The notes under the pieces: generated by a model | What the model was told of the DNA's origin: nothing | Databases searched by the model: none | The model's input: the letters and a program-made list of their open reading frames with translations, nothing else | Made by a program: the position numbers and the translations under genes | IMG/VR virus record: IMGVR_UViG_3300028045_000010 | Location: 8,060-72,059 of that record | Length of the DNA: 64,000 nucleotides | Source of the DNA: a virus | Direction: 5' to 3' (one strand) | In this document: positions 1 through 64,000 of the stretch, one piece after another | How positions within the stretch are numbered: the first letter of the stretch is position 1 | Layout of the letters: each line of letters begins with the position of its first letter

Positions 1-2400
1 GAGGGGAGAGTTAAAATAAACAGAGCTATAAGCGACCTTTTAAGTGGTAGTTCAATAACTCAAGGAGGAACAAACATCAATACCGTTTCTGGCACTACTC
101 TGTTAGTCCCTTTGTATACTATAAATCTAGATGATGATATTTCTCTAAATTCTGTTTCTTCAACTACATTAAGTGGTGGAACACTATATTCTGGTTCAAC
201 TGATTTATCTAGTATATTTCTCACAACAGCAGACGGCAACGATATTACAAGATTATCAGGTGGCACAAATATATCAACTGGTGGCACTGTAAACAATCCT
301 ATTATTAACCTTGATGATGACATTTCATTAAATTCTGTTTCTGCAACGACGCTAAGTGGCGGAACTATATATTCAGGAGGGACAGACCTTTATAATATTT
401 TCTCAACTAGTGGTGGTGGTGGTGGTGGACTTTGGTCTGCCAGTACGGGTACCGATGCTATAATTATGCTTAATGGCGGTAGTATAGCTTCAGGAGTATT
501 AGCTGTTGCCGAAGGAACTAACACAACTGCAAGTGGAGATTATTCTCATGCTGAAGGGCTTAATACAACTGCAACAGGTTCAACAGCACATGCTGAAGGA
601 ACTAACACAACTGCAAGTGGAGATTATTCTCATGCTGAGGGGAGCAGTTCAACTGCTAGTGGATTCGCTTCTCATGCTGAAGGAAGGACTACAGTTGCAA
701 GTGGATTTTATTCTCATTCAGAAGGTGGTACTACAGTTGCAAGTGGAGATTATTCTCATGCTGAGGGAAATGACGCATTAGCTTCTGGCGGCACATCTCA
801 CGCTGAAGGAAGTGGTACAGTTGCAGGTGGAGACGCTTCTCATGCAGAAGGAAAAAGTACAGAAACAATCGGACTCGCTTCTCATGCAGAGGGAGAAAAT
901 ACAATTGCAAAAGGAACGCATTCTCATGCTGAAGGGGTTGACACTAATGCATTTGGAAGCGCCTCCCACGCTGAAGGGAATACGACATCTGCAGATGGGA
1001 ACGACTCCCATGCCGAAGGGCTTGAAACAACTGCAAGTGGAAATCAATCTCATGCTGAAGGTTATAATACAAATGCTAACAAAACTTATTCTCACGCTGA
1101 AGGGAATACGACAACTGCTAGTGGAATCGCTTCTCATGCAGAGGGTACTAGTACAATTGCTAGTGGAGCAAATGCTCATGCAGAAGGGCTTGAAACAACT
1201 GCAATTGGAGCAAATGCTCATGCTGAGGGGGAAACCACAAATGCAAGTGGAGACTCTTCTCATGCTGAAGGGCTTAATACAACTGCAATTGGATTTCCTT
1301 CTCATGCAGAGGGGAAAAACACAAATGCAAGTGGAGACGCTTCTCATGCTGAGGGAAGTGGCACATTAGCTTCTGGCACTACATCTCACGCTGAAGGAAG
1401 TGGTACAGTTGCAGGCGGAACATACTCTCACGCTGAGGGAAGTGGCACATTAGCTTCTGGCAGTACATCTCACGCTGAAGGGCTTAATACAACTGCAGTT
1501 GGAGCAAATGCTCATGCTGAGGGAAGTGGCACATTAGCTTCTGGCAGTACATCTCACGCTGAAGGGCTTAATACAATTGCTAGTGGAGCAAATGCTCATG
1601 CAGAAGGGCGCAGTTCAACTGCTAGTGGAGGAGCTTCTCATGCAGAGGGGAGTGGTGTGGCAAGTGGAGCAAATGCTCATGCTGAGGGGAGCAACACACT
1701 TGCAAGTGGACAGCATTCTCATGCTGAAGGAAGGAGTACAGTTGCAAGTGGATATTATTCTCATGCTGGTGGTAATAGTACAATTGCAAGCGGAGTGTGT
1801 TCTCATGCTGGTGGTAGTGGCTCAACAGTAAGTGGTGAATCATCATTTATACATTCTACAAATTCATTAGTAACGGGTGATAGGAGTGCTGTTTTAGGAG
1901 GTCAAAACATAACTGGAGCTACTGATGACACAGTTTATGTGCCAAATTTGTTTTCCGTTGGAAAAATGACTGGGACTTACAATTATGTAACAGTAGACAA
2001 TTCTATAAGTAGAGAGATAGTTTTAGATGAATCTGTATATCCTAGTAATACTTTGTTCTATATTGATTTGTCAAATGCTACAAATAATATAACATTTCTT
2101 TATGATGGAGTCTTAAAGCCACTAACTTTTGGTACAGAATATGTTTTTGTTATAGGAAGTAGTGTTGGCTCAGGAGCTGAACTTTTCTTTGATGTATCTA
2201 ATGGTGAAAATCCATATTATGGCACTGTTACAGCTAGTGACGGCACTAAGGCTATTAGAAATTATAGTACAATAGAATTTAATTATGATGTATCAAATAC
2301 ACATGTAGGAGCAAAAATAACATTACTATCTGTCGCAGAAGAATATATCAGCTCTATTGTAGATACTACAGGGTTGGTAGCAGGTGTTGTACTTGCTTAA
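1..2400 (+). CDS. tail fibre/adhesin-like protein with ~14-aa (ASGxxSHAEG) beta-roll repeats; 5' end truncated by the window
   Basis: Frame is open from base 1 (EGRVKINRAISD...), upstream of the called TTG at 112. About 30 tandem T(T/A)ASGxxSHAEG repeats resembling YadA-head/Hep_Hag. Confidence 0.8.
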   Translation, partial: EGRVKINRAISDLLSGSSITQGGTNINTVSGTTLLVPLYTINLDDDISLNSVSSTTLSGGTLYSGSTDLSSIFLTTADGNDITRLSGGTNISTGGTVNNPIINLDDDISLNSVSATTLSGGTIYSGGTDLYNIFSTSGGGGGGLWSASTGTDAIIMLNGGSIASGVLAVAEGTNTTASGDYSHAEGLNTTATGSTAHAEGTNTTASGDYSHAEGSSSTASGFASHAEGRTTVASGFYSHSEGGTTVASGDYSHAEGNDALASGGTSHAEGSGTVAGGDASHAEGKSTETIGLASHAEGENTIAKGTHSHAEGVDTNAFGSASHAEGNTTSADGNDSHAEGLETTASGNQSHAEGYNTNANKTYSHAEGNTTTASGIASHAEGTSTIASGANAHAEGLETTAIGANAHAEGETTNASGDSSHAEGLNTTAIGFPSHAEGKNTNASGDASHAEGSGTLASGTTSHAEGSGTVAGGTYSHAEGSGTLASGSTSHAEGLNTTAVGANAHAEGSGTLASGSTSHAEGLNTIASGANAHAEGRSSTASGGASHAEGSGVASGANAHAEGSNTLASGQHSHAEGRSTVASGYYSHAGGNSTIASGVCSHAGGSGSTVSGESSFIHSTNSLVTGDRSAVLGGQNITGATDDTVYVPNLFSVGKMTGTYNYVTVDNSISREIVLDESVYPSNTLFYIDLSNATNNITFLYDGVLKPLTFGTEYVFVIGSSVGSGAELFFDVSNGENPYYGTVTASDGTKAIRNYSTIEFNYDVSNTHVGAKITLLSVAEEYISSIVDTTGLVAGVVLA

Positions 2401-2402
2401 AA

Positions 2403-4343
2403 TTACTCTCGAATAATTTTTAGGTCTCTTACTTCTTTGTATGAAATATCTTTATCTTCAAGGTATTTCATTACTTTCTTTTTCTGTCTATCTGATGCAA
2501 GTTTATTACACACTCCTTTTAATTGTTCAAACTCTAGCCCAGATTGGTTAATATTAAATCCAATCATAAATTCTTTTATTTCATCCAAACCTCTTTCGTC
2601 GCTTTTGTCGTAAATCATCATTAAAATATATCTTCCTTTACTTATTCTCGTTATGTATGAGCCTGCACAATTTTTTAAATCTTTTGCAGCATTTAAAACC
2701 ATTTTTGGAGTTGATAATAGTTTAATTTTTAAATTACCATCATATTCTTCTAGGTATTTAAATTTCTTTGCAAATTTTTTAAATTTTTCATTTTTTTCTT
2801 CATCACTTAACATATTATAATGTTCAACTATTTTATCATGATAAGAATTAATTTCGGATATTGTTTTTATTTTATTAAACTCTTTATTTCTATCCCAATT
2901 TAATCCATTAATCATCCTTATTGAATCATCATAATTATAAAAGCTAAATTGTTCTAAAAAAGAATAGTTTAATTTAACATCATCTAACTTTATTGATTTA
3001 TCTTCTAGGATTGCTGGACTTGAATCTTCTAGCGCATCTATTCCAGCCAACTCTTTCATTCTGCTTAAAGAATAAGATTCTTGAGATATGTTATGTTTTC
3101 TATTTACTAAAAAGTCTAATGTAAGAGGTATTATTTGCCTTAGACTTATCGTATTAATGTCATCTCTAAATTCTATTAATTTAAAAAGAGATATAATATA
3201 CTGTATATCATACTTCATCACTAGACTTATAAGCTCTTCATAAGTTATAAATTTAGTAAATTTTATCAAATTTTTATAGTCATCAAATTTTTCAATTTTA
3301 TTAAATATAAATTTTGATACAGATTTGTTTTTCAAATCTTCTCTAACATTAATTTTACCATCAGATATACTTACCTTACTATCTCCTTTAAATCCCCACC
3401 TTTTTAAGTCATAGAATATGCTTTTAGATTTTCCGTCCTTAGATTTATATATAAACTTTTCATCTTCTAGTGTTTCTGAATCTATTTCTTTTTGTATAAC
3501 TTCATTTTCTAATGAAACTAAAAAATTAAATATATTAATTGGTGATGTTACATTTTCATCTGACAAAACGGATACATTAGGTAATTTACAGCTATACATC
3601 ATATCATATAAAAAAACTGTACCCTTAGTTAATGCTATAGTGGATAGGTTTGAATAGCAAATTATACCAAAAAATATTGTATTTATTTTCATCATAATAT
3701 CCAACCCAGGCTTTCCTATCATTTGACTCATTAAACTTTCTACAATATCCATATTTTTAGAATCAACAACTAGACCAGCTAAATTATTTAAAAAATAATG
3801 TATTTCAACAAGATTATCTAGAACTGACAATTCTTCAGAGTTATAAAACTTTTCTAATATAAACAATAATTCATCTAAATTAAATTCTACTTTTTTGCTT
3901 TTTTCATATGATTTGTAAAAAATAGTTTTTTCTTTTTTGTTAATTGAAATATAAGATTCTAATTCTTTAAAGTTTACATATCTTGACTTCAAGGTGCAAG
4001 ATGATTTTATTTTTTTCTTATATAAAATTAACTCATCATCGTTATTATAACATTTAAAATATCCATAAAAATAAGAGTTTGATTCTTTAATTTTTTTTAG
4101 ATTCTTAGATTTAGAATAATTTATTTTACACTTTGGGCATATAACATTTATTGTAGAATCAAATTTATTCATTATATCCTCATCTAAATCTTCATCTAAT
4201 TCAATAGTTATTTCATCCTTTTTAGCTTTATTGTTTTCTTTAGTTATTTTTTTACCACAAGAACAGAAGTAAACTTCGTCTTCACCTTCTAAGTGATGAA
4301 AGCAAAAATGTTTTTTAATTTCTTTTAAATCTATATCAATCAT
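2403..4343 (-). CDS. PcfJ-domain-like protein with N-terminal Cys/His Zn sites
   Basis: C-terminal AAKDLKNCAGSY...QLKGVCN resembles the PcfJ motif; CFHH, CSCG and CPKC near the N-terminus. Confidence 0.55.
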   Translation of the reverse strand: MIDIDLKEIKKHFCFHHLEGEDEVYFCSCGKKITKENNKAKKDEITIELDEDLDEDIMNKFDSTINVICPKCKINYSKSKNLKKIKESNSYFYGYFKCYNNDDELILYKKKIKSSCTLKSRYVNFKELESYISINKKEKTIFYKSYEKSKKVEFNLDELLFILEKFYNSEELSVLDNLVEIHYFLNNLAGLVVDSKNMDIVESLMSQMIGKPGLDIMMKINTIFFGIICYSNLSTIALTKGTVFLYDMMYSCKLPNVSVLSDENVTSPINIFNFLVSLENEVIQKEIDSETLEDEKFIYKSKDGKSKSIFYDLKRWGFKGDSKVSISDGKINVREDLKNKSVSKFIFNKIEKFDDYKNLIKFTKFITYEELISLVMKYDIQYIISLFKLIEFRDDINTISLRQIIPLTLDFLVNRKHNISQESYSLSRMKELAGIDALEDSSPAILEDKSIKLDDVKLNYSFLEQFSFYNYDDSIRMINGLNWDRNKEFNKIKTISEINSYHDKIVEHYNMLSDEEKNEKFKKFAKKFKYLEEYDGNLKIKLLSTPKMVLNAAKDLKNCAGSYITRISKGRYILMMIYDKSDERGLDEIKEFMIGFNINQSGLEFEQLKGVCNKLASDRQKKKVMKYLEDKDISYKEVRDLKIIRE

Positions 4344-4497
4344 ATTTTAAATATTTTTCTATTATAACTTTTTTTCTATATACTTTTTTTTCTCTTTTAA
4401 TTTTAAGCATCCACAAATACTCCATTTCTCTTGATTGAATCAGTTCAATATTTGATTCAATCTTTGAATAATTATGATATAATTCTTTATTATCCAT
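4336..4497 (-). CDS. 53-aa small protein carrying the YKRxLLIE-like motif (VYRKKVIIEKY)
   Basis: Translated by hand (MDNKELYH...KKVYRKKVIIEKYLKYD); fills the gap between the flanking genes and overlaps the next start. Confidence 0.6.
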   Translation of the reverse strand: MDNKELYHNYSKIESNIELIQSREMEYLWMLKIKREKKVYRKKVIIEKYLKYD

Positions 4498-4500
4498 AAA

Positions 4501-5028
4501 TCACTTTAATCTATCTTTGGGAAATTTACTTCCAAATATAGCTTTAATCTTTTTTCTTTTACAGAATACGTCTACTTTTATTTTTTCTGAGTAATTTTTA
4601 GGGTCTTGACTTAGTGTCATTATTTCTCCTAAATTTATTTTTTCCATCAATGAAGAATTTCCAGAACGACATATTTCTATAATTTTTTTCTGGTCGTGTA
4701 TAGAGTTGCAAAGTTTAATCCACCCCATGTCAGCAGCTATATCTATATGTTGCAATGTATGACAAGATTTACATAATAGAACTATTTTATAAGAATCTAC
4801 ATTTTGCACATCACCAGAAACAACATGAATCTCTAAAAACTCTTTATCAAAAGGTCTTATTCTACATCCTTGACATGTATAGTTTTCCTCTTTCATAATA
4901 AAATCTTTTAATTCCTTCCAAGATTCATTACCAAGATAGTTTCTATATATTTTGTCTGGTTCGGATGTTTCTAAATTTAATTCAAAGTTCTTATCTATTA
5001 TAGATAATATGTTTTTATTTTTCAGCAA
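4501..5028 (-). CDS. HNH-like endonuclease-family protein
   Basis: CQGC...EIH...LLCKSCHTLQH Zn/HNH pattern. Confidence 0.65.
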   Translation of the reverse strand: MLKNKNILSIIDKNFELNLETSEPDKIYRNYLGNESWKELKDFIMKEENYTCQGCRIRPFDKEFLEIHVVSGDVQNVDSYKIVLLCKSCHTLQHIDIAADMGWIKLCNSIHDQKKIIEICRSGNSSLMEKINLGEIMTLSQDPKNYSEKIKVDVFCKRKKIKAIFGSKFPKDRLK

Positions 5029-5587
5029 ATCCTATTTTTATCTTATTGTCTATAGCCATTATATAACAGTTTTTATTTTCTTCAGATTTGTAAGTGTAAA
5101 AATTTGTGGATTTTGATTTTGATTTTTCTAAATTTTCCACATAATACTCTCCAATGTTTTCATCCTTTATGTTTGATTCAAATTTTTTTCTAGTTATTTT
5201 ATTTAACTTATCACTATCTTTAAGGTGTTTAAAATATATTTCATTATCTTTTTCTTCATTATTTAATTTTGAATTATAATCAAATTTATTAATGAAAAAT
5301 TTAGATAAATATTCTTGATTGTTTTCTAATATTTTCATAAATAAATTTATAACTTCATCTTTTGAAATATCACTAGATATCCATTCTATATTTATTTTAA
5401 TAAATTCTTTATAAATTTTATTATTATTTATAATTCCTTTTAAAAATTTTTCATCGAATGAAATTCCATTTTCATGAAAATAAATTCTAAATAAATCTAA
5501 TCCATTATCATTCCTAACAGTATAATGCCCTATGAGGTCTCCCAAATCTTTCATATCATGTTTTTTTTTAGTATAGCAAATGTACAA
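5015..5587 (-). CDS. hypothetical protein (true start possibly MKDLG, ~5554)
   Basis: Long ORF in an operon; a TATTTG promoter-like motif overlaps the annotated start. Confidence 0.6.
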   Translation of the reverse strand: MYICYTKKKHDMKDLGDLIGHYTVRNDNGLDLFRIYFHENGISFDEKFLKGIINNNKIYKEFIKINIEWISSDISKDEVINLFMKILENNQEYLSKFFINKFDYNSKLNNEEKDNEIYFKHLKDSDKLNKITRKKFESNIKDENIGEYYVENLEKSKSKSTNFYTYKSEENKNCYIMAIDNKIKIGFAEK

Positions 5588-5698
5588 ATATTTTGTTTTA
5601 GAACAAAATTAAAAACCTTATTTAAAAAAGTCAATTTTTGTTTTTTTTTTCTATTTATATGTATCAGAAGAAAATATATTAATTAAATATTTAATAAA

Positions 5699-6733
5699 AT
5701 GAAAATTACTAAAGACGAGCTTGTTAACATGATTAAGGAAGAAGCTTCAAAATTGAAACAAAAAACCATACAAGAAGCAGAAGCGATAAGTGCTTCAGTT
5801 AACGTATATGATGTTGACATGAATTCGAATGATGAATTAGGAGATTCAGATAAAGCGCTAGCATATAAAGACCCATCTAAAAAGATAGAAAAATCAGGTG
5901 AATCTGCAAAGATGCCAAAAATGAACCAAAAAGATAATGACCAAGGTTCTGATAAAAAAGCTGCTGTTGCAGTTAAGGTTGATGCTGGTTCTAAAAAGGG
6001 TGGCTCAAGCCACACTGCTGGTCAGGCTAAAGCTAATTTTACTTCTAAGAAAGATGTTCAATCAACAAAGGCTTCTGGGCCATTTGATGATAGAGTTAAT
6101 GATTTAAAAATGAACTCTGAAGATAAGGTTGTAGATAAAGAAGTTAAGACTTACGTTTCTGCTGGAGCTGAAAAGTCTGGTCACTCTCACACTGCTGGTC
6201 AAGCCAAAGCTGAGGTTCATGAAAGAATGCCAGAAAAAGATGCTGAAGAGCCAACTGATAGAATCGCTGCTGGAATAGAAATTGATGGAACTAATGTAGA
6301 TTTAAAAGAGTCTTATACTAAATCTGGATTAAAGTCTTTTATATTATCAGAAGCTAAAAAAGCTGCTAAAAACTATTCTGAAAATCAAATTAAAGATGCT
6401 AAAAAATTAGAGCTAGAAAAAGAACTCTCTTTGGTTATGGAAAGCTTAGAAGAGTGTGGCGTATCAATGGAAGAAGGCATTTTTGGAGCTAGCAAAAAAG
6501 AGAAAGAGGAAATGAAAAAAACTCTTGAAATAGAGATTGATAAACTTCTTGCAGCAAATCCAAATATAGGCAATGAATGGAAAGGTATAATCATGAAGCA
6601 AGCAGAAGATTCTGGATATGCAGGTGAAGTTAAGCCTCACGAAACATCTAAAGGTAAGTATGCGGGACAAAAAATTCTTCACTGGACCAAGTCAGCTACT
6701 TCTGCTGGTGGTTTCAATACTCCAAGATATTGA
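5699..6733 (+). CDS. putative head-internal/scaffold-like protein with MKITxxEL..IKEEA leader
   Basis: Charged protein; leader shared with 7239 and 19316; internal repeat xAGxxKxGxSHTAGQAKA. Confidence 0.6.
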   Translation: MKITKDELVNMIKEEASKLKQKTIQEAEAISASVNVYDVDMNSNDELGDSDKALAYKDPSKKIEKSGESAKMPKMNQKDNDQGSDKKAAVAVKVDAGSKKGGSSHTAGQAKANFTSKKDVQSTKASGPFDDRVNDLKMNSEDKVVDKEVKTYVSAGAEKSGHSHTAGQAKAEVHERMPEKDAEEPTDRIAAGIEIDGTNVDLKESYTKSGLKSFILSEAKKAAKNYSENQIKDAKKLELEKELSLVMESLEECGVSMEEGIFGASKKEKEEMKKTLEIEIDKLLAANPNIGNEWKGIIMKQAEDSGYAGEVKPHETSKGKYAGQKILHWTKSATSAGGFNTPRY

Positions 6734-6748
6734 TTTAACATAAACACA

Positions 6749-6790
6749 TAAATAAAAAAAGCGACTCAATAGGTCGCTTTTTTTATTTAT
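6749..6790. terminator. bidirectional intrinsic terminator
   Basis: taaataaaaaaagcgac-tcaatag-gtcgctttttttattta between convergent genes. Confidence 0.8.
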
Positions 6791-6799
6791 TTATAATTT

Positions 6800-7102
6800 T
6801 TATTTAGATTTTATATCTTCAATACTTTTATAAACACTTTCCATAAACCAATAACTATTTGTGTGAAATTTTAAATAATTATAAGAGAGTATTGTTTGTT
6901 GAATAAACACTAATAGTATTAGTCCAAAAAGAATGGGAGGAATTATTCCTAAAAGCGGAAGGAAAAATGTATATAATGTAATTGCAAGAAAAAATATTAA
7001 ACTAATTATAGAGAATTTTAGTTTACTTTTATATTTTAGAACTAAATTTATTTTGTCTTGTCTTTGTTCTTTTTTTAATTGTATAGTTTTTAAATTTTCC
7101 AT
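6800..7102 (-). CDS. small two-TM membrane protein
   Basis: Two hydrophobic segments; similar layout and C-terminus to 8092..8475. Confidence 0.65.
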   Translation of the reverse strand: MENLKTIQLKKEQRQDKINLVLKYKSKLKFSIISLIFFLAITLYTFFLPLLGIIPPILFGLILLVFIQQTILSYNYLKFHTNSYWFMESVYKSIEDIKSK

Positions 7103-7238
7103 AATAATATTAATTTAATTTATATGTTATTTTAATAAATATATATATTAAACGAATATTAAACAAAAACATTACATAATAATGAAAATAATTTTTTTAT
7201 AACTATTTAATATTATAAAACATTAAAAATTCATAGAA

Positions 7239-8027
7239 ATGAAAATTACAACATCTGAATTAAAACAAATAATAAAAGAAGAAGCTGAAAGGTTTGCTAA
7301 AATAAAAACTTTATCAATAGAAAAAAATAAAATAGAAAATCAAATCAATGAAATGTACAATGAAGATGTTGATGAAAATGAATCTGTTGAAGAATCTGTT
7401 GAAGAATCTGTTGAAGAATCTATGGAAGAAGGAATTGAAGGTATGGAGCTAACAGAGCCAGTATCAGTAGAAAGTGGTGAAGAAAGTGGTGAAGATAATG
7501 TAGATGAATCTAATAGTATAGAAGAAGGTCAGATTACTGACACTATTAAGGATTGGTTTAGCAAAGAAGGAACTAATGTAGAAGATGCGTTAAAAAAATT
7601 ACAAGAACATGTAATTAAAATGATAGAATCTCATGACATGCCAAATGAAGCAAAAGAGAAATTGAAAAAGGGAGCTGAAGGATTGGCTAAGAAATTATAT
7701 GACAAGGCTTCTGGTGCAATTTATGACTATGAACCATACATTCATTATTATCCAGCTAAGAAAGCTGAGGGGAGCCGAAAAGGTAGAGAAGAGCAGTGGC
7801 AATTTCGAGTTAGGAAAGCAGAGCCAAAAAGTCCTTGGTTAAAAGCTTTACAAATTATGGTTGGTGCAGCCTCAGACGACCTTAAAGGTAGGGGTTTGAA
7901 TTACGCAGAAGGTGTAGAAGAAGGAAATATTCAAGAGGCCGTTAAGTCAGAAGTTAAAAAAGCAATTAAAGCTGAAAAACTTAAAAGCAGAGCTCAAGAA
8001 ATTATAAAAGAAATGAAATCTTTATAG
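7239..8027 (+). CDS. putative head-internal acidic protein with MKITxxEL..IKEEA leader
   Basis: Leader matches 5699; EESV repeats. Confidence 0.6.
   Translation: MKITTSELKQIIKEEAERFAKIKTLSIEKNKIENQINEMYNEDVDENESVEESVEESVEESMEEGIEGMELTEPVSVESGEESGEDNVDESNSIEEGQITDTIKDWFSKEGTNVEDALKKLQEHVIKMIESHDMPNEAKEKLKKGAEGLAKKLYDKASGAIYDYEPYIHYYPAKKAEGSRKGREEQWQFRVRKAEPKSPWLKALQIMVGAASDDLKGRGLNYAEGVEEGNIQEAVKSEVKKAIKAEKLKSRAQEIIKEMKSL
7381..7421 (+). repeat. 12-bp tandem repeat (gaagaatctgtt) encoding EESV
   Basis: About 3.5 copies visible in the sequence. Confidence 0.8.
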
Positions 8028-8040
8028 TACAATCTAAATT

Positions 8041-8085
8041 ATAAATAAAAAAGCCCAAATTAATAGTTTGGGCTTTTTTATTTAT
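8041..8085. terminator. bidirectional intrinsic terminator
   Basis: ataaataaaaaagcccaaa-ttaatag-tttgggcttttttatttat. Confidence 0.8.
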
Positions 8086-8091
8086 AATTAA

Positions 8092-8475
8092 TTAATCATA
8101 TTTTTCAATATCTTTTTCCATACTATTAAAAGTTATATTTGAAATAATTTGCATCTTTTTTTGTATAAAAACTCCTCTACACCATTTTATTGTTAAATAT
8201 ACAAACATTAAAGATATTGGTAATAAAATGTAGAAAGATACATTACATATATTTTCTCCAAAAATATTATGACTAAAGTCTAATGTTGAAGAATAAAGCA
8301 TAAATGAAAAAAACAATAAATTAATAGAAACTTCCTTTAGAATTCTTTTTGCTCTTTTTTCTGAATCTTTAAAAGATGAAATACAATTATCTTTAAATTC
8401 TTTTCTTATTTCTTTTTTATCTTTTTCCATAATATTATATTTTATTGTTATAATAAATAAACGTAAATTATACAA
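8092..8475 (-). CDS. small two-TM membrane protein (probable start MEKDK, ~8430)
   Basis: Two hydrophobic stretches; last gene of the 9693-8092 operon. Confidence 0.6.
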   Translation of the reverse strand: MYNLRLFIITIKYNIMEKDKKEIRKEFKDNCISSFKDSEKRAKRILKEVSINLLFFSFMLYSSTLDFSHNIFGENICNVSFYILLPISLMFVYLTIKWCRGVFIQKKMQIISNITFNSMEKDIEKYD

Positions 8476-8480
8476 AAATA

Positions 8481-8753
8481 TTACAAATCACCGAAAATAT
8501 TTCTCATTTGTTCTGCACTCTCTATCTGTATAGGCTCACTAAGTGGACCTACTGCTCTAGAGATGATTCCTATAGTCGCATTATGAGTTGAAGGGCTTAC
8601 AACTAAATCATAACTTATAACACTAATATCATTTTCTCTAATATAAACTCCAGGACTAATAAATTTTTGTGGTGAATATAGTTCAATTAATAACTTCCTT
8701 TTATATACTGTTGATTGAAATTTTAAATGTTTTATCATATTACTCTTGCTCAT
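8481..8753 (-). CDS. mini-protein: YKRKLLIE motif + N-terminal fragment of a gp18-type tail sheath
   Basis: FISPGVYIREND...GPLSEPIQIESAEQMRNIFG resembles the conserved sheath N-terminus (T4 gp18 LSPGIELKE...WGPAFQIKQVTNEVDLVNTFG). Confidence 0.75.
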   Translation of the reverse strand: MSKSNMIKHLKFQSTVYKRKLLIELYSPQKFISPGVYIRENDISVISYDLVVSPSTHNATIGIISRAVGPLSEPIQIESAEQMRNIFGDL

Positions 8754-8760
8754 GGTTCAA

Positions 8761-9102
8761 TCAAATTTTATCTAGAAAAGAATCTTGAAATCTACGTCCA
8801 CCTCTCCTTCTACTCCTTCTACTCTTAGGTTTTTTATAAGTTTCAATTAATAACACCCTCTTATATAAATCTTCATGATAATGGAGTATACCAGCTGGCA
8901 GTTCCATTGGCTGAACAGAAACTAAATCATTTCCTATAGTATTGGCCATCACTCGTCTTGCTACAGGAAATGTAAATGCTCCAACCTCAATGCAAAAGCT
9001 TTTCTTTTCAATAAGAAGCTCTCTCTTATATATGTTTTCATTTTTTGGATGAACTAATTCATACCACCTAGACAATGCTTTATGTACTGACAAATCACTC
9101 AA
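8761..9102 (-). CDS. mini-protein: gp23-type major capsid fragment (Gol-equivalent region) flanked by two YKRxLLIE motifs, Arg-rich tail
   Basis: AFTFPVARRVMANTIGNDLVSVQPMELPAG resembles T4 gp23 AVMGMVRRAIPNLIAFDICGVQPMNSPTG. Confidence 0.75.
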   Translation of the reverse strand: MSDLSVHKALSRWYELVHPKNENIYKRELLIEKKSFCIEVGAFTFPVARRVMANTIGNDLVSVQPMELPAGILHYHEDLYKRVLLIETYKKPKSRRSRRRGGRRFQDSFLDKI

Positions 9103-9368
9103 TTAATTATTTTTATAAGTCCTGATTTTACACATTTTTCTATATTTTCAAAAGTCATAAAGTTATATCTATGAGAAACTGGTGGGCTGCTTGTAAACCA
9201 GGAATTATAACAACCTTCATTTTCAGGAGGGTTTACATCTTCACTATAGAAATATACCATATTCCTATTGATTTTCCATATGTAGAATTTTTTATTTAAA
9301 ATATTATTATAAATTCCACTAAATGTAATAAATGGAAAATATTCTATTATTAAATTTCTTTTACTCAT
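9099..9368 (-). CDS. mini-protein with N-terminal KRNLIIEY motif; rest unassigned
   Basis: Overlaps both neighbouring ORFs; motif variant at the N-terminus. Confidence 0.6.
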   Translation of the reverse strand: MSKRNLIIEYFPFITFSGIYNNILNKKFYIWKINRNMVYFYSEDVNPPENEGCYNSWFTSSPPVSHRYNFMTFENIEKCVKSGLIKIIN

Positions 9369-9693
9369 TCTGTAAGTTTATTAAATTACCTAAGATTTCT
9401 CTATCAATTTCTTGAGCTAATTGTCTTGATAGCATATCTGTTAGTTCAGCTTCAACATCAAATGGATTAAATTTTTTTGGTACATACTTTTCAATTAATA
9501 ATATTTTTTTATATACATTCTCAGGCTCTTCAGGCTCATAACTATGAGTATAGTAGTCTAAATCTTGAGCAAGTTCAGGAGTCCAAGAACATCTTAAACG
9601 TCTAGTTTCTCCTGTTACTTGAACAGAAGTTAGTTTTAAAGAAATCTCCCTAACCTTTTCTATTAAAAGATTTCTTTTAAATACAGTATCCAT
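9361..9693 (-). CDS. mini-protein: gp23-type major capsid fragment interrupted by a YKKILLIEKY motif
   Basis: RRLRCSWTPELAQDL...DVEAELTDMLSRQLAQEIDREIL resembles T4 gp23 RQLKAAYSIELAQDL...DADAELSGILATEIMLEINREVV. Confidence 0.8.
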   Translation of the reverse strand: MDTVFKRNLLIEKVREISLKLTSVQVTGETRRLRCSWTPELAQDLDYYTHSYEPEEPENVYKKILLIEKYVPKKFNPFDVEAELTDMLSRQLAQEIDREILGNLINLQNE

Positions 9694-9767
9694 TTATGCA
9701 ATATAGGAAAATAATAATAAATATAAATAACAATTTTTAATGATATTTATATATAAATAATATTTAT

Positions 9768-10343
9768 ATGAATTCTTTAGAAATAATAGGAAATGAAATA
9801 TTTAACAAATTTCCTTTCACAGATTTGCCAGAAACTAGAAAAGAGGTTGATTGGAGCAATAGAGATGTAAAAGGTTGGGGCAATATTAATGTGCCAAGCA
9901 TATCTGATGGCGATGCTTCTATGACAATTTTTTCTAAAAAAGACTTAGAAGATTATATAGAAAATTTTAAAAATAAATTTTCAGAAGAGCCAATATTTTT
10001 ACTAGACAATGACGCAGATTGGTTTGATAAAGTTAAAATAACAAATAACGATTTTAATGAATGGAAGAACAATTACATTAATGCAAAAGGTGAAACTCTT
10101 AAAAAGTGGGGAACTACAAACGAAAACTTAGAAATAAGAAAAGTAGTAAGAGAAGTTATATCAGAAGCTTTTGAAGATTATGACATGTCTTTTTTAGAGA
10201 AATTAAAATTAAAACTAAAAGGAGTTTCTGAAGAAAAGTTAAAATATAATATTGAAAACGATTTACCTTGGGATTGGAAAGGTTCTAAAGAAGGTTTTTA
10301 CGAAAAAATGGAGCCTAGAAGAAATAATGCTGGCTCTAACTAA
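9768..10343 (+). CDS. hypothetical protein with internal EIRKVVREVISE motif
   Basis: ORF preceded by TATTTAT. Confidence 0.65.
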   Translation: MNSLEIIGNEIFNKFPFTDLPETRKEVDWSNRDVKGWGNINVPSISDGDASMTIFSKKDLEDYIENFKNKFSEEPIFLLDNDADWFDKVKITNNDFNEWKNNYINAKGETLKKWGTTNENLEIRKVVREVISEAFEDYDMSFLEKLKLKLKGVSEEKLKYNIENDLPWDWKGSKEGFYEKMEPRRNNAGSN

Positions 10344-10348
10344 AAAAA

Positions 10349-10627
10349 GTGTCTATGAAAGATAAAGTTAAACGTATATTTTTACAAACATTTGCAACTC
10401 ATATAGGCAGAATAATGTTTGGTGCACTATTGTCAATAGTAGGCGGTATTATGACTCCTAACGGAACTATTGGAGAGTTAATTTACAATTACGATGAGGG
10501 TGGATTTTGGAAAGTGCTGTTTTATATAGGAGTGATTTTATTTACTGGTGAATGTCTTTTGTTTATAGCGTATGGTCTAATCATAAATCCAATCAAAAGT
10601 CTTATAAAGAAAATAAAGAATAAATAA
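10349..10627 (+). CDS. small two-TM membrane protein
   Basis: Two hydrophobic helices and a basic C-terminus. Confidence 0.65.
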   Translation: MSMKDKVKRIFLQTFATHIGRIMFGALLSIVGGIMTPNGTIGELIYNYDEGGFWKVLFYIGVILFTGECLLFIAYGLIINPIKSLIKKIKNK

Positions 10628-10654
10628 TATACATTTATTTAATATTTTAAAAAA

Positions 10655-10889
10655 CACCAAAGACGAGCGTAACCCAAATTCTGTTTCAATTTCATCATTT
10701 ATCTATTGGCCACTTACCCGACCCTTAGCATTGCTCACCTGCAGGTCTGTTTGTGTTGCATCCTCGGAAGTGCAAACGTGCGCTTATGAACTTAATCACT
10801 TGCCCCTCACTCCTTCCTTAAGCAAAGATGTTTGGAGTTTCCTCTCTTCCCAAATATGGGTTAGAGCGATGAATCCTCTTTCTTTGATG
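10655..10889 (-). ncRNA. rnpB: minimal RNase P RNA (~235 nt)
   Basis: Minus strand has GAGGAAACUCCAAAC and AUAGAUAAAUGA...ACAGAAUUUGGGUUAC. P4 (AAC-U-CCAAA/UUUGGGUU with bulged U), P1 (CAUCAAAGA/UCUUUGGUG), P2 (UUCAUC/GAUGAA), P3 and P5 all pair. Confidence 0.85.
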
Positions 10890-11163
10890 TTTTTTCTGTT
10901 AAAAGTTTTTTTTCATATCTATCATAATGACCTGCAAAAAGAAGTTCTAATTTGGCCATTTCTTCTATACTAAAATCATAACTGCCAGATAGCATGTGTT
11001 TTGATTTACTTTTTGTAAATCCTACTTTTTTAGACAAGTCTTCTGTTGTCATTTTCTTCTTGGAAAGATATGCCCTTATATTATCAGCAATATTAGCAGA
11101 GTAAATGTGAAATCTAACTTGCCAATCAGGTGCTTGATTTAATAAGTTTCTATCTTCTTTCAT
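10861..11163 (-). CDS. XRE/Cro-like HTH protein with C-terminal YEKKLLTEK motif variant
   Basis: NIRAYLSKKKMTTEDLSKKVGFTKS...HMLSG. Confidence 0.65.
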   Translation of the reverse strand: MKEDRNLLNQAPDWQVRFHIYSANIADNIRAYLSKKKMTTEDLSKKVGFTKSKSKHMLSGSYDFSIEEMAKLELLFAGHYDRYEKKLLTEKTSKKEDSSL

Positions 11164-11167
11164 TTCA

Positions 11168-11566
11168 TTAGTTTAGAATAGATTTAATAATTTCAGAAAC
11201 AACTTTATTGTCAGCTTGACCTTTAAAGTTCTTATTAAATTCTCCCATTATTTGTCCTATGTTATTTAGCCCATTATGCATATAATTAGTTACAATTTCC
11301 TTAATTCTTTCTTCATCCATTTGTGCAGGCAAATAAGGAGCAATATATTCTAATTCTTTCTTAGACTCTTCTGTGCCTGTTTGTTTTAAAGACTTTTCCA
11401 TTTTCTTTAAAATTTTTAAAACATTTTCATCAGTTGATTCTGTTCCTCTTCCCTCTTGTAATTGAATTTCTCCCCTTACAACTCCAAGAAAATTTTTTTT
11501 ATCTAAATTTTTAGCCTTAAAAGCATCCATAAAATCTTTAGATATTCTATTTTTTAAATTACTCAT
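11168..11566 (-). CDS. YqeY/GatB-domain tRNA-binding-like protein
   Basis: LKNRISKDFMDAFKAK...YLPAQMDEE...GQIMG...GQADNKVVS. Confidence 0.8.
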   Translation of the reverse strand: MSNLKNRISKDFMDAFKAKNLDKKNFLGVVRGEIQLQEGRGTESTDENVLKILKKMEKSLKQTGTEESKKELEYIAPYLPAQMDEERIKEIVTNYMHNGLNNIGQIMGEFNKNFKGQADNKVVSEIIKSILN

Positions 11567-11647
11567 TATTATTTTTTTTCTTTAACGTAATATAATACAA
11601 AAAATTACAAATTAAATAAAAAACAAAATATTTTAATATTTATTGTT

Positions 11648-12070
11648 ATGAATGAAATAAGACAACTAATAAGAGAAGCTTTAGATTCAAAAGAAGATAG
11701 ATATGTTACAGAAGACGTTTCTTTAAGTTTGAGTTTAAACAATATATTAGGACCAGATGATTATTTTGATGAAAGTAAAGCTTCTATAGAGTGGAGTTTA
11801 TATACTGATGAAAAAAGCTATGGAATACGTACCATAAAGCCTATGATACATAAAATAATTTTAAAATCTAAAATATGGAGAGAAGACACAGAGGAGTTAG
11901 ATGAGTTTGAAAAAGTGTATGATTTTGAACATGGAATTGTAGATGGAGGTATTTTCGAGGAGTTTAAGATAAACATTGAAAAAAATAATAATGCTGACTC
12001 ATTTTTTCCAACAGAAATATCAATATATGAAGATTTTAATTCTATTGACATAGAATTTCAGTATCCGTAA
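11648..12070 (+). CDS. acidic hypothetical protein with MNEIRQLIRE leader
   Basis: TATTTAT immediately upstream. Confidence 0.65.
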   Translation: MNEIRQLIREALDSKEDRYVTEDVSLSLSLNNILGPDDYFDESKASIEWSLYTDEKSYGIRTIKPMIHKIILKSKIWREDTEELDEFEKVYDFEHGIVDGGIFEEFKINIEKNNNADSFFPTEISIYEDFNSIDIEFQYP

Positions 12071-12084
12071 ATAAAATTTATAAA

Positions 12085-12183
12085 ATGAAATTAGTAAAAG
12101 CCAACTATAAAGACCCCAATTCTGACCATAATGATGACGAATGGGACGATGAAGACTGGTTTAATGAACATCCGATATTTTAA
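12085..12183 (+). CDS. 32-aa acidic peptide MKLVKANYKDPNSDHNDDEWDDEDWFNEHPIF
   Basis: Translated by hand; A-rich start context; followed by a structured RNA/terminator. Confidence 0.5.
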   Translation: MKLVKANYKDPNSDHNDDEWDDEDWFNEHPIF

Positions 12184-12186
12184 AAT

Positions 12187-12255
12187 ACGGTTAGGACCCG
12201 TTATAGTTTAGGCTATATTTGCCATCCAAAATTCGCTACTTTGGATGGTTTTTTT
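12187..12255 (+). terminator. three tandem hairpins ending in an intrinsic terminator
   Basis: acgg-ttaggac-ccgt; tatagt-ttag-gctata; ccatccaaa-attcgctac-tttggatgg followed by a T-run. Confidence 0.65.
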
Positions 12256-12417
12256 GTTTAAAAAACTTTATATATCAACAAAAAGCACAATCTTATTAAC
12301 ATAAAATCAATATAAAACTTCCATATAGAGTCTGTGTAAAAGATTGTTTAAAAGTGTAAATTGTATAAATATTTTCGTCAATTATTTATTACATAAAACA
12401 ATTAAAAACTAAAAATT

Positions 12418-12819
12418 ATGAAAAAATTTATTTTAACATTTGCTATTGCAACTATAGCCTTATGTGGATTCTCTCAAGATAAGGGAGTTACTCAATTAAG
12501 CGTATTACACGTATCATCATCAGATGTTACCATCAACGTTTCTTCACCTTCATTAACTTATTATTTTATAGATAATATGGGTCTTACTTTAGGTATTGCA
12601 AACTTTAATGATATCAACTTAGGTGCACGATACTATGTAAAAGACAACAATTTTGCCTATGCTGGTTATGGGACAAATTCTGAATCTTTGAATTTAGGAT
12701 TAGGAAAATCTTTTGGATGGGGAGACCATATACAAATAGAGCCTAGACTTAATTTTACTGACGTTATCAGTGATGACAGAAACCTAAATTTAAGCGTTCA
12801 TTTAAATATGAAATTTTAA
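12418..12819 (+). CDS. small outer-membrane beta-barrel protein (Bacteroidetes type)
   Basis: Signal peptide MKKFILTFAIATIALCGFSQ, alternating beta-strand pattern (LGARYY, IEPRLNF), C-terminal Phe. Confidence 0.7.
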   Translation: MKKFILTFAIATIALCGFSQDKGVTQLSVLHVSSSDVTINVSSPSLTYYFIDNMGLTLGIANFNDINLGARYYVKDNNFAYAGYGTNSESLNLGLGKSFGWGDHIQIEPRLNFTDVISDDRNLNLSVHLNMKF

Positions 12820-12836
12820 TTAAATACAATTTTATA

Positions 12837-12868
12837 AAACCACTTAAAAATAAATTTTGGGTGGTTTT
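12837..12868 (+). terminator. intrinsic terminator
   Basis: aaaccactta...tgggtggtttt hairpin after the OMP gene. Confidence 0.55.
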
Positions 12869-12918
12869 ATTTAAAAGTTTAATATTTATTACAAACTAAC
12901 AATTAAAAATAAAAAACA

Positions 12919-13137
12919 ATGAAAAAATTTATTTCAGATTTATTTAAAGAATCTACAGATGGAAAAACATCTTCAAAAAAGTTTTGGGGAAATGTGTTTT
13001 TAACACTATGCGGTCTAACTTATGTATTAGACGGATTTCACTTCTATGCAGTAAGTATGGATTTATTTAACCCAACATTAATCGCAGGATGTGCCTTAAT
13101 AGGATTAAGAACTGTCGGAGGAATGTTTAAAAGTTAA
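12919..13137 (+). CDS. small two-TM protein (holin-like)
   Basis: GKTSSKKFWG followed by two TM segments. Confidence 0.55.
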   Translation: MKKFISDLFKESTDGKTSSKKFWGNVFLTLCGLTYVLDGFHFYAVSMDLFNPTLIAGCALIGLRTVGGMFKS

Positions 13138-13170
13138 TAATTTAACACAAAACAATAAACAAAAAACAAC

Positions 13171-13392
13171 ATGGAAATTTTAAACACAGTAAAATCCTGG
13201 GTAACAGGAATCAGTCAAGTATTAGTAGCCTTAGTAGGTTTGGCAGTTTTAGCAGAAATTGCTTTCGGCCAATTCTTAGGTGAAGTAAGCGTAATTAACA
13301 ACATTATTGATGTTGTATCAAGATTTGGAGAAAGAGGATTTGTAGGACTAGTAGCTCTATTTGTCGTTTTTCACTTTACTAACAAAAAGTAA
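13171..13392 (+). CDS. small two-TM protein (holin-like)
   Basis: Two TM segments; GFVGLVAL. Confidence 0.55.
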   Translation: MEILNTVKSWVTGISQVLVALVGLAVLAEIAFGQFLGEVSVINNIIDVVSRFGERGFVGLVALFVVFHFTNKK

Positions 13393-13401
13393 TAAACAAT
13401 T

Positions 13402-13440
13402 AAAATAAAAGGAACCGTAATTATAGTTCCTTTTATTTTT
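13402..13440. terminator. bidirectional terminator
   Basis: aaaataaaaggaac...gttccttttatttt between convergent genes. Confidence 0.65.
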
Positions 13441-13459
13441 TTTATATTTTCATATAGAC

Positions 13460-13954
13460 TTATGTTACTATTCCAACATAAACATTCCAAGATTCATGAA
13501 CTTTTTTAAATTTTTCAACAAAATATAAATAAGTTGGTCTAAAAGGCTCATGACTCATATTCATACCAGCTTCTTCTGGTGTCTTGTTGTCTTTTTTTGT
13601 ATTACAAGAACTACAGCAACTAACTAAATTAATCCACCTATTTTTCCCTCCTCTAGACTTAGGCATAACATGGTCAATGGTTAAATTTTCTTTATCACCA
13701 CAATATATACACTTATAATCATCTCTTCTAAAAATGTTTTCTCTAGATAGATTAACTTTTCTAAAAGGAACAGAAATGTATCTTAATAACCTTATTACAG
13801 TAGGTCTTTTATAATTTTTTCTAGAAGTAACTATAGGCATTTCAGATAAGTGCTCTACTATTTCTGCCTTACCTTTAAACACTAAATTAAATCCTCTTAT
13901 TAAAGTTGTAACGTTTATCGGCTGATAAGCGTTGTTCAATACCAATACTTGCAT
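13460..13954 (-). CDS. HNH endonuclease (McrA/HNH_5-like)
   Basis: VLVLNNAYQP...RENIFRRDDYKCIYCG...LTIDHVMPKSRGG...WINLVSCCSSCN. Confidence 0.9.
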   Translation of the reverse strand: MQVLVLNNAYQPINVTTLIRGFNLVFKGKAEIVEHLSEMPIVTSRKNYKRPTVIRLLRYISVPFRKVNLSRENIFRRDDYKCIYCGDKENLTIDHVMPKSRGGKNRWINLVSCCSSCNTKKDNKTPEEAGMNMSHEPFRPTYLYFVEKFKKVHESWNVYVGIVT

Positions 13955-14008
13955 ACCTAATCTTTTTTATAAATATAACTTACTTTTTACTGTTTTAAAA
14001 ATTTTTTG

Positions 14009-14087
14009 TTGCGATTTCAAGATTCGAACTTGACAGGGGGATATCTCCCAAAAAGGCTCATGAGACCTTCCTTACACCATTATCGCA
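14009..14087 (-). tRNA. atypical tRNA(CAT): D-arm nearly absent, long variable arm
   Basis: Acceptor UGCGAU/AUCGCA; anticodon arm AAGGU-CUCAUGA-GCCUU; T arm UCAAG-UUCGAAU-CUUGA. Confidence 0.55.
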
Positions 14088-14094
14088 ATTTTAG

Positions 14095-14167
<73 letters not shown>

Positions 14168-14182
14168 ATATATTTTACACTG

Positions 14183-14256
14183 TTGCGATGGAGAGAATTG
14201 AACTCCCAGCCTCAGGGTTATGATTCCTGCGCTCTAACCAATTGAGCTACATCGCA
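14183..14256 (-). tRNA. tRNA(CAT), elongator Met or Ile2
   Basis: Cloverleaf UGCGAUG/CAUCGCA, loop AUCAUAA. Confidence 0.8.
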
Positions 14257-14264
14257 ATAAAGTA

Positions 14265-14350
14265 ATGCTATGTGTGGCTCCATCGGTCTCTGCTCCTTTA
14301 CCGCAGATTTAAATAACTGGGGCAGACATTGTACCACATACATATAGCAT
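14265..14350 (-). ncRNA. unassigned rod-like structured RNA inside the tRNA array
   Basis: Ends pair (AUGCUAU...GUGG / CCAC...AUAGCAU), with inner GUCUGC/GCAG-GAC pairing. Confidence 0.5.
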
Positions 14351-14356
14351 CACTAG

Positions 14357-14429
14357 TGGGAATGGATGGAATCGAACCATCGACACATGGATTTTCAGTC
14401 CATTGCTCTACCAACTGAGCTACATCCCC
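14357..14429 (-). tRNA. tRNA-Phe(GAA)
   Basis: Canonical cloverleaf; AUGGA-CUGAAAA-UCCAU. Confidence 0.95.
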
Positions 14430-14434
14430 ATTTG

Positions 14435-14521
14435 TAGGAGTAGAGGGATTCGAACCCACGTTAACCAATAAAGGCCTCTTGCATGTAAAACAAGCGCTCT
14501 AACCAACTGAGCTATACTCCT
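14435..14521 (-). tRNA. tRNA-Val(TAC) with expanded variable arm
   Basis: CUUGU-UUUACAU-GCAAG; 18-nt variable region AGGCCUUUAUUGGUUAAC. Confidence 0.8.
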
Positions 14522-14525
14522 ATTG

Positions 14526-14598
14526 CGCTCCCTCTTGGATTTGAACCAAGGACCCCTCGCTTAACAGGCGAACGCTCTAACCACTGAGCTAAAGAAGC
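14526..14598 (-). tRNA. tRNA-Asn(GTT)
   Basis: Cloverleaf; loop CUGUUAA; G73. Confidence 0.9.
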
Positions 14599-14599
14599 A

Positions 14600-14674
14600 T
14601 GGCGGACGGTGGGGGATTTGAACCCCGACCTTTTGCGTGACAGGCAAATATGCAACCATTACACCACACCATCC
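14600..14674 (-). tRNA. tRNA-Asp(GTC), CCA encoded
   Basis: UUUGC-CUGUCAC-GCAAA; ends GCCA. Confidence 0.9.
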
Positions 14675-14681
14675 ATAATTG

Positions 14682-14756
14682 GGTAGGAAATGAGATTCGA
14701 ACTCACGACCCTCGACACCACAAATCGATGCTCTAACCAACTGAGCTATTCCTACC
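14682..14756 (-). tRNA. tRNA-His(GTG) with G-1
   Basis: UCGAU-UUGUGGU-GUCGA; G-1:C73. Confidence 0.9.
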
Positions 14757-14762
14757 ATATAT

Positions 14763-14981
14763 GTCTACGGAAATTATACTAGTAATTTCGTGCTCTACCA
14801 ATTGAGCTATCTCCCCATTTTATATGCATTCACGTATGTATAATATACCCGTTTGGGTATAATTTTATATGCATTCACGTATAATATACCCGTTTGGGTA
14901 TATTTTGTGGGGAGAGTAGGATTCGAACCTACACACCGTCGTTTACAGCGAATAGAAGTATCTAAATATATAGCCGTAGAC
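14763..14981 (-). ncRNA. permuted tRNA-Tyr(GTA)-like RNA / YrlA-type Y RNA
   Basis: The 3' tRNA half (14908-14951) lies upstream of the 5' half (14789-14816); termini GUCUACGG/CCGUAGAC pair. Confidence 0.75.
14817..14902. repeat. two ~41-45 bp direct repeats, each with an atatacccgtttgggtata hairpin
   Basis: attttatatgcattcacgta(tgta)taatatacccgtttgggtata occurs twice. Confidence 0.85.
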
Positions 14982-15016
14982 AATATTTTAATTTCAAAGA
15001 ACGTTTTCTTTTTCTG

Positions 15017-15089
15017 TCCCCCCGACAAGATTCGAACTTGTGACTTTCCGCTTAAAAGGCGGAAGCTCTACCAGCTGAGCTACGAGGGA
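15017..15089 (-). tRNA. tRNA-Lys(TTT)
   Basis: UCCGC-CUUUUAA-GCGGA. Confidence 0.9.
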
Positions 15090-15095
15090 ATGTTG

Positions 15096-15178
15096 AGGAG
15101 AAAGAGAGATTCGAACTCTCGCAACATTTCTGTCGTACACCTTAGCAGGGTGCTGCATTACCGCTCTGCCACTTCTCC
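15096..15178 (-). tRNA. tRNA-Ser(GCT)
   Basis: GCACC-CUGCUAA-GGUGU; long variable arm. Confidence 0.9.
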
Positions 15179-15180
15179 AA

Positions 15181-15393
15181 CTATATTACCAAATTTATTA
15201 ATACATAAACGTTAACATATTTTCCTTCTGTTATAAATTTTAATTCATTATTATCATATCCTTTTTTTATAGCCATTTGTTCTAATATATAATAGTAATC
15301 ATCAAAAAATTCTTCAAAATCTTCTCTGACAATTCTTTTTAAAAAGATTAATCTTTCTTCATCTGGTATTTCATTTATTTTCACTTTAGTCAT
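15181..15393 (-). CDS. hypothetical protein within the tRNA array
   Basis: ORF fills the gap between two tRNAs. Confidence 0.6.
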   Translation of the reverse strand: MTKVKINEIPDEERLIFLKRIVREDFEEFFDDYYYILEQMAIKKGYDNNELKFITEGKYVNVYVLINLVI

Positions 15394-15413
15394 AACAAAT
15401 ATTTATTTAGTTC

Positions 15414-15504
15414 TGGCGGAAAGTGGAGGAACCGACCCCCAGACAACTTAATGCCCTACAGTTTTCAAGACTGCCCGCCCTCCAATAGAGCTGCTTCACT
15501 TTCC
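15414..15504 (-). tRNA. tRNA-Ser(TGA) with 8/4 acceptor/T fold, CCA encoded
   Basis: GGAAAGUG/CACUUUCC-G-CCA; GCAGU-CUUGAAA-ACUGU; 4-bp T stem. Confidence 0.75.
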
Positions 15505-15529
15505 GTATTTTAATATTTTAAATAACACT

Positions 15530-16048
15530 TTATTCTTTTTTCACTTTCCACATTGGAACAAATCCTGCATATCCTTCATCTATAACATTTGCCCAATGGT
15601 CAAGATATCCATCTGCTCCAAATTGTTGTTGGCCTGGAGCTCGGAACTCTTGTCTTTTTTCATTCCACTGTGCTATTCCACCAAATCTTGCAACATTTTT
15701 TGCACCTTCTTCACAATCGTACCAAGCTCCATCTTCTAACTCTTCTTTTGGAATTGCTTTTTTTAATAATTCCAAATCTCTCTCTCTAGTCCATTCGATA
15801 CCTTTTATTCTCTCTTCACCGTTATACCTTTTTCTTTCATACTCTAAGATTTTATCAATCTTATCTTTATCTTTTATATCCTTTTCAAGCTTTTCTCTTT
15901 TATTTTTCCAAAACTCTTCTTCTTCCCACTCAATATAAAGTTTTACTAGTTTTACAATTCTTTCATTTTGTTCTTTACCGTATCTAGCTCCATAATTTGC
16001 TTTTACTAATCTATCGTACCAATCTTTATATTTTCCTTTAAATTCCAT
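15530..16048 (-). CDS. hypothetical protein, first gene after the attenuator
   Basis: 172-aa charged ORF. Confidence 0.7.
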   Translation of the reverse strand: MEFKGKYKDWYDRLVKANYGARYGKEQNERIVKLVKLYIEWEEEEFWKNKREKLEKDIKDKDKIDKILEYERKRYNGEERIKGIEWTRERDLELLKKAIPKEELEDGAWYDCEEGAKNVARFGGIAQWNEKRQEFRAPGQQQFGADGYLDHWANVIDEGYAGFVPMWKVKKE

Positions 16049-16066
16049 TTTTCAATTTTTAAGCAT

Positions 16067-16149
16067 AAAAAAACCCGAATCATTTTAAGTGATTCGGGTG
16101 TGTATAACGTTAGTTATTTTATGCGCTTAACTTACATCATAGCACACCC
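16067..16149 (-). promoter_or_regulatory. terminator/antiterminator (attenuator)
   Basis: Terminator ACCCGAAUCA...UGAUUCGGGU-U7; upstream GGGUGUG (16143-16149) is complementary to CACACCC overlapping the terminator 5' arm. Confidence 0.65.
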
Positions 16150-16249
16150 TTTTAAATCTTGATTTATTATCATCATGACTCATCGTTATGTTTCCAAAGA
16201 CTTTCGAATTGGAACAATAATTTGCGATATGTGTACTTGTAAGTTGCAA
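16127..16249 (-). CDS. 40-aa putative leader peptide (TTG start)
   Basis: MQLTSTHIANYCSNSKVFGNITMSHDDNKSRFKRVCYDVS; A-rich start context; overlaps the antiterminator strand. Confidence 0.5.
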   Translation of the reverse strand: MQLTSTHIANYCSNSKVFGNITMSHDDNKSRFKRVCYDVS

Positions 16250-16302
16250 AAGTTTTTAATTTTTATTATTACTAAATATATTCTATTTTTCTAAATCTGA
16301 TA

Positions 16303-16310
16303 CAAATATA
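16303..16310 (-). promoter_or_regulatory. Bacteroidetes-type -7 promoter element (TATATTTG)
   Basis: caaatata on the + strand; similar motifs at ~5585, 16772 and 30983. Confidence 0.6.
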
Positions 16311-16380
16311 AAATTTTATTTTTAATATTCAATAATTATAACGTTTTATTTTTTGAAATGTTACAGTTTTTTAAAAAAAC

Positions 16381-16767
16381 TTATTCTATTGCTGAACTTT
16401 GTAATTTAGTTTCAGTTTTTTGTCCCAATTTATTTGGATAAGCCAATTCATCAAGAGATTTATGTGGGTCTAATATTCTTGCGTTACCATAATGAAGAGC
16501 TTCCATTGCCTCATGTCTTAAAATTAAATCTATTGCAAGCCATGCAGTCATTACTATAAACTTTTCTGTTGAACCATCAGGAACAAACCATTCTCTCCCA
16601 TACCCAGTTCCAACTACTCCAGTGTTTGTGTCTGGTCTTCTAAATGATAAAGCAAAAGTGTTTCCATATTTTCCCAAGCTTGTAACTCTCCAATTCCATC
16701 CCATATCTATACAGGATGGTGCCATTGAAATTTTTGATAATATCTTTTCTATATTTTCTTTTTTCAT
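16381..16767 (-). CDS. hypothetical phage protein
   Basis: ORF with its own TATATTTG promoter motif. Confidence 0.7.
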   Translation of the reverse strand: MKKENIEKILSKISMAPSCIDMGWNWRVTSLGKYGNTFALSFRRPDTNTGVVGTGYGREWFVPDGSTEKFIVMTAWLAIDLILRHEAMEALHYGNARILDPHKSLDELAYPNKLGQKTETKLQSSAIE

Positions 16768-16818
16768 AATGCAAATATAATAAAAATTTGAATATTTATT
16801 AGAATAAACATATTTTTA

Positions 16819-17301
16819 ATGAATAAAAGAGATTTAATACATCTAGTTAAAGAAATTATACAAGAGGCCTATGGTAATGTTGAAGAAGCTGGCGGGAGTC
16901 ATTCTGATGCCAAAGATATGAGAAAAGCTGTTAAGTGGATTGAAAACAACTTAGAAGGAATTAGAATAGAAGACGTTAAGGATGGCCAAAAAATATGCCC
17001 ACCAAAAGAAAGGTCTTCAGAATGTTATACAATACACAAGGGAGGTAAGGGAAGATTTGATTTGTATAGATTTTTATCAAAAGCATATGAAGTAAGTAAG
17101 CATGAAATAGAGAATGCTATAAGTTCAAATAGACCTCTTAATTTATTGGGTATAAGTTTGCCTAAAATAAAATTAGGAAAAAAAATATGGATTATAGATG
17201 CAGAAAATGAAGAGATAATTCTTGATAGAAATAAAAAAAATAGAATGTCATTTTATGATTTAGATGACAAGGTGTTGGATGATATTATTGAATTAATATA
17301 A
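16819..17301 (+). CDS. hypothetical protein with L..LVKEIIQE leader
   Basis: TATTTAT upstream. Confidence 0.65.
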   Translation: MNKRDLIHLVKEIIQEAYGNVEEAGGSHSDAKDMRKAVKWIENNLEGIRIEDVKDGQKICPPKERSSECYTIHKGGKGRFDLYRFLSKAYEVSKHEIENAISSNRPLNLLGISLPKIKLGKKIWIIDAENEEIILDRNKKNRMSFYDLDDKVLDDIIELI

Positions 17302-17357
17302 ACTAACATTAACATCAAATAGGCACACTTAAATGTTGATAGATTTGAGCGGACTTA

Positions 17358-19253
17358 TTAGTTATATAACAAATTCACCAAGTTACTAAATATATTTCCG
17401 TCTTTAACTTCAACATGTTGTTCAAATTCTTTTCCATCTAAAACTTTAGAAAGTATAGATGATTTTTGATTTAAAAGATTATCTATATCTTCATCAATGG
17501 TATCTTGACATATTAATCTTATTATTTGAATTTTATCTGAAGCTGAAGATGCTCTATGTATTCTATCTTCCGCCTGCTCTCTGTCAGCTGAAGTCCAAGG
17601 TTGGTCTATAAATATAGCTATACTAGCAGAAGTTAGCGTAATACCAACTCCAGCAGCTCCTATAGTTCCAGAAAAAACTTTTATTTTTTCATTATCCATA
17701 AAATCTTCAACAGCTTTGTTTTTTTGTTCTATATTTTTATCTCCATTAAAAATAACTGAAACGTCTTTAAACTGTTCTGCGATATCATATGAAACTTTTT
17801 TATATTGACTAAAAACAACGACCTTTTCACCTCCATCAACTATGTCTTTTATAAAATCAAATGCTCTTTTCATTTTTAGTTCAGAAGTAAATTGTTTAAG
17901 CTTTTGTATTCTAGTTAAATGATTCATTCTATTATCTGAATCCAATTCATCTTTACTTCTATCTTCTTTGATTCCTTTTTTTATTTTATTATACTCTCTC
18001 ACTTCTATGTCTGAAAGTTCTATCGGAATAGATGTGTATGTTTTTGGTGGCAACTGTTTTAATATGTCTTTTTTTAACCTCCTTAAGAAGAATGGTGAGA
18101 TTTTTTCAAATAACTCATCTAAATTAGAGGCTCCACTATAATCCCATCCAAAATTATTTTTTTCTGCTGCACAATATTTTACTCCAAAAGAATGTTGATT
18201 AGTCCACTCTTCTGGGTACATGAAGTTTAATAAAGAAAAAAATTCATATGGTCTACTTTTTATAGCAGTACCAGTCAACAGAAGTCTTTGTGGTATATTT
18301 TTTAATACTTTTTTTACTATTTTTGTTCTATCTGCAGAGTTATTTTTTATATAATGAGCTTCATCCATTATTAATATCTCATAATCTTCTGGGATTAATT
18401 TGGTTCCTAATTTATCTTCTGTAAAAACAATATCTTTAGTTACTCTAGAATTTACTACAGCTCTTACTCCGCAATTAGGACAAACTTTATTTTTATATCT
18501 TTTTTTGTCATTTTTCTCTTTCCATCCACAAAAAACATTTTTACAAGTATGTGACATAATTAGTTTTATATATGAATCTAAAGAACTGTAGCTTATAATA
18601 TGAAACAGAGACTCTTCTTTGCTGTAATTAACCTTACCAGACTTTTTAGTTGGCTTCCACTTGTATACAAAAGCTTTTTCGTTTGTAAATTTTAATATTT
18701 CACTTCTCCAATTCAGCCTTAAGTTGGCTGGGCATATTATTATAGTTTTTTTATTTTTCCAACAAGAATAAGTCATTGCTGCTGCCGTTTTCCCTACTCC
18801 TGGCTGGTCTCCTAGCAAAGCTCTTCCTCCACAAGCATCAAAGAATATAGCGGCTTGCTTTTGATATTCGTAAGGCTCCTTTTTCATAAAAGAAAAATCT
18901 ACATGAGAGGTTTTTATGTTTTTAGACTTTAAATAAAGAGATTCAACAAGCCTTTGTTGCCTTTCTGTAAACTCTCTCTTAAGCTCTTCGACTTCTTCGT
19001 CTGATAAGTTGGTAAAACTAAATGGAATTCCATTATCTTTTATGAAAGATATTACTTTACCTATATAGTTTTTAGAAACTAGTCTATACCAGTCTTCATA
19101 TGAAGATTCGTCTGGATTTTGTATACGGTCTACCTTGACTTGCCTTTGCTCTTCGGGAAATCCTTTTATAAAATCACTTAATTTTTTTCTGTAATTATAT
19201 TTTATTTTATAATTACTCTTCAACTTTGTGATTATAACCTTGTTGTTTGACAT
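17358..19253 (-). CDS. SNF2/HARP-like SF2 helicase/ATPase with Zn-ribbon insertion
   Basis: GDQPGVGKT, DEAH, LTGT, GVGITLT, QAEDRIHR; CKNVFC...CPNC insertion. Confidence 0.9.
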   Translation of the reverse strand: MSNNKVIITKLKSNYKIKYNYRKKLSDFIKGFPEEQRQVKVDRIQNPDESSYEDWYRLVSKNYIGKVISFIKDNGIPFSFTNLSDEEVEELKREFTERQQRLVESLYLKSKNIKTSHVDFSFMKKEPYEYQKQAAIFFDACGGRALLGDQPGVGKTAAAMTYSCWKNKKTIIICPANLRLNWRSEILKFTNEKAFVYKWKPTKKSGKVNYSKEESLFHIISYSSLDSYIKLIMSHTCKNVFCGWKEKNDKKRYKNKVCPNCGVRAVVNSRVTKDIVFTEDKLGTKLIPEDYEILIMDEAHYIKNNSADRTKIVKKVLKNIPQRLLLTGTAIKSRPYEFFSLLNFMYPEEWTNQHSFGVKYCAAEKNNFGWDYSGASNLDELFEKISPFFLRRLKKDILKQLPPKTYTSIPIELSDIEVREYNKIKKGIKEDRSKDELDSDNRMNHLTRIQKLKQFTSELKMKRAFDFIKDIVDGGEKVVVFSQYKKVSYDIAEQFKDVSVIFNGDKNIEQKNKAVEDFMDNEKIKVFSGTIGAAGVGITLTSASIAIFIDQPWTSADREQAEDRIHRASSASDKIQIIRLICQDTIDEDIDNLLNQKSSILSKVLDGKEFEQHVEVKDGNIFSNLVNLLYN

Positions 19254-19315
19254 AATAATTGCAATTTAAGTTAAAAAAATAAAAAAAGCTAATATTTATT
19301 ATAAAATGTTTCAAA

Positions 19316-19744
19316 ATGAAAGTAACTAAATCTCAACTTAAAAATCTTATAAAAGAATCTATAAAGACTCACATTAAAAAAGAGGGCTTAAAAAATAGAC
19401 TAAATACCATTAGCGAAGAGTTAAATAAGTTAAATGAAGATGAAGAGATGGAAGTTATGACACCAGAAGTTTCAGAATCTTCAGAAACTATTTTTGATGC
19501 CAAACCTGGTGAGATATTAATATTAAACTTTGAAGGAAGAACTTTGAAGCTTAGAAGAGTTTGGGATGCTTTATTTCTTGTTACGGATGGATTTGAAAGT
19601 ACTCATTTAAATACTGGTGACTATGTAGAGTTGCAGGGAAATCCAGACTTAACACATGGTAGAGAATATACTTTTAAAGTTTACAAACCAACAAGAGACG
19701 TTGAAAGTAGTGCTTTACAGAGTTGGAAAATAGCTAAGAATTAG
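19316..19744 (+). CDS. hypothetical protein with MKVTKSQLKNLIKES leader
   Basis: Leader family member; TATTTAT upstream. Confidence 0.65.
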   Translation: MKVTKSQLKNLIKESIKTHIKKEGLKNRLNTISEELNKLNEDEEMEVMTPEVSESSETIFDAKPGEILILNFEGRTLKLRRVWDALFLVTDGFESTHLNTGDYVELQGNPDLTHGREYTFKVYKPTRDVESSALQSWKIAKN

Positions 19745-19815
19745 TATTGTTTTTCTACAATTACAGTCCTATATAGGTAAAATAAAGAGCAATAACCTAT
19801 TGTTTATTGCTTATA

Positions 19816-20382
19816 TTAACTTAAACCAGCTAATTTCTTCATTCTTTCACTGCTTTCTTTTATGATTTTTTCTCTTCCTGATTTTATTATAGATTCAGAT
19901 ATTGGACCCTCTTCCTCTTCGGTACCTCCTTCTATCTCTTCTTCAGCATCTCCTAATTCACCAGTCTCATTAGAAACAAGTTCTTCGCCTCCTAATTCTG
20001 AACTTCCATCTTCATCTGCTGTGATGTATTTATTTAAATTTTCATACCAAATATTATAAACATTATTTATCATATTTATAATATTTTGATTTTCATCATT
20101 TACTTGAAATATAGATTCCAAAACTTTAAATCCATTAATTAAAGAAAATGACCACTTAACAAAATAATCTTTTTCTAAAACAACCTGACCTGACCAAAAA
20201 GCATCTTTAACAGGGTTGTCCCACGCTTTAAATGTTTCTTCACCATTTTCATCCTTGTCAAAAATAACGGTATATTTTCCTATTTTTTCTTCGAATTGTT
20301 TTTTTAATTCATTTATTTCCGCTTGTGTTATCTGTGCTGCCATTTTATTTAAATTTTGATTTTGTTCCAAACAATATTTCAT
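19816..20382 (-). CDS. hypothetical protein ending RMKKLAGLS (probable start MAAQ, ~20343)
   Basis: Acidic linker plus RxxxLAG motif. Confidence 0.65.
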   Translation of the reverse strand: MKYCLEQNQNLNKMAAQITQAEINELKKQFEEKIGKYTVIFDKDENGEETFKAWDNPVKDAFWSGQVVLEKDYFVKWSFSLINGFKVLESIFQVNDENQNIINMINNVYNIWYENLNKYITADEDGSSELGGEELVSNETGELGDAEEEIEGGTEEEEGPISESIIKSGREKIIKESSERMKKLAGLS

Positions 20383-20554
20383 CTAACTCATCTTCTGATA
20401 GGCCACTTTGTCTCATAGGCTTTTCTGATAAGCTCTTTTGTTTAATAGGCTTTTCATCTTCTTTAGCTTTTTCTTCTAACTCTTTTAAGGGTTCATTTGA
20501 AAATACTTTTGAAACTTCAATGTCTATTAATTTTTCTAAATCTGTTTTATTCAT
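20345..20554 (-). CDS. small hypothetical protein
   Basis: Operon packing; DLEKLIDIEV leader. Confidence 0.55.
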   Translation of the reverse strand: MNKTDLEKLIDIEVSKVFSNEPLKELEEKAKEDEKPIKQKSLSEKPMRQSGLSEDELDEILFGTKSKFK

Positions 20555-20555
20555 C

Positions 20556-20795
20556 TTAAATATTATTTACCCAAAAACTTTTTTTCTCCCAAAAAAACTT
20601 ATATTGCTTAATCATCATATCTCTTACAATATCTCTAACATCATCTTTATCTAGTGTTTTTTTCATAGCTTTTTCTATCTCATCTTTAACTATTTTTTTC
20701 ACCTGAGTTTTAGTTAGTTCCTTTCCAGAAGATTCTGATATAACAATAAATTCTTTCATATATAATAAATATGAAATAAAAAAAAGAAGTAACAA
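20556..20795 (-). CDS. small hypothetical protein (probable start MKEF, ~20759)
   Basis: VKKIVKDEI...YKFFWEKKSFW. Confidence 0.55.
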   Translation of the reverse strand: MLLLFFISYLLYMKEFIVISESSGKELTKTQVKKIVKDEIEKAMKKTLDKDDVRDIVRDMMIKQYKFFWEKKSFWVNNI

Positions 20796-22007
20796 TTAAA
20801 GGTTAATTAGCATTTCCACTAACATAGGACAGGGATACATATCAAATTTGTCTTTTCTTACACTTGTATGAGAGTATAATCCTTTTATTTTGCCATAATA
20901 AGCGTCTTCATTAAAGTCGAAAGCATCTTTAGGGCTCATTCCATCTTTTAATAGTTTTGGAATACCTGCAGTCATATCTATTTTTGGATATATTTTTGCA
21001 ACATGCTTTATTAGCAATCTTAAAGACTCTATTTGCTCTGGAGTGTATGCGTGCCAATATTGATGCCCTCTAAATTCATAACCTAAATCACAAACCATAT
21101 TTTCTGGGACTTCGCTATTAACATAAGTATAATATTTACCATTTTTCTTAGTTACATACCCAAAATTATTAACCTCTACAGCCGAAGAGTATTTAGACAT
21201 ATTAAAATTACCAACTTTACCTAGATGCCAACCGATATAATTATCAGGAAAGCACTCCACAACTTGTCCATTGTACTTGTCATCACCGTAACTTCCTATT
21301 TTAATACTTGTGCCACCAATACAATATTGTGTCGCTACACGCCCTCTATCATCCTTATTCCAACTGTTAATGGTATTATAAGGGTTATTCCACCCAGCAG
21401 TATGGTGAATAAAGAAATTCTCTGGTTGTATCTCTCCATAATCTTTAACATATTCATCTCCATCTAAATAAGCTCTATCTATTTCTAGCCCATCTTCTGT
21501 GGTATAAGAACCTAAATAATTTAACTTATCATCCCTATCGTCAGAATCGTCAAATCCAGTTCTATCTGTATCTATATCTTCATCATTATCAAAATCAATA
21601 CCCATAGTCTCATTTACCAATGTTTCATATGTTTTTGACCCTACAATACCATCTGATACCAATCCTTTATCTGACTGAAATTTCTTTACTGATGATTCTG
21701 TGCCAGAACCGAATATTCCATCATCATTAATTCCTAACATTTGTTGCACTTCCTTAACTTGTGAACCACTATCTCCTTTTTTTAACATAATATTATATTT
21801 TACACCGTCTATTAAATAGCTGTAAGTTGTATCTCCAACTAAGCCGTCTACTGTTGTTTTTTTTGCTGATTGGAAATTCTTAACTGCTGTTTCAGTTATG
21901 TCTCCAAAGTAATCTGTAATCGTGTGATATGTCCAAAAGCCATTACTATCTAATAGTGACTGTAACTCTTTTACATCTGAACCGCTATCTCCATTTTTTA
22001 GTAACAC
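20796..22007 (-). CDS. endolysin: two peptidoglycan-binding domains + Amidase_2-type N-acetylmuramoyl-L-alanine amidase
   Basis: LKxGDSGSxVKELQ...DGLVG twice; IHHTAG, AVEVNN, HTSVRKDK. Confidence 0.85.
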   Translation of the reverse strand: MLLKNGDSGSDVKELQSLLDSNGFWTYHTITDYFGDITETAVKNFQSAKKTTVDGLVGDTTYSYLIDGVKYNIMLKKGDSGSQVKEVQQMLGINDDGIFGSGTESSVKKFQSDKGLVSDGIVGSKTYETLVNETMGIDFDNDEDIDTDRTGFDDSDDRDDKLNYLGSYTTEDGLEIDRAYLDGDEYVKDYGEIQPENFFIHHTAGWNNPYNTINSWNKDDRGRVATQYCIGGTSIKIGSYGDDKYNGQVVECFPDNYIGWHLGKVGNFNMSKYSSAVEVNNFGYVTKKNGKYYTYVNSEVPENMVCDLGYEFRGHQYWHAYTPEQIESLRLLIKHVAKIYPKIDMTAGIPKLLKDGMSPKDAFDFNEDAYYGKIKGLYSHTSVRKDKFDMYPCPMLVEMLINL

Positions 22008-22008
22008 T

Positions 22009-22434
22009 TTATCTTAAGTTTTTATTTATTTTATTAATACCAGCCATTCCTTTTAATTTATCTTTATATCCTTCAAAAATTTTACCATCAGAAATCATTG
22101 ATGAATCACACTTAACAATAAATTCAGATAATTCTTTTGTAAAATCTTCTAAATTATTTTTTTTGAAATCTTCAATAAAATCATAGTTATTTACTCCACT
22201 AGAAAGCTCGTTAATGAATGTGCTTGTTTTACAGTCATTTGTAGCGTAAAAAGAAGCTTCATTTAATGTGTTTTCTTTATTTTTAATAAAAGTAAAATTA
22301 ATTCTACTTTCATTTAAGTGGCCTGTTAATATGTATTTATCGTTAGAAAAACTGTCTTTATATGACATCTCAACAGTAATAAATGGCTTATCTTTTACTA
22401 TTTCAGTCTTTATGTTGTATTTAGATTTTCTCAT
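22009..22434 (-). CDS. hypothetical protein with YKDKLKGMAGI motif
   Basis: Operon packing. Confidence 0.6.
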   Translation of the reverse strand: MRKSKYNIKTEIVKDKPFITVEMSYKDSFSNDKYILTGHLNESRINFTFIKNKENTLNEASFYATNDCKTSTFINELSSGVNNYDFIEDFKKNNLEDFTKELSEFIVKCDSSMISDGKIFEGYKDKLKGMAGINKINKNLR

Positions 22435-23129
22435 TATTTATCTAATGTTAATTTGTAAATTTTTCCACCTATCTTCACTTTATTTTTTGCTACTATTTCA
22501 GCTTTTTTAACATTTTTACTTTCTACTATTAATCCTCCACTTGATTTTGACATTTCTAATAAAACAGATTTTATCATTTTTTTAGAAATGGATTTTGATA
22601 TATTTGTTATTTTTTCATTCAATTCAGCTTCAGTCAAATTAATACTAACAACTTTTTCATTATTAAGACTAACATCTTGAGACTCTTCTTGCTTTTGTTT
22701 AAGTCTAGCTTGTAATATAGATTTTGTATCAAGATTTGACGGTCCAAAATTCTCAATTTCAGAACTTTGTGAATAATTACTAGCTTTAATAGAATCTCCA
22801 TACATAATGTCGTCAATCATAGATGCTTCAGAATTAGATTTTGGGGCAAAAGAATTTAACTTAGGTGCATTTTTAGATTTTTCATTAGGACTTTTACCAA
22901 CTTTAGGTACAGGTATTGCAACTGGTCCTGTTGATGTTTTTTCAGATTTTTCTATAAATTTTGCAAAACTATTCTTTAATCCACCATTTCTTATTTCATC
23001 AATTCTACTGCTCTTTTCTGGGTCATTTGATTTAGATTTTGGATTTACTATAGGCTTCATTGGAACTGGTATTCCCATACCTTTAAATCTGTCCAACATT
23101 TCTTTTTTACTATTTCCTTTTTCACTCAT
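22434..23129 (-). CDS. hypothetical protein
   Basis: 231-aa ORF in an operon. Confidence 0.65.
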   Translation of the reverse strand: MSEKGNSKKEMLDRFKGMGIPVPMKPIVNPKSKSNDPEKSSRIDEIRNGGLKNSFAKFIEKSEKTSTGPVAIPVPKVGKSPNEKSKNAPKLNSFAPKSNSEASMIDDIMYGDSIKASNYSQSSEIENFGPSNLDTKSILQARLKQKQEESQDVSLNNEKVVSINLTEAELNEKITNISKSISKKMIKSVLLEMSKSSGGLIVESKNVKKAEIVAKNKVKIGGKIYKLTLDK

Positions 23130-23141
23130 AACAATTATTTT

Positions 23142-23582
23142 TTAATATAAATCTTCTTCTGTATTTATATTTTCAATTTCTTCTTTAATAATAATTTCAC
23201 CTTCTCCCCCACTTTCACTCTCGCCCTCAAAAACGCTCTCTTCTAGATTGTCATTTTCATTAGTTATTAAAGTAACATCCTTAACTATCCAACCATAAAT
23301 AGTCTCAATCTTATTATTATTGATTAAGTTTTCAAATATTTCTATTTCCGAATCATACATATAAGCTTTTAGGGTTAATATAGGTCCCATTCTTCCATAT
23401 TTTCTAAATTTTATTTTTTTATTAATATTGTCAAACATTATATTTTTAAATTCTATATAACTCTGTTGCTCAAGTTCTTGATATGTTATATTGTACCCAT
23501 AAAATTCTTCAAATTCATTTGAGGAACCTTTATAAGCAAGGTCTATTAATATTTTTTTTGTATTTTTTCTATCTGGTTTCAT
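23142..23582 (-). CDS. hypothetical protein
   Basis: ORF in an operon. Confidence 0.6.
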   Translation of the reverse strand: MKPDRKNTKKILIDLAYKGSSNEFEEFYGYNITYQELEQQSYIEFKNIMFDNINKKIKFRKYGRMGPILTLKAYMYDSEIEIFENLINNNKIETIYGWIVKDVTLITNENDNLEESVFEGESESGGEGEIIIKEEIENINTEEDLY

Positions 23583-23859
23583 ATAATAATATTTCTACTT
23601 TTTCATTTTCCACATCCCACCAAGCGTAAAATTTTGGATATATATTTTTTTCATTTATAAAAAATGCACTTATTTCCTTTTCTATTTTTATTTTTTCAAA
23701 TCTTTTTTCTAAACTTTTCTTTTCATTTAATATAAAAATATCTTTTGTTTCAATTTCTTCCAATTCTTTTTTAGAATTAAAAAACTCTTTCTTTAAATCC
23801 TTTTTTATATTATAAGAAAATTCTTTTTGATTTTTTATTATTTCAACTCTAGAGTGCAT
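23569..23859 (-). CDS. hypothetical protein
   Basis: First gene after a TTTACT...TAAATT promoter-like element. Confidence 0.6.
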   Translation of the reverse strand: MHSRVEIIKNQKEFSYNIKKDLKKEFFNSKKELEEIETKDIFILNEKKSLEKRFEKIKIEKEISAFFINEKNIYPKFYAWWDVENEKVEILLYETR

Positions 23860-23935
23860 TTGTATTACAATTTAATTTAATAATGATAAAAGTAAAGTTT
23901 ATTAATATTTATATTAAACATATAAATTAAATAGT

Positions 23936-24328
23936 TTGAATTTATCTGAAACATACAAAGTTAGACTTAAGGGATTGGCTGGTATTTTAGAAGAAAAAAA
24001 ATCTAAAATAGAATACGAATATCAAGTCAGAGATATTGGTGGCGATGTTTATTATAAAAGAAAAAACAACTCTAAAGAATGGGAATTTACAAATGAGTTA
24101 GATTTTTTTAAAAACTCTAAAAAATCAAATGTTGTAAAATGGGAAAAATTAAAAGATAAAAATGCACCAAAAATAAGGCAAATAGAGGTGGAACAAGATT
24201 TAAATTATAAAAAATATCCATTAGAAACTTATAAGAGATATTTAGAAAATATATGTCCTTCTAACTTTAATATAGAAATAAAAGATGGTTACATTAAAAT
24301 TTTTGACAAAATAAATGAAAGAAATTAG
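23936..24328 (+). CDS. hypothetical protein with LSETYKVRLKGLAGI leader
   Basis: Leader shared with 25813. Confidence 0.65.
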   Translation: MNLSETYKVRLKGLAGILEEKKSKIEYEYQVRDIGGDVYYKRKNNSKEWEFTNELDFFKNSKKSNVVKWEKLKDKNAPKIRQIEVEQDLNYKKYPLETYKRYLENICPSNFNIEIKDGYIKIFDKINERN

Positions 24329-24626
24329 AAAAATAATAAGAGAAGTATTGAGTGAAGTTTTCATTAAGGAAAATGTTGGCCCTGGACTAGGTGGCTCAGC
24401 TAAGGCTTCAACTATATATACAGATATATTTGATAGATTATTCCAAAACCCAGACTTTAATAAAGAGTATGACCCAGATAATGGAGTCTTTTGGTTTGAT
24501 GATGATTATGAAAATAATGTTGGAAATATATTAACTCCTAGTAATATAACGAAAAAATCAAAAGGTTATAGAAAAATGAAAAAGTTGCAAAATTGGAAAA
24601 ACTTTAAAGGAAACGCAAGACTATAA
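24315..24626 (+). CDS. hypothetical protein with EIRKIIREVLSE leader
   Basis: Leader family member. Confidence 0.6.
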   Translation: MKEIRKIIREVLSEVFIKENVGPGLGGSAKASTIYTDIFDRLFQNPDFNKEYDPDNGVFWFDDDYENNVGNILTPSNITKKSKGYRKMKKLQNWKNFKGNARL

Positions 24627-24662
24627 GTATATTATTAAACTATTTATATTAAAATTTATATT

Positions 24663-25283
24663 TTGAAAAACTTTATTAAAAAAATACTTTTATCTGAGCT
24701 TTATGAAACTGGCATAATGAAAAAGTCTAACACTTTAATTAGTGATAACTTAAAATATCATTTAGACAACAAAATAAGTATATGTAATAGCGTTTTTAGA
24801 TATTCTTCAAAAAGTCATTTAGATATAATTAATGAAGTAAGAGATTTATTTAATAAAGAACTTATTTATTTATGCAAAAATGATGAAGAGATAATCAATT
24901 CTGATGCTGGTCAATTTGGTATATATGAAAATAAAACAGTTTTTTTAGAACTACCATTCCCAGAGTTTGAAGAAAGTATTAATGAAGCAAAGTATAAGGG
25001 TAAAGACGTAAAGTTAGGAAAGCCAAAAAGAGGAGGTTCTAAAAAGTTTTATGTTTATGTTAAAAACCCTAAAACAAAAAAAGTAATTAAAGTTTCTTTT
25101 GGAGCTAAAGATGGAGGTGGTAATCTGGCCGTGAAACTTAAAGACCCAAAGGCAAGAAAAAGGTTTGCTGATAGACATAAGTGTGAAACTAAAAACGACA
25201 AAACAACACCAGGGTACTGGTCTTGTAGGTTGCCAAGATATGCAAAAATGCTAGGCTTAAGTGGTGGTGGAAAATGGTGGTAA
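24663..25283 (+). CDS. conserved phage protein with basic C-terminal domain (EAKYKGKDVKL...VSFG...YWSC)
   Basis: Basic domain of a type seen in T4-like phages; function unknown. Confidence 0.6.
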   Translation: MKNFIKKILLSELYETGIMKKSNTLISDNLKYHLDNKISICNSVFRYSSKSHLDIINEVRDLFNKELIYLCKNDEEIINSDAGQFGIYENKTVFLELPFPEFEESINEAKYKGKDVKLGKPKRGGSKKFYVYVKNPKTKKVIKVSFGAKDGGGNLAVKLKDPKARKRFADRHKCETKNDKTTPGYWSCRLPRYAKMLGLSGGGKWW

Positions 25284-25813
25284 AAAAAATGAATATTAAT
25301 AAAGAAATAAAGTGTCCTAATTGTAGTTGGGAGTGGAATTTAGAAGTTGATGATAAAAATCCACACCTATGTCACAAATGTGGTTATGATTCAATTTTGA
25401 AGGATTTTGATATGCTTTCCTTAAAAAAATGGCAAGAAAAAAATGACCACCCCTTTGATGAGCACATTAAGGAAGGCTTACATATTAGGACGTTTCGTGA
25501 AGATGTTAATAAAGAAGAGCTAGTTTGGCATAGAGACAGAGAGGATAGAATAGTTTTTCCAATAAACGAAACTGATTGGAAGATTCAATTTGACAATCAA
25601 ATCCCAATTAATATAGAGCCAAAAAACCCTATATTCATAGAGTCAGGAAAATATCATAGATTAATTAAAGGAACAAAAGATTTAAATTTTAAAATTTATA
25701 AAACGAATTTTGATGATAAGTCTAACATGAAGAATACAATATACGAAACCTTTAAGGTTTTTTTAGAGAATGATTTTTTTCTAATTGATAATAAAAAAAA
25801 TAATAAAAAATAA
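25274..25813 (+). CDS. Zn-ribbon + cupin-like protein
   Basis: CPNC...CHKC; WHRDREDR...YHRLIKG. Confidence 0.55.
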   Translation: MVVKKMNINKEIKCPNCSWEWNLEVDDKNPHLCHKCGYDSILKDFDMLSLKKWQEKNDHPFDEHIKEGLHIRTFREDVNKEELVWHRDREDRIVFPINETDWKIQFDNQIPINIEPKNPIFIESGKYHRLIKGTKDLNFKIYKTNFDDKSNMKNTIYETFKVFLENDFFLIDNKKNNKK

Positions 25814-26448
25814 TGTTAATTTCAGAGTCATATAAAAATAGACTTAAAGAATTAGCTGGACTGATTTCTGAAGAAGTTGATGTAAATAGCGCACTTGCTC
25901 TTAGTGACTCTAGAACTGCTTTTAATTTAGATTTAATGACTCAAGCTATAGAAGAGGGTAGAGAAGTTGGAATTTTATATAAAGGAGACGAGATGAGAGC
26001 TCCTTCTGGTAAGTATAGATTAATTTATCCTGTTGCCATGGGAGTTTCAAAGGCTGGGAATAGGGTCATTAGAGCTATACATAAGCATGGTCAATCTGAA
26101 TCTAAGGCAAAGGAAACTGGCATTCGTAGTTCAGAAGCCAAAAACGTTTGGAGATTATTTAAAACAAGTAACATTAAAGGCATGTGGTTGACTGGGAACT
26201 TTTTTCAAGGCCCAATAAATGGCTATAACCCTAATGATAAAGGTATGCTTACTGTTGAAATTTCTACGGATTTATCAAAAGTAAAAACATTCCAGGAAGA
26301 ATTGTTTAAAAAACAAAAAGAAGAAGGTGAGCAGCAGTCAAAATTAAAAAGATTTAAAGACACAGGAGAAAGACCTTTGGAGCAACCCATTAATAATCCA
26401 GAAACTAGAATTGGTTCAGATTTAGAAAATAATAACGAAGAACTTTAA
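25813..26448 (+). CDS. WYL-like domain protein with RLKELAGL leader
   Basis: ILYKG...RLIYPVAMG...RA...WRLFK. Confidence 0.5.
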   Translation: MLISESYKNRLKELAGLISEEVDVNSALALSDSRTAFNLDLMTQAIEEGREVGILYKGDEMRAPSGKYRLIYPVAMGVSKAGNRVIRAIHKHGQSESKAKETGIRSSEAKNVWRLFKTSNIKGMWLTGNFFQGPINGYNPNDKGMLTVEISTDLSKVKTFQEELFKKQKEEGEQQSKLKRFKDTGERPLEQPINNPETRIGSDLENNNEEL

Positions 26449-29400
26449 TAAGATACGCTAAACATAGAAACTCCTCCTTTTGGATTTTCTTTTATCTGCT
26501 CATCAGTAAGGCTTTTTGTTTCTTTAGAAACTTGAATTATATTATCAACAAAATCTTTAATTTCATTTTTATGAGTTATAATTAAAACATTTTGATACTT
26601 GTTTTTAAGATATTCAAATACATTTTCCATATCCATTGTAAGCTCATCATCTAAAGAACCAAACCCTTCATCAATAATACACAAAGAAGGCTTTGTAAGA
26701 GAGCTGACGAAGTGTAAAGAATCTCTAATTGCAACACTTCCTACAAAAACTTGTGAACCTGAGGCTTGCGACATTGGAAGAGCATCTTTCTCTGGTGAGT
26801 TGAAATAAAATATTTCTCTTATGTCTCCATTTGTTTTTATCTGCATCTCTATTTTAAAATCAACAAGATTTTTCAATATTGAATTTATTCTATGATTTAT
26901 AATGGGAAGTTTATTTCTTATAATTCTAGCTGGTATTCCATCTCTATGAATTGCCTGAAGGTATATTGCATATTTACCATAATTCTTTTCTGCTTCAGTA
27001 ATTTTGTTTAAATTTTCTTTAAAATTTATAATATTATTTTTAGCAATACTTATTTTTAATTTAGATTCTGTAATTTTTTCATTTAATTGATATACCCTAA
27101 GTTTACATCCCTTTTTTTGAAAGTTAAATTCTTCTATTTCTTTTTCTAAAATTAAATTTATTTCAATAGCATCTTTATTTTTACTGATTAAAACTATCTC
27201 ATTTTCCAGTCTTTCATTATGCTTTTCACTTTCAGACAAAACTCCTCTCAAAGACTCAAGTTTTTTTGAATTATTTTCAACAGAAATATTATGCTCTTTT
27301 ATTTTTGATATATTTTTAGACACTTCTAAGTCTTTGTTAAAGTTTTCTATTTGACTTTTAATAGATATTAATGAGTTTTTTAATGAATCAAATTTGTTTT
27401 TACTTTTATCAAATTCATTATTATTTTTTAGTATATTATTTGCCTTTTTTAACTTTTCTTTTGTGTTTGATAACACACCTTCTCCTCTCAATAAATCTTC
27501 TTCACATTTTTTTTGAATTTCTTGGTCTGCCTTTTTTTCTACATTTCCACATGTGGGACATTTTTTTCCTTTTGAAACCTCTAGATTATTTCTTAATTTT
27601 AATAGTGCAGATTCTATTTTAATAACTTCATCATTTATTAATTCTATATTTTCTTCTTTTTGTTTTGGGTTTTCCTTAATCCAAACCTCTAAAGCAATAT
27701 ACTCATTTCTAAGGTTTTTAAATTTATTTCTTTCAGATTTTATATTACTTTCAATTTCAGAAAAAGATAAAACATTTTTATTTGGCACTTCTTTTTTGAA
27801 ATTCTTAGAAATCCAATCCTCTAAATTTTTAATTAGCTCTTTTGTTTTTTCATTATTAATATTTAATTTAGAAATTGCTAAATTTATCTCATCTACAGTT
27901 TTATGTTCAGTTTTTTCAACTTTTATTAAAGACTTAGTTTTATCTAAAATATTTTTATCATAATCTTCTTGTTCTTTTTCTACTTCTAAAATTTCTTTCT
28001 TATAAGTTTCTATTATTTGCTCATTACTTTTTAATAATTTCTCCTCACTTTCTATATTTAACTTATAATCTTTTGGGTTTCCAAGAACTTTTTGTCTAGC
28101 TTTTATTTCATTGAATTTATTTTTTGCAAAATCATATCTATCTCTGAAAATTTCAAGACCTAAGTATTTATTTATTAAATCATTTTTAGGCTGTTGACTC
28201 ATACTTACATAGTTTCCTTCTCCATTTTGAGCTTGAAGAACAATTTTTGTAAAATCATCAAACTTACCAACAGATTTTACTATAACATTATCTCTCTCCG
28301 TCTTTTCTGTAGCGCTAGTTTCTGAATCTACATTCTCCCACTTATATGAACCATCTTCCTTAAGTGTATATTTTTTATATTGTATTCCGTATGATACATC
28401 TGGCGTTCCGTCTCTCTTCTCTTTTACGGTTACAGTTCTTTCGATATAATATTTTTGAGAGGCTATAGTTAAATAAACTCTACCTCCACCTTTGTTGTCA
28501 GAAGTGTACATATTAACAAGTCTATAACTGTCACCACCACCCAGCATTTTTTTATATAAAATCCAAACTAAAACTCTTATTAAATTTGATTTTCCATTAA
28601 AGTTTTTACCAAAAATACCAGTCACTCCTTTAAGTCTATTAAAAGTAAATTCAGTTTTTTCTTCAGGAAATGAATATAAGTTCCAAACTTCCATTTTATC
28701 CAGAAACCATTTTTGTCCTTTTTCAGAAATGTAATTAAGCTCCTTGTCTATTTTTTTAGACAACTCTACAACCTCTTCTTCATTATCATATTCGCTATTT
28801 TCTACAAACTCTTTTAGCAGCTTAATAAATTCATCTGAATTAGAGTAGTCAACCTCTTCATCAATAGAAACATTTAATTCTTCATCTTTTTTTATAAAGC
28901 TACATTCTACTGATACTTTATCACAGCCATATTTTGTTTTTACAATTTTTTCTATTTGTTTTTCTTTTTCTACAGAATAATTTTCCTCATAATCTTCCCA
29001 GACTATCTCAACCCTTGTTTTTTTTGGGTCATTTGATAAGATTAATTCATCAACTCTCTCTTCAACCAACTCTCCTTTTGATATGTGTAATTTAGAAAAT
29101 CCTACATCATTAAGTATAGTTTTCATTTTAAAAGTACTACTGTTTAAATTCCACATTAAATAACCTTTTTCCATAGATTCTCCAAAACCTTGTTGAATTA
29201 AACTCCCACTATAAGCAATACTTTCATTTTTAGAGCCTTTTGGACAAAACGCTTGATGCTCATGTATATCTCCAAGCATTACTATATCAAAATTGTCAAA
29301 AGTAGAAAGTCGCATTAAATCATCTCCCTTAATTTCATATCCATTATCTCCTCTACATCCATATACAGGCCCGTGATATAGAGCTATGTATTTTTTGTTG

Positions 29401-29900
29401 GGGTCCTTTTTGGTTAAGTTTAATATTTCATTATCTATGCAAGAATATATTCCATAAACAATACCATCTTCTACTTCATAAAATCCACTTTCTTTAAAGA
29501 AGTAAATTCCAAAATCTTTACCTGTATGCTCAGTTAGAGTAGGATTTTCTTTAGTTATATAATATCCATTATTAAGAAGTTTTATAATTGGGTCTAAAGC
29601 ATTTCCTTGAGATAAAGACTGTAAATTTAGGTCATGATTTCCAAGGAGAATATCTACAGGAGCTATTTTAGAAAGCTCTTCCATAAGCCACCCAGCTAAA
29701 ACCATTGAATTTGGAGATAGAGTAATTTTAATGTGAAACAAATCTCCTGTTAATACAATTCTTTTAGGCTTTTCTATTTTTAAGTCATCAATAGTTCTTT
29801 GGAAAACTTCCTTATACTCTTCGTGTCTACTTCCATATCTAATGTGAATATCAGATATGTGTGCTATAGAATTATTTATATCTACTTTAACTTTATCCAT
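26445..29900 (-). CDS. fused SbcD(Mre11/gp47)-SbcC(Rad50/gp46) nuclease-ATPase
   Basis: DIH, GD, GNHD, GDIH phosphoesterase motifs; GKNFNGKS Walker A; CPTCG hook; ASGSQ; IIDEGFGSLD. Confidence 0.9.
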   Translation of the reverse strand: MDKVKVDINNSIAHISDIHIRYGSRHEEYKEVFQRTIDDLKIEKPKRIVLTGDLFHIKITLSPNSMVLAGWLMEELSKIAPVDILLGNHDLNLQSLSQGNALDPIIKLLNNGYYITKENPTLTEHTGKDFGIYFFKESGFYEVEDGIVYGIYSCIDNEILNLTKKDPNKKYIALYHGPVYGCRGDNGYEIKGDDLMRLSTFDNFDIVMLGDIHEHQAFCPKGSKNESIAYSGSLIQQGFGESMEKGYLMWNLNSSTFKMKTILNDVGFSKLHISKGELVEERVDELILSNDPKKTRVEIVWEDYEENYSVEKEKQIEKIVKTKYGCDKVSVECSFIKKDEELNVSIDEEVDYSNSDEFIKLLKEFVENSEYDNEEEVVELSKKIDKELNYISEKGQKWFLDKMEVWNLYSFPEEKTEFTFNRLKGVTGIFGKNFNGKSNLIRVLVWILYKKMLGGGDSYRLVNMYTSDNKGGGRVYLTIASQKYYIERTVTVKEKRDGTPDVSYGIQYKKYTLKEDGSYKWENVDSETSATEKTERDNVIVKSVGKFDDFTKIVLQAQNGEGNYVSMSQQPKNDLINKYLGLEIFRDRYDFAKNKFNEIKARQKVLGNPKDYKLNIESEEKLLKSNEQIIETYKKEILEVEKEQEDYDKNILDKTKSLIKVEKTEHKTVDEINLAISKLNINNEKTKELIKNLEDWISKNFKKEVPNKNVLSFSEIESNIKSERNKFKNLRNEYIALEVWIKENPKQKEENIELINDEVIKIESALLKLRNNLEVSKGKKCPTCGNVEKKADQEIQKKCEEDLLRGEGVLSNTKEKLKKANNILKNNNEFDKSKNKFDSLKNSLISIKSQIENFNKDLEVSKNISKIKEHNISVENNSKKLESLRGVLSESEKHNERLENEIVLISKNKDAIEINLILEKEIEEFNFQKKGCKLRVYQLNEKITESKLKISIAKNNIINFKENLNKITEAEKNYGKYAIYLQAIHRDGIPARIIRNKLPIINHRINSILKNLVDFKIEMQIKTNGDIREIFYFNSPEKDALPMSQASGSQVFVGSVAIRDSLHFVSSLTKPSLCIIDEGFGSLDDELTMDMENVFEYLKNKYQNVLIITHKNEIKDFVDNIIQVSKETKSLTDEQIKENPKGGVSMFSVSY

Positions 29901-30963
29901 TTTGGTCTTTTAATATTTCTTTTTTCATTTGTTCCCAATCTTCTTTTAGCTTTTTTTCATCTACATAATGTGATTTTTTACCTTTTTCTTTAAGTGCTAA
30001 TTTTTGAAACATATATTGGAAATCAATTTTTCTACAAGTTCTTAGAAGTTCTACTGTAGCATTCTTTCCATTTTTCTTAACAAACTCATCTATATCATCT
30101 TTTATTTCAACAAAATACACATCTAAACCATAAGACGTTAGCTCATTATATAAAGATATACTGTCATATAGAGCATCTTCATCTAAGCAGAGTATAACTC
30201 TACTTTTGTGTTCCTTTAATTTTTTTACTATAAACTCTGAAGGAACTTTCCCTAACATTGGAATTGCGTTATAAAGGTGAATCATATCAAAAACTCCCTC
30301 AACTAAAATTATTGGTAAATCAAAGTTTATATTTTTAGAATTAAATATAATCTCTGTTCTAGCCACCTCTTCTTTTGGCGGTCCCATGTAATTTGGTTTT
30401 ATAAAATCATAATAAGAACGTCCAACATAATAGTTAACTTGTCCATATTCATTATATGATGGAAAAATTATTCTATATTTTCTATTGCCTTTATTTTCCG
30501 TATATCCTATATTATATTTCTTAATCAAATCCCAACTTAAAGCTCTTTGGCCCTTCTTTTTTCCTGTAATATACATTACAGCAGATTTATAGTATTTACT
30601 ATCACTTTTTTTAGTGAGAGGATTAAATCCTTCTGGAAGTTGGCAAACTATAAGCTCATTATACTCTTTAGTTTTTTGATTATTTTTTATGTAATTCTTC
30701 TTAGGTAGTACAGAGCTTATTCTTTCTAAGTCATCTTTATTTCCATAGTCTTCAGCTATCCTATGTGCGGTGCCACTATATTTACACTTCCAACAGTGGA
30801 AGATGTTGTTTTTAGAATTATAAGCAAGATTATACTTTTCATCGTGCCTACAAATTTTTGATTTACAATTAAATTCATACTCCTTAAGGTTTATAGACTC
30901 TTTTTTAGGAGCTCCTAAAATCTTAATTAAGATGTTTAATATTATTTGAGAAGTATTGTTCAC
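29893..30963 (-). CDS. DNA primase (Zn finger + TOPRIM)
   Basis: CKSKIC...FHCWKC; LVEGVFD; LDED; KDDID. Confidence 0.85.
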   Translation of the reverse strand: MNNTSQIILNILIKILGAPKKESINLKEYEFNCKSKICRHDEKYNLAYNSKNNIFHCWKCKYSGTAHRIAEDYGNKDDLERISSVLPKKNYIKNNQKTKEYNELIVCQLPEGFNPLTKKSDSKYYKSAVMYITGKKKGQRALSWDLIKKYNIGYTENKGNRKYRIIFPSYNEYGQVNYYVGRSYYDFIKPNYMGPPKEEVARTEIIFNSKNINFDLPIILVEGVFDMIHLYNAIPMLGKVPSEFIVKKLKEHKSRVILCLDEDALYDSISLYNELTSYGLDVYFVEIKDDIDEFVKKNGKNATVELLRTCRKIDFQYMFQKLALKEKGKKSHYVDEKKLKEDWEQMKKEILKDQNG

Positions 30964-31047
30964 TTATTTGTATTTATATGTACAAATATAAAAAAATAAG
31001 AGATATTTTACAATTATTTGTTATAATAAATTAATTATTGTTAACAA

Positions 31048-31620
31048 TTAATCTTTAGAAATATTTTTTTGAGTTTTTTCTCTTGTAATTATATCGCATA
31101 AACCACAAACATAAGCGTCTGACATATCAAAATTCTCTTTCATTAATTTATGTGTTCTTTTTGAATATTTCCAGTTAATTTGAGGTTCTCTTTCTACAAC
31201 GTTTTCCCAAATGATATATTTTTTATTTGGTGCACTTTGTGGAATTTTTAAATCTGGGAAGGCTGTCTTTCTTGCTGTATTTACATTATAATATCTAGGT
31301 ACTGTTCCAAATTTTCTATATAAATATCCACTAATCATAGCGTTCATAAAAGTTAACTTTTGTATAGTATCTGCATTTGAAAATCTGCCTTTAAATTTCT
31401 TTAAAGGCTCTTCTATTGATATGTGTTCAATTTTATGTTCTGAATTTTCCAACCCAAGAGCAGAGCTTAATGTGTCCATGTATTTAATGAAGTCGTCTAA
31501 CCTTTCAAATAAAGTTGTTTTTTCTTTAAATTTAATATACTCTAAACTACAAATTTGATTTTCGCTATCAAATAAAGATATTCCTACTACAGTTGTCGAT
31601 ATGTCTAATCCTAATGTCAT
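31048..31620 (-). CDS. RuvC-like Holliday junction resolvase
   Basis: LGLDISTT, ISIEEP, DMSDA. Confidence 0.8.
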   Translation of the reverse strand: MTLGLDISTTVVGISLFDSENQICSLEYIKFKEKTTLFERLDDFIKYMDTLSSALGLENSEHKIEHISIEEPLKKFKGRFSNADTIQKLTFMNAMISGYLYRKFGTVPRYYNVNTARKTAFPDLKIPQSAPNKKYIIWENVVEREPQINWKYSKRTHKLMKENFDMSDAYVCGLCDIITREKTQKNISKD

Positions 31621-31716
31621 TTTTTTTACTTTTTTATAAAATACATTTATTTAAAAAAAAGTAAACAAAAAAGCCTGAACATTTAATCCAGGCCTTCAAT
31701 GTTTAATTATAAAAAT

Positions 31717-32877
31717 TTACATTTCTAAATTTATTTCAAAAGTTATAGCGTTAACATAATTTTTTTCAACTGGTTCGCTTAGTTTTGCGACAGCTATAAG
31801 TTCTCCAAGAGGATTGTATAGACCAACTTCAGTTACATATATAGAGTCAAAATTAACAAAACCTTCTTCACTGTTTATTTGTGCCAAAGCCTTATCTGAG
31901 TCCCAAGTTTTATTATTAGATATATAAAATTGCTGAGGAAGCGCTAAGCACACCGAAGTCATTTTAAATGAAGTGTCTATATCTTTAAATGACAATAAAG
32001 AACCTTCAGAACTTGCATCTGATAAATTACTCCCAGTAAAGTGTATTTTAGTTTTACTTCCAACATTAAAGTCATCAGTATATGCAGAGCCGTCTGAAGT
32101 GAATCCAGATGTCCAGGGAAAATTATTTACAATTTGTGGGTGAGTTATGACCATATAGCCTTTATCTAAAACTGCAAAACCACAAGGTATGTCATAATTA
32201 TAACCATCTCTACCGTTAGGATATCCAGCATCAACTGCTACTGCATAATTTATACTAGAAGATGGTCTTTGGTCTGTATTATAAAAATCTCTTATTTCTG
32301 TGTTAGAAACTGCGCCTACCCTATCTTTATAGTCACCAGTTGGGTCCCAAGATGTTACGGTAGAGTTATTTATAGCATCATCTAACTCGTTTCTTGTTTT
32401 TCCAGTGTAAGGTAGATTTATATCGTCAGAAAATAAAAATACTACATTATCTCCTAATAATATGTTTGATTCAGACTTTAAAGCATTTGACGAGCTGTAT
32501 GTACTAGATATCAAAGTAACTCCTGACAATTCATTAGGAGTTGCACTTCCGCTAACAGGAACTCTAAAGTTAATAGTTTTTCCATCTATAAATTCACTAT
32601 ACTCACTTGCTGGTATAGGTGTTATTATAATTTGGTCAACATTTAACTGTTGAAGTTCTGGGAATATTTTTGACATATCGCTAGTAGTAGGTAAAGCTCC
32701 GCTTTTATATGGCAAATTAAAAGACATAAAATAATTGCCTTTTTTGTCGGTAATATTATCTCTATCACATAGAGTGTATGTTAATTCAGTTTCAAATAAG
32801 CTCTTTATTTGAGAAGACTCCCTTTGAAGTGCTATATATGAATCTACTTTTTTTGTAAATCTAGAATCTGCAATCAT
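31717..32877 (-). CDS. virion (baseplate/tail-collar) protein
   Basis: C-terminal YVTEVGLYNPLGELIAVAKLSEP motif. Confidence 0.65.
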   Translation of the reverse strand: MIADSRFTKKVDSYIALQRESSQIKSLFETELTYTLCDRDNITDKKGNYFMSFNLPYKSGALPTTSDMSKIFPELQQLNVDQIIITPIPASEYSEFIDGKTINFRVPVSGSATPNELSGVTLISSTYSSSNALKSESNILLGDNVVFLFSDDINLPYTGKTRNELDDAINNSTVTSWDPTGDYKDRVGAVSNTEIRDFYNTDQRPSSSINYAVAVDAGYPNGRDGYNYDIPCGFAVLDKGYMVITHPQIVNNFPWTSGFTSDGSAYTDDFNVGSKTKIHFTGSNLSDASSEGSLLSFKDIDTSFKMTSVCLALPQQFYISNNKTWDSDKALAQINSEEGFVNFDSIYVTEVGLYNPLGELIAVAKLSEPVEKNYVNAITFEINLEM

Positions 32878-32903
32878 TTTATTTATTTATTTAATTAATT
32901 TAT

Positions 32904-33317
32904 TTATCTTTTAAGTACAGGAAATGCTCCAGGTACAGTAGAAAATGTTCTAACAACGCTTTTAGTATATTTAAAAGATAAAGAAAACGTTCCAATATCT
33001 CCATTTCCTACCATAACATTTGAAGGGTTACCATAGAATTGAAAATTAATAGTTTTACTCCTAGTTGAACCTGATGAATCTAGAACTACCGAACCTTCTT
33101 TTGTTGTGTTTACCCAACCTATAAGAGCTTGCCTTAGTCCTTCGTCAAAATTACTCATCACACCCCAATCATTATATATTACATTTTGATTTGAATCAAA
33201 AACAACTTGTTCAATTGGAGTTTTTGATTCAGTCTGTGGTGCTGGGCCTAATCTTTTCGTTCTTGGGACTGGGCTATAGTCTTTGGAAACTTTTCTTGGT
33301 GGTGATACGCTTTTCAT
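32904..33317 (-). CDS. hypothetical virion-associated protein
   Basis: Lies within the structural operon. Confidence 0.5.
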   Translation of the reverse strand: MKSVSPPRKVSKDYSPVPRTKRLGPAPQTESKTPIEQVVFDSNQNVIYNDWGVMSNFDEGLRQALIGWVNTTKEGSVVLDSSGSTRSKTINFQFYGNPSNVMVGNGDIGTFSLSFKYTKSVVRTFSTVPGAFPVLKR

Positions 33318-33322
33318 AATTT

Positions 33323-34039
33323 TTAATTTGTTGTGTTATTTGGGTTTGGAACTGATTTACTGCCAAATTTACTTGGAGAAATCTTTTTAGATATCATTTG
33401 ATAATCTTTCAACTTAACAGTTTTTGCTGTAGCCGTTTCAAATTGTATTGTAACTATATTACTATCTTCTTCAATACTTGGATAGATAATTCTCATTCTA
33501 TATCCAGGATTTCCTCCTGATGGCTCTAAAAGATTTATTACCAATTCATTATCTTTCATTACTAAGTCTCCAAAAACTTTTGGAAGAACATCATAAGTAG
33601 CTTCTAAAGTAGCTTCTTGATTAATTAAAGTTATTAATTCTTGTGTTATAACAGTTTCTAATTTAGATAAATCTTTATTTAAATCCATCACTATGTCTTT
33701 TTTACTTGTTATATACTCTAAAGTATCAAGTTCAGTTGCGAGAGACGCATCTTGTGGACTAATTAAGTTTGTTAAAGTTCTACCCTTAGCTCCAGTTATA
33801 TTCCCTTCATTCTCTCCAGATAAATCAGGAATATCACCAGAAGTTAATAGGTCTGGTAATTTATAATTTACATCTGGGTCTCCTAAGGAAAATCTTTCCA
33901 CTTGTAATCTATCCACCTGAGTTCCGTCTGATAGTTCGACAAACCTAGGGTTGTTTTCGTCTTGAAATAAGTATTTTCTTCCTATCTCTGTCAGATAAGC
34001 TGTTGCATATACTGTAGTTGCTGATGTTATTGCTCCCAT
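33323..34039 (-). CDS. virion structural protein
   Basis: AYLTEIGRKYL...FSLGDPDVNY; N-terminus similar to 34060 (KLTDAGRRQL...LSDREVNY). Confidence 0.6.
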   Translation of the reverse strand: MGAITSATTVYATAYLTEIGRKYLFQDENNPRFVELSDGTQVDRLQVERFSLGDPDVNYKLPDLLTSGDIPDLSGENEGNITGAKGRTLTNLISPQDASLATELDTLEYITSKKDIVMDLNKDLSKLETVITQELITLINQEATLEATYDVLPKVFGDLVMKDNELVINLLEPSGGNPGYRMRIIYPSIEEDSNIVTIQFETATAKTVKLKDYQMISKKISPSKFGSKSVPNPNNTTN

Positions 34040-34059
34040 TTTTTATTTAATTTATTATT

Positions 34060-36102
34060 TTAAAAATCTATTTGTAATTGAAAAGTTAAAAATCTTCCTT
34101 CGTTTTTCTTTATTGGATATGTAGGCTTTCCTGCTGCTACCAAATTCCCAGCATTATCTAATATCCCAACTTCTGTTATATATGTATTATTGTCTAAGCT
34201 ACTAAAAGTAAAGTTGTTAGAAGAGTTGAAAGAATCATTTTTAGCAAATGTTGTTATTACGGTTTTGTATGTTGTGGACAAAATATCAGCATCCACATTT
34301 CCAAACAAAAACGATTCGTCTCCAAAAGTAAGTCCAGTTAAACTGTGGTCATCATTATTAGTAAATATACTATCTAAAGAATAAGTTGTTCCACTATCAT
34401 AGTCTTCTTGAGATATTATAAATTGATATCCATTAAGTTTGTTTGGCTCTATTGTTAAATCACTAGTATCGCCAGTATATATTCCATTTCCAACTACTGA
34501 TGATATTAATTTCCAATCTGTTGATGGAATATCTGACAAAGTCGTTATTTCAGAAGATGTACCAATATCTTGTTCGCTAACTAGTAGTTGAACTTTGTTG
34601 GCGTTCCATCCTGTTCCAGAAAAAGGAGATGTTGCATCCATATTTATGCTACTTCTTAAGTACGGAAAAGAGTTTGTTGGAAATGTAGCTGTTAAAAATT
34701 GATTATTTCCATTGCTATCAGTTTCTCCATCTATTTGCTGCACATATCCACAATGTAAAGCTTGAGGATAGCCAAAAGTCGAACCTGATGAATATGTTGA
34801 GTCGCTTTCTGTTATATAAGTGGCAAAATAAGTTTTTCCAGATTTACATAATCCAGTTGCTTGAACTGTTGTTAAAGGATATTTAGGCGTAGATGCTAAA
34901 TTTAAATTTAATTCAGGTAATGTATAGTTTCTATTTGACTTATAAGTCATTGCTGTTAACATTTCAGCATCTGTTATTATTATTAATTTAAGCTTATGAT
35001 AAACTCTACCAACTATTTTACTTGTACTAGAAACTCCATCTCGCAAATCTCTATAAGTACTATTGGATACAGTATCAGTATTCGTTATTCCTTGAACATC
35101 ATAAAGAGTTACTCCAAACTCTAAACCTCCACCATTATCTTCGGTAGAATTATGCCACATTATATAAGGCAAATCTACTCTTACACTTGTCTCTACAAAC
35201 TGTTCCGCATAAGTATTTCCAGTATACTCATTTGTATAGTGCAATATTCCTATAGCAACTGTGTTTTTATCAAATCCTAAATAGGCTTTAGTGCCATTAT
35301 AATCTATAGAACCATAAGATGTATATCCGCTAGTTGCGTCTGTCACTCCTTCTACACTTTGAGTTCTTATTATATTCATATTCCAAACTTCTGGGTTGAT
35401 AGTTGCTCCTGTTCCGTAATATGTTTCAACTCCATTATATGGATAAAAATAAGTATTTATAGTCTGAGCATTTGTTGATGATGCAAAGTCTGGGGTTGGT
35501 CTGTCTAAATTTATTGTGTCAGAACCGTTTGTAGCCGTTACTCTGTACCATAAAGAAACTGTTGGATTGCCAGAAGGCACTAAGACGTCTGTATATGTAG
35601 CACCACTATTTTGTATTGGCTCCCAAGGTATAAACACTAAATCTCCTGCATTAGGAAAGTAAGAGCCTCCAGGGTTATCAAGCAAAACAGATGTTCCTCC
35701 ACCTAATGGAGATGTGGTATACGTAATTGTATTAAAATTTCCTAATAATTTTGTTGTATCTATTGCTGTAGATGCACTACTTATTGTCGACCCAGTAAAC
35801 ATTCCATAACTTCCTGTAGCTCCTGTTGCAAATTGTTTTGCAGAAACTAATTGATTTCCCTCTAAAGGGATTGCATTAGTTGAGTCAAAGTTTATAGAAA
35901 AACCAGGCTCTGTATCTACTGGTGATATTATTCTATTGTTAGTTATATCATACTTCTCAGTTCTATCTATTCCGTAATTTACTTCTCTATCAGAAAGAAC
36001 TGCACTAGTAAAGTTAAGACTTCCCAAAGAAAGCTGTCTTCTGCCTGCATCAGTTAATTTAACATTAATAAATGTTTTAGGTTCGTTTAAAATATATCCC
36101 AT
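34060..36102 (-). CDS. virion (baseplate/tail-collar) protein
   Basis: C-terminal YITEVGILDNAGNLVAAGKP motif. Confidence 0.65.
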   Translation of the reverse strand: MGYILNEPKTFINVKLTDAGRRQLSLGSLNFTSAVLSDREVNYGIDRTEKYDITNNRIISPVDTEPGFSINFDSTNAIPLEGNQLVSAKQFATGATGSYGMFTGSTISSASTAIDTTKLLGNFNTITYTTSPLGGGTSVLLDNPGGSYFPNAGDLVFIPWEPIQNSGATYTDVLVPSGNPTVSLWYRVTATNGSDTINLDRPTPDFASSTNAQTINTYFYPYNGVETYYGTGATINPEVWNMNIIRTQSVEGVTDATSGYTSYGSIDYNGTKAYLGFDKNTVAIGILHYTNEYTGNTYAEQFVETSVRVDLPYIMWHNSTEDNGGGLEFGVTLYDVQGITNTDTVSNSTYRDLRDGVSSTSKIVGRVYHKLKLIIITDAEMLTAMTYKSNRNYTLPELNLNLASTPKYPLTTVQATGLCKSGKTYFATYITESDSTYSSGSTFGYPQALHCGYVQQIDGETDSNGNNQFLTATFPTNSFPYLRSSINMDATSPFSGTGWNANKVQLLVSEQDIGTSSEITTLSDIPSTDWKLISSVVGNGIYTGDTSDLTIEPNKLNGYQFIISQEDYDSGTTYSLDSIFTNNDDHSLTGLTFGDESFLFGNVDADILSTTYKTVITTFAKNDSFNSSNNFTFSSLDNNTYITEVGILDNAGNLVAAGKPTYPIKKNEGRFLTFQLQIDF

Positions 36103-36140
36103 TTTCTATTTACTCTTTTAAAGAATTTAGTATAATATAA

Positions 36141-36188
36141 TTTTTAAAATATTAAAGTAAACTTTTGATTACTTTAATATTTTAAAAA
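36141..36188. repeat. perfect 20-bp inverted repeat in a divergent promoter region
   Basis: tttttaaaatattaaagtaa-acttttga-ttactttaatattttaaaaa. Confidence 0.75.
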
Positions 36189-36283
36189 AATAGTTTCCTT
36201 AGCAATAAATAGATTATAAAAAAAAATAGAAATAATTTTATAAGTTTTTTTGCTGTGATATTTATTAATAAACAATTTTATAA

Positions 36284-38815
36284 ATGACATCTATAAATAC
36301 GGGTACAACTTTGGATGTAAATCCTACGCCTGGTAGAGACGTAAGGTTCGCTGCGACAAGCTCTGAATCGGTTTTTACTTTTGGAAATTTCAGATTAGAA
36401 AGAGATAGAGAAGAAAATCTCTTAGATAATACTGGTTCTCAAATCTCTTTCACTTCATATTATAATATAAACAATTCAGATTCTAATGATTTTGATGTAT
36501 TAAAAATTATTAATACAAAAGAAAATGAATTAAACTTAAACCCAGAAGAGCCAACTAGTTATGCTTATTTTGGCTCTTTTTATACTAAAGTTGCTAATTC
36601 AATAAATAAAATAGTAGATAATTTTCCTTATCCATTCTTATCTCATCCTATTAGTGGCGGAATAACAATTTACGATTATTCTCACGATATAATACAAAAC
36701 TATTCATCTTTTAAAGTAGCTTTTTCTTCTATTACAAATCAAGGAAATATTATATATGTTTCTGGTCGTACAGAACAGAGTGATTTGGAAATAGATTTAT
36801 TTAATGATACTAATAAATTTTCTATTCAATTAAGTGGAGAGTCTCAAAGTACAATTACTGGAGACACTTTTGTTAACACAATACATAAGATAATTTCTTA
36901 TAATTATTCTATTAATAATTATTTTGAGTTTAACATAGAAGGCATATTGTTACCACAAGCGTCTACAACTGCAACCACTTTTAACTATCCTTTATATATA
37001 AGGCCTACAAGAAAAAGATATGGTCAATATAAAAAAACAATATCTAACCTAGAAGACCAACTGCTTAATAGTGGAAATTTTTTAATGCCAAACCTAGATA
37101 CTGAAACTTATGAGAGAGTTACTTTTACTTGGCCTAGAACAATAGATGGATTTTCTCCCAATAGTTATGGTTCTGAATTTGAAAACTATGCAACATCTAT
37201 ATTAAATTCATCAAGAAGTGTTGATGAAGAAAAAACTAATATAATGCTTAGGACAATGCTTCCTGAGAATTATATTAATTTAGATTCAGAAAATGATATA
37301 TACAGAAAACTAACAACAACTTATTCAGAAGAATTTGATAAAATTAAACAATACATAGATGGATTGGCCTATGCTCACTCAATTAGTTATGACGGCTCTG
37401 AAAGTGTGCCTAATAAATTTATAGTAAGATTAGCAAATCTTTTGGGAGCCAAATTACCTAATGCATTTGTTGCAGAAAATATAGTAGACTATCTGTCTGG
37501 TGAGATTGATAATACTGGTAATTCTTACGAAGATTATAATTTAGAGCTTTGGAGAAGAATGTTAAGCAACATAGTTTGGTTATACAAAAAAAGAGGAACT
37601 AGAGATGCTTTAACTTTTATTTTTAAACTTTTAGGAGCTCCAGATTGTTTGTTTAATTTAGAAGAATTTATTTATGATGTAAAAAAAGTAGAAGAAACCA
37701 TAACTACAGATGCTACAAATTCTCTATTAGAAGATGCTGGTGGAGGTGTTGATGGTAGTGGTAGTGTTGTTTCAGTCCTAAATTTAGATAATAGTGCAAC
37801 AGATGACCTTGGAAATCCAATAGATGGACTTTCTGAAAAACAAGATGGATATCCAGATGTAAATGCTACATTATTTCAAGCTGGTGGTGGAGGAAGAGGT
37901 GATGGCCAAGCGTTTATTCAAAGTTTGGGAGATGTTTATGAGCCAACAATTCGTGTTGATAATTTAAAAATAAAGACAGGAAATACAAGAAATATAGTAA
38001 ACACAAAAGAAATTAACGTAGACCTTAGACCCTCTAGAGCAATAGAGTGCGATGTGATGGATTGGTATGAAATTGGATATGGATGGTGGGGATGGGGAAG
38101 TCTTTCTCCTGTATTTTCCGCTATGACCGTTCCTTTTGAGTGGCAAGTAGAAGAGCTTGATTCTGTTATTCCTCCAAATATGAGCGCAATGACCATTCAA
38201 GAGTGGGTAGAATATATATATACTGCTAATGTAGACCCAAGAAATAGAAAAACTCTAGGCTGGCAACAAGGCCATACGGGAATATATTTGGATTTGAAAA
38301 AGATATACATAACGTATATGCTATTAAATGCAAATATGTCCAACAGGCTAACGTTTAAAAAGTTAGAGAAATTTTTAAACTTATTAGAAAGAAACTTTGA
38401 GGACCTAGTTCCGTTTTTCACTCCTGCAACAAGTATATTAAATTCATATGGTACAGTATATGCAAATACCGCATTTAATAGACATAGATTTATATATAGA
38501 CCAGGTATAAATGATGGTTCAGAATTTAAAATAAAATTACCTCTTGTTTTTGAGCCAACTATACAAGCTGTAGACTTTACCGTAAGTATAGAAAATAACT
38601 TTGACAAAGATATAAATGCACATAATTTAACGGCAACAATACCAAAAAGTCCAGAAGGAAATGTTGACATTTCCAATTTTGAAGTTACATTACCTACATC
38701 ATTAAATCCTAATACAAATGTGGCAAACTACGCAGCTAGCATATTTAAAGAAGATTTAAATTTAGAACCATATGCAGACCCTCAAAAACTTACACCAATA
38801 ACTTATCCAGAATAA
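36284..38815 (+). CDS. baseplate wedge/tail protein (P2 gpI-like motif)
   Basis: LWRRMLSNIVWLYKKRGTRDAL. Confidence 0.6.
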   Translation: MTSINTGTTLDVNPTPGRDVRFAATSSESVFTFGNFRLERDREENLLDNTGSQISFTSYYNINNSDSNDFDVLKIINTKENELNLNPEEPTSYAYFGSFYTKVANSINKIVDNFPYPFLSHPISGGITIYDYSHDIIQNYSSFKVAFSSITNQGNIIYVSGRTEQSDLEIDLFNDTNKFSIQLSGESQSTITGDTFVNTIHKIISYNYSINNYFEFNIEGILLPQASTTATTFNYPLYIRPTRKRYGQYKKTISNLEDQLLNSGNFLMPNLDTETYERVTFTWPRTIDGFSPNSYGSEFENYATSILNSSRSVDEEKTNIMLRTMLPENYINLDSENDIYRKLTTTYSEEFDKIKQYIDGLAYAHSISYDGSESVPNKFIVRLANLLGAKLPNAFVAENIVDYLSGEIDNTGNSYEDYNLELWRRMLSNIVWLYKKRGTRDALTFIFKLLGAPDCLFNLEEFIYDVKKVEETITTDATNSLLEDAGGGVDGSGSVVSVLNLDNSATDDLGNPIDGLSEKQDGYPDVNATLFQAGGGGRGDGQAFIQSLGDVYEPTIRVDNLKIKTGNTRNIVNTKEINVDLRPSRAIECDVMDWYEIGYGWWGWGSLSPVFSAMTVPFEWQVEELDSVIPPNMSAMTIQEWVEYIYTANVDPRNRKTLGWQQGHTGIYLDLKKIYITYMLLNANMSNRLTFKKLEKFLNLLERNFEDLVPFFTPATSILNSYGTVYANTAFNRHRFIYRPGINDGSEFKIKLPLVFEPTIQAVDFTVSIENNFDKDINAHNLTATIPKSPEGNVDISNFEVTLPTSLNPNTNVANYAASIFKEDLNLEPYADPQKLTPITYPE

Positions 38816-38816
38816 T

Positions 38817-40298
38817 ATGCCTATAAATAAAATTATAACATCTAGGACAATTGGTGAAAGCGATGGTATTTCTCAAGTATTTATACAAAATAATATACCT
38901 AAAATATTAGAACCATTAGTTGAGCCTAAAATATTTAATTTACCTCTTTATAACTTAGAGGGAGCTACTTTTAAATATTATCAACAAGTAGTTGATGGTA
39001 TTTCTGTAAATGTAAATAATGAAAAAACATTAACATATGACTATACGGCAAACACAACTTCCTTTAGTTCTATTACTAATGTTATTTATGATATTTATAG
39101 AGTAGATTTTCCTACATACGATGCAGTTTCAAACGACTTAAATGAAAATAGTCTTACAGGTTCTACTGGATTTACTCCCACATTAGAGACTATATCATCT
39201 CTGTTGGCAACTCCTTTAGCTACTATTTATGAAACTGGTGATACAATATCTACCCCTACTCACATTGTTTCGCTTCCTGAAATTATAAAGCCAATAGGTG
39301 GTTTTGCTGAACAATTACTCTTAGATAAAGCACAATATTTTATAGATACAAGATATGAATTTATTCAAGAAAGAGATAAGACACTAGGTGGATTTGAGAC
39401 GTTTAGTGGAGGTTCAGTTGTTGATTTTTCATATTCTGGTCTTAATTCAGATGGAAACTTTTTAATTACAACACAAAAAGATGAAACGATAATTAGTGGA
39501 GGAACATATTCTGGCTTAACTACCAATGGAGCTATATTTACTTATTTTTCAGCGCCGCAAAAACCAAATATAGACGTAATAGATGATGCGCCAACTGTAA
39601 TTGGACAATTAGATACTTTTTCACCTATTTTTAGTTTTAACAACGTTTCTGATGGTGATTACTATAAGCTTCAAGTTACTTACGACTTATCAGATGCTAC
39701 ATTTTTAAGCGCATTTACTTTTAATATAGACCGCCAACCTGGTATAGCTGATTTTATAAGAACGCACTCTGTAACATTGTCTCCAGACTCTTCTTTTTTA
39801 TATAGATTTGGCAATACTAAAGAGGTTATAAATGTATTTGGAGTAAAGCAAAATGTAACTAACTGGGGCAGAAGCGAAACTGCTATAACAGATACAGACG
39901 GAATTTATACAGTGCAAGGAACTGTTTATCAAGATTATAATTATGGGTGTCCAGTTTCTGGGGCGACTGTTGTATTTACAGTCTCATTAACTACAGCAAC
40001 ATTAGAGGTTGGAGTTGATACAACAACTGATATTTCAATTGCTGCAGGAACTAATGAGCCTATAGGTGGAGGTGTTGGTACGAGCTTTTCTGCTTTAACA
40101 GATTCTAGTGGTAATTATACTGTTAGCAATGTTGCTGGCGGTAGTGGAATAGTTACTGTTACAAAGTTCGGGTATGATGATACTCCTCAACCTTATGATA
40201 TAGATGGAGATACTGTAGGTCTTGACTTAACAATAAACCTACTATGGAGTAGTACAGGTACAACATTTGCAGATGTAGGAGAATGTATTTTTGTATAA
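38817..40298 (+). CDS. virion protein with carboxypeptidase-regulatory-like (Ig-like) domain
   Basis: VQGTVY...PVSGATV...TDSSGNYTV. Confidence 0.55.
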   Translation: MPINKIITSRTIGESDGISQVFIQNNIPKILEPLVEPKIFNLPLYNLEGATFKYYQQVVDGISVNVNNEKTLTYDYTANTTSFSSITNVIYDIYRVDFPTYDAVSNDLNENSLTGSTGFTPTLETISSLLATPLATIYETGDTISTPTHIVSLPEIIKPIGGFAEQLLLDKAQYFIDTRYEFIQERDKTLGGFETFSGGSVVDFSYSGLNSDGNFLITTQKDETIISGGTYSGLTTNGAIFTYFSAPQKPNIDVIDDAPTVIGQLDTFSPIFSFNNVSDGDYYKLQVTYDLSDATFLSAFTFNIDRQPGIADFIRTHSVTLSPDSSFLYRFGNTKEVINVFGVKQNVTNWGRSETAITDTDGIYTVQGTVYQDYNYGCPVSGATVVFTVSLTTATLEVGVDTTTDISIAAGTNEPIGGGVGTSFSALTDSSGNYTVSNVAGGSGIVTVTKFGYDDTPQPYDIDGDTVGLDLTINLLWSSTGTTFADVGECIFV

Positions 40299-40374
40299 TG
40301 ATTTACATTTTTAATTAAATAAATAAATTAACACAATAAAAATAGATAGTAATATTTATAAAAAAAGAAAATAA

Positions 40375-42393
40375 ATGTCAGACATAATATTAACTGGTGA
40401 TAACGTAAATGAAGGTAGGATTAAAATTAATTCTGCTCTTGATGCTCTTGACATTTTATGGTCTGGTGATGTGGGCAATTATTCTATACAATCTATTAGT
40501 GGAACTAGTAGCTTATCAGATACAGATGGAGATTATTCTATAAACTTTATTAAAGGAACTTCTGACAATGATGTATTAGGAGATTATTCACATGGTGAAG
40601 GATATAATAATTTTATATGGGGTGGTTCTGATTATTCACATGTTCAAAATTTTGACAATACAATTGGAAAACTAGCAGGAGATGCTTCATTTTCACATGT
40701 AGGTGGTAAAAGCAATGTTGTACTTAGACCTTTTGGGTTTATCCATACCAATGGGAATGATAGCCAAAAATCTTTATTTTCTTCTTATTCTTCTATTTTA
40801 GGAGGGTTTGACGGACAAATTGGAGAAGAGTTAGGTTCTGACAACAATACTAGCTCTGGTATTTTAGGTGGGTATGAACCTAAAATCGTTCAAAATACAT
40901 ATTCAAACCTTTCTGCAAATACAATATTAGGAGGCTCGTTTAATTCGATTGAAGACTGTTCTAAAAGCTCTATAATTGGTGGCTATGGATTTCCAAGAGA
41001 TGGAGAGCCATTTGGACTTCTTGATGGTCAAAATCTTATGTACCGAAGTAATTCTTCTGCAATTATATTAGGAAGGTCTCAAATTTATGATTCATTTGGG
41101 TCTATAATTATTGGAGGAGATTATTATAAACAATCAGCTCCACTTGCTAGTCAAAATCCAAACAAAATAAGCGCATCAACAACTTCTTCGATTATAAGCT
41201 CATATAATAGTACTATAAATCGTGGAGGAATCTCAACTATAATAGGAGGTGATGATAATAATATTCTTTTTTCTTCTGAGACTCCATACGTTTTTACTAC
41301 TTTGACTTCTGGCATTATTGGTGGTGAAGAAAATGTTTTAGGTACAGCATTTGAACCATTGTCGCAACCAGATGTACTTACTTATAATTCTTTTGCTGTA
41401 GCAAGTAAAGGTTCTACAATTACTGCATCAAGAAATTGTATTATTTTAGGGAGTGAAGATTGTGGAATGACCACACGTCCAACAGGTAATGTTAAAAATA
41501 ATGTTATTATTGGCACTAATACTTCTGCAATTGTATCGTTTTCCCAGACTATAAAAAACAATGCAATAATAGGGGGGGTTAAGAATAATATTTTTTTACA
41601 AGACATTAAAGATACTGTCATTATGGGTACTGGGGTAATAAACTCTATTCCTTCAACTTATGGCGCCAGCTGGCAATTAGGGTGGGGTGGGGCATCTCCT
41701 GCAGTGGCAAGCTTTGCTAATAGAACAATAGTATTTGATTTTGTAAATGGTAATGGGATGTGGGACGGCACAGCTACTTTAAGTCCCGCTGATTATGCTG
41801 AATACTTTGAATGGAATGATGGCAATCTATTAAATGAGGATAGGGTGGGGTATTTTGCTTCTTTAGTTGTCGAAAAAGTTGAAATAGGGAATCAAAATAT
41901 AGTTGGAATAGTTTCATCAAATCCAGCTTTAATTGGTAATTCTGCAGAATTAAAATGGAATAAAGTATACTTAACAGATGAGTGGGGAATAAAAATTTAT
42001 AATACTTACAAGAAATATAGTTTATATGATAATTATATATACATAGATGAAGATGATAAAATTTATGCAGACCCACCAAATTCTCATAATATTTTAGGAA
42101 CATTATTTATTGGAGAAACTAATGATAAAGTGTTTGTAGAAGATATAAAAATTGAAAAAATAAACCCAGATTTTGATATAAATTCATCATATGAACCTAG
42201 AAGTTCAAGAAAAGAATGGTCTCCAATTGGAATGTTAGGAAAGTTACACGTTAGAACTGCAGAACAAATAACAGGTAACACAATTAGTGCAGACTCTAAT
42301 GGAATGGCTATAAATGGAAATGATTATCATGTTTTAGAAAACAAAAAATCTTATGATGGAAATTATGGAATTGTTAAAATATTATTTAAATAA
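40375..42393 (+). CDS. tail fibre/spike with Peptidase_G2-type intramolecular chaperone
   Basis: IIGG beta-helix repeats; ADYAEYFEW; RKEWSPIGMLGKL. Confidence 0.8.
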   Translation: MSDIILTGDNVNEGRIKINSALDALDILWSGDVGNYSIQSISGTSSLSDTDGDYSINFIKGTSDNDVLGDYSHGEGYNNFIWGGSDYSHVQNFDNTIGKLAGDASFSHVGGKSNVVLRPFGFIHTNGNDSQKSLFSSYSSILGGFDGQIGEELGSDNNTSSGILGGYEPKIVQNTYSNLSANTILGGSFNSIEDCSKSSIIGGYGFPRDGEPFGLLDGQNLMYRSNSSAIILGRSQIYDSFGSIIIGGDYYKQSAPLASQNPNKISASTTSSIISSYNSTINRGGISTIIGGDDNNILFSSETPYVFTTLTSGIIGGEENVLGTAFEPLSQPDVLTYNSFAVASKGSTITASRNCIILGSEDCGMTTRPTGNVKNNVIIGTNTSAIVSFSQTIKNNAIIGGVKNNIFLQDIKDTVIMGTGVINSIPSTYGASWQLGWGGASPAVASFANRTIVFDFVNGNGMWDGTATLSPADYAEYFEWNDGNLLNEDRVGYFASLVVEKVEIGNQNIVGIVSSNPALIGNSAELKWNKVYLTDEWGIKIYNTYKKYSLYDNYIYIDEDDKIYADPPNSHNILGTLFIGETNDKVFVEDIKIEKINPDFDINSSYEPRSSRKEWSPIGMLGKLHVRTAEQITGNTISADSNGMAINGNDYHVLENKKSYDGNYGIVKILFK

Positions 42394-42399
42394 AATAAA

Positions 42400-44313
42400 A
42401 TGGCAGATTTAATACTTACAAGTAATACTACATATGAAGCTGTTGATTTAATTAATGGTGCACTTTCTGGTTTGACAAATTTATGGTCTGCTAGTACTGG
42501 TGACAATTCTTTAATAGCGTTAAACGATTCTGGGAATTTGGCTTCTGAAAATTCAGCCTATGCAGAAGGTTATGCTACAACCTCTAGTGGCTTCGCCTCT
42601 CATTCTGAAGGTTATATGACAGTTGCTAGCGGTAACTACTCTCATACAGAAGGGTATAAAAATACAGCTCTTGGAATCGCTTCATTTGCTGGCGGTAGCG
42701 GCTCTACAGCTGACGGTAATCAATCTTTTGTTTTTGGAAAAAACAATTCATCTACGATAGACAATAGTGCTGTGATGGGTGGTTATGAAAATGTGGTGTC
42801 AGGTAGCTCTGGTAGTAATTCAACAATATTTGCAGGCTATAAAAACAAAATTAACCTTACTGGCAACAGTACTGATACATCAACAATTGTCGGTGGAATA
42901 GAAGGTTGTATTGCAGGAAATAATGACATGACAGGAATTTTTGGAGGATTTAGAAATGCAATTTCTTCAACAACTAGTAACAACAGTGTTATAATAGGTG
43001 GTGAATATAATGTTATGAATGGTGATAATATTAAATCTTGCGTTATTTTAGGAGGTCACTCTGGGTCTACTGAAGGTAATAATATATCAAATTCATTTGA
43101 TACTTCAATTATAACTAGTAGAAATTCATCTATAAATTTTGATAACAATGGTGCTGGAGAGGGTAATCAAATAATATCTAGTTGGAATAGCTCAATTGAT
43201 GATTCGTTAGTTAGCTTTATTCATAATGTTAATTATTGCTCTATTTTAGGAGGGTATAATAACAATATAAGACCAACATTGCAATTTCCGCCAGGTAATT
43301 TAATAAAAAATATTGTAATTATTGGAGGTGAAGATAATGAGTCTGGTGGAGGTGTTGGAGCTTTAGGTAATGGTAATAATTCTGTTACATTAGCAGGTTC
43401 TGGCAATACTAATTGGGGTAAAAATTGTGTTATAGCTGGTGGTGATAACAATCTTATAGGAACTGGTATCGCTGGAAGCCCTATTGAAAATTGTGTAATA
43501 TTTGGAAGTTATAATAAAAATACAAACTCCTTACATGATGATTGCATTCAAATGGGAAACTCTTCAGTTCCAAGGTCTGCACACACAATAACTATGGGCT
43601 ATAATGCCACACCAACAGCAGGAAGTCCTGTTAACAATAGAATAGCTTTTAATATGGAATTTGGTTCTGGTATTTTTGAAGGAAGTATTGATGCTGGTCC
43701 CGCTGATTATGCAGAGTTTTTTGAGTGGAATGATAGCAATCTATTAGATGAGGATAGAGTAGGATATGCCGTTTCTTTGGTTGGTGATAAAATTGAAAAA
43801 GGAAATAATAATATAATAGGAATTACATCTGCAACTCCTGGCTTTACTTGTGACTCAGCGTCTTTAGCTTGGGATAAATTATTTTTAAGAGATGAATTTG
43901 GAAGAAAAATAGAAGAGGAATATGATTTATATTTAATAAATAGTGGACAAACAGAAATTTATATAGATAATAAAAATAACACTTTTAAAGAACCGCCTAA
44001 CCCAGAAAATATGGTTGGGGAGCTTTGTGAAGAAAATATAGATGATAAAGTTTTTAAAAAGAAAGTTAGACAATATAAAATTAATCATGACTTCGATAAA
44101 AATCAAAATTACACAACAAGAGCTGATAGAAAAGAGTGGATTGAAGTTGGTTTACTTGGCAAATTAGATATTAGAACTTCAGAACAAATAACAGGAAATA
44201 AAATTAGTATAGACTCTAGTGGGATGGCAATAAATGGAACTGATTATTATATTTTAGAAAAAACAAAAGATTATGATGGGGACTATGGTATTGTTCAAAT
44301 ATTATTTAAATAA
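42400..44313 (+). CDS. tail fibre/spike with Peptidase_G2-type chaperone
   Basis: SHSEG repeats; ADYAEFFEW; RKEWIEVGLLGKL. Confidence 0.8.
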   Translation: MADLILTSNTTYEAVDLINGALSGLTNLWSASTGDNSLIALNDSGNLASENSAYAEGYATTSSGFASHSEGYMTVASGNYSHTEGYKNTALGIASFAGGSGSTADGNQSFVFGKNNSSTIDNSAVMGGYENVVSGSSGSNSTIFAGYKNKINLTGNSTDTSTIVGGIEGCIAGNNDMTGIFGGFRNAISSTTSNNSVIIGGEYNVMNGDNIKSCVILGGHSGSTEGNNISNSFDTSIITSRNSSINFDNNGAGEGNQIISSWNSSIDDSLVSFIHNVNYCSILGGYNNNIRPTLQFPPGNLIKNIVIIGGEDNESGGGVGALGNGNNSVTLAGSGNTNWGKNCVIAGGDNNLIGTGIAGSPIENCVIFGSYNKNTNSLHDDCIQMGNSSVPRSAHTITMGYNATPTAGSPVNNRIAFNMEFGSGIFEGSIDAGPADYAEFFEWNDSNLLDEDRVGYAVSLVGDKIEKGNNNIIGITSATPGFTCDSASLAWDKLFLRDEFGRKIEEEYDLYLINSGQTEIYIDNKNNTFKEPPNPENMVGELCEENIDDKVFKKKVRQYKINHDFDKNQNYTTRADRKEWIEVGLLGKLDIRTSEQITGNKISIDSSGMAINGTDYYILEKTKDYDGDYGIVQILFK

Positions 44314-44330
44314 TTATAAAAGAAAAAGAA

Positions 44331-46607
44331 ATGGCTTTTGAAAACATACTTACTGGGGACACTTTTAATGAAGGTAGAATTAAAATAAATGAAGGTTTTA
44401 ATGAGTTTGATTTATGGGATGGAACTTCTTATGGAAATACTGTTTTTATTAATAGTCAATATCCGAATTCCACAACCTCTGAACAAACACCTTCAGAAGG
44501 TTATAATACAGTGTTCGGAGCCAATAATATTGCAGTAGAAGTTAATCCAATTTTTAATGGCACATCTAATGTAGTTATAGGATATTCAAACATATCTAAA
44601 GGAAACGTGTCTCATGCCGAGGGATATTTAACAACTACTCTTGGTAACTATTGTCACTCTGGTGGGTTTAATACTACAGTTAGCGGCTCTTCATCTTTTA
44701 TACACTCTAAAAAACAATCTAGTACAATAGCTTCTGGAGTTGATTCTGCGGTGCTATTTCAATATGATTCTGCAATATTAGGAGGTAGTGACAGTTCTAT
44801 TATAAACTATAGAGACGCTTATGCGTCATATGATGATGGTGAAATTGCGGGAAATAATTTTATACTAGGTTCTAAAGAAGTTTATATAACAGCGCAAGAT
44901 GACCCAGACGATGGGAATGGGAATCCAGAGGGTCAAGCAGGTTATAGCGTTATTGTTGGCTGTAGGTCAGATGTAATAAATCCCAATTCAGAAATATATA
45001 ACGAAGGAGTGTATGGCTCAGCTTTAATAAACACTTCTTTTTCTTATGTAAAACAAAATGGAGATAATGATTTTGGTGTTCCTATTTCTACAAGCAATGC
45101 AATAATTGGAGGTAGAAGAGGTCAAATTGAAAATTCAGATTCTTCTACAATAATTGGTTCTGGTGGGGCTGGTTTGGGTTCTACTCCTTATAATTTTATT
45201 AAAAAAGCTAAAGTTTCATCTATTATAAGTAGCTTAAATTCTAACATTGATAACGATTCGGCAATTTATTCATCTATTAAAAATTCAGTAATTTCTGGTG
45301 GTGAGGGGGATTTAATTACGATAGATATAGGTACTGGGGGTCAATCTGACTCGACTGTGGATACTATATTAAATTCAGTAATTATTGGTGGAAATGGAAA
45401 TACTATTGCTAAATATTTTGAATCTTATGCTAATGACAACGCGAATCCTACTAAAAATTGTGCAATAATTGGCGGAGAAAATAATGGAATTTTAGGAGCA
45501 AATATTAATCAATGTGTTATAGTTGGAGGAAATGAAAACAAACATCAAGCCACTAACGCATACTACGCCTTTAATCCTCAAAATAACGTTATTTTAGGAG
45601 GTGAAAATAATATTGTTAGTACTGGATATTTTGGAGCTGTAAATAATTGTGTTCTCTTAGGAGGTAAAAACAACAGACTTCAAAAAGACTCTGCTACTAG
45701 TCTTAATGTGTCTTCAGTAATTGCAGGCCAAGGATTGTGGAGTAGCTCTATAGTGGCAGCGAGAACAAACTCATTTCAAGCAGGATATAGTTTATCAACC
45801 ACTCCAAGTACTAGTGTTCGCACAATTTATTTGGACATGGAAAATGGAGACGGTCATTGGGATGGAGGTCTTAGTGTTGGCACAGCAGATTATGCTGAAT
45901 ATTTTGAATGGCAAGATGGAAATTTAAATGATGAAAAAAGATATGGTTATTTCGTTTCTTTAATTGGAGATAAAATAGAAATAGGAAATTCAGATATAGT
46001 TGGAATTGTATCCCCAACCCCAGGATTTATAGGAGATTCGGCATCATTAAAGTGGAAAGATTTTCATTTAAAAGATGAATTTAGAAGAAAATTAAAAATT
46101 GAATATAAAAAATATATAATATCTGGGCAGACGTCTGTAAATAATATAGTTGAACCTTATGAAATTATTGACTTTAAAAATTTAGACAAACTTAATAAGC
46201 TTTCATATACTGGTAGTACATCAAATGTTTATGATAGTGAAATTGTAGAGTTTTATATAGACGAAGATGATAATATATATAAAAACTATCCAAGCGCTGG
46301 TAATTTAGAAGGAATCTTATATACAGGAAGTACTGAAGATAAAATTTATATTGGAAATATTTTTGAAAATAAAATAAATCCAAATTATAATAAAGACCAA
46401 GAGTATTTATCTAGAAAAGAAAGAAAAGAGTGGTCACCAATTGGAATGTTAGGGAAATTACATGTTAGAACTTCTGAACAAATAACTTCAGATAAAATTA
46501 GTGTTGATTCTAATGGTGAAGCTATAAACGGAACTGATTATCATGTATTAAAACCAATAAAAGACTATGATGGAGATTATGGTATTGTTCAAATATTATT
46601 TAAATAA
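44331..46607 (+). CDS. tail fibre/spike with Peptidase_G2-type chaperone
   Basis: IIGG repeats; ADYAEYFEW; RKEWSPIGMLGKL. Confidence 0.8.
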   Translation: MAFENILTGDTFNEGRIKINEGFNEFDLWDGTSYGNTVFINSQYPNSTTSEQTPSEGYNTVFGANNIAVEVNPIFNGTSNVVIGYSNISKGNVSHAEGYLTTTLGNYCHSGGFNTTVSGSSSFIHSKKQSSTIASGVDSAVLFQYDSAILGGSDSSIINYRDAYASYDDGEIAGNNFILGSKEVYITAQDDPDDGNGNPEGQAGYSVIVGCRSDVINPNSEIYNEGVYGSALINTSFSYVKQNGDNDFGVPISTSNAIIGGRRGQIENSDSSTIIGSGGAGLGSTPYNFIKKAKVSSIISSLNSNIDNDSAIYSSIKNSVISGGEGDLITIDIGTGGQSDSTVDTILNSVIIGGNGNTIAKYFESYANDNANPTKNCAIIGGENNGILGANINQCVIVGGNENKHQATNAYYAFNPQNNVILGGENNIVSTGYFGAVNNCVLLGGKNNRLQKDSATSLNVSSVIAGQGLWSSSIVAARTNSFQAGYSLSTTPSTSVRTIYLDMENGDGHWDGGLSVGTADYAEYFEWQDGNLNDEKRYGYFVSLIGDKIEIGNSDIVGIVSPTPGFIGDSASLKWKDFHLKDEFRRKLKIEYKKYIISGQTSVNNIVEPYEIIDFKNLDKLNKLSYTGSTSNVYDSEIVEFYIDEDDNIYKNYPSAGNLEGILYTGSTEDKIYIGNIFENKINPNYNKDQEYLSRKERKEWSPIGMLGKLHVRTSEQITSDKISVDSNGEAINGTDYHVLKPIKDYDGDYGIVQILFK

Positions 46608-46609
46608 TT

Positions 46610-47263
46610 ATGCCTAGAATAGATTTCGATAATAATAGAGGAGAAAATTTAGCAGACCCCAAATATGATAAGGACGCTGTTAATAAAAGAACTTTAAGGA
46701 GAGGTGTAAAAACTATTGAAGACTCTTTTTTAGCTCTTACTGGAGGTACTGTAAATGGTAATGTTACTATAACTGGTGACACAATAGTAAGTGGAAACAC
46801 TACAATAGGTGGAAACACTACAATAGAAGGTAGTTTAATTGTAAGTGGTAGTACAACAACTGTTGGTGCTAGATTTAAAAAGGTTAGAGAGATTACGATA
46901 ACCGATGGTAGTTGGTCTGGTGCTGGCGAACCTGAACCAATTAATGGAGACGATGAAATAGTTTTCGTTACCGACAACACAGTGGGTGGAATTCCGATTG
47001 ACGAATTTAATATTGATTTAAGTAATGTTATAAATTCAAGCCCTGTTGGTAGGGTTATTGAGATAGTTAACGTAGATTCAGGTTCAGCAGGTTTAATAAT
47101 TGGTGCATATGCACTAGCTATTATTGGAGGAGGTTTTACCACATATACAATTAATGGAGTTACAGGTACGCCTAAAGTGGGCATTTGTGGTACAGTATAT
47201 CAATCTATAACAATCGTTAAAAGAGCCGATTTTGAAATTGTATATTATGGAACAGGTTTATAA
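46610..47263 (+). CDS. short tail-fibre-like protein
   Basis: NLADP..DKDAVNK; LTGGTVNGNVTITG repeats. Confidence 0.6.
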   Translation: MPRIDFDNNRGENLADPKYDKDAVNKRTLRRGVKTIEDSFLALTGGTVNGNVTITGDTIVSGNTTIGGNTTIEGSLIVSGSTTTVGARFKKVREITITDGSWSGAGEPEPINGDDEIVFVTDNTVGGIPIDEFNIDLSNVINSSPVGRVIEIVNVDSGSAGLIIGAYALAIIGGGFTTYTINGVTGTPKVGICGTVYQSITIVKRADFEIVYYGTGL

Positions 47264-48148
47264 TTAACTATTAAGACCTTTAGAAATGTTGTTAAAATCT
47301 TGGTTTACATTGATGTTATTTCTAATTTGTCTAATATCTACACTTCCTTGATTAAAATCTTTCTTTCTAGTATATAAATTATACTGTCTATATATGTTTC
47401 CGTTTTCATCGAAATAAGTCAATATACCAGTAGAATTATCTCTTGTTGTATTTCCATATAGAGCGTATGACAAAGTTTTTACATCATGCTCTACCATTTC
47501 AACTTCTATATGAACTGGGTCGAAGTACGTATTAGTTAAAAATATTTCTTGTCCTGCAGAACCTATATTTCCTCCGCCTTTACCAGAAACTAAACTTCCT
47601 TCATCAGGACTTACTGTCAAAAAGAGAGCGTTACCTGAAGAGTCTAAAATATAGCTAATTGCCCCTCTATTTATAGTGTTGTTATTTGTTGCTGGGGACA
47701 CTAGGTCACTACTTGTTATTATTTTATTAGAATTTTTTATTTTTATACCTGTATTTTTATCAATATATTCAACCGACCAACCTACTAAGCTATTTGTTTT
47801 TTTAAATTGAGATGATGGTATTACTATTCCTTTTTTTGAAATTTGAACTCCAATTTCATCTTCTGTAACTACTACTGAACAATCTGAAATTGTCAGCCTG
47901 AAAGTTTTAGGTTTTATTAGTACTGAATAAAATCCAAGTTCTGTAAAGACATTTGCTGGCAATCTTAATTTATACATGCCGTCTGCTCCTAGCATTTTTA
48001 ACAAATCACTTTCGCTAATAGTGTCATATAGAGGTTTAAAAGCAATTTCTCCTGTAGATTCTCTATCTGGTGAGAACGCATACAAAACATCTACTTCATC
48101 AGCAGTAACATCTGCCAGTTTTTTTGTACCATATATACCTACACTCAT
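47264..48148 (-). CDS. virion structural protein
   Basis: Lies in the structural cluster; TATTTAT upstream on the - strand. Confidence 0.55.
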   Translation of the reverse strand: MSVGIYGTKKLADVTADEVDVLYAFSPDRESTGEIAFKPLYDTISESDLLKMLGADGMYKLRLPANVFTELGFYSVLIKPKTFRLTISDCSVVVTEDEIGVQISKKGIVIPSSQFKKTNSLVGWSVEYIDKNTGIKIKNSNKIITSSDLVSPATNNNTINRGAISYILDSSGNALFLTVSPDEGSLVSGKGGGNIGSAGQEIFLTNTYFDPVHIEVEMVEHDVKTLSYALYGNTTRDNSTGILTYFDENGNIYRQYNLYTRKKDFNQGSVDIRQIRNNINVNQDFNNISKGLNS

Positions 48149-48241
48149 AGTAATGTTTTATTTATATAAATATAGTGAATTAAAAATATTTTGAAAGTAT
48201 TAAATTGTTTATTTTTTATTTCTTAAAGATTTTATAATATT

Positions 48242-49351
<1,110 letters not shown>

Positions 49352-49390
49352 ATAAATGTGTTCATATATAAATATTATTATTTAAATATT

Positions 49391-52384
49391 TTAAGTAATT
49401 CCACTAAAAGAAGGGTTTCCACCAAAATCACCAGCTGGGTTTGGGTATGATTCTATTGGTATTAAAGAATTATTTAAAAAGCTTCCATTACATGTTACAT
49501 AGTTTATTTCATATGGAGTAAATGCTCTTGTTACTTTTGTATAAGAGTTGCTTCCACCACCTCCGAAATTACTAAATCCACCAGTTGTAGTTTCAAATAT
49601 TTCATTTAAAAATATAGTACCATTCATTTCTACTACTTTTGGACCATTTCCTGTAATATTATCTTTAAAAGTATCAGGAAAAACAAATTTTGCTTGTATA
49701 TTTCTATTTTTAACTAATTGAACTTCGTTAAATGTTAATTCAGACTCTAAAAACTCTAAGTTTTTGGAAGACACTCCTGCAATTGTTAGTTGTTTATTTT
49801 CATCTATTAATATGCCAAGTTTGCTTGAATAATATCTTATTTTTTTACCTGCAGTAAAACCATCAACAATGAAGTCTCCGCCATCAACTCTTTCAAGTTC
49901 TTTTTTATTTTTTACATCTGATTTTATAACAAATGATTCATTAGAAAGTATTCTGCTTTTTACATTTTCAATTCGGCTAGTTAGAAAGTATTTAGAGTTT
50001 TCTGGGTTTGCCGTTGCCTTTATCGCTTCACTCTGCATTGGTATTATTACTTTAGGAAATATTCTAGACTTTATTTCTTCGATAGAGTTTCCATTATTCC
50101 CATAATTAAAAGAGTTTTGTGGGCTAGATATGTTGCTTGCTTTTATTCTAAATTCATATCTTGACTTTAAAAATTGATTTAATTGTTTTTTTAGACCATA
50201 ATTAGATGGTAAATCTATTATTACTTCCCTAAACCCTGATGGTTTTGATACTGTGAATTTAGCGACAACTTCATCTGTCTTTACAGTCTTGTAACCTTTT
50301 TCAAATGAAATAAATAATTTTGATGGAGTATCTTCTTCTCCCACACCTTCAACAAATATTTGTTCGCCTTTATTTATTATTTCTATTGTATATTCAAAAT
50401 CATCAGTAAAACTCTTGAAATCGCCATTTCCATTACCAACTTTCAGTCTTAACTCTTTTTTTTCTGTTACCAACGAATCGTTCATTCTAAACATTCCGTA
50501 CCCTTTATTAAAATTGCCAGGCATTATATATCTAGTAAAATTAGGTATCATACTATCTTTAATTGTTATAATATGTTCATTAACTTCATCATTAGATATG
50601 ATAACATTTTGAGATGGATTTTTTAATTTAAGATTTATATTTAAGTCGTTGGCATATTGAAAATCGTTTAATATTTCAACGTCAAACTTAGCACTTGAAA
50701 CTCCTTCTGTAAGTAATATTGTCTTTTCAAATGCTCCAACAATCTCTGTTTCAAAATTATAAACAAATTTTGCTTGTATATTTCTATTGTTTCTATCGCG
50801 GTTATTGTCAAAACTTAATGGCGAACCCAAAAGAAGTAGTTTGGTGTTAGTGACTTGTAAAATTAGTATTGTTTTATTTACATCTATGTCTTTACCCCTT
50901 CTTCTTGAAGAGTAATTTAAGTTTTTGCCTGAAATAAAACCATCAGCTATAAAACTTCCTCCATCAGTTCTTTTAATTACACCACCCTTACTATTTCCTC
51001 CTGGTAGATTTATGCCTTGTGTCTTAATTTCTAAATCTTCGACAACATATTCTATTTTATCACTACTTGTTGTTATTGTAGTGGTGTCAGTTCCTAAAAA
51101 GTTTTTGCCTAATATAGCTGTAGAATTTATTAAATCTGCATATACTACTACTGTTTGGTTTGGTACATTCATCGGCCTATCAAGAAACAACTCTACAGAT
51201 ACAGTAGTTGCACTTTCAATTATTTCTTTTGATGGCACTGCAAAACTTATAGGTATAGGCTTATCTTTATCTTCTATTGTCAAAAAGAATTCATTATTTT
51301 TTTCGTTTTCTTCTAAAAATTTAAAATTATTAAATCCGAAAGAAACTTTTTCTGTATTTTCTACATATAAATCATCTAACAATTCTACTTCTACTTTTTT
51401 ATACTGTTCACCTATTTCCCATTTTAACGTTTTTGTTTTTAATAAAAAATCTTGATTGGGATTTCTTGTCGTTTCATCATTTTTAACATAAACACCTACC
51501 TCTTCTATTCCATATATACTGGGGTAATCTAATTTTGCAAAAAATTCAAATTTACCAAAACTCTCATCTACTGTGGCATTGTTTATGTTTGTTGAGCCAA
51601 AAGAAGAGTTTATTGATGAGTTTAATGAATCAATAACTTGTTTAGAAGTATTTTCAATTTCAGAATTTTCTATTAATGACTTTGTGTTATTTATAAATTC
51701 ATTATCTAAAGAGTTTAAAAAAGAAACTTTTGGAGCTCTATATAAATTTAAATCAGACTTAATCCAATGTGTATCATAAAGAAATTTAAAATCATTCTCT
51801 ACTATTGTCTCATTTCCTTTTAGGTCTATTTCTAAAGTTTCAGTTCCAAAAGGTATTTTAGTTCCTTGTGAATTATAATATATAAATGGCACTTTTATTT
51901 TAGCATAAAGTTTTTTTTCGCTACTTTTTATTGTTAAAATTAACTCTTTATTTTCACCTATTCTTCTATTTCTAATGGGACTAATTTCAAATATAAAATA
52001 ATATGAACTCTTTTTTTTCCAAAATATATTTTTACTTAAACTCCCACCGCTAGAAAGAGGTATTGTATTTATTTTATGATAAGGTTTTGGTGTTATATTT
52101 GTACTAAACTTAGGAGAATATAGTGAATCTTCATGATTTGTTGATATTTCTATTTGTAAATTTTCAGTATCAGAAAAATTAGACTCGCAAGTTCCATATA
52201 CACAAAACTTTAAAGACTTTTCTCTTTCTTTTGTAAATTGTTCCTTTAAATTAAAATTATTATTTATTATTTCATTAACTAATTCATCAGAATCTCTAGA
52301 AAGTTCTAAGTTTACAAAAACATCCTCATTTTTATATGGGAATAAATCTTTTTTTCCTAATACTATTTTTAACTTTTCTTTCAT
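49391..52384 (-). CDS. large virion protein with Calx-beta-like Ig domains and a duplicated insert
   Basis: KVEVELLDDLYVENTE; TIEDKD; two DGGxFIxDGF...NRNIQAKFV copies. Confidence 0.6.
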   Translation of the reverse strand: MKEKLKIVLGKKDLFPYKNEDVFVNLELSRDSDELVNEIINNNFNLKEQFTKEREKSLKFCVYGTCESNFSDTENLQIEISTNHEDSLYSPKFSTNITPKPYHKINTIPLSSGGSLSKNIFWKKKSSYYFIFEISPIRNRRIGENKELILTIKSSEKKLYAKIKVPFIYYNSQGTKIPFGTETLEIDLKGNETIVENDFKFLYDTHWIKSDLNLYRAPKVSFLNSLDNEFINNTKSLIENSEIENTSKQVIDSLNSSINSSFGSTNINNATVDESFGKFEFFAKLDYPSIYGIEEVGVYVKNDETTRNPNQDFLLKTKTLKWEIGEQYKKVEVELLDDLYVENTEKVSFGFNNFKFLEENEKNNEFFLTIEDKDKPIPISFAVPSKEIIESATTVSVELFLDRPMNVPNQTVVVYADLINSTAILGKNFLGTDTTTITTSSDKIEYVVEDLEIKTQGINLPGGNSKGGVIKRTDGGSFIADGFISGKNLNYSSRRRGKDIDVNKTILILQVTNTKLLLLGSPLSFDNNRDRNNRNIQAKFVYNFETEIVGAFEKTILLTEGVSSAKFDVEILNDFQYANDLNINLKLKNPSQNVIISNDEVNEHIITIKDSMIPNFTRYIMPGNFNKGYGMFRMNDSLVTEKKELRLKVGNGNGDFKSFTDDFEYTIEIINKGEQIFVEGVGEEDTPSKLFISFEKGYKTVKTDEVVAKFTVSKPSGFREVIIDLPSNYGLKKQLNQFLKSRYEFRIKASNISSPQNSFNYGNNGNSIEEIKSRIFPKVIIPMQSEAIKATANPENSKYFLTSRIENVKSRILSNESFVIKSDVKNKKELERVDGGDFIVDGFTAGKKIRYYSSKLGILIDENKQLTIAGVSSKNLEFLESELTFNEVQLVKNRNIQAKFVFPDTFKDNITGNGPKVVEMNGTIFLNEIFETTTGGFSNFGGGGSNSYTKVTRAFTPYEINYVTCNGSFLNNSLIPIESYPNPAGDFGGNPSFSGIT

Positions 52385-52385
52385 T

Positions 52386-55300
52386 TTATTCGGATGGGGC
52401 TGTTACTGTTCGAAATACTACATATCCTCCGTTGCTACAGCTTGCAAAAGTAGAAGCTGCTGAATATTTTGAACTATTAATTTCGAAGGTTGGGGCTGAA
52501 TTGCTTTGGACAACTAAAACTCCATTAATATAATGTGTCGATGTATTGTTGTGGTCATTGTCACATTTTTGAAATTGATTTTTCTTTTTTCCTGAAGTAT
52601 AAATGTTCACACTACTCTGACTGTTTGCTATTGATGAGCGTATATAATATGTTGGCACTTCTGCTTTAGGGAAGCCTCCTAATACAAATGAATAGTAATT
52701 TGACTTCTTCAGACCAACCTTTTTCATTTCACCAGTTTCAAAATAGATTTGATATTTACAATCATTGTAAGTGTTTTCTAATTCATCAAAAAGACTATTT
52801 GTTTGAAATTCAATAATTCCTCCTGTTGCTATAGGAAATTCTACCGATTTGCCCACCTCTACATCTTTGGAAGTTCCATTTACTTTAACTGCTCTCTGTA
52901 TACTTCCATCATTTCTTATGTAAACTTTCATTGCTGTCGCAAATTGTGTTGAATTGTTTTTGTCAGTCCTGATTCTTAATTTGGTTTTATCTTTATTTTC
53001 TTTATCAACCCCAGCCAACACATCTCCAACATTTAGTTTAAAATATTTAAAAACCTCAGGAGGCCTTGGTACTATTAAATCATCTACAGTATCATCTATT
53101 ACTCTATATATATCTAAAGAACCTGCTCTAAGCCAAATTGGTAAAGTAGAATCTAAGCTTAGCCATATTTGTTCACCCTTTCTAAACATGCCACTGTCTA
53201 AATAGGTTTTTGGAATAAATCGTAATTCTCCACTATCTGCAGGTGGCGTATATTTTGAGTTTATATCTGATTCTAACATAATGTCGCCCCAACTTCGACT
53301 GTCAATTCTTCCCCAACCTTCTGGTTTTAGCCAATATGAAAATCCTGACTCAACTCTTTGATATCTCTCTCCATCTTTTATGGTGTAGTTTTCCGTAAAG
53401 CTATCTTGATGATATTTCGGCCTAAAACCATTAGACCACTCATCATCCCATCTTGAACCTTGTTCGTACTTATATATTCTATATCTAGTAATAACTGTTC
53501 CAAACCTATTAAAAATACTCTCACCAGACTCAAAACCTTTCATTGAAGAATATCCATGCCCTACGTTGTCATCTTCATCAGGATATACAAAAAGGCCTGG
53601 CATGTCTCCGTCTACATATCTAGGTTGCAACTTTATATTTTGGTCTCTATTTTTTGTACTAACTTTAGGAGTTCTTGGTATTTTATATTTATTTGGGTAA
53701 TTTATTGTCCAAGGCCTTTCATAAGGAAAAACATTTGAAGAACTTCCAGGCGGTTCACCAGTCGCATCGGCTATTGAATTGCCAGGACCTCTATTAATGT
53801 CAAAGTGACTAGATTTTTGTTGAAAATCTGCTCTTGCTGTGATTGCTCTTCTTATAAATCCTGTAGCTCTATATAATGGCGTTTCGACATCGCCTCCATA
53901 TAACATTTTCATTTCATAACAAGATAACCAAACTCCTTTTTTGTTGCTTAGACTTTTTCTCTCAGAATTAAGAGAAGCTCGTCCATTTGGGTCATATAAG
54001 TTTGCTGGCAATTTAAATGCTTGAAATCCATCCCCTCTATATTGTGCTTTATATTTAGATGTTTTAACTTCAGTAGACCACCCAACCCTTTCAGTTTCAT
54101 CTCTACTATATATATCTAAAACTTCAACAAGCTCATTAGTTAATGGGTAACCTTCTTTTGTCATGTCTTTTACTAAGACATTTAACGACTGAAAGTCGCC
54201 TCCTGCTAATAGTTCTGAAAGATTTTCTTGATTTCTTGAAATAGGAGATATGTAATAAGTACTCCATTTTCTCATATCTACATTTGCAACTATATCTACT
54301 TGAGTGTATCCAGTTTGAAAAGAGCCCCAAGAAGGACCTACTCCTACTGGTATTTGTCTAAAGTAAAAATGAGGAACGCTATCAACATTTGGACTTGTTG
54401 AAGTTGGGTATGGAAAAAAATTTAACCTAACTTCATCTTTTGTCATCCCTTGTTTTAGTAGGTCAACTTCAAACATTAATATTCTATCACCAGTTGGAAC
54501 ATTTTCTATTATAAATTCTCCATTTTGGTCTGTTATGGTAGAGTATAAATATTGTTCTGGCACATTTAATGAGTTAACACCTTTTAGTATAGGGTTAACA
54601 TTTTCAATACCTTCTGAATTAAGGTTTCCTTGATATTTTTTAGCTGCTTTTGAGCCAACATCAGTAACCCAAGAATGTTCATCTGAATAATCCCATCTAT
54701 TTGAGTTTTCTAAAATATTAAGAGATATTCTATTTCCATCATCATCAGTAGATGATGTTGTTGGAAATTTATCTGACGGATTAAATATTACAACTGGTAC
54801 GTTTCCTAGTGGTATTTTTATTCGCTCTCCATTTTCGTCTATTAACTTTTGTCTTGCATATAAAGTACCCATTACAACACCTGTACTAGATTCTTGATTA
54901 GGAAATTCTGATAGTGGATTATTTTTTACACTTAAAGTATCTAAAGTATCAACACTTCTTATGAGAGATATGTCAACATTATAATCTTGTTTTTTCTCCT
55001 TTTTAAAAAACACACCAGTATAAGAACTTGAACCAGACACTGCATCGCCCTCCCTTTTAAAAAAAGATTTAGCATTTATTTGGTTTTCATCTAATACTGA
55101 GTCTTCATAATTTATAGAATATTTTTTTCCTTTTATAACATTTTTAGACTCTTCTTCGGTTAAAAATTCATATTCTGTACTTAAAGGCTTTCTCCTAAAG
55201 TAAGAGCCATCTATCTTTTCAAGTAATTCAATTATTTCATTATCATTTCCAATTAAACCGTAAGACTCTTCTTCTTCTTTAAACAATTGATTCCAAGGCC

Positions 55301-55436
55301 CTGTTACTGGGAATGAATCTCCGTTAGATGTGAAAATTTGGTTAATACGAGATATATTTGCATCTACATTTGTGAAATACACACCTATATTAATATCTTT
55401 TTCAACTGTTATTTTTTTAATACTTTCTGACATCAA
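52386..55436 (-). CDS. large virion/baseplate protein
   Basis: TDQNGEFIIENVPTG; baseplate context. Confidence 0.55.
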   Translation of the reverse strand: MMSESIKKITVEKDINIGVYFTNVDANISRINQIFTSNGDSFPVTGPWNQLFKEEEESYGLIGNDNEIIELLEKIDGSYFRRKPLSTEYEFLTEEESKNVIKGKKYSINYEDSVLDENQINAKSFFKREGDAVSGSSSYTGVFFKKEKKQDYNVDISLIRSVDTLDTLSVKNNPLSEFPNQESSTGVVMGTLYARQKLIDENGERIKIPLGNVPVVIFNPSDKFPTTSSTDDDGNRISLNILENSNRWDYSDEHSWVTDVGSKAAKKYQGNLNSEGIENVNPILKGVNSLNVPEQYLYSTITDQNGEFIIENVPTGDRILMFEVDLLKQGMTKDEVRLNFFPYPTSTSPNVDSVPHFYFRQIPVGVGPSWGSFQTGYTQVDIVANVDMRKWSTYYISPISRNQENLSELLAGGDFQSLNVLVKDMTKEGYPLTNELVEVLDIYSRDETERVGWSTEVKTSKYKAQYRGDGFQAFKLPANLYDPNGRASLNSERKSLSNKKGVWLSCYEMKMLYGGDVETPLYRATGFIRRAITARADFQQKSSHFDINRGPGNSIADATGEPPGSSSNVFPYERPWTINYPNKYKIPRTPKVSTKNRDQNIKLQPRYVDGDMPGLFVYPDEDDNVGHGYSSMKGFESGESIFNRFGTVITRYRIYKYEQGSRWDDEWSNGFRPKYHQDSFTENYTIKDGERYQRVESGFSYWLKPEGWGRIDSRSWGDIMLESDINSKYTPPADSGELRFIPKTYLDSGMFRKGEQIWLSLDSTLPIWLRAGSLDIYRVIDDTVDDLIVPRPPEVFKYFKLNVGDVLAGVDKENKDKTKLRIRTDKNNSTQFATAMKVYIRNDGSIQRAVKVNGTSKDVEVGKSVEFPIATGGIIEFQTNSLFDELENTYNDCKYQIYFETGEMKKVGLKKSNYYSFVLGGFPKAEVPTYYIRSSIANSQSSVNIYTSGKKKNQFQKCDNDHNNTSTHYINGVLVVQSNSAPTFEINSSKYSAASTFASCSNGGYVVFRTVTAPSE

Positions 55437-55489
55437 ACTTGTTTAATTCTATACTTAATAGATAGTTAAATTTAAAAAAAAGTCAACTT

Positions 55490-56896
55490 TTAATCTATTT
55501 CAATAGAGAAATATAAGTCTTCTTTTAGTATTTTTTTTGTGCCCAACTCATTAACTCTAAGTTCTATTTTATAATTTTGATTAGATAATAGCCATGAAGT
55601 ATCTATATCTATAAATGATTTAGAGCAATTATCTATTACAATAGTATTAAATTTTGACCAAGGTATAATTTCTGTTATTTGATTTTCAACAAGTCTATAT
55701 TCTAGTCCATAATATTCATTTGGAGATTTTGTACTATAATTAATTCTAGTGTCAGCATAAACTCTTATAATTTCACCTTTTTTAATTATAGAATTATTAG
55801 ATATACCATATAAATCAACAACATAATCGTTAGTTTCTTTTGGATAATTATTATAATAACTTCCTAGGATTTGAAATGTTTGTTCAAAATTTTGCTTATC
55901 TACTCCTGGGTTGAATGTTACATCATTCCAAACATCTTTATATCTTTGTGACTTTGTTGCTGAACTCATTAGTATATCAACATAATAAAAGCCTTTTGTC
56001 AATAAGGTTGGAGTTAATCCTGTGTAAACATCTACATTAGAAACTGTTTTTATAGAAACTGTTCCTGCAGAAAAATAATTTGCCGATGTATTACCGCTAT
56101 AAACGTTTAAAAACAATCTTGAAACCCTATCATTAGCAACTCTCAATCTATCGTCTCTTACTATTTGACTATCATACACCACTTCTATATATGGTTTAAA
56201 TGCTGTATTAGTTTTTTCCGTAAAAAATCTTGACAAATATCTAGTATTTCCACTTATTAACTCATACTCTCTAGCATAAGCTATAGCAAAGCCATTATTT
56301 TGCGAACCGCCACTCAACCAATCTTTTACCATATCGGTAACGTCCATATCCATATCTTCATCTCCTTTGTCAAAATGTTGAGTAGAATATTGTGTAACAG
56401 CAGTTGAGCCTGTTGGATTAGTAAATACGCCTGGCTCGTCCCATTGAGTTATACTTGTTGCATAATTCCAATTAGAATAACCAGTTAAATTAGTATCTCC
56501 TTCTGCTACTTTTATAAATTCAGTACCCAATAAGTCATAGCCCCTGCCTTGGTCCCAATATTTATTTATTGGAAATGCTACTAGGTCAAATGATGTTGCA
56601 ATTCTTTTTTTTCTTTTTGCAAATTCAAAATCAGAATCTAACAATTCATTATCTGGGACTACGTTTGTCATCTTTAATCTATAAGAAGAAACAAAGTTTG
56701 GATTTATATCTTTTGAATTTATTTGAGACTGTAATTCATCTAAGTTAAACTGCACTAAATGTCTTGAAATACTAGCTCTACTAGAACTTTCACCATACCA
56801 TAGTAATGCCCCAGGATTATACCCAGAATTAAACTCTTTATAATACCCACTAGCTATAGTATTACTTTTGTTAGGATATATTCGAAATCTTCCCAT
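55490..56896 (-). CDS. virion protein with DNRLRE/CBM96-like domain
   Basis: SRHLVQFNL...WDQGRG...DVTDMVKDWL...NNGF...KPYIEVVY. Confidence 0.5.
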   Translation of the reverse strand: MGRFRIYPNKSNTIASGYYKEFNSGYNPGALLWYGESSSRASISRHLVQFNLDELQSQINSKDINPNFVSSYRLKMTNVVPDNELLDSDFEFAKRKKRIATSFDLVAFPINKYWDQGRGYDLLGTEFIKVAEGDTNLTGYSNWNYATSITQWDEPGVFTNPTGSTAVTQYSTQHFDKGDEDMDMDVTDMVKDWLSGGSQNNGFAIAYAREYELISGNTRYLSRFFTEKTNTAFKPYIEVVYDSQIVRDDRLRVANDRVSRLFLNVYSGNTSANYFSAGTVSIKTVSNVDVYTGLTPTLLTKGFYYVDILMSSATKSQRYKDVWNDVTFNPGVDKQNFEQTFQILGSYYNNYPKETNDYVVDLYGISNNSIIKKGEIIRVYADTRINYSTKSPNEYYGLEYRLVENQITEIIPWSKFNTIVIDNCSKSFIDIDTSWLLSNQNYKIELRVNELGTKKILKEDLYFSIEID

Positions 56897-57000
56897 TTTA
56901 ATTATTTAAAAAATCATATTTATTATACAAATATAAATAGTATTCGAAAAAAGTCTTTATTTTTTTTGCTTTTACTATTTATTTATATAATAAATAAAGA

Positions 57001-57432
<432 letters not shown>

Positions 57433-57435
57433 GAT

Positions 57436-59310
57436 ATGCCAGAAATAAAAGAACAAAATTATTTAAATAGAGATTTTGATACTATATCGGCTGATATAGA
57501 TAGTATATTAAAAACATACTTCCCAGAAGAGTGGCAAGATTTTAATGTTAGTAGTGCTGGTATGGCGCTCGTTGACTTGTTAGCATATGTTTCTGATTTA
57601 CTATCTTATTATACAGATAAAAGATTTAATGAACTTTTTTTAGACGGAACAAAAGAGCCTAGCTCAGTATATAGATTAGCTAAAACTTTAGGCTATAAAG
57701 TTCCTGGCAGAAAGGGCTCTTCTACTTTGGTAGACATAGTTATTAGAGTTCCAATAACCAGTACAGGTCCAGATGTTCAATATTTACCAATATATAGACC
57801 TGGGCTTCGAATAGAAGGTGGTGGGCAAAATTTTGAAACTCAAAATCAAATAGATTTTTCAAATGATTATTCAGAGACTGGTGCTGCGAATAGAGTTGTG
57901 GAGCCAGTTTTTGATGCTTCACAAAATATATTAGAATATAAAATTACTAAAAGAGAGTTTTGCGTGGCTGGTACTACTACGGTTTTTAAAAAAATTATTA
58001 CAGAACAAGAATCTAATACACAATTTTTAGAAATATTTTTACCTGGTAGTAATACTTTAGATATTGTAGATGTAATAGCCTACCCTACTACAGACTCATC
58101 TTTTACGCCAACATATACAGACTATAAGAATTTTGAAATTAAATACTATGAAGTAGAGCATTTGGCAGATTCTAAAGTTTTTATAAATAAAGATAATGAT
58201 TCAGACTCTTCCGCTGGCACTTGGGTAGAAGTTAATAGAAGGTTTACTAAAGAATTTTCTCCAAATGGAGCTTGTTCTTTAACTTTTGGTTCAGGCACTC
58301 CTAATGTTGATGCTTATGCAGAATATTTAAACAATCTCACAATAACTAATGCTGGTGATATTGATTATAAAAAAATGTTTAACAATACTTCTTTGGGTTC
58401 AAAATTACCAGCGCAACACACTTTATTTGTCAAATATAGAATTGGTGGGGGTGAGTCGACAAATATAGGCGCTAGAGTTTTAGGTTCAGTTTCAAATATA
58501 GATGCCGTAATATTAGGTGTAGACGCTGCAAAAAATGATGCAGTCTTATCTTCAACCAGAGGAACAAATGTTATTCCTGCGCTAGGAGGTAAAGGGCTTC
58601 CAAGTCCACAAGAAATAAGATATGCAGCATCAAGTAATTTCGCATCACAAGAAAGATGCATGACTATACCAGACTATTTAGCTAGAGTAAAGCAAATGCC
58701 AGGAACTTTTGGAGTTCCATTTAGAGTTGGAGGCAAAGTTAATGATAATAAAATTCAAATATATATAATTTCTAAAGATGGAAATGGAAAACTAACAGAA
58801 AATTCAACTAGTGTAGTAAAAGACAATATGGTACAATATCTTTCAAGATATAGAATGATAAACGATTTTGTTGAAATAAACGGAGCAAAAGTTATTAATT
58901 TAATGTTTGAAATAGACTTGTTGACAGATAAAAGTTATAATGCAAACGAAGTTAGGTTAGAGGCATTACAAAATATGAAAAAATATTTTAATGTTGATGA
59001 ATGGGATATGAATCAACCTATATATATATCTCAATTAACAGATAATCTCAGAGATATTCCTGGGGTTATAAATGTGGTTGAAATTAAAGCATATAATTTA
59101 GAGGGAGGAAAATACTCTTCAACTTTAATAACTCAAGCAGATGGTCCTAGTGAATTTTTAAATAATAACCCAAATGTTGCTGGTAATACTAATAATTCTG
59201 GAGCTAGAAAGACTTTGATAAACTATATAGATAACTCTATATTATCAACTCCTCTATCTATGTTTGAAATTAGATATCCTGATACAGACATATTAGTAAG
59301 AACAAGTTAA
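57436..59310 (+). CDS. baseplate wedge protein (T4 gp6/baseplate J-like)
   Basis: YLNRDFD...DFNVSSAGMALVDLLAYV...LAKTLGY...YRIGGG...SQERCMT..DY. Confidence 0.85.
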   Translation: MPEIKEQNYLNRDFDTISADIDSILKTYFPEEWQDFNVSSAGMALVDLLAYVSDLLSYYTDKRFNELFLDGTKEPSSVYRLAKTLGYKVPGRKGSSTLVDIVIRVPITSTGPDVQYLPIYRPGLRIEGGGQNFETQNQIDFSNDYSETGAANRVVEPVFDASQNILEYKITKREFCVAGTTTVFKKIITEQESNTQFLEIFLPGSNTLDIVDVIAYPTTDSSFTPTYTDYKNFEIKYYEVEHLADSKVFINKDNDSDSSAGTWVEVNRRFTKEFSPNGACSLTFGSGTPNVDAYAEYLNNLTITNAGDIDYKKMFNNTSLGSKLPAQHTLFVKYRIGGGESTNIGARVLGSVSNIDAVILGVDAAKNDAVLSSTRGTNVIPALGGKGLPSPQEIRYAASSNFASQERCMTIPDYLARVKQMPGTFGVPFRVGGKVNDNKIQIYIISKDGNGKLTENSTSVVKDNMVQYLSRYRMINDFVEINGAKVINLMFEIDLLTDKSYNANEVRLEALQNMKKYFNVDEWDMNQPIYISQLTDNLRDIPGVINVVEIKAYNLEGGKYSSTLITQADGPSEFLNNNPNVAGNTNNSGARKTLINYIDNSILSTPLSMFEIRYPDTDILVRTS

Positions 59311-60350
59311 TTTGTTCTTACAGAATTGGAAAGTATTTTAGCCATAACAGTCTCGTCTTGGTAGGCTTTTAATTCAGAAACAAAATCAACTTCATCAAAT
59401 TCAGGAGATACTGGGTTTTGCGGCTGATGTATATGTTGTAGGCAAAATCTTATTATTAATTGTAACAAACTTTCTAATTCGTCCCCCAAAACTAAAGGAT
59501 GCAATTCTTTTGCTTGTTTCCCATAAATTTCCAGCCTTTTGTTTGTTTCAGTTTCTATATTAGGTAAAAAATTGTCATCAAAATCTAATAGTCTATTTTT
59601 GGCTGATGTTTTATCTGATGATATTAAATTTATATTAGAGCCTACGATATTTAATTGAGACCAATCTACGAGAGGAGGCGGCCCAACATCAAATGGTTCT
59701 TGTGGAGATACTGTACTTGTCTGTCTTAATTGAATAAAACATTTTGTTTCTTCATTTAACTTAAAGTTAGCTGAATTTTCATCAAATGCTCCTGCTCTTA
59801 TTAATACTTCTCTAGATTTAAATATAATATCAGAATCTTCTTTTCCTTTTATGTAAATATATTTTTCATTATTATCAACAATTGAAGAATCTTCAGCTTG
59901 AACTTTTTTTTCTGCATTAAAATTTACAGGATTAAATAACTTAATAGCTGAGCCTGCACTTTCGTTTTTTTGCGTTGGATTTTTAACTCCTCTAATTGGA
60001 CCTATATAATATCTGTCATTATCTGGTTTTGTTGGATTTGCAAATAATATATAAACTAATTCCCCAGGCTCTGGTATAGAACTAAAAAAATCAGGAATCA
60101 AAGGAAATGCCACTGCCCCTTCTTCAATTGCGTCTATGTTATTTTTGTCTTTTCCTGCAATTATTATATTGTTATTTTCATCTTTTGTTACTATTCTAAC
60201 TTTTATTCTTCCCATTTTTGAAGAATCAACATTATCCATAACTTCAGCTAAATATATTATTTTATTACTCGTACTTTGAGCATTACTAGCTGTAGCCACT
60301 TGCTGCTGTACTGAGTGGCCTATATATTTCGAAAGAGAATCAGGTAACAT
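59307..60350 (-). CDS. baseplate hub/gp5-N (Vgr OB-fold)-like protein
   Basis: VMDNVDSSKMGRIKVRI...IPEPGELVYILF...RYYIG; C-terminal HIH. Confidence 0.7.
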   Translation of the reverse strand: MLPDSLSKYIGHSVQQQVATASNAQSTSNKIIYLAEVMDNVDSSKMGRIKVRIVTKDENNNIIIAGKDKNNIDAIEEGAVAFPLIPDFFSSIPEPGELVYILFANPTKPDNDRYYIGPIRGVKNPTQKNESAGSAIKLFNPVNFNAEKKVQAEDSSIVDNNEKYIYIKGKEDSDIIFKSREVLIRAGAFDENSANFKLNEETKCFIQLRQTSTVSPQEPFDVGPPPLVDWSQLNIVGSNINLISSDKTSAKNRLLDFDDNFLPNIETETNKRLEIYGKQAKELHPLVLGDELESLLQLIIRFCLQHIHQPQNPVSPEFDEVDFVSELKAYQDETVMAKILSNSVRTN

Positions 60351-60355
60351 AATTT

Positions 60356-60523
60356 CTATTTATTTTCTTTTATTTCACTAATTAATTGATAATATTTTTT
60401 TTCTAAAATATCTATTTCATCTAATACAGAATCTACAACTTTCTTTTTTTCATTAAAGTTATCAACAACATCTTGCAACTCTCTCAGTAGTTGTGTTTTG
60501 GATTTTTTAACCGCTTTTTCCAT
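60356..60523 (-). CDS. 55-aa coiled-coil hypothetical protein
   Basis: Translated by hand (MEKAVKKSKTQLL...EIKENK); fills the operon gap. Confidence 0.55.
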   Translation of the reverse strand: MEKAVKKSKTQLLRELQDVVDNFNEKKKVVDSVLDEIDILEKKYYQLISEIKENK

Positions 60524-60532
60524 AATAATTAA

Positions 60533-60949
60533 TTAAGTAGCAACTGCATTTCCTCCTTGAGGAAGTGGATTTTGACCTACACTGACAACTGGGCCTCCTG
60601 CATTTCCTCCATTACTTTGTACTAGCATACCCGCATCTACTGCTATATCTATTCTCATGTCTGACTGTATTGAATCTACAATCTCATCAGAAACAAGTTT
60701 AGTATATTCTTCCATAACATTTGTAGCGCCTCCCACCAGTGGGCCAGATGGAATTCCTATCTTATCAAATTTAGATATTATATTTGAAGAGATTGAATCA
60801 CTGTCTAAACCTGGTCTTAAGTCAGCTAGTAATATTTGAAACAAACCTAACTTAGGAATTCTAATTTTGTCAAATTCAAAAAGAAATGAAATAAATTTAG
60901 CTAGTCCATCAGAATTTTGTAATTTTTTATTTGGTTTTATACATCCCAT
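60533..60949 (-). CDS. hypothetical baseplate-associated protein
   Basis: RPGL...GIPSGP...GGNAGGPVV. Confidence 0.55.
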   Translation of the reverse strand: MGCIKPNKKLQNSDGLAKFISFLFEFDKIRIPKLGLFQILLADLRPGLDSDSISSNIISKFDKIGIPSGPLVGGATNVMEEYTKLVSDEIVDSIQSDMRIDIAVDAGMLVQSNGGNAGGPVVSVGQNPLPQGGNAVAT

Positions 60950-60974
60950 AATTATAAATACTTAGATAATATTT

Positions 60975-63900
60975 TTATATTTTATTAGAAAAGTTAAATA
61001 TATCATTAATCCCACTAGTGTCGAACGCATTTTTATAAGCTGCCGCTTTAGATGCTACATCTGATATCTTATCAGCATTTTTTAATAGACTAAATCGTTC
61101 TAACATTTTTTTTCTTAATTTTATTATTTTTTCTAAAGCCTTTTCTTGTATTAGCTTTTTTATTTTAGGCTTTATTTCAGATAAAAGCTTTTCTAATAAC
61201 ATAGATAAAACTAAAGCATAAAGAGAGTCTATCAAACTTTGTGAAAAAGCAGACTTCTTTTTAAAATCTTCTTTATCTCCGCTCTTACAAGCATTAGTTA
61301 TTTCACAAGGGCTAGATAATATTTCTGACGGATTAATATTAGGCTGATTAGTTTTTGAAAGTTCTCTATTTATAAAAGAAAAAACATCTCCTACAATTGG
61401 GTTTACTGAAAATGCTACACTTACATATTGTAATATTTTATCCATTAATATTTGGAAAAAACTTTTTTTGACCTGATTTCCATCTGCTGCATTTCTTTGA
61501 GCTTGAACTTCGTTTTGCATAAAGTTAGACAATAAAGTAAATGATGTTGCTGGGTTCGGCCTATCTGCCTCAGGCACCCCAGAAACTTCAGATGAAACTA
61601 AATCAAATTCTTCTATAAAATTTTCTGGTAATGATATTTCTACTTTTTGACAAGATATAAATAATTCTATTTTTCCTTTTTTTAATTGCTCTTTTAGTTC
61701 TACTCTATTGAATTCTAGTTGCTTATCTGTTTCGCTAGGATTATTAGTCACAGAAAACATAGCCTCACCACAAGCTGCAGAGTTTAATAGCTTTTCCTGC
61801 GTTTCTGGGTCTTCGCTCATTAATTCTTTAGGTCCAAATAACATTGTCATTATTTGTTTTACCAATTCTCTTTTTCCTAAAATTAACTCTGGTAATAAGT
61901 ATTTATTTAGATATTGTATGTTTGTTAAGCCTATATCTAGTGGATTTATGGCAATAAGAGAGGAGATTGTATTTGATATGTCTTCAGATATTCCTTGACC
62001 AACCTCTTGAAATACAGCCCCTAACTCACCTCCAAATCTTGTTTCTTTAGGAACATCTAAATTTCCAACTGGTATATTTTCTAACGCCTCAGACTCTTCA
62101 ATCTCTTCAGCGCTAACTCCTTCAGTCGAAGGAATTTCTCCTATTACTAAATTAATCGTTTCGCTTCCATCTGGGTTAATTGTAACCTGTTCTGTTATGG
62201 CAGTTCCTGCAGCAGGATACTCAACTCCATCAATTTCAAACCGCACACCATGTTGATATTTAACTTGTTCGTAAGATTTCTTAAGAGTTTCATTATTCCT
62301 AGTGGATGCTGTAAAATTTGGTAAAGAAATATTATTAGTTACATTAAACACTATTTCTTTGCTAACTTTTGGATACTGTTTAGATAGGCCTGTAGACTCG
62401 TCTATAACAACCTCATCTCCGTTATTTTGAATTATATATTGATAATTTTCAGCGTCCAGCTCTAAATCTGATAAGTAATCTATAGATTCATCGGGTTGTA
62501 AAATAAATAATCTTTCAAAAGTCGGTAGATTTGGATTGTTATTTTCAACCTTAAGAGTTAAAGTAAGACTTCCATCATCTTCATTAGCTTTAATGGAATT
62601 ATGATAATTCTCTTCTGAAGAATTGTCAATTTTTGTATTTCCCCCTATTGTGTTTGAAAAATAATATCCTATAGGCTGGCCTTCTATAGTGTAGTAATAT
62701 GCTACAGTACTTTCTTTTGGATAAACAATTCCATTGGGCGGTGTAAATCCTGTTTGTTGAGCTTCTTGCTTTAGTTGTCTTGTAACTTCTGCCACAGTTC
62801 TATATCCATTAGCCCCTTCTAATGTGGTAAACCTAGTAAAAGGAGGATACTCTGTGTCTGAGTCGAAGCTTGTGGAATCTCCGTTTATTGATGGGAAAAT
62901 AGTAGTTCTTATTTCAAGTCCGAGTGGTCCATCTATTATACTAGAACTATAGGTATAAGTAAAAGAAGGCGACCCAGAAACTGTACTACCAGAAAGTAAG
63001 TTGTCAACCTCTTCAGTAGATGCGGTAGATTCTGTTGAACCTGTCGATTCTGTTGAGCCAGTAATAGTTAATAAATTATTATCTTCTAATTGAAAATTTA
63101 AAACATTATCTTTACCTCCTAATATTGTAAAAAACTCTTCCGTTTTCTCTTTGAAGGCATCAAAATCATATGATGACTTTACATTATATTTAGAAGACGC
63201 CAAATCTTTTATACTATAATTCCCTTCTCCATCTGTAGCAACTATCAATCTAGGTTCTGCATCTAAAATCTCAACATAAGCTCCTGGTATAGGTTCATTT
63301 TCTGTGTCAGTAACTTTTCCTACTAAATTTCCAAAAGGCAGAGATATTGTTGATATTTCAGTTGATGTCTTAGGATAGTTCATGCCCTCATTAACAAATC
63401 CAACTTCATTAGCTTTCTGTTGTAATTCAGATATAATTTCTTCAGAAGTTTTTTCACCAACTTCTGAAGGTGAATATATTATGTCAAAGTCATGAAAAAC
63501 GCTATCATAATTGTTTTTTACTGTTACTATTATGTCCTGAGGTCCAACATTGGGAGATGGAGGGTTGGGTGCTGTGCCCCCTTCACTTATGGGTATAGTT
63601 TCATTTATTGAAGGATACTCAATGCCCCCTTCATAAAACCCAAGTAATTTTGCTCTCTCCATTAAAATTGTTAATATTTCTTCTGGAGTTTGTGAACCAC
63701 CATATGAAATAGAGAAATCTTTTAATCCATAGCTGTTTGTAACTCTATAGTCAAATCCAAATTCAGGTGATTCTGCATTTTCCAAGAAATAGTCATATTG
63801 AATAGTGCCACTATTTTGTGAATTAACCGTCTCTCCTATTGCATCCCCTTCAAGTTCTGCAGGTTCTGTTCTTGAAAAGAATTTATATTCTAAAAATTCG

Positions 63901-64000
63901 AATTGTCTAAAATCTTCAGTGTTTTGTGTAGTTGTTGAACCTGAAGTTGAACCTGAAGTTGAACCTGAAGTTGAACCTGAAGTTGAACCTGAAGCTTCTG
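60975..64000 (-). CDS. large multidomain virion protein, 5' end truncated by the window
   Basis: Frame stays open from 63785 to the window end; carboxypeptidase-regulatory-like domain (VGKVTD..NEPIPGAYV...TDGEGNY). Confidence 0.65.
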   Translation of the reverse strand, partial: EASGSTSGSTSGSTSGSTSGSTTTQNTEDFRQFEFLEYKFFSRTEPAELEGDAIGETVNSQNSGTIQYDYFLENAESPEFGFDYRVTNSYGLKDFSISYGGSQTPEEILTILMERAKLLGFYEGGIEYPSINETIPISEGGTAPNPPSPNVGPQDIIVTVKNNYDSVFHDFDIIYSPSEVGEKTSEEIISELQQKANEVGFVNEGMNYPKTSTEISTISLPFGNLVGKVTDTENEPIPGAYVEILDAEPRLIVATDGEGNYSIKDLASSKYNVKSSYDFDAFKEKTEEFFTILGGKDNVLNFQLEDNNLLTITGSTESTGSTESTASTEEVDNLLSGSTVSGSPSFTYTYSSSIIDGPLGLEIRTTIFPSINGDSTSFDSDTEYPPFTRFTTLEGANGYRTVAEVTRQLKQEAQQTGFTPPNGIVYPKESTVAYYYTIEGQPIGYYFSNTIGGNTKIDNSSEENYHNSIKANEDDGSLTLTLKVENNNPNLPTFERLFILQPDESIDYLSDLELDAENYQYIIQNNGDEVVIDESTGLSKQYPKVSKEIVFNVTNNISLPNFTASTRNNETLKKSYEQVKYQHGVRFEIDGVEYPAAGTAITEQVTINPDGSETINLVIGEIPSTEGVSAEEIEESEALENIPVGNLDVPKETRFGGELGAVFQEVGQGISEDISNTISSLIAINPLDIGLTNIQYLNKYLLPELILGKRELVKQIMTMLFGPKELMSEDPETQEKLLNSAACGEAMFSVTNNPSETDKQLEFNRVELKEQLKKGKIELFISCQKVEISLPENFIEEFDLVSSEVSGVPEADRPNPATSFTLLSNFMQNEVQAQRNAADGNQVKKSFFQILMDKILQYVSVAFSVNPIVGDVFSFINRELSKTNQPNINPSEILSSPCEITNACKSGDKEDFKKKSAFSQSLIDSLYALVLSMLLEKLLSEIKPKIKKLIQEKALEKIIKLRKKMLERFSLLKNADKISDVASKAAAYKNAFDTSGINDIFNFSNKI
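63934..63994 (-). repeat. 12-bp tandem repeat (gttgaacctgaa)x5 encoding SGST
   Basis: Five copies visible in the sequence. Confidence 0.85.

Follow-up and report, generated by a model that had tools for sequence, protein, structure and literature searches.

The window analysed here, a 64,000-nt stretch (positions 8,060 to 72,059) of the 72,059-nt viral contig IMGVR_UViG_3300028045_000010, contains four minus-strand ORFs, designated A to D (110, 89, 113 and 90 aa in the ORF listing), packed within positions 8481–9693. The overlap is 8 nt between A and B and 4 nt between B and C, and a gap of 7 nt separates C from D. An earlier sequence-only reading had described four tightly packed ORFs of 89–113 aa with their own starts and stops, and its coordinates were confirmed. 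In a clade of uncultured marine giant myoviruses, the locus forms an accessory operon whose mini-genes are translationally coupled. The four proteins share a short peptide, hereafter the tag, a looser form of which occurs in two further ORFs. The features are as follows (window coordinates).

10894–10917, minus: looser tag YEKKLLTE close to the C-terminal end of an HTH-like ORF of the Cro/C1 type (10861–11163; HTH_26, E = 2.5e-4)
9694–9768, minus: upstream region of the operon, common to a divergent gene, with two TATAAATA elements at 9744–9751 and 9761–9768
9361–9693, minus: ORF A, 110 aa, ATG start; an N-terminal tag precedes the E-loop strand and helix of gp23, and a second tag is inserted ahead of a gp23 spine-helix piece (Pfam Gp23 and T4 gp23 alignment)
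9658–9681, minus: tag copy A1, FKRNLLIE, residues 5–12 of A; an N-terminal tag is present in 18 of 21 rows of the group-1 alignment
9556–9660, minus: gp23-like segment of A, residues 12–46, at Gp23 profile positions 129–163; residues 16–45 align with T4 gp23 249–278
9484–9522, minus: tag copy A2 with flanks, ENVYKKILLIEKY, residues 58–70 of A; present in 21 of 21 group-1 rows and 0 of 10 distant rows
9373–9468, minus: gp23-like spine-helix segment of A, residues 76–107, at profile positions of about 167–198; residues 76–101 align with T4 gp23 282–307
9099–9368, minus: ORF B, 89 aa, ATG start; tag SKRNLIIE at residues 2–9 (9342–9365; ORF listing and tag search)
8761–9102, minus: ORF C, 113 aa, TTG start; a leader and tag precede the gp23 N-arm (Gol-region) piece, which is followed by a second tag and an arginine-rich tail (Pfam Gp23 and T4 gp23 alignment)
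9007–9030, minus: tag copy C1, YKRELLIE, residues 25–32 of C (tag search)
8872–8988, minus: gp23 N-arm piece of C, residues 39–77, matching T4 gp23 90–122 and a few residues further
8842–8865, minus: tag copy C2, YKRVLLIE, residues 80–87 of C (tag search)
8764–8841, minus: arginine-rich tail of C, residues 88–113; the arginine run is kept in 4 of 4 C homologues
8481–8753, minus: ORF D, 90 aa, ATG start; leader, tag (8682–8705, residues 17–24), sheath N-terminal piece (8490–8663, residues 31–88; sheath matches)
8092–8475 or 8092–8430, minus: ORF E, which ends the gene series of the operon; its small product has two hydrophobic stretches; position kept in 6 of 6 contigs
8040–8086: terminator-like hairpin of 20 pairs at the operon end, after ORF E (hairpin prediction)
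4357–4380, minus: looser tag YRKKVIIE near the C-terminus of a 53-aa ORF (4336–4497) without a Pfam family

The operon lies among tRNA, HTH and YqeY-like genes in an AT-rich genome (GC about 0.26), with baseplate and fibre-like genes 30–50 kb away. The TATAAATA element occurs 41 times in the window against 19.9 expected, a count reached in none of 100 shuffles. Upstream of A, an ATAAATA element is found in 6 of 6 relatives, and a sigma-70-like TTGACT-17-TATCTT sequence in 4 of 6. ORF E of the window is 22–25% identical to its copies in contigs L084 and L085. Another genetic code, or read-through of A–D, was considered; the stops of these ORFs have further in-frame stops behind them.

Profile searches placed both A (E = 1.3e-13, 51.6 bits) and C (E = 5.5e-6, 26.5 bits; residues 45–80 at profile positions 9–44) above the cut-off of 24.4 bits of Pfam Gp23 (PF07068), in agreement with the two separate gp23-type segments that had been read from the sequence. 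Both are pieces and not capsid proteins, the profile having 376 positions and T4 gp23 521 residues against 110 and 113 in A and C; the Gp23 matches cover fragments and no whole HK97-type fold, as expected from the earlier remark that the ORFs are too short for capsid or sheath. Relative to T4 gp23, A has a 27-residue insert that holds the tag, which upholds the claim that a tag interrupts the capsid segment of this ORF, and the same insert stands out relative to the group-2 proteins described below. AlphaFold2 (AF2) gave A a mean pLDDT of 53.5; only the helix at residues 78–108 was modelled, and both tags were unstructured. A PDB sequence search with A returned only weak matches to T4 gp24 (E = 0.23–0.25) and a single weak one to a glycosyltransferase (E = 1.1). 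Identity to full-length capsid proteins is 33–46% for the best of them, 46% being the highest value among 444 longer homologues. A recent pseudogene of the phage's own capsid gene was rejected on this ground, and with no full-length capsid protein above 46% identity the mini-genes are not recent debris.

Residues 39–71 of C align with T4 gp23 90–122 (36% identity over 33 residues, pairwise E = 1e-5), and a profile built from 86 capsid N-termini matches C with E = 2.9e-13. By alignment, the C piece appears to correspond to the Gol region of gp23, which in T4 spans about residues 93–122. According to the available text of PMC3014915, this 29-residue region in the first quarter of gp23 binds EF-Tu, activates Lit and is the most conserved part of gp23, and mutagenesis found 13 residues of its 20-residue core to be important. 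Like C, the T4 Gol peptide belongs to the conserved N-terminal quarter of gp23 with which the C piece aligns; unlike C, in which the region forms a separate tagged mini-protein, it works within nascent full-length gp23. A search with C against longer proteins gave 0 of 922 candidates at E ≤ 0.1, so that no capsid protein bearing the tag was found by this route. An unrelated viral glycoprotein in the PDB sequence search (best E = 0.0034) was disregarded as a chance match.

ORF D is a more distant match. Its residues 25–89 resemble sheath N-termini weakly (E = 0.01–0.12), with E = 0.12 against the PHROG tail sheath family and a pairwise E of 0.043 against residues 3–55 of T4 gp18, and the conserved C-terminal domain of sheaths is not covered. 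A tblastn search of the phage collection gave 29 records at E ≤ 0.1; of the 25 matches listed, 20 bear a tail-sheath annotation and 5 are unannotated, one of the latter being the N-terminus of an 824-aa ORF. The proposal that D derives from a sheath N-terminus therefore stands as a real match to the first ~55 sheath residues, but a weak one, and the S-P-G-V-Y start of sheaths is lost from D in 4 of 6 contigs. ORF B has no family at E ≤ 1 in Pfam or PHROG and occurs in the window only among the six contigs. Three matches were found among 1.84 billion representatives: a 94% identical twin, a 93-aa relative at 42% identity (P0161) in which the tag follows directly on the start Met, and a repeat protein taken as a chance match. 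No parent protein of B was found in this set.

The strict tag pattern [YFS]K[RK]x[LI][LI]IE has six matches in the six-frame translation of the contig, all inside ORFs A–D, so that the one or two copies noted in each of the four ORFs have no counterpart elsewhere on the contig. A looser pattern gives eight matches, where 50 shuffles gave 0.38 on average and never more than 2. The full tag comprises 8–13 residues, (E-N-V/I)-Y-K-R/K-x-L-L-I-E-(K-Y), with endings LLIE, LIIE or LLVE, and is followed by the virion-protein piece. It stands directly behind the start Met in most A homologues, and in P0036. In four of the five copies measured it is the best-kept segment (0.81–0.90 against 0.73–0.77 for the virion-like pieces), and the A2 region, with a mean majority fraction of 0.90, is the best-kept segment of A. 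The codons of the tag differ between copies. A repeat or promoter acting at the DNA level was rejected because of these codon differences, because the flanks of the six copies are unrelated, and because all eight looser copies are read in frame within ORFs on a single strand. The two looser tags outside the operon stand 3–11 residues from the C-termini of their proteins; YEKKLLTE is kept in the HTH-like homologues of L084, L085 and L099 and lost in that of L098.

Five related IMG/VR contigs hold the cassette at the same place, the window being the sixth. Its contents are A-B-C-D in one contig, A-C-D in three, A-D in one, and A followed by a hybrid of the C leader and the D body in one; C is absent from two of the six and B from five. 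Hybrids, losses and swaps of modules join exactly at the tag. Fused forms also occur (P0004, A::D; P0008, A::C tail; P0022, tail protein::A), and in one relative the protein includes a tail-protein N-terminus (phrog_350, E = 7.7e-12), which adds a third type of piece. The idea of a modular cassette that combines virion-protein pieces with a common tag is borne out by these relatives, in which the genes remain coding and modules are exchanged at the tag.

The cassette genes evolve fast, with dN/dS of 0.29–1.06 against 0.08 for a neighbour gene, and their synonymous divergence is low relative to the flank. Constraint on D is weak (0.68–1.06, the upper value between L084 and L085), and neutral evolution, one of the outcomes named beforehand as contradicting a functional cassette, is in that respect partly seen; its companion, frame disruption, is not, as the frames stay open over 25–40% protein divergence. 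Small homologues of A number 39 at E ≤ 0.01, and 21 of 21 such homologues are open in frame, which, together with the 33–46% capsid identity, agrees with the argument made from the sequence against simple pseudogene decay. One homologue of A, P0015, is encoded on a contig of 390,165 nt. The cassette is common in seawater metagenomes, near-identical DNA being found in runs of 14 studies; none of the data sets listed for the stretch is an RNA one. Contigs from three of these runs showed 16 non-synonymous and 7 synonymous variant places; none of the 23 introduces a stop, and in the sole indel pair the frame is regained after 6 nt. ORF C starts with TTG in the window and with ATG in the seawater contigs. 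One seawater contig joins tag-adjacent parts with skips of 183, 130 and 557 nt, and probably comes from a diverged relative.

IMG/VR scans for a complete relative by single protein, alignment and DNA pattern returned six fragment contigs only, and a helicase scan returned nothing. In a metagenome scan ordinary capsid genes dominated and one already known contig was returned, and the GenBank phage collection gave only capsid and sheath matches, all below 60% identity. Other uncultured phages encode tag-less mini-capsid proteins of about 97–173 aa (group 2: P0023–P0039 and L186), which are likewise undescribed. Like the cassette, these contain the gp23 E-loop strand, helix and spine helix, and in the aligned forms of 135–146 aa these are succeeded by the N-arm and first E-loop strand, again with the A-like part ahead of the C-like part; unlike the cassette, they form one chain without an internal tag. 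Their gp23 pieces are nearer to real capsid proteins (44–69% identity, against 33–46% in the cassette), and the L186 gene is solitary, lacking an adjacent sheath piece. AF2 gave no usable fold for a tag-less fused relative (pLDDT 36.8).

For the tag, we tentatively favour, with confidence that falls short of even, a role as a T4-type prohead-protease site and capsid-targeting leader, by which the products would resemble T4 internal proteins with virion pieces as cargo. The tag would serve as a processing and loading signal of the T4 kind, with the protease cutting at its hydrophobic-L-x-E end and the N-terminal copy acting like the T4 capsid-targeting sequence (CTS). The mini-proteins would enter the prohead core and be cut after each tag, freeing peptides of 40–80 residues and an arginine-rich peptide of ~26 residues. 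These might exit the head, or remain with the DNA and reach the next cell, as T4 internal proteins do. The most attractive guess is that the freed pieces would block host sensors of capsid or sheath.

Several observations are consistent with processing and loading. The tags end at residues 12 (A), 9 (B), 32 (C) and 24 (D) in L-I-E or I-I-E, which at the sequence level resembles an N-terminal leader of about 10–20 residues ending in L/I-x-E; the T4 sites for comparison are FLTE (gp23), LLRE (gp24) and FLIE (gp67). The available text of PMC9958956 gives removal of 65 residues after FLTE in gp23 and of 10 after LLRE in gp24, and the T4 CTS is described in the accessible parts of 10.1101/2021.01.19.427310 and PMC5694885 as a leader of ~10 aa at the N-terminus, removed by a single cut. 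T-even internal proteins are highly diverse with the CTS alone conserved (PMC3012670, in part); in the cassette, too, a conserved leader precedes diverse and fast-changing cargo, as seen in the variable contents, the hybrids joined at the tag and the tag as best-kept segment. The arginine-rich tail behind the tag of C fits the basic nature of T4 internal proteins, called "highly basic" in the accessible text of 10.1101/2021.01.19.427310. The absence of structure in the tags of the A model also fits a protease site, which has to be unstructured.

With tags at the N-termini of A and B that are CTS-like, the T-even internal proteins are the closest known system. IPI, IPII, IPIII, Alt and the core proteins gp67 and gp68 likewise carry a short conserved leader with a hydrophobic-x-E end; the leader precedes otherwise unrelated, fast-changing small proteins with basic cargo, and the internal-protein genes lie outside the head gene block. 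T4-type substrates may also have several cutting sites in one protein, as far as described in the available text of PMC3012670, PMC9958956, PMC5694885 and 10.1101/2021.01.19.427310. The tag of the cassette differs from the T4 CTS in sequence and in being longer (Y-K-R-x-L-L-I-E-K-Y), and it is also found internally, up to twice per protein and near two C-termini. Its cargo consists of capsid, sheath and tail protein pieces, whereas that of T-even phages consists of enzymes or inhibitors.

The capsid propeptide offers a further point in favour. In full-length gp23-type capsids, M-L-N-E, L-L-K-E or L-I-K-E lies 15–16 residues ahead of the F-P-x-x-R-x-V block, and the C1 tag ends 13 residues from this block; W and E-N are common to the C leader and the capsid propeptide. 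Other observations weigh against processing. The alignment of C to the 86-capsid HMM spans the N-arm only, leaving leader and tag without significant alignment, and in ungapped register the E of the tag falls 5 residues past the capsid L-N-E. Cutting at the near-C-terminal looser tags would achieve little, and an HTH protein is not expected in the head. The conserved Y-K-R and flanks are longer than a minimal L/I-x-E site, which suggests that something besides or other than a protease may recognise the tag. The tRNA, HTH and YqeY-like setting, the sigma-70-like promoter in 4 of 6 relatives, which would mean early expression, and the weak constraint on D and its lost S-P-G-V-Y start also count against. 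Peptidase_S77 (PF03420, the gp21-type protease) was found in 0 of 5 clade contigs at E ≤ 1, full-length Gp23 and a scaffold gene were found on none of the 5 contigs searched, and the sheath families PF04984 and PF17482 gave nothing on the contig; as the clade contigs are 18–27% complete, the absence of protease or capsid genes says nothing.

A rather unlikely alternative is that the mini-proteins are cytoplasmic decoys or antagonists, copying the most conserved and easily sensed surfaces of capsid and sheath so as to bind abortive-infection sensors or their cofactors without triggering them. The C piece would then bind EF-Tu, as in the T4 Gol and Lit case, and the tag would be a docking, stabilising or turnover peptide; the decoy and processing readings could be combined if the pieces were delivered from the head. 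The alignment of C 39–71 with the Gol-bearing stretch of T4 gp23 argues for this, as do the C-terminal tag copies, which suit a docking peptide better than a cutting site, and the rapid change of the genes, their differing sets among the contigs and a synonymous divergence below that of the flank, a typical pattern for accessory genes engaged in an arms race. Structural proteins often trigger defence systems (PMC13728456 and 10.64898/2026.01.04.697583, both in part), and a tail-protein N-terminal fragment triggers a TAC system better than the whole protein, according to the available text of 10.1101/2024.02.24.581848. Against it, a free Gol-like peptide would be expected to activate rather than block a Lit-type protease, and the capsid pieces are distant (33–46%) from any full-length capsid protein found. 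The conserved sheath start is gone from D in most contigs, AF2 gave no confident fold for A or the tag-less relatives, and A, C, D and E have no PADLOC family, B giving a weak DndH match (E = 0.015). An unlikely, related possibility is a trigger mimic, in which the phage would make, and perhaps ship in the head, protease-released copies of the sensed Gol N-arm, E-loop and spine helix, and sheath arm, occupying or desensitising sensors or EF-Tu before the real virion proteins appear.

It is doubtful that the pieces modulate assembly, as free N-arm, E-loop with spine helix, and sheath arm, all of which reach into neighbouring subunits, capping or poisoning lattice growth; the target would be either a relative that co-infects the cell, which would thereby be excluded, or the proteins of the phage itself, which would be kept from forming polyheads or polysheaths too early. 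Sheath subunits are linked by exchanged terminal arms, the end of C and the beginning of A flank the I-domain insertion point, and in tag-less relatives a single chain unites A-like and C-like pieces with their order unchanged. The N-arms of T4 gp23 contact neighbouring subunits extensively, and the E loop of the protein carries the I domain as an insertion (PMC9958956, available text). An essential assembly role is at odds with the loss of C from two and B from five of six contigs and with the high dN/dS; no reason is given for the tag, the best-kept part, and AF2 found no confident fold (53.5 for A and 36.8 for the fused form).

It is improbable that the ORFs are slowly decaying, functionless relics of old partial duplications of structural genes, shuffled at a short repeat. 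The precedent is T4: an annotation in its record NC_000866 traces alt.-1 and alt.-2 to an old duplication of the beginning of gene alt, and these, too, are small ORFs that stem from the N-terminal portion of a gene for a virion protein and have a start and stop of their own. Unlike the cassette, they represent one duplication beside the parent gene, with no shared tag, no modular shuffling and no known conservation across a clade. The dN/dS of 1.06 for D between L084 and L085, the excess of non-synonymous over synonymous variants (16 and 7) in seawater and the truncated or fused variants P0004, P0008 and L098 would suit such relics. Decay is hard to reconcile with frames that stay open over 25–40% divergence in an AT-rich genome, including all 21 small A homologues, with the lack of stops in 23 variant places and the frame-restoring indel pair, or with the switch of the C start from TTG to ATG, a tag kept at the protein level while its codons change, and a position kept in 6 of 6 contigs.

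Finally, a chaperone handle, in which the aromatic and basic residues around a Leu-rich core would form a site for a DnaK/SecB-type chaperone or hub protein that holds unfolded pieces, is very improbable: tag composition, the largely unfolded state predicted for A and the fused relatives, and the tags at C-termini would fit, but an invariant Glu would be unfavourable for both DnaK and SecB and no chaperone gene was seen beside the cassette. A SecB-like chaperone does read short linear motifs in an antitoxin tail and a phage tail protein, but these published ChAD motifs (an aromatic residue with Asp before and Ser/Thr after), as given in the available text of 10.1101/2024.02.24.581848, do not resemble the tag, and a ChAD-like motif was rejected.

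The literature searched, at the level of main texts, yielded no account of mini-genes built from capsid or sheath pieces that carry a common tag. Should the tag serve for loading and cutting, the T4 internal-protein principle of a constant leader and freely changing cargo would extend far past the T-even phages, and the cargo could come from recycled pieces of the virion's own proteins. If instead the pieces act on host sensors or on the assembly of rivals, they would constitute a new class of counter-defence or interference, and the Gol-like piece would open a direct way into the long-standing question of why EF-Tu is bound by the Gol region; were they trigger mimics, modular, recombining cassettes would provide counter-defence at the protein level. 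Either way, the tag offers a compact candidate signal by which foreign proteins could be packaged into the heads of giant phages.

Four consecutive minus-strand ORFs occupy window positions 8481–9693, and the four tightly packed ORFs of 89–113 aa described in the sequence-only reading are thus borne out. The overlaps are 8 nt (A/B) and 4 nt (B/C), a 7-nt gap separates C from D, and a fifth small ORF with two hydrophobic stretches (E) precedes a hairpin.

9693–9361, minus strand: ORF A, 110 aa
9368–9099, minus strand: ORF B, 89 aa
9102–8761, minus strand: ORF C, 113 aa
8753–8481, minus strand: ORF D, 90 aa
8475/8430–8092, minus strand: ORF E
8086–8040: terminator-like hairpin of 20 pairs, end of the operon

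The local GC content is ~0.26, and open frames as long as A–D are therefore unlikely to have arisen by chance.

Both A and C matched the PHROG "major head protein" and exceeded the curated Pfam Gp23 cut-off of 24.4 bits (51.6 and 26.5 bits, respectively), upholding their assignment to gp23. Pairwise alignment with T4 gp23 (from NC_000866) places C 39–71 against residues 90–122, A 16–45 against 249–278, and A 76–101 against 282–307, with 27 extra residues between the two gp23-like parts of A. Mapped onto T4, C corresponds to the N-arm, and A comprises the returning strand of the E loop, the helix that follows, and the spine helix. The I domain of T4 gp23 is inserted in the E loop (PMC9958956), at a point flanked by the C piece, which ends before it, and the A piece, which begins after it. 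The proposed sheath N-terminus in D stood insofar as the residues matched are the first of the sheath protein, but the match of D 25–89 is weak (PHROG E = 0.12; T4 gp18 3–55, E = 0.043). A tblastn search of a phage collection with D returned 29 records at E ≤ 0.1, with tail-sheath annotation in 20 of the 25 matches listed; one match without annotation lies at the beginning of an 824-aa ORF. B matched nothing known in Pfam, PHROG, or protein representatives.

Such pieces might act as cytoplasmic decoys or antagonists of host sensors, and the link to Gol, the gp23 region that binds EF-Tu and activates the Lit protease, is real at the level of the alignment of C with T4 gp23 (Gol region, PMC3014915). 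However, a free Gol-like peptide would be expected to activate rather than block, and we consider this role unlikely. A role as modulators or poisons of assembly appears less likely still.

Among 444 longer homologues of A, the best are typical gp23-type capsid proteins of 500–560 aa that are only 33–46% identical to it, so the virion pieces are old. A profile built from 86 capsid N-termini matched C (E = 2.9e-13) and its homologues (E = 2.9e-15 to 1.6e-10), with coverage of the N-arm only. The C leader and the capsid propeptide have W and E-N in common (by eye and MAFFT). In the same comparison, the first copy in C of the short peptide tag common to A–D (e.g., YKRELLIE) ends 13 residues ahead of the conserved F-P-x-x-R-x-V block, and capsid proteins carry M-L-N-E, L-L-K-E, or L-I-K-E 15–16 residues ahead of it. 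The leader likeness and this position suggest, without statistical support, that the tag derives from the propeptide end.

Nei-Gojobori dN/dS was 0.29–0.76 for A, 0.55 for C, and 0.68–1.06 for D, and 0.08–0.09 for the neighbouring YqeY-like gene (11168–11566). In the same pairs, synonymous divergence of the cassette (A, D) was lower than that of this neighbour (0.13–0.92 vs. 1.06–2.56), possibly through exchange between lineages or RNA constraint. Near-identical DNA was recorded in runs from 14 studies. Contigs of three seawater runs vary at 23 places in A–D (7 synonymous, 16 non-synonymous, no stops); in one of them, an insertion and a deletion lie 6 nt from each other and together leave the frame intact, and the TTG start codon of C is ATG in two of the runs. 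A–D are maintained as coding genes, with weak or shifting constraint, and we think it improbable that they are decaying relics.

Translating the whole contig in six frames gives six matches to the strict tag pattern [YFS]K[RK]x[LI][LI]IE, all of them within A–D (two copies each in A and C, one each in B and D), and this confirms a common tag on all four mini-genes. A looser pattern has 8 matches, compared with an average of 0.38 and no more than 2 across 50 shuffles, and includes copies near the C-termini of two other ORFs.

11163–10861, minus strand: Cro/C1-like HTH ORF, copy YEKKLLTE
4497–4336, minus strand: 53-aa ORF, copy YRKKVIIE

The HTH ORF has a further match among the PADLOC candidate families, to PDC-M64B/C (E = 1.6e-5); its homologues keep the tag in three related contigs (L084, L085, L099) and have lost it in a fourth (L098). 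Across five clade contigs (355,450 nt), a degenerate DNA tag pattern gave 13 matches, 12 inside cassettes, and its reverse gave none. A plus-strand match lies at window 6880–6903 (14939–14962 of the whole record). The DNA surrounding the copies is unrelated and codons vary between them; selection therefore targets the peptide. Including its flanks, the tag can be written (E-N-V/I)-Y-K-R/K-x-L-L-I-E-(K-Y). Four of the five copies measured are better conserved than any other segment (0.81–0.90; virion-like pieces, 0.73–0.77); the value for the N-terminal copy in A is 0.71.

Small homologues of A number 39 at E ≤ 0.01; 22 are 57–99% identical, one of them on a 390,165-nt contig. Thirty were aligned with A, omitting P0001 (99% identical), P0009, P0026, P0031, P0032, P0034, P0035, P0037, and P0039. 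The internal tag is present in 21/21 close rows and the N-terminal tag in 18/21; the internal tag is absent from 10 distant rows, eight of which (123–146 aa) run from A-like pieces into a C-like piece as one continuous chain. Contig L186 carries a single such tag-less gene among unrelated ORFs. Five further IMG/VR contigs contain the cassette, with a YqeY-like gene, an HTH-like gene, and a divergent ~190–240-aa gene as common neighbours.

L084: A, D
L085, L096, L099: A, C, D
L098: A and a hybrid joining the C leader and tag to the D body
Protein P0004: A fused with truncated D
Protein P0008: A fused with the C tail
Protein P0022: tail-protein N-terminus (phrog_350, E = 7.7e-12) fused with the second half of A; from a 1409-nt contig, possibly a chimeric assembly

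These contents and fusions indicate that modules are lost, fused, and swapped at the tag, in agreement with the proposed modular cassette of virion piece plus common tag. Our literature search found no published description of such mini-genes in the paper passages it covered.

The 72,059-nt record (window, bases 8060–72059) is 22% complete by CheckV. Its helicase, primase-like, SbcC-like, endolysin, fibre/appendage-like, and baseplate wedge genes and nine tRNA genes mark it as a fragment of a large myovirus.

1–2400, plus strand: 5′-open ORF, matching phrog_25468 (function unknown) over seven stretches, E = 1.2e-93; GC 0.44 vs. ~0.28 for the genome
2403–4343, minus strand: phage-encoded PcfJ-like protein, E = 6e-10
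7239–8027, plus strand: strongly acidic protein containing short tandem repeats (also L084 11150–11920 and L085 11330–12190, both minus)
11168–11566, minus strand: phage-encoded YqeY/GatB-like protein, E = 7.6e-19
14094–15178, minus strand: nine tRNAs, detected both by ARAGORN and by Rfam (Met x2, Phe, Val, Asn, Asp, His, Lys, Ser)

The acidic protein is encoded directly downstream of the operon in every relative; its repeat unit is ESVEE in the window and ENEGxEE in relatives, and repeat number differs. At the Rfam gathering threshold, beneath which a minimal RNase P RNA could score, window 7000–17000 yielded only tRNAs, with no match for a candidate minimal RNase P RNA at 10651–10893.

A chaperone handle seems a very improbable role for the tag; we tentatively favour a putative processing and loading signal. 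In T4, cleavage by the prohead protease shortens gp23 by 65 residues and gp24 by 10 (PMC9958956); the cuts follow F-L-T-E and L-L-R-E, respectively, and F-L-I-E occurs within gp67. The tag resembles these sites in its L-L-I-E end. T4 internal proteins carry an N-terminal capsid-targeting sequence of ~10 residues removed by one cut (PMC5694885, 10.1101/2021.01.19.427310); they are basic and non-essential and vary greatly outside this leader, which loads foreign proteins into heads (PMC3012670, PMC5694885, 10.1101/2021.01.19.427310). The tag is likewise at the extreme N-terminus in A, B, and several relatives, precedes every module, has an arginine-rich tail behind it in C, and lies in unstructured sequence in an AF2 model of A. 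Unlike the T4 leader, it also sits internally and near C-termini. Against the processing and loading reading count two C-terminal copies, a tag longer than a minimal protease site, gene surroundings resembling early genes, and a sigma-70-like promoter ahead of A in 4/6 relatives. A further point against it is that no head genes for comparison were found on any contig searched, the contigs being 18–27% complete. If the tag does direct processing and loading, the cassette would be an internal-protein-like set carrying unusual cargo; head loading and decoy cargo are mutually compatible.

Follow-up and report, generated by a model that had tools for sequence, protein, structure and literature searches.

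A reduced RNase P-like RNA of a large marine phage belongs to a phage-borne family linked to tRNA genes

A gene for a reduced RNase P-like RNA is present on the minus strand of a large uncultured marine tailed phage, at positions 10647..10900 of the window (the whole 64,000-nt stretch of DNA that was analysed). The reality of the RNA gene is held with high confidence. The RNA is a homologue of the RNase P ribozyme, which trims new tRNAs, with the catalytic-domain fold conserved including both pseudoknots, and it is one of a family that is carried by phages and linked to tRNA genes. The catalytic domain is kept (P1-P5 with the bulged-U P4, the P6 pseudoknot, P15-P17, J5/15, the L15 GGU, J18/2 and J2/4), while P18 and all of the specificity domain save a short conserved stub are lost. 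The original prediction had proposed a phage-encoded, reduced RNase P RNA, and this is now borne out by homology, by family-wide covariation that extends to the pseudoknots and by the phage context. The reading we favour, and consider likely, is that the gene is real and encodes a reduced RNase P RNA derived from the bacterial type A form, a member of a phage-borne family that cuts pre-tRNAs together with the host protein RnpA.

The window comes from an IMG/VR virus record of 72 kb, for which CheckV gives a completeness of 22%. Phage genes within it include those for a helicase, an endolysin, an SbcC-like protein and a baseplate component, and the same stretch is found in seawater metagenomes from several studies; none of the runs listed for it is an RNA run. 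The G+C content of the RNA is 0.41, against 0.30 for the window. A relative of the window, L114, is a 79-kb contig with a G+C content of 0.29.

When cmscan was run with an E-value threshold, the best-scoring Rfam family was RF00010 (RNaseP_bact_a), matched at 10654-10886(-) with 47.5 bits and an E-value of 1.2e-13 that refers to the 551 nt searched in this permissive scan (10500-11050). The match spans the model from end to end (positions 1-367). The covariance-model check suggested with the original prediction thus gives RF00010, below its gathering score of 100 bits. A default Rfam scan of the window returned nine tRNAs only and no RNase P match because 47.5 bits lies under that score. Searching the window's own record with RF00010 gave no candidate either, the initial filter of that search being blind to this RNA. 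The gene measures 233 nt by Rfam (the core, 10654-10886) and 254 nt by model R1 (289 bits; see below), whose outer bounds of 10647..10900 take in an extended P1; a length of about 235 nt had been predicted. Consensus elements kept are GAGGAAA-UCC, J5/15 GCAA, L15 CGGGUA, J18/2 AGAU.AAUG, J2/4 ACAGAA and the P4 3' strand, so that all the catalytic-domain landmarks originally claimed can be placed on the minus strand in the RF00010 alignment.

P1 is formed by AAAAAACAUCAAAGA..GAG (10876..10895), within the last codons of the upstream HTH-like open reading frame, and CUC.UCUUUGGUGUUUUUU (10649..10667, from the helix alignment). In the family P1 is 85% paired, with double changes at 18 of 18 pairs. 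P2, a helix of 6 bp, joins UUCAUC (10868..10873) to GAUGAA (10691-10696); it is 98.6% paired and five of its six pairs covary in the family alignment. The P3 hairpin (CUCU AA CCC / GGG A AGAG, 10844..10866) is 97% paired and holds the UAA stop codon of the HTH gene; its CCC/GGG pairing is replaced by AUC/GAU in L114. CR-I and the P4 5' strand follow as GAGGA AAC[U]CCAAA with a bulged U (10831..10844), and J2/4 ACAGAA followed by the P4 3' strand, UUUGGGUU, occupies 10671..10684 in the RF00010 alignment. P4, which is 100% paired, joins AAC[U]CCAAA (10839-10831) to UUUGGGUU (10678-10671). All of its differences from the consensus AAG[U]CCGGg/cCCGGCUU are compensated, in agreement with the compensatory P4 changes that had been reported from the sequence, and the helix in the window is unusually A-U rich, with G-C at three of eight pairs.

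P5 pairs CAUC (10827..10830) with GAUG (10759-10762); it is 100% paired, with covariation at three of four pairs in the family alignment. The P6 pseudoknot, in which loop L17 pairs with the strand 3' of P5, is a type A trait and is present as UUGCUU (10820..10825) with GAGCAA (10731-10736). By alignment, J5/15 (CAA), P15 (CAC/GUG), P16 (GACCU/GGGUC), P17 (GCA/UGC) and L15 (CGGGUAA) lie within 10711..10758. P15, P16 and P17 are 100%, 92.7% and 91.7% paired, respectively, with covariation in all three. The L15 internal loop, CGGGUAA at 10714-10720, aligns to the consensus CGGGUA and contains the GGU that pairs with the tRNA 3'-CCA in bacterial RNase P. J18/2 is CCAAUAGAUAAAU (10697..10710 in the RF00010 alignment). 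P18 is absent, a single nucleotide replacing 23 model positions in the RF00010 alignment. A plus-strand open reading frame at 10731-10973 was set aside as a coding reading because the pairing and covariation of this region fit an RNA.

Between the two P5 strands there are 64 nt, in place of a specificity domain (P7-P14) of roughly 140 nt; about 60 nt had been estimated. In the Rfam alignment 17, 16 and 27 nt sit where there are about 140 specificity-domain model positions, and the sequence is unrelated to P7-P14 with its conserved junctions. The specificity domain reads the elbow formed by the T- and D-loops. The stub that stands in its place (10766..10817, minus strand) consists of a GGAAG/CUUCC base helix, a GAG motif, a variable hairpin and CGUUUGCAC. 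The base helix is 97.5% paired and covaries at five of five pairs in the family alignment, and the motif G[GA]AG-hairpin-C[GA][CU]UNNNAC occurs in 14 of 25 members; the variable hairpin is poorly defined in the window copy. It is a speculation that the UNNNA of the stub could be T-loop-like. Two other loci have very long insertions in the stub, of about 186 nt (L125, 3185-3544) and about 151 nt (L120, 4386-4691).

Searching for relatives with an exact 15-mer from P4, GAGGAAACTCCAAAC, gave 93 loci in IMG/VR, with the partner P4 strand in none of the 93; these loci were rejected as chance matches. Nor did blastn with 'distant' settings find a match in INPHARED for the window RNA or for the RNA of locus L137. 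IMG/VR was then searched with four degenerate patterns in which the variable P4 positions were left free. The first gave 18 loci, five of them real (L103 is a duplicate of L095), the second 17 loci (12 new; seven real and five chance), the third 19 (15 new) and the fourth five (three new). A script that required an upstream P4 5' strand with at least seven of eight pairs, together with a GGA motif, passed 27 loci and the window. All of these were paired at eight of eight positions with the bulged U, and about 20 different P4 sequences were present among them. Scores of relatives against RF00010 were 80.3 bits (L095), 74.7 (L102), 71.7 (L110), 65.9 (L112), 44.4 (L114) and 43.0 (L099). The only relative that scored past the gathering score was L121 (120.2 bits), and for L119 (38.6 bits) and L120 (62.9 bits) the best match was an archaeal RNase P model.

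Model R1 was built from an alignment of the window, L114 and L119 and has 49 nested pairs; P4 and P6, being pseudoknots, were left out of its structure. It was run over the window and 47 loci (476 kb, with L103 omitted as the duplicate of L095). At E ≤ 0.01 there were 25 matches, namely the window (289 bits, 10647-10900) and 24 of the 47 other IMG/VR loci. No match was obtained in the 18 loci judged to be chance pattern matches, nor in L112, L120, L121, L132 or L140, and there was no second match in the window.

Applying the third degenerate pattern to 596 Gb of prokaryotic species genomes gave 22 loci, of which five are real by R1. These five are on MAG contigs of 7-36 kb and adjoin tRNA genes; they are therefore probably phage contigs that have been binned with prokaryotes. 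Members close to L110 are also carried by the cultured Microbacterium phages A3Wally, Big4 and Zooman and by a fourth record. In A3Wally (L166; MZ150783.1, 93855-94070) the member fills an unannotated gap of 216 nt between tRNA-Pro(ccg) and tRNA-Pro(cct) and matches L110 at 99.5% identity across 221 nt. Since A3Wally is in culture, an experimental system already exists. Genes for an HNH endonuclease and an RNA ligase are also found near the A3Wally member.

Covariation was assessed on an Infernal alignment of 25 sequences (A6), used because MAFFT alignments misalign P1-P3 of the distant members, and pairs were counted with P4 and P6 added. In A6, 93.4% of cells are paired, compared with 63.2 ± 1.0% in shuffles (none of 500 as high) and 35-40% in controls with slid partners. 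Changes on both sides are seen at 54 of 65 pairs, and the covariation score is 0.527 against 0.137 in the control. As A6 was fitted to R1, these values are biased towards the structure for the nested helices; P4 is free of that bias, and it is paired at eight of eight positions in 24 of 24 sequences, with six pairs covarying and two invariant. P1, P2, P3, P5, P15, P16 and P17 are each 85-100% paired with double changes. P6, which is poorly aligned in distant members, is 79% paired in A6. When the segment after P5 was compared with loop L17 independently of the alignment, at least five contiguous pairs were found in 16 of 19 evaluable members, in at least nine sequence versions. A single-sequence fold of the window RNA was no better than shuffles (z = -0.52) and its minimum free energy structure misses the fold, this kind of prediction being uninformative for a pseudoknotted RNA.

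Comparison of the window with L114 reveals compensatory changes in P1, P3, P4 and the stub. DNA identity between the two is 85.5% in the 5' part of the RNA and 89.7% in its 3' part, compared with 70.4% for the HTH gene, 47.6% for the variable stub hairpin and 44.7% for the downstream spacer. In the contigs of four seawater DNA runs from four studies, the variants listed within the RNA are three substitutions and an insertion, and all four are compatible with the structure: an A>G change in P4 gives G.U, a C>U change in P3 gives U.G, one change is in the P3 loop, and an A inserted at the P16/P17 junction is also present in L114 and L119. Among the variants listed, the density per 100 nt is 1.2 in the RNA, 4.9 in the HTH gene and 6.0 in the YqeY gene, a weak comparison given its dependence on listed variants and on uneven cover by divergent contigs. 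The structure of the RNA is under purifying selection. It is very improbable that the RNA is what is left of a host rnpB gene that was captured and is now decaying without any function: the sub-threshold Rfam score and the large deletions of P18 and the specificity domain would suit decay, but 24 further viral loci share these deletions and this core, with abundant compensatory change, conservation between the window and L114 is far higher in the core than in the flanking genes, and the population variants are structure-neutral.

Upstream of the RNA on the same strand are a weakly HTH-like open reading frame of 100 aa (10861..11163; Pfam HTH_26, marginal at E = 2.5e-4 and 21.7 bits against a cut-off of 22) and a YqeY-domain gene (11168..11566; Pfam E = 7.6e-19), which confirms the position downstream of a YqeY gene that had been proposed. 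The HTH-like frame overlaps the first 26-40 nt of the RNA, its last ~13 codons lying over P1-P3, as had also been noted from the sequence. The order YqeY-HTH-RNA is common to the window and L114, where the HTH protein is 66% and the YqeY protein 89% identical and the 5' end of the RNA again falls within the last codons of the HTH gene. YqeY is found in two of five large records, and it adjoins the RNA in one of 33 other member loci (L114). It was therefore rejected as a functional partner; the neighbour is lineage-specific and its adjacency is no evidence of a functional link. A promoter scan gave six promoter-like sites where 6.1 were expected, with nothing above shuffles, and a terminator scan gave none. 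A peptide motif, YKR(K/E/V)LLIE(K/T), recurs in small open reading frames at 8481-9693(-) and in their L114 homologues (6404-7422); the HTH protein has a similar YEKKLLTEK.

The presumed substrates are encoded by a tRNA array (14094..15178, minus strand) with nine called tRNAs. The RNA is 3.2 kb downstream of it on the same strand, behind the YqeY and HTH genes, matching the distance of ~3 kb given earlier. Family-wide, the nearest same-strand tRNA gene is no more than 100 nt from the RNA in 15 of 23 evaluable relatives and 150-1084 nt away in six, including L114 and L119; two (L125 and L136) have no tRNA gene within 2.7 kb. The 3.2 kb of the window thus falls at the upper end of the distances in the family. 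The original prediction had also raised the possibility that the RNA is adapted to non-canonical tRNAs. For this there is no support, as the nine called tRNAs are canonical (56-76 bits) and the relatives are embedded among ordinary tRNA genes. CCA is encoded by one of the nine genes only (Asp).

A split tRNA-like element at 14763-14990(-) is uncalled by ARAGORN and Rfam. Inside an 8-bp closing stem (GUCUACGG...CCGUAGAC) the T-arm and 3' acceptor strand (UCUCCCCA) come first, about 90 nt with two direct repeats come next, and the 5' acceptor strand GGGGAGA and D-arm come last, so that the 3' half precedes the 5' half. Conservation of the element does not extend to the L114 or L119 records, which gave a 30-nt generic match only, and both of these carry the RNA, which counts against adaptation to this element.

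Other features of the arrays were seen along the way. Just after the last tRNA-Met of the window, a second uncalled tRNA-like stretch (~14010-14093, minus strand) has acceptor-like TTGCGAT/ATCGCAA pairing and a GTTCGAATC T-loop, in a region 90% identical to L114 1-373. An HNH endonuclease gene (13460-13954, minus strand; Pfam HNH_5, E = 1.5e-15) follows directly after the tRNA array, and an HNH gene is also within the array of A3Wally. In the 115-kb IMG/VR contig L102, a mini RNase P RNA shares one tRNA region (2438-9151) with a tmRNA and a GOLLD RNA (199.7 bits), and L121 and L135 also have tmRNA genes close to their RNase P-like RNAs. ARAGORN called a tRNA with anticodon CTA in L134 (4924-4996), labelled Pyl, that would read the amber stop, and tRNAs with a two-letter 'anticodon' in L126 (8264-8338) and L135 (8257-8334); all three arrays contain a mini RNase P RNA.

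In relation to RF00010, which includes rnpB and the E. coli M1 RNA, the phage RNA has the same P1-P6 and P15-P17 helices, the same bulged-U P4 and the same GAGGAAA, J5/15 GCAA, L15 CGGGUA, J18/2 AGAU.AAUG and J2/4 ACAGAA. It differs in its size (233-254 nt, where the bacterial consensus has 367 positions), in the absence of P18 and of P7-P14 (replaced by the 64-nt stub), in the compensated changes of P4 and in its score below the gathering threshold. It is also phage-encoded, with no rnpA gene found.

A cellular RNA with a comparable reduction is type T of the Thermoproteaceae (Pyrobaculum and relatives), which works with archaeal proteins; the window RNA is phage-borne. Most of the specificity domain is missing in both, and standard Rfam models missed both. 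According to the available text on type T, it has a 3-bp P2 and a 2-nt linker between P5 and P15 (PMC3579882), and, in the portion of a second paper that was to hand, P18 is absent and P6 is predicted (PMC5839562). The P2 of the phage RNA is 6 bp and its linker 3 nt (CAA, between GAUG and CAC), and its best match is the bacterial model, whereas the catalytic domain of type T is archaeal-type. An archaeal type T identity was rejected on these traits, and the resemblance is therefore one of convergent reduction rather than membership.

Closest in architecture is a laboratory construct, Eco CP RPR, which like the phage RNA has the catalytic domain but no specificity domain. As reported in the accessible part of PMC5839562, the E. 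coli catalytic domain is active without the specificity domain at a rate loss of about 120-fold, P18 is dispensable in it and P6-type pairing matters. What the phage RNA has lost and retained (P18 and P6, respectively) matches these needs. The phage RNA, a putative ribozyme, is natural and has a conserved stub motif.

Among viruses, the only RNase P-like RNA found in the literature searched is that of camelpox. From what is available of PMC3001073, this orthopoxvirus RNA has some secondary-structure similarity only and does not process pre-tRNA. It belongs to a eukaryotic virus, has no tRNA gene context and is unrelated to the phage family. No description of a phage or viral RNase P RNA was found in the full-text literature searched, in which few subscription journals are covered, and the sections available of a 2024 review of RNase P mention phages only as sources of substrates (PMC11143913).

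A search for RnpA (PF00825) found none in the window's record (~22% complete) or in five other records that carry the RNA, three of which are at least 90% complete; control genomes gave matches. Reliance on host RnpA is consistent with this absence from six records, and a catalytic role for the RNA is probable. The RNA would be transcribed with or behind the YqeY and HTH genes, fold into the catalytic core and remove the 5' leaders of the phage pre-tRNAs, which are closely spaced. Cleavage is proposed because the E. coli RNA is active without its specificity domain, going by the portion of that work available (PMC5839562). The holoenzyme would most likely be a hybrid with the host's RnpA, since no phage RnpA gene was seen; a phage protein cofactor may be encoded in the rest of the genome, of which the record covers about 22%.

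The same absence bears on the first alternative, that the RNA is a non-catalytic mimic that soaks up host RnpA or pre-tRNAs and so throttles or redirects the maturation of host tRNAs. Because the phage records have no RnpA gene, any protein partner with which the RNA must deal would be the host's, and the loss of the specificity domain would also suit a mimic. There is a viral precedent in the camelpox RNA, discussed as a possible decoy and reported to be inactive in the available part of its description (PMC3001073). However, a decoy for RnpA needs no L15 GGU, J5/15, J18/2, J2/4 or bulged U, nor a strict P4 and P6, all of which are conserved or show covariation in 24-25 members. In 15 of 23 relatives the RNA is embedded between tRNA genes, which suits a processing role instead, and we regard the mimic as unlikely.

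Slightly less probable again is an active ribozyme that cuts mainly something other than ordinary tRNAs, with phage mRNAs, tmRNA or tRNA-like RNAs such as that at 14763-14990 as candidates, the loss of the elbow-reading domain having widened or shifted its specificity. The missing specificity domain, the 3.2 kb between the window copy and the array, the tmRNA and GOLLD genes near relatives and the tRNA-like element in the window would all be in keeping with such substrates. Against them, most relatives directly adjoin canonical tRNA genes, the split element, unlike the RNA, lacks conservation in L114 and L119, and the CCA-binding motif of L15 is retained. The cutting of pre-tRNAs with host RnpA remains the reading that we prefer.

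A broader and more tentative possibility, which we put forward with well under even confidence, is that large phages carry an elbow-blind RNase P that uses host RnpA, or no protein at all, for tRNA maturation under phage control. If this is true, the supply of phage tRNAs would be independent of host rnpB, for example after shut-off of host RNA or against tRNA-directed defences, and the enzyme would cope with tRNA-like substrates that are tightly packed or unusual. It would be the first catalytically active virus-encoded ribozyme of the translation apparatus known and a natural minimal bacterial-type RNase P, in which the stub motif (GAG / CGYUNNNAC) would be a compact replacement for the specificity domain.

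To our knowledge, the RNA of RNase P has been seen as a housekeeping ribozyme of cells and organelles only. Viruses carry translation-related genes such as those for tRNAs, tmRNA and aminoacyl-tRNA synthetases, and a widespread phage-borne form of RNase P RNA would add a catalytic RNA to these. Standard annotation misses such mini RNase P genes, as the gap in the deposited genome of A3Wally illustrates. The family would provide a natural 'catalytic domain only' enzyme of bacterial type, in which nature appears to have reached the solution of the laboratory deletion studies, with P18 lost and P6 kept, and it opens the testable question of hybrid enzymes made of a phage RNA and a host protein.
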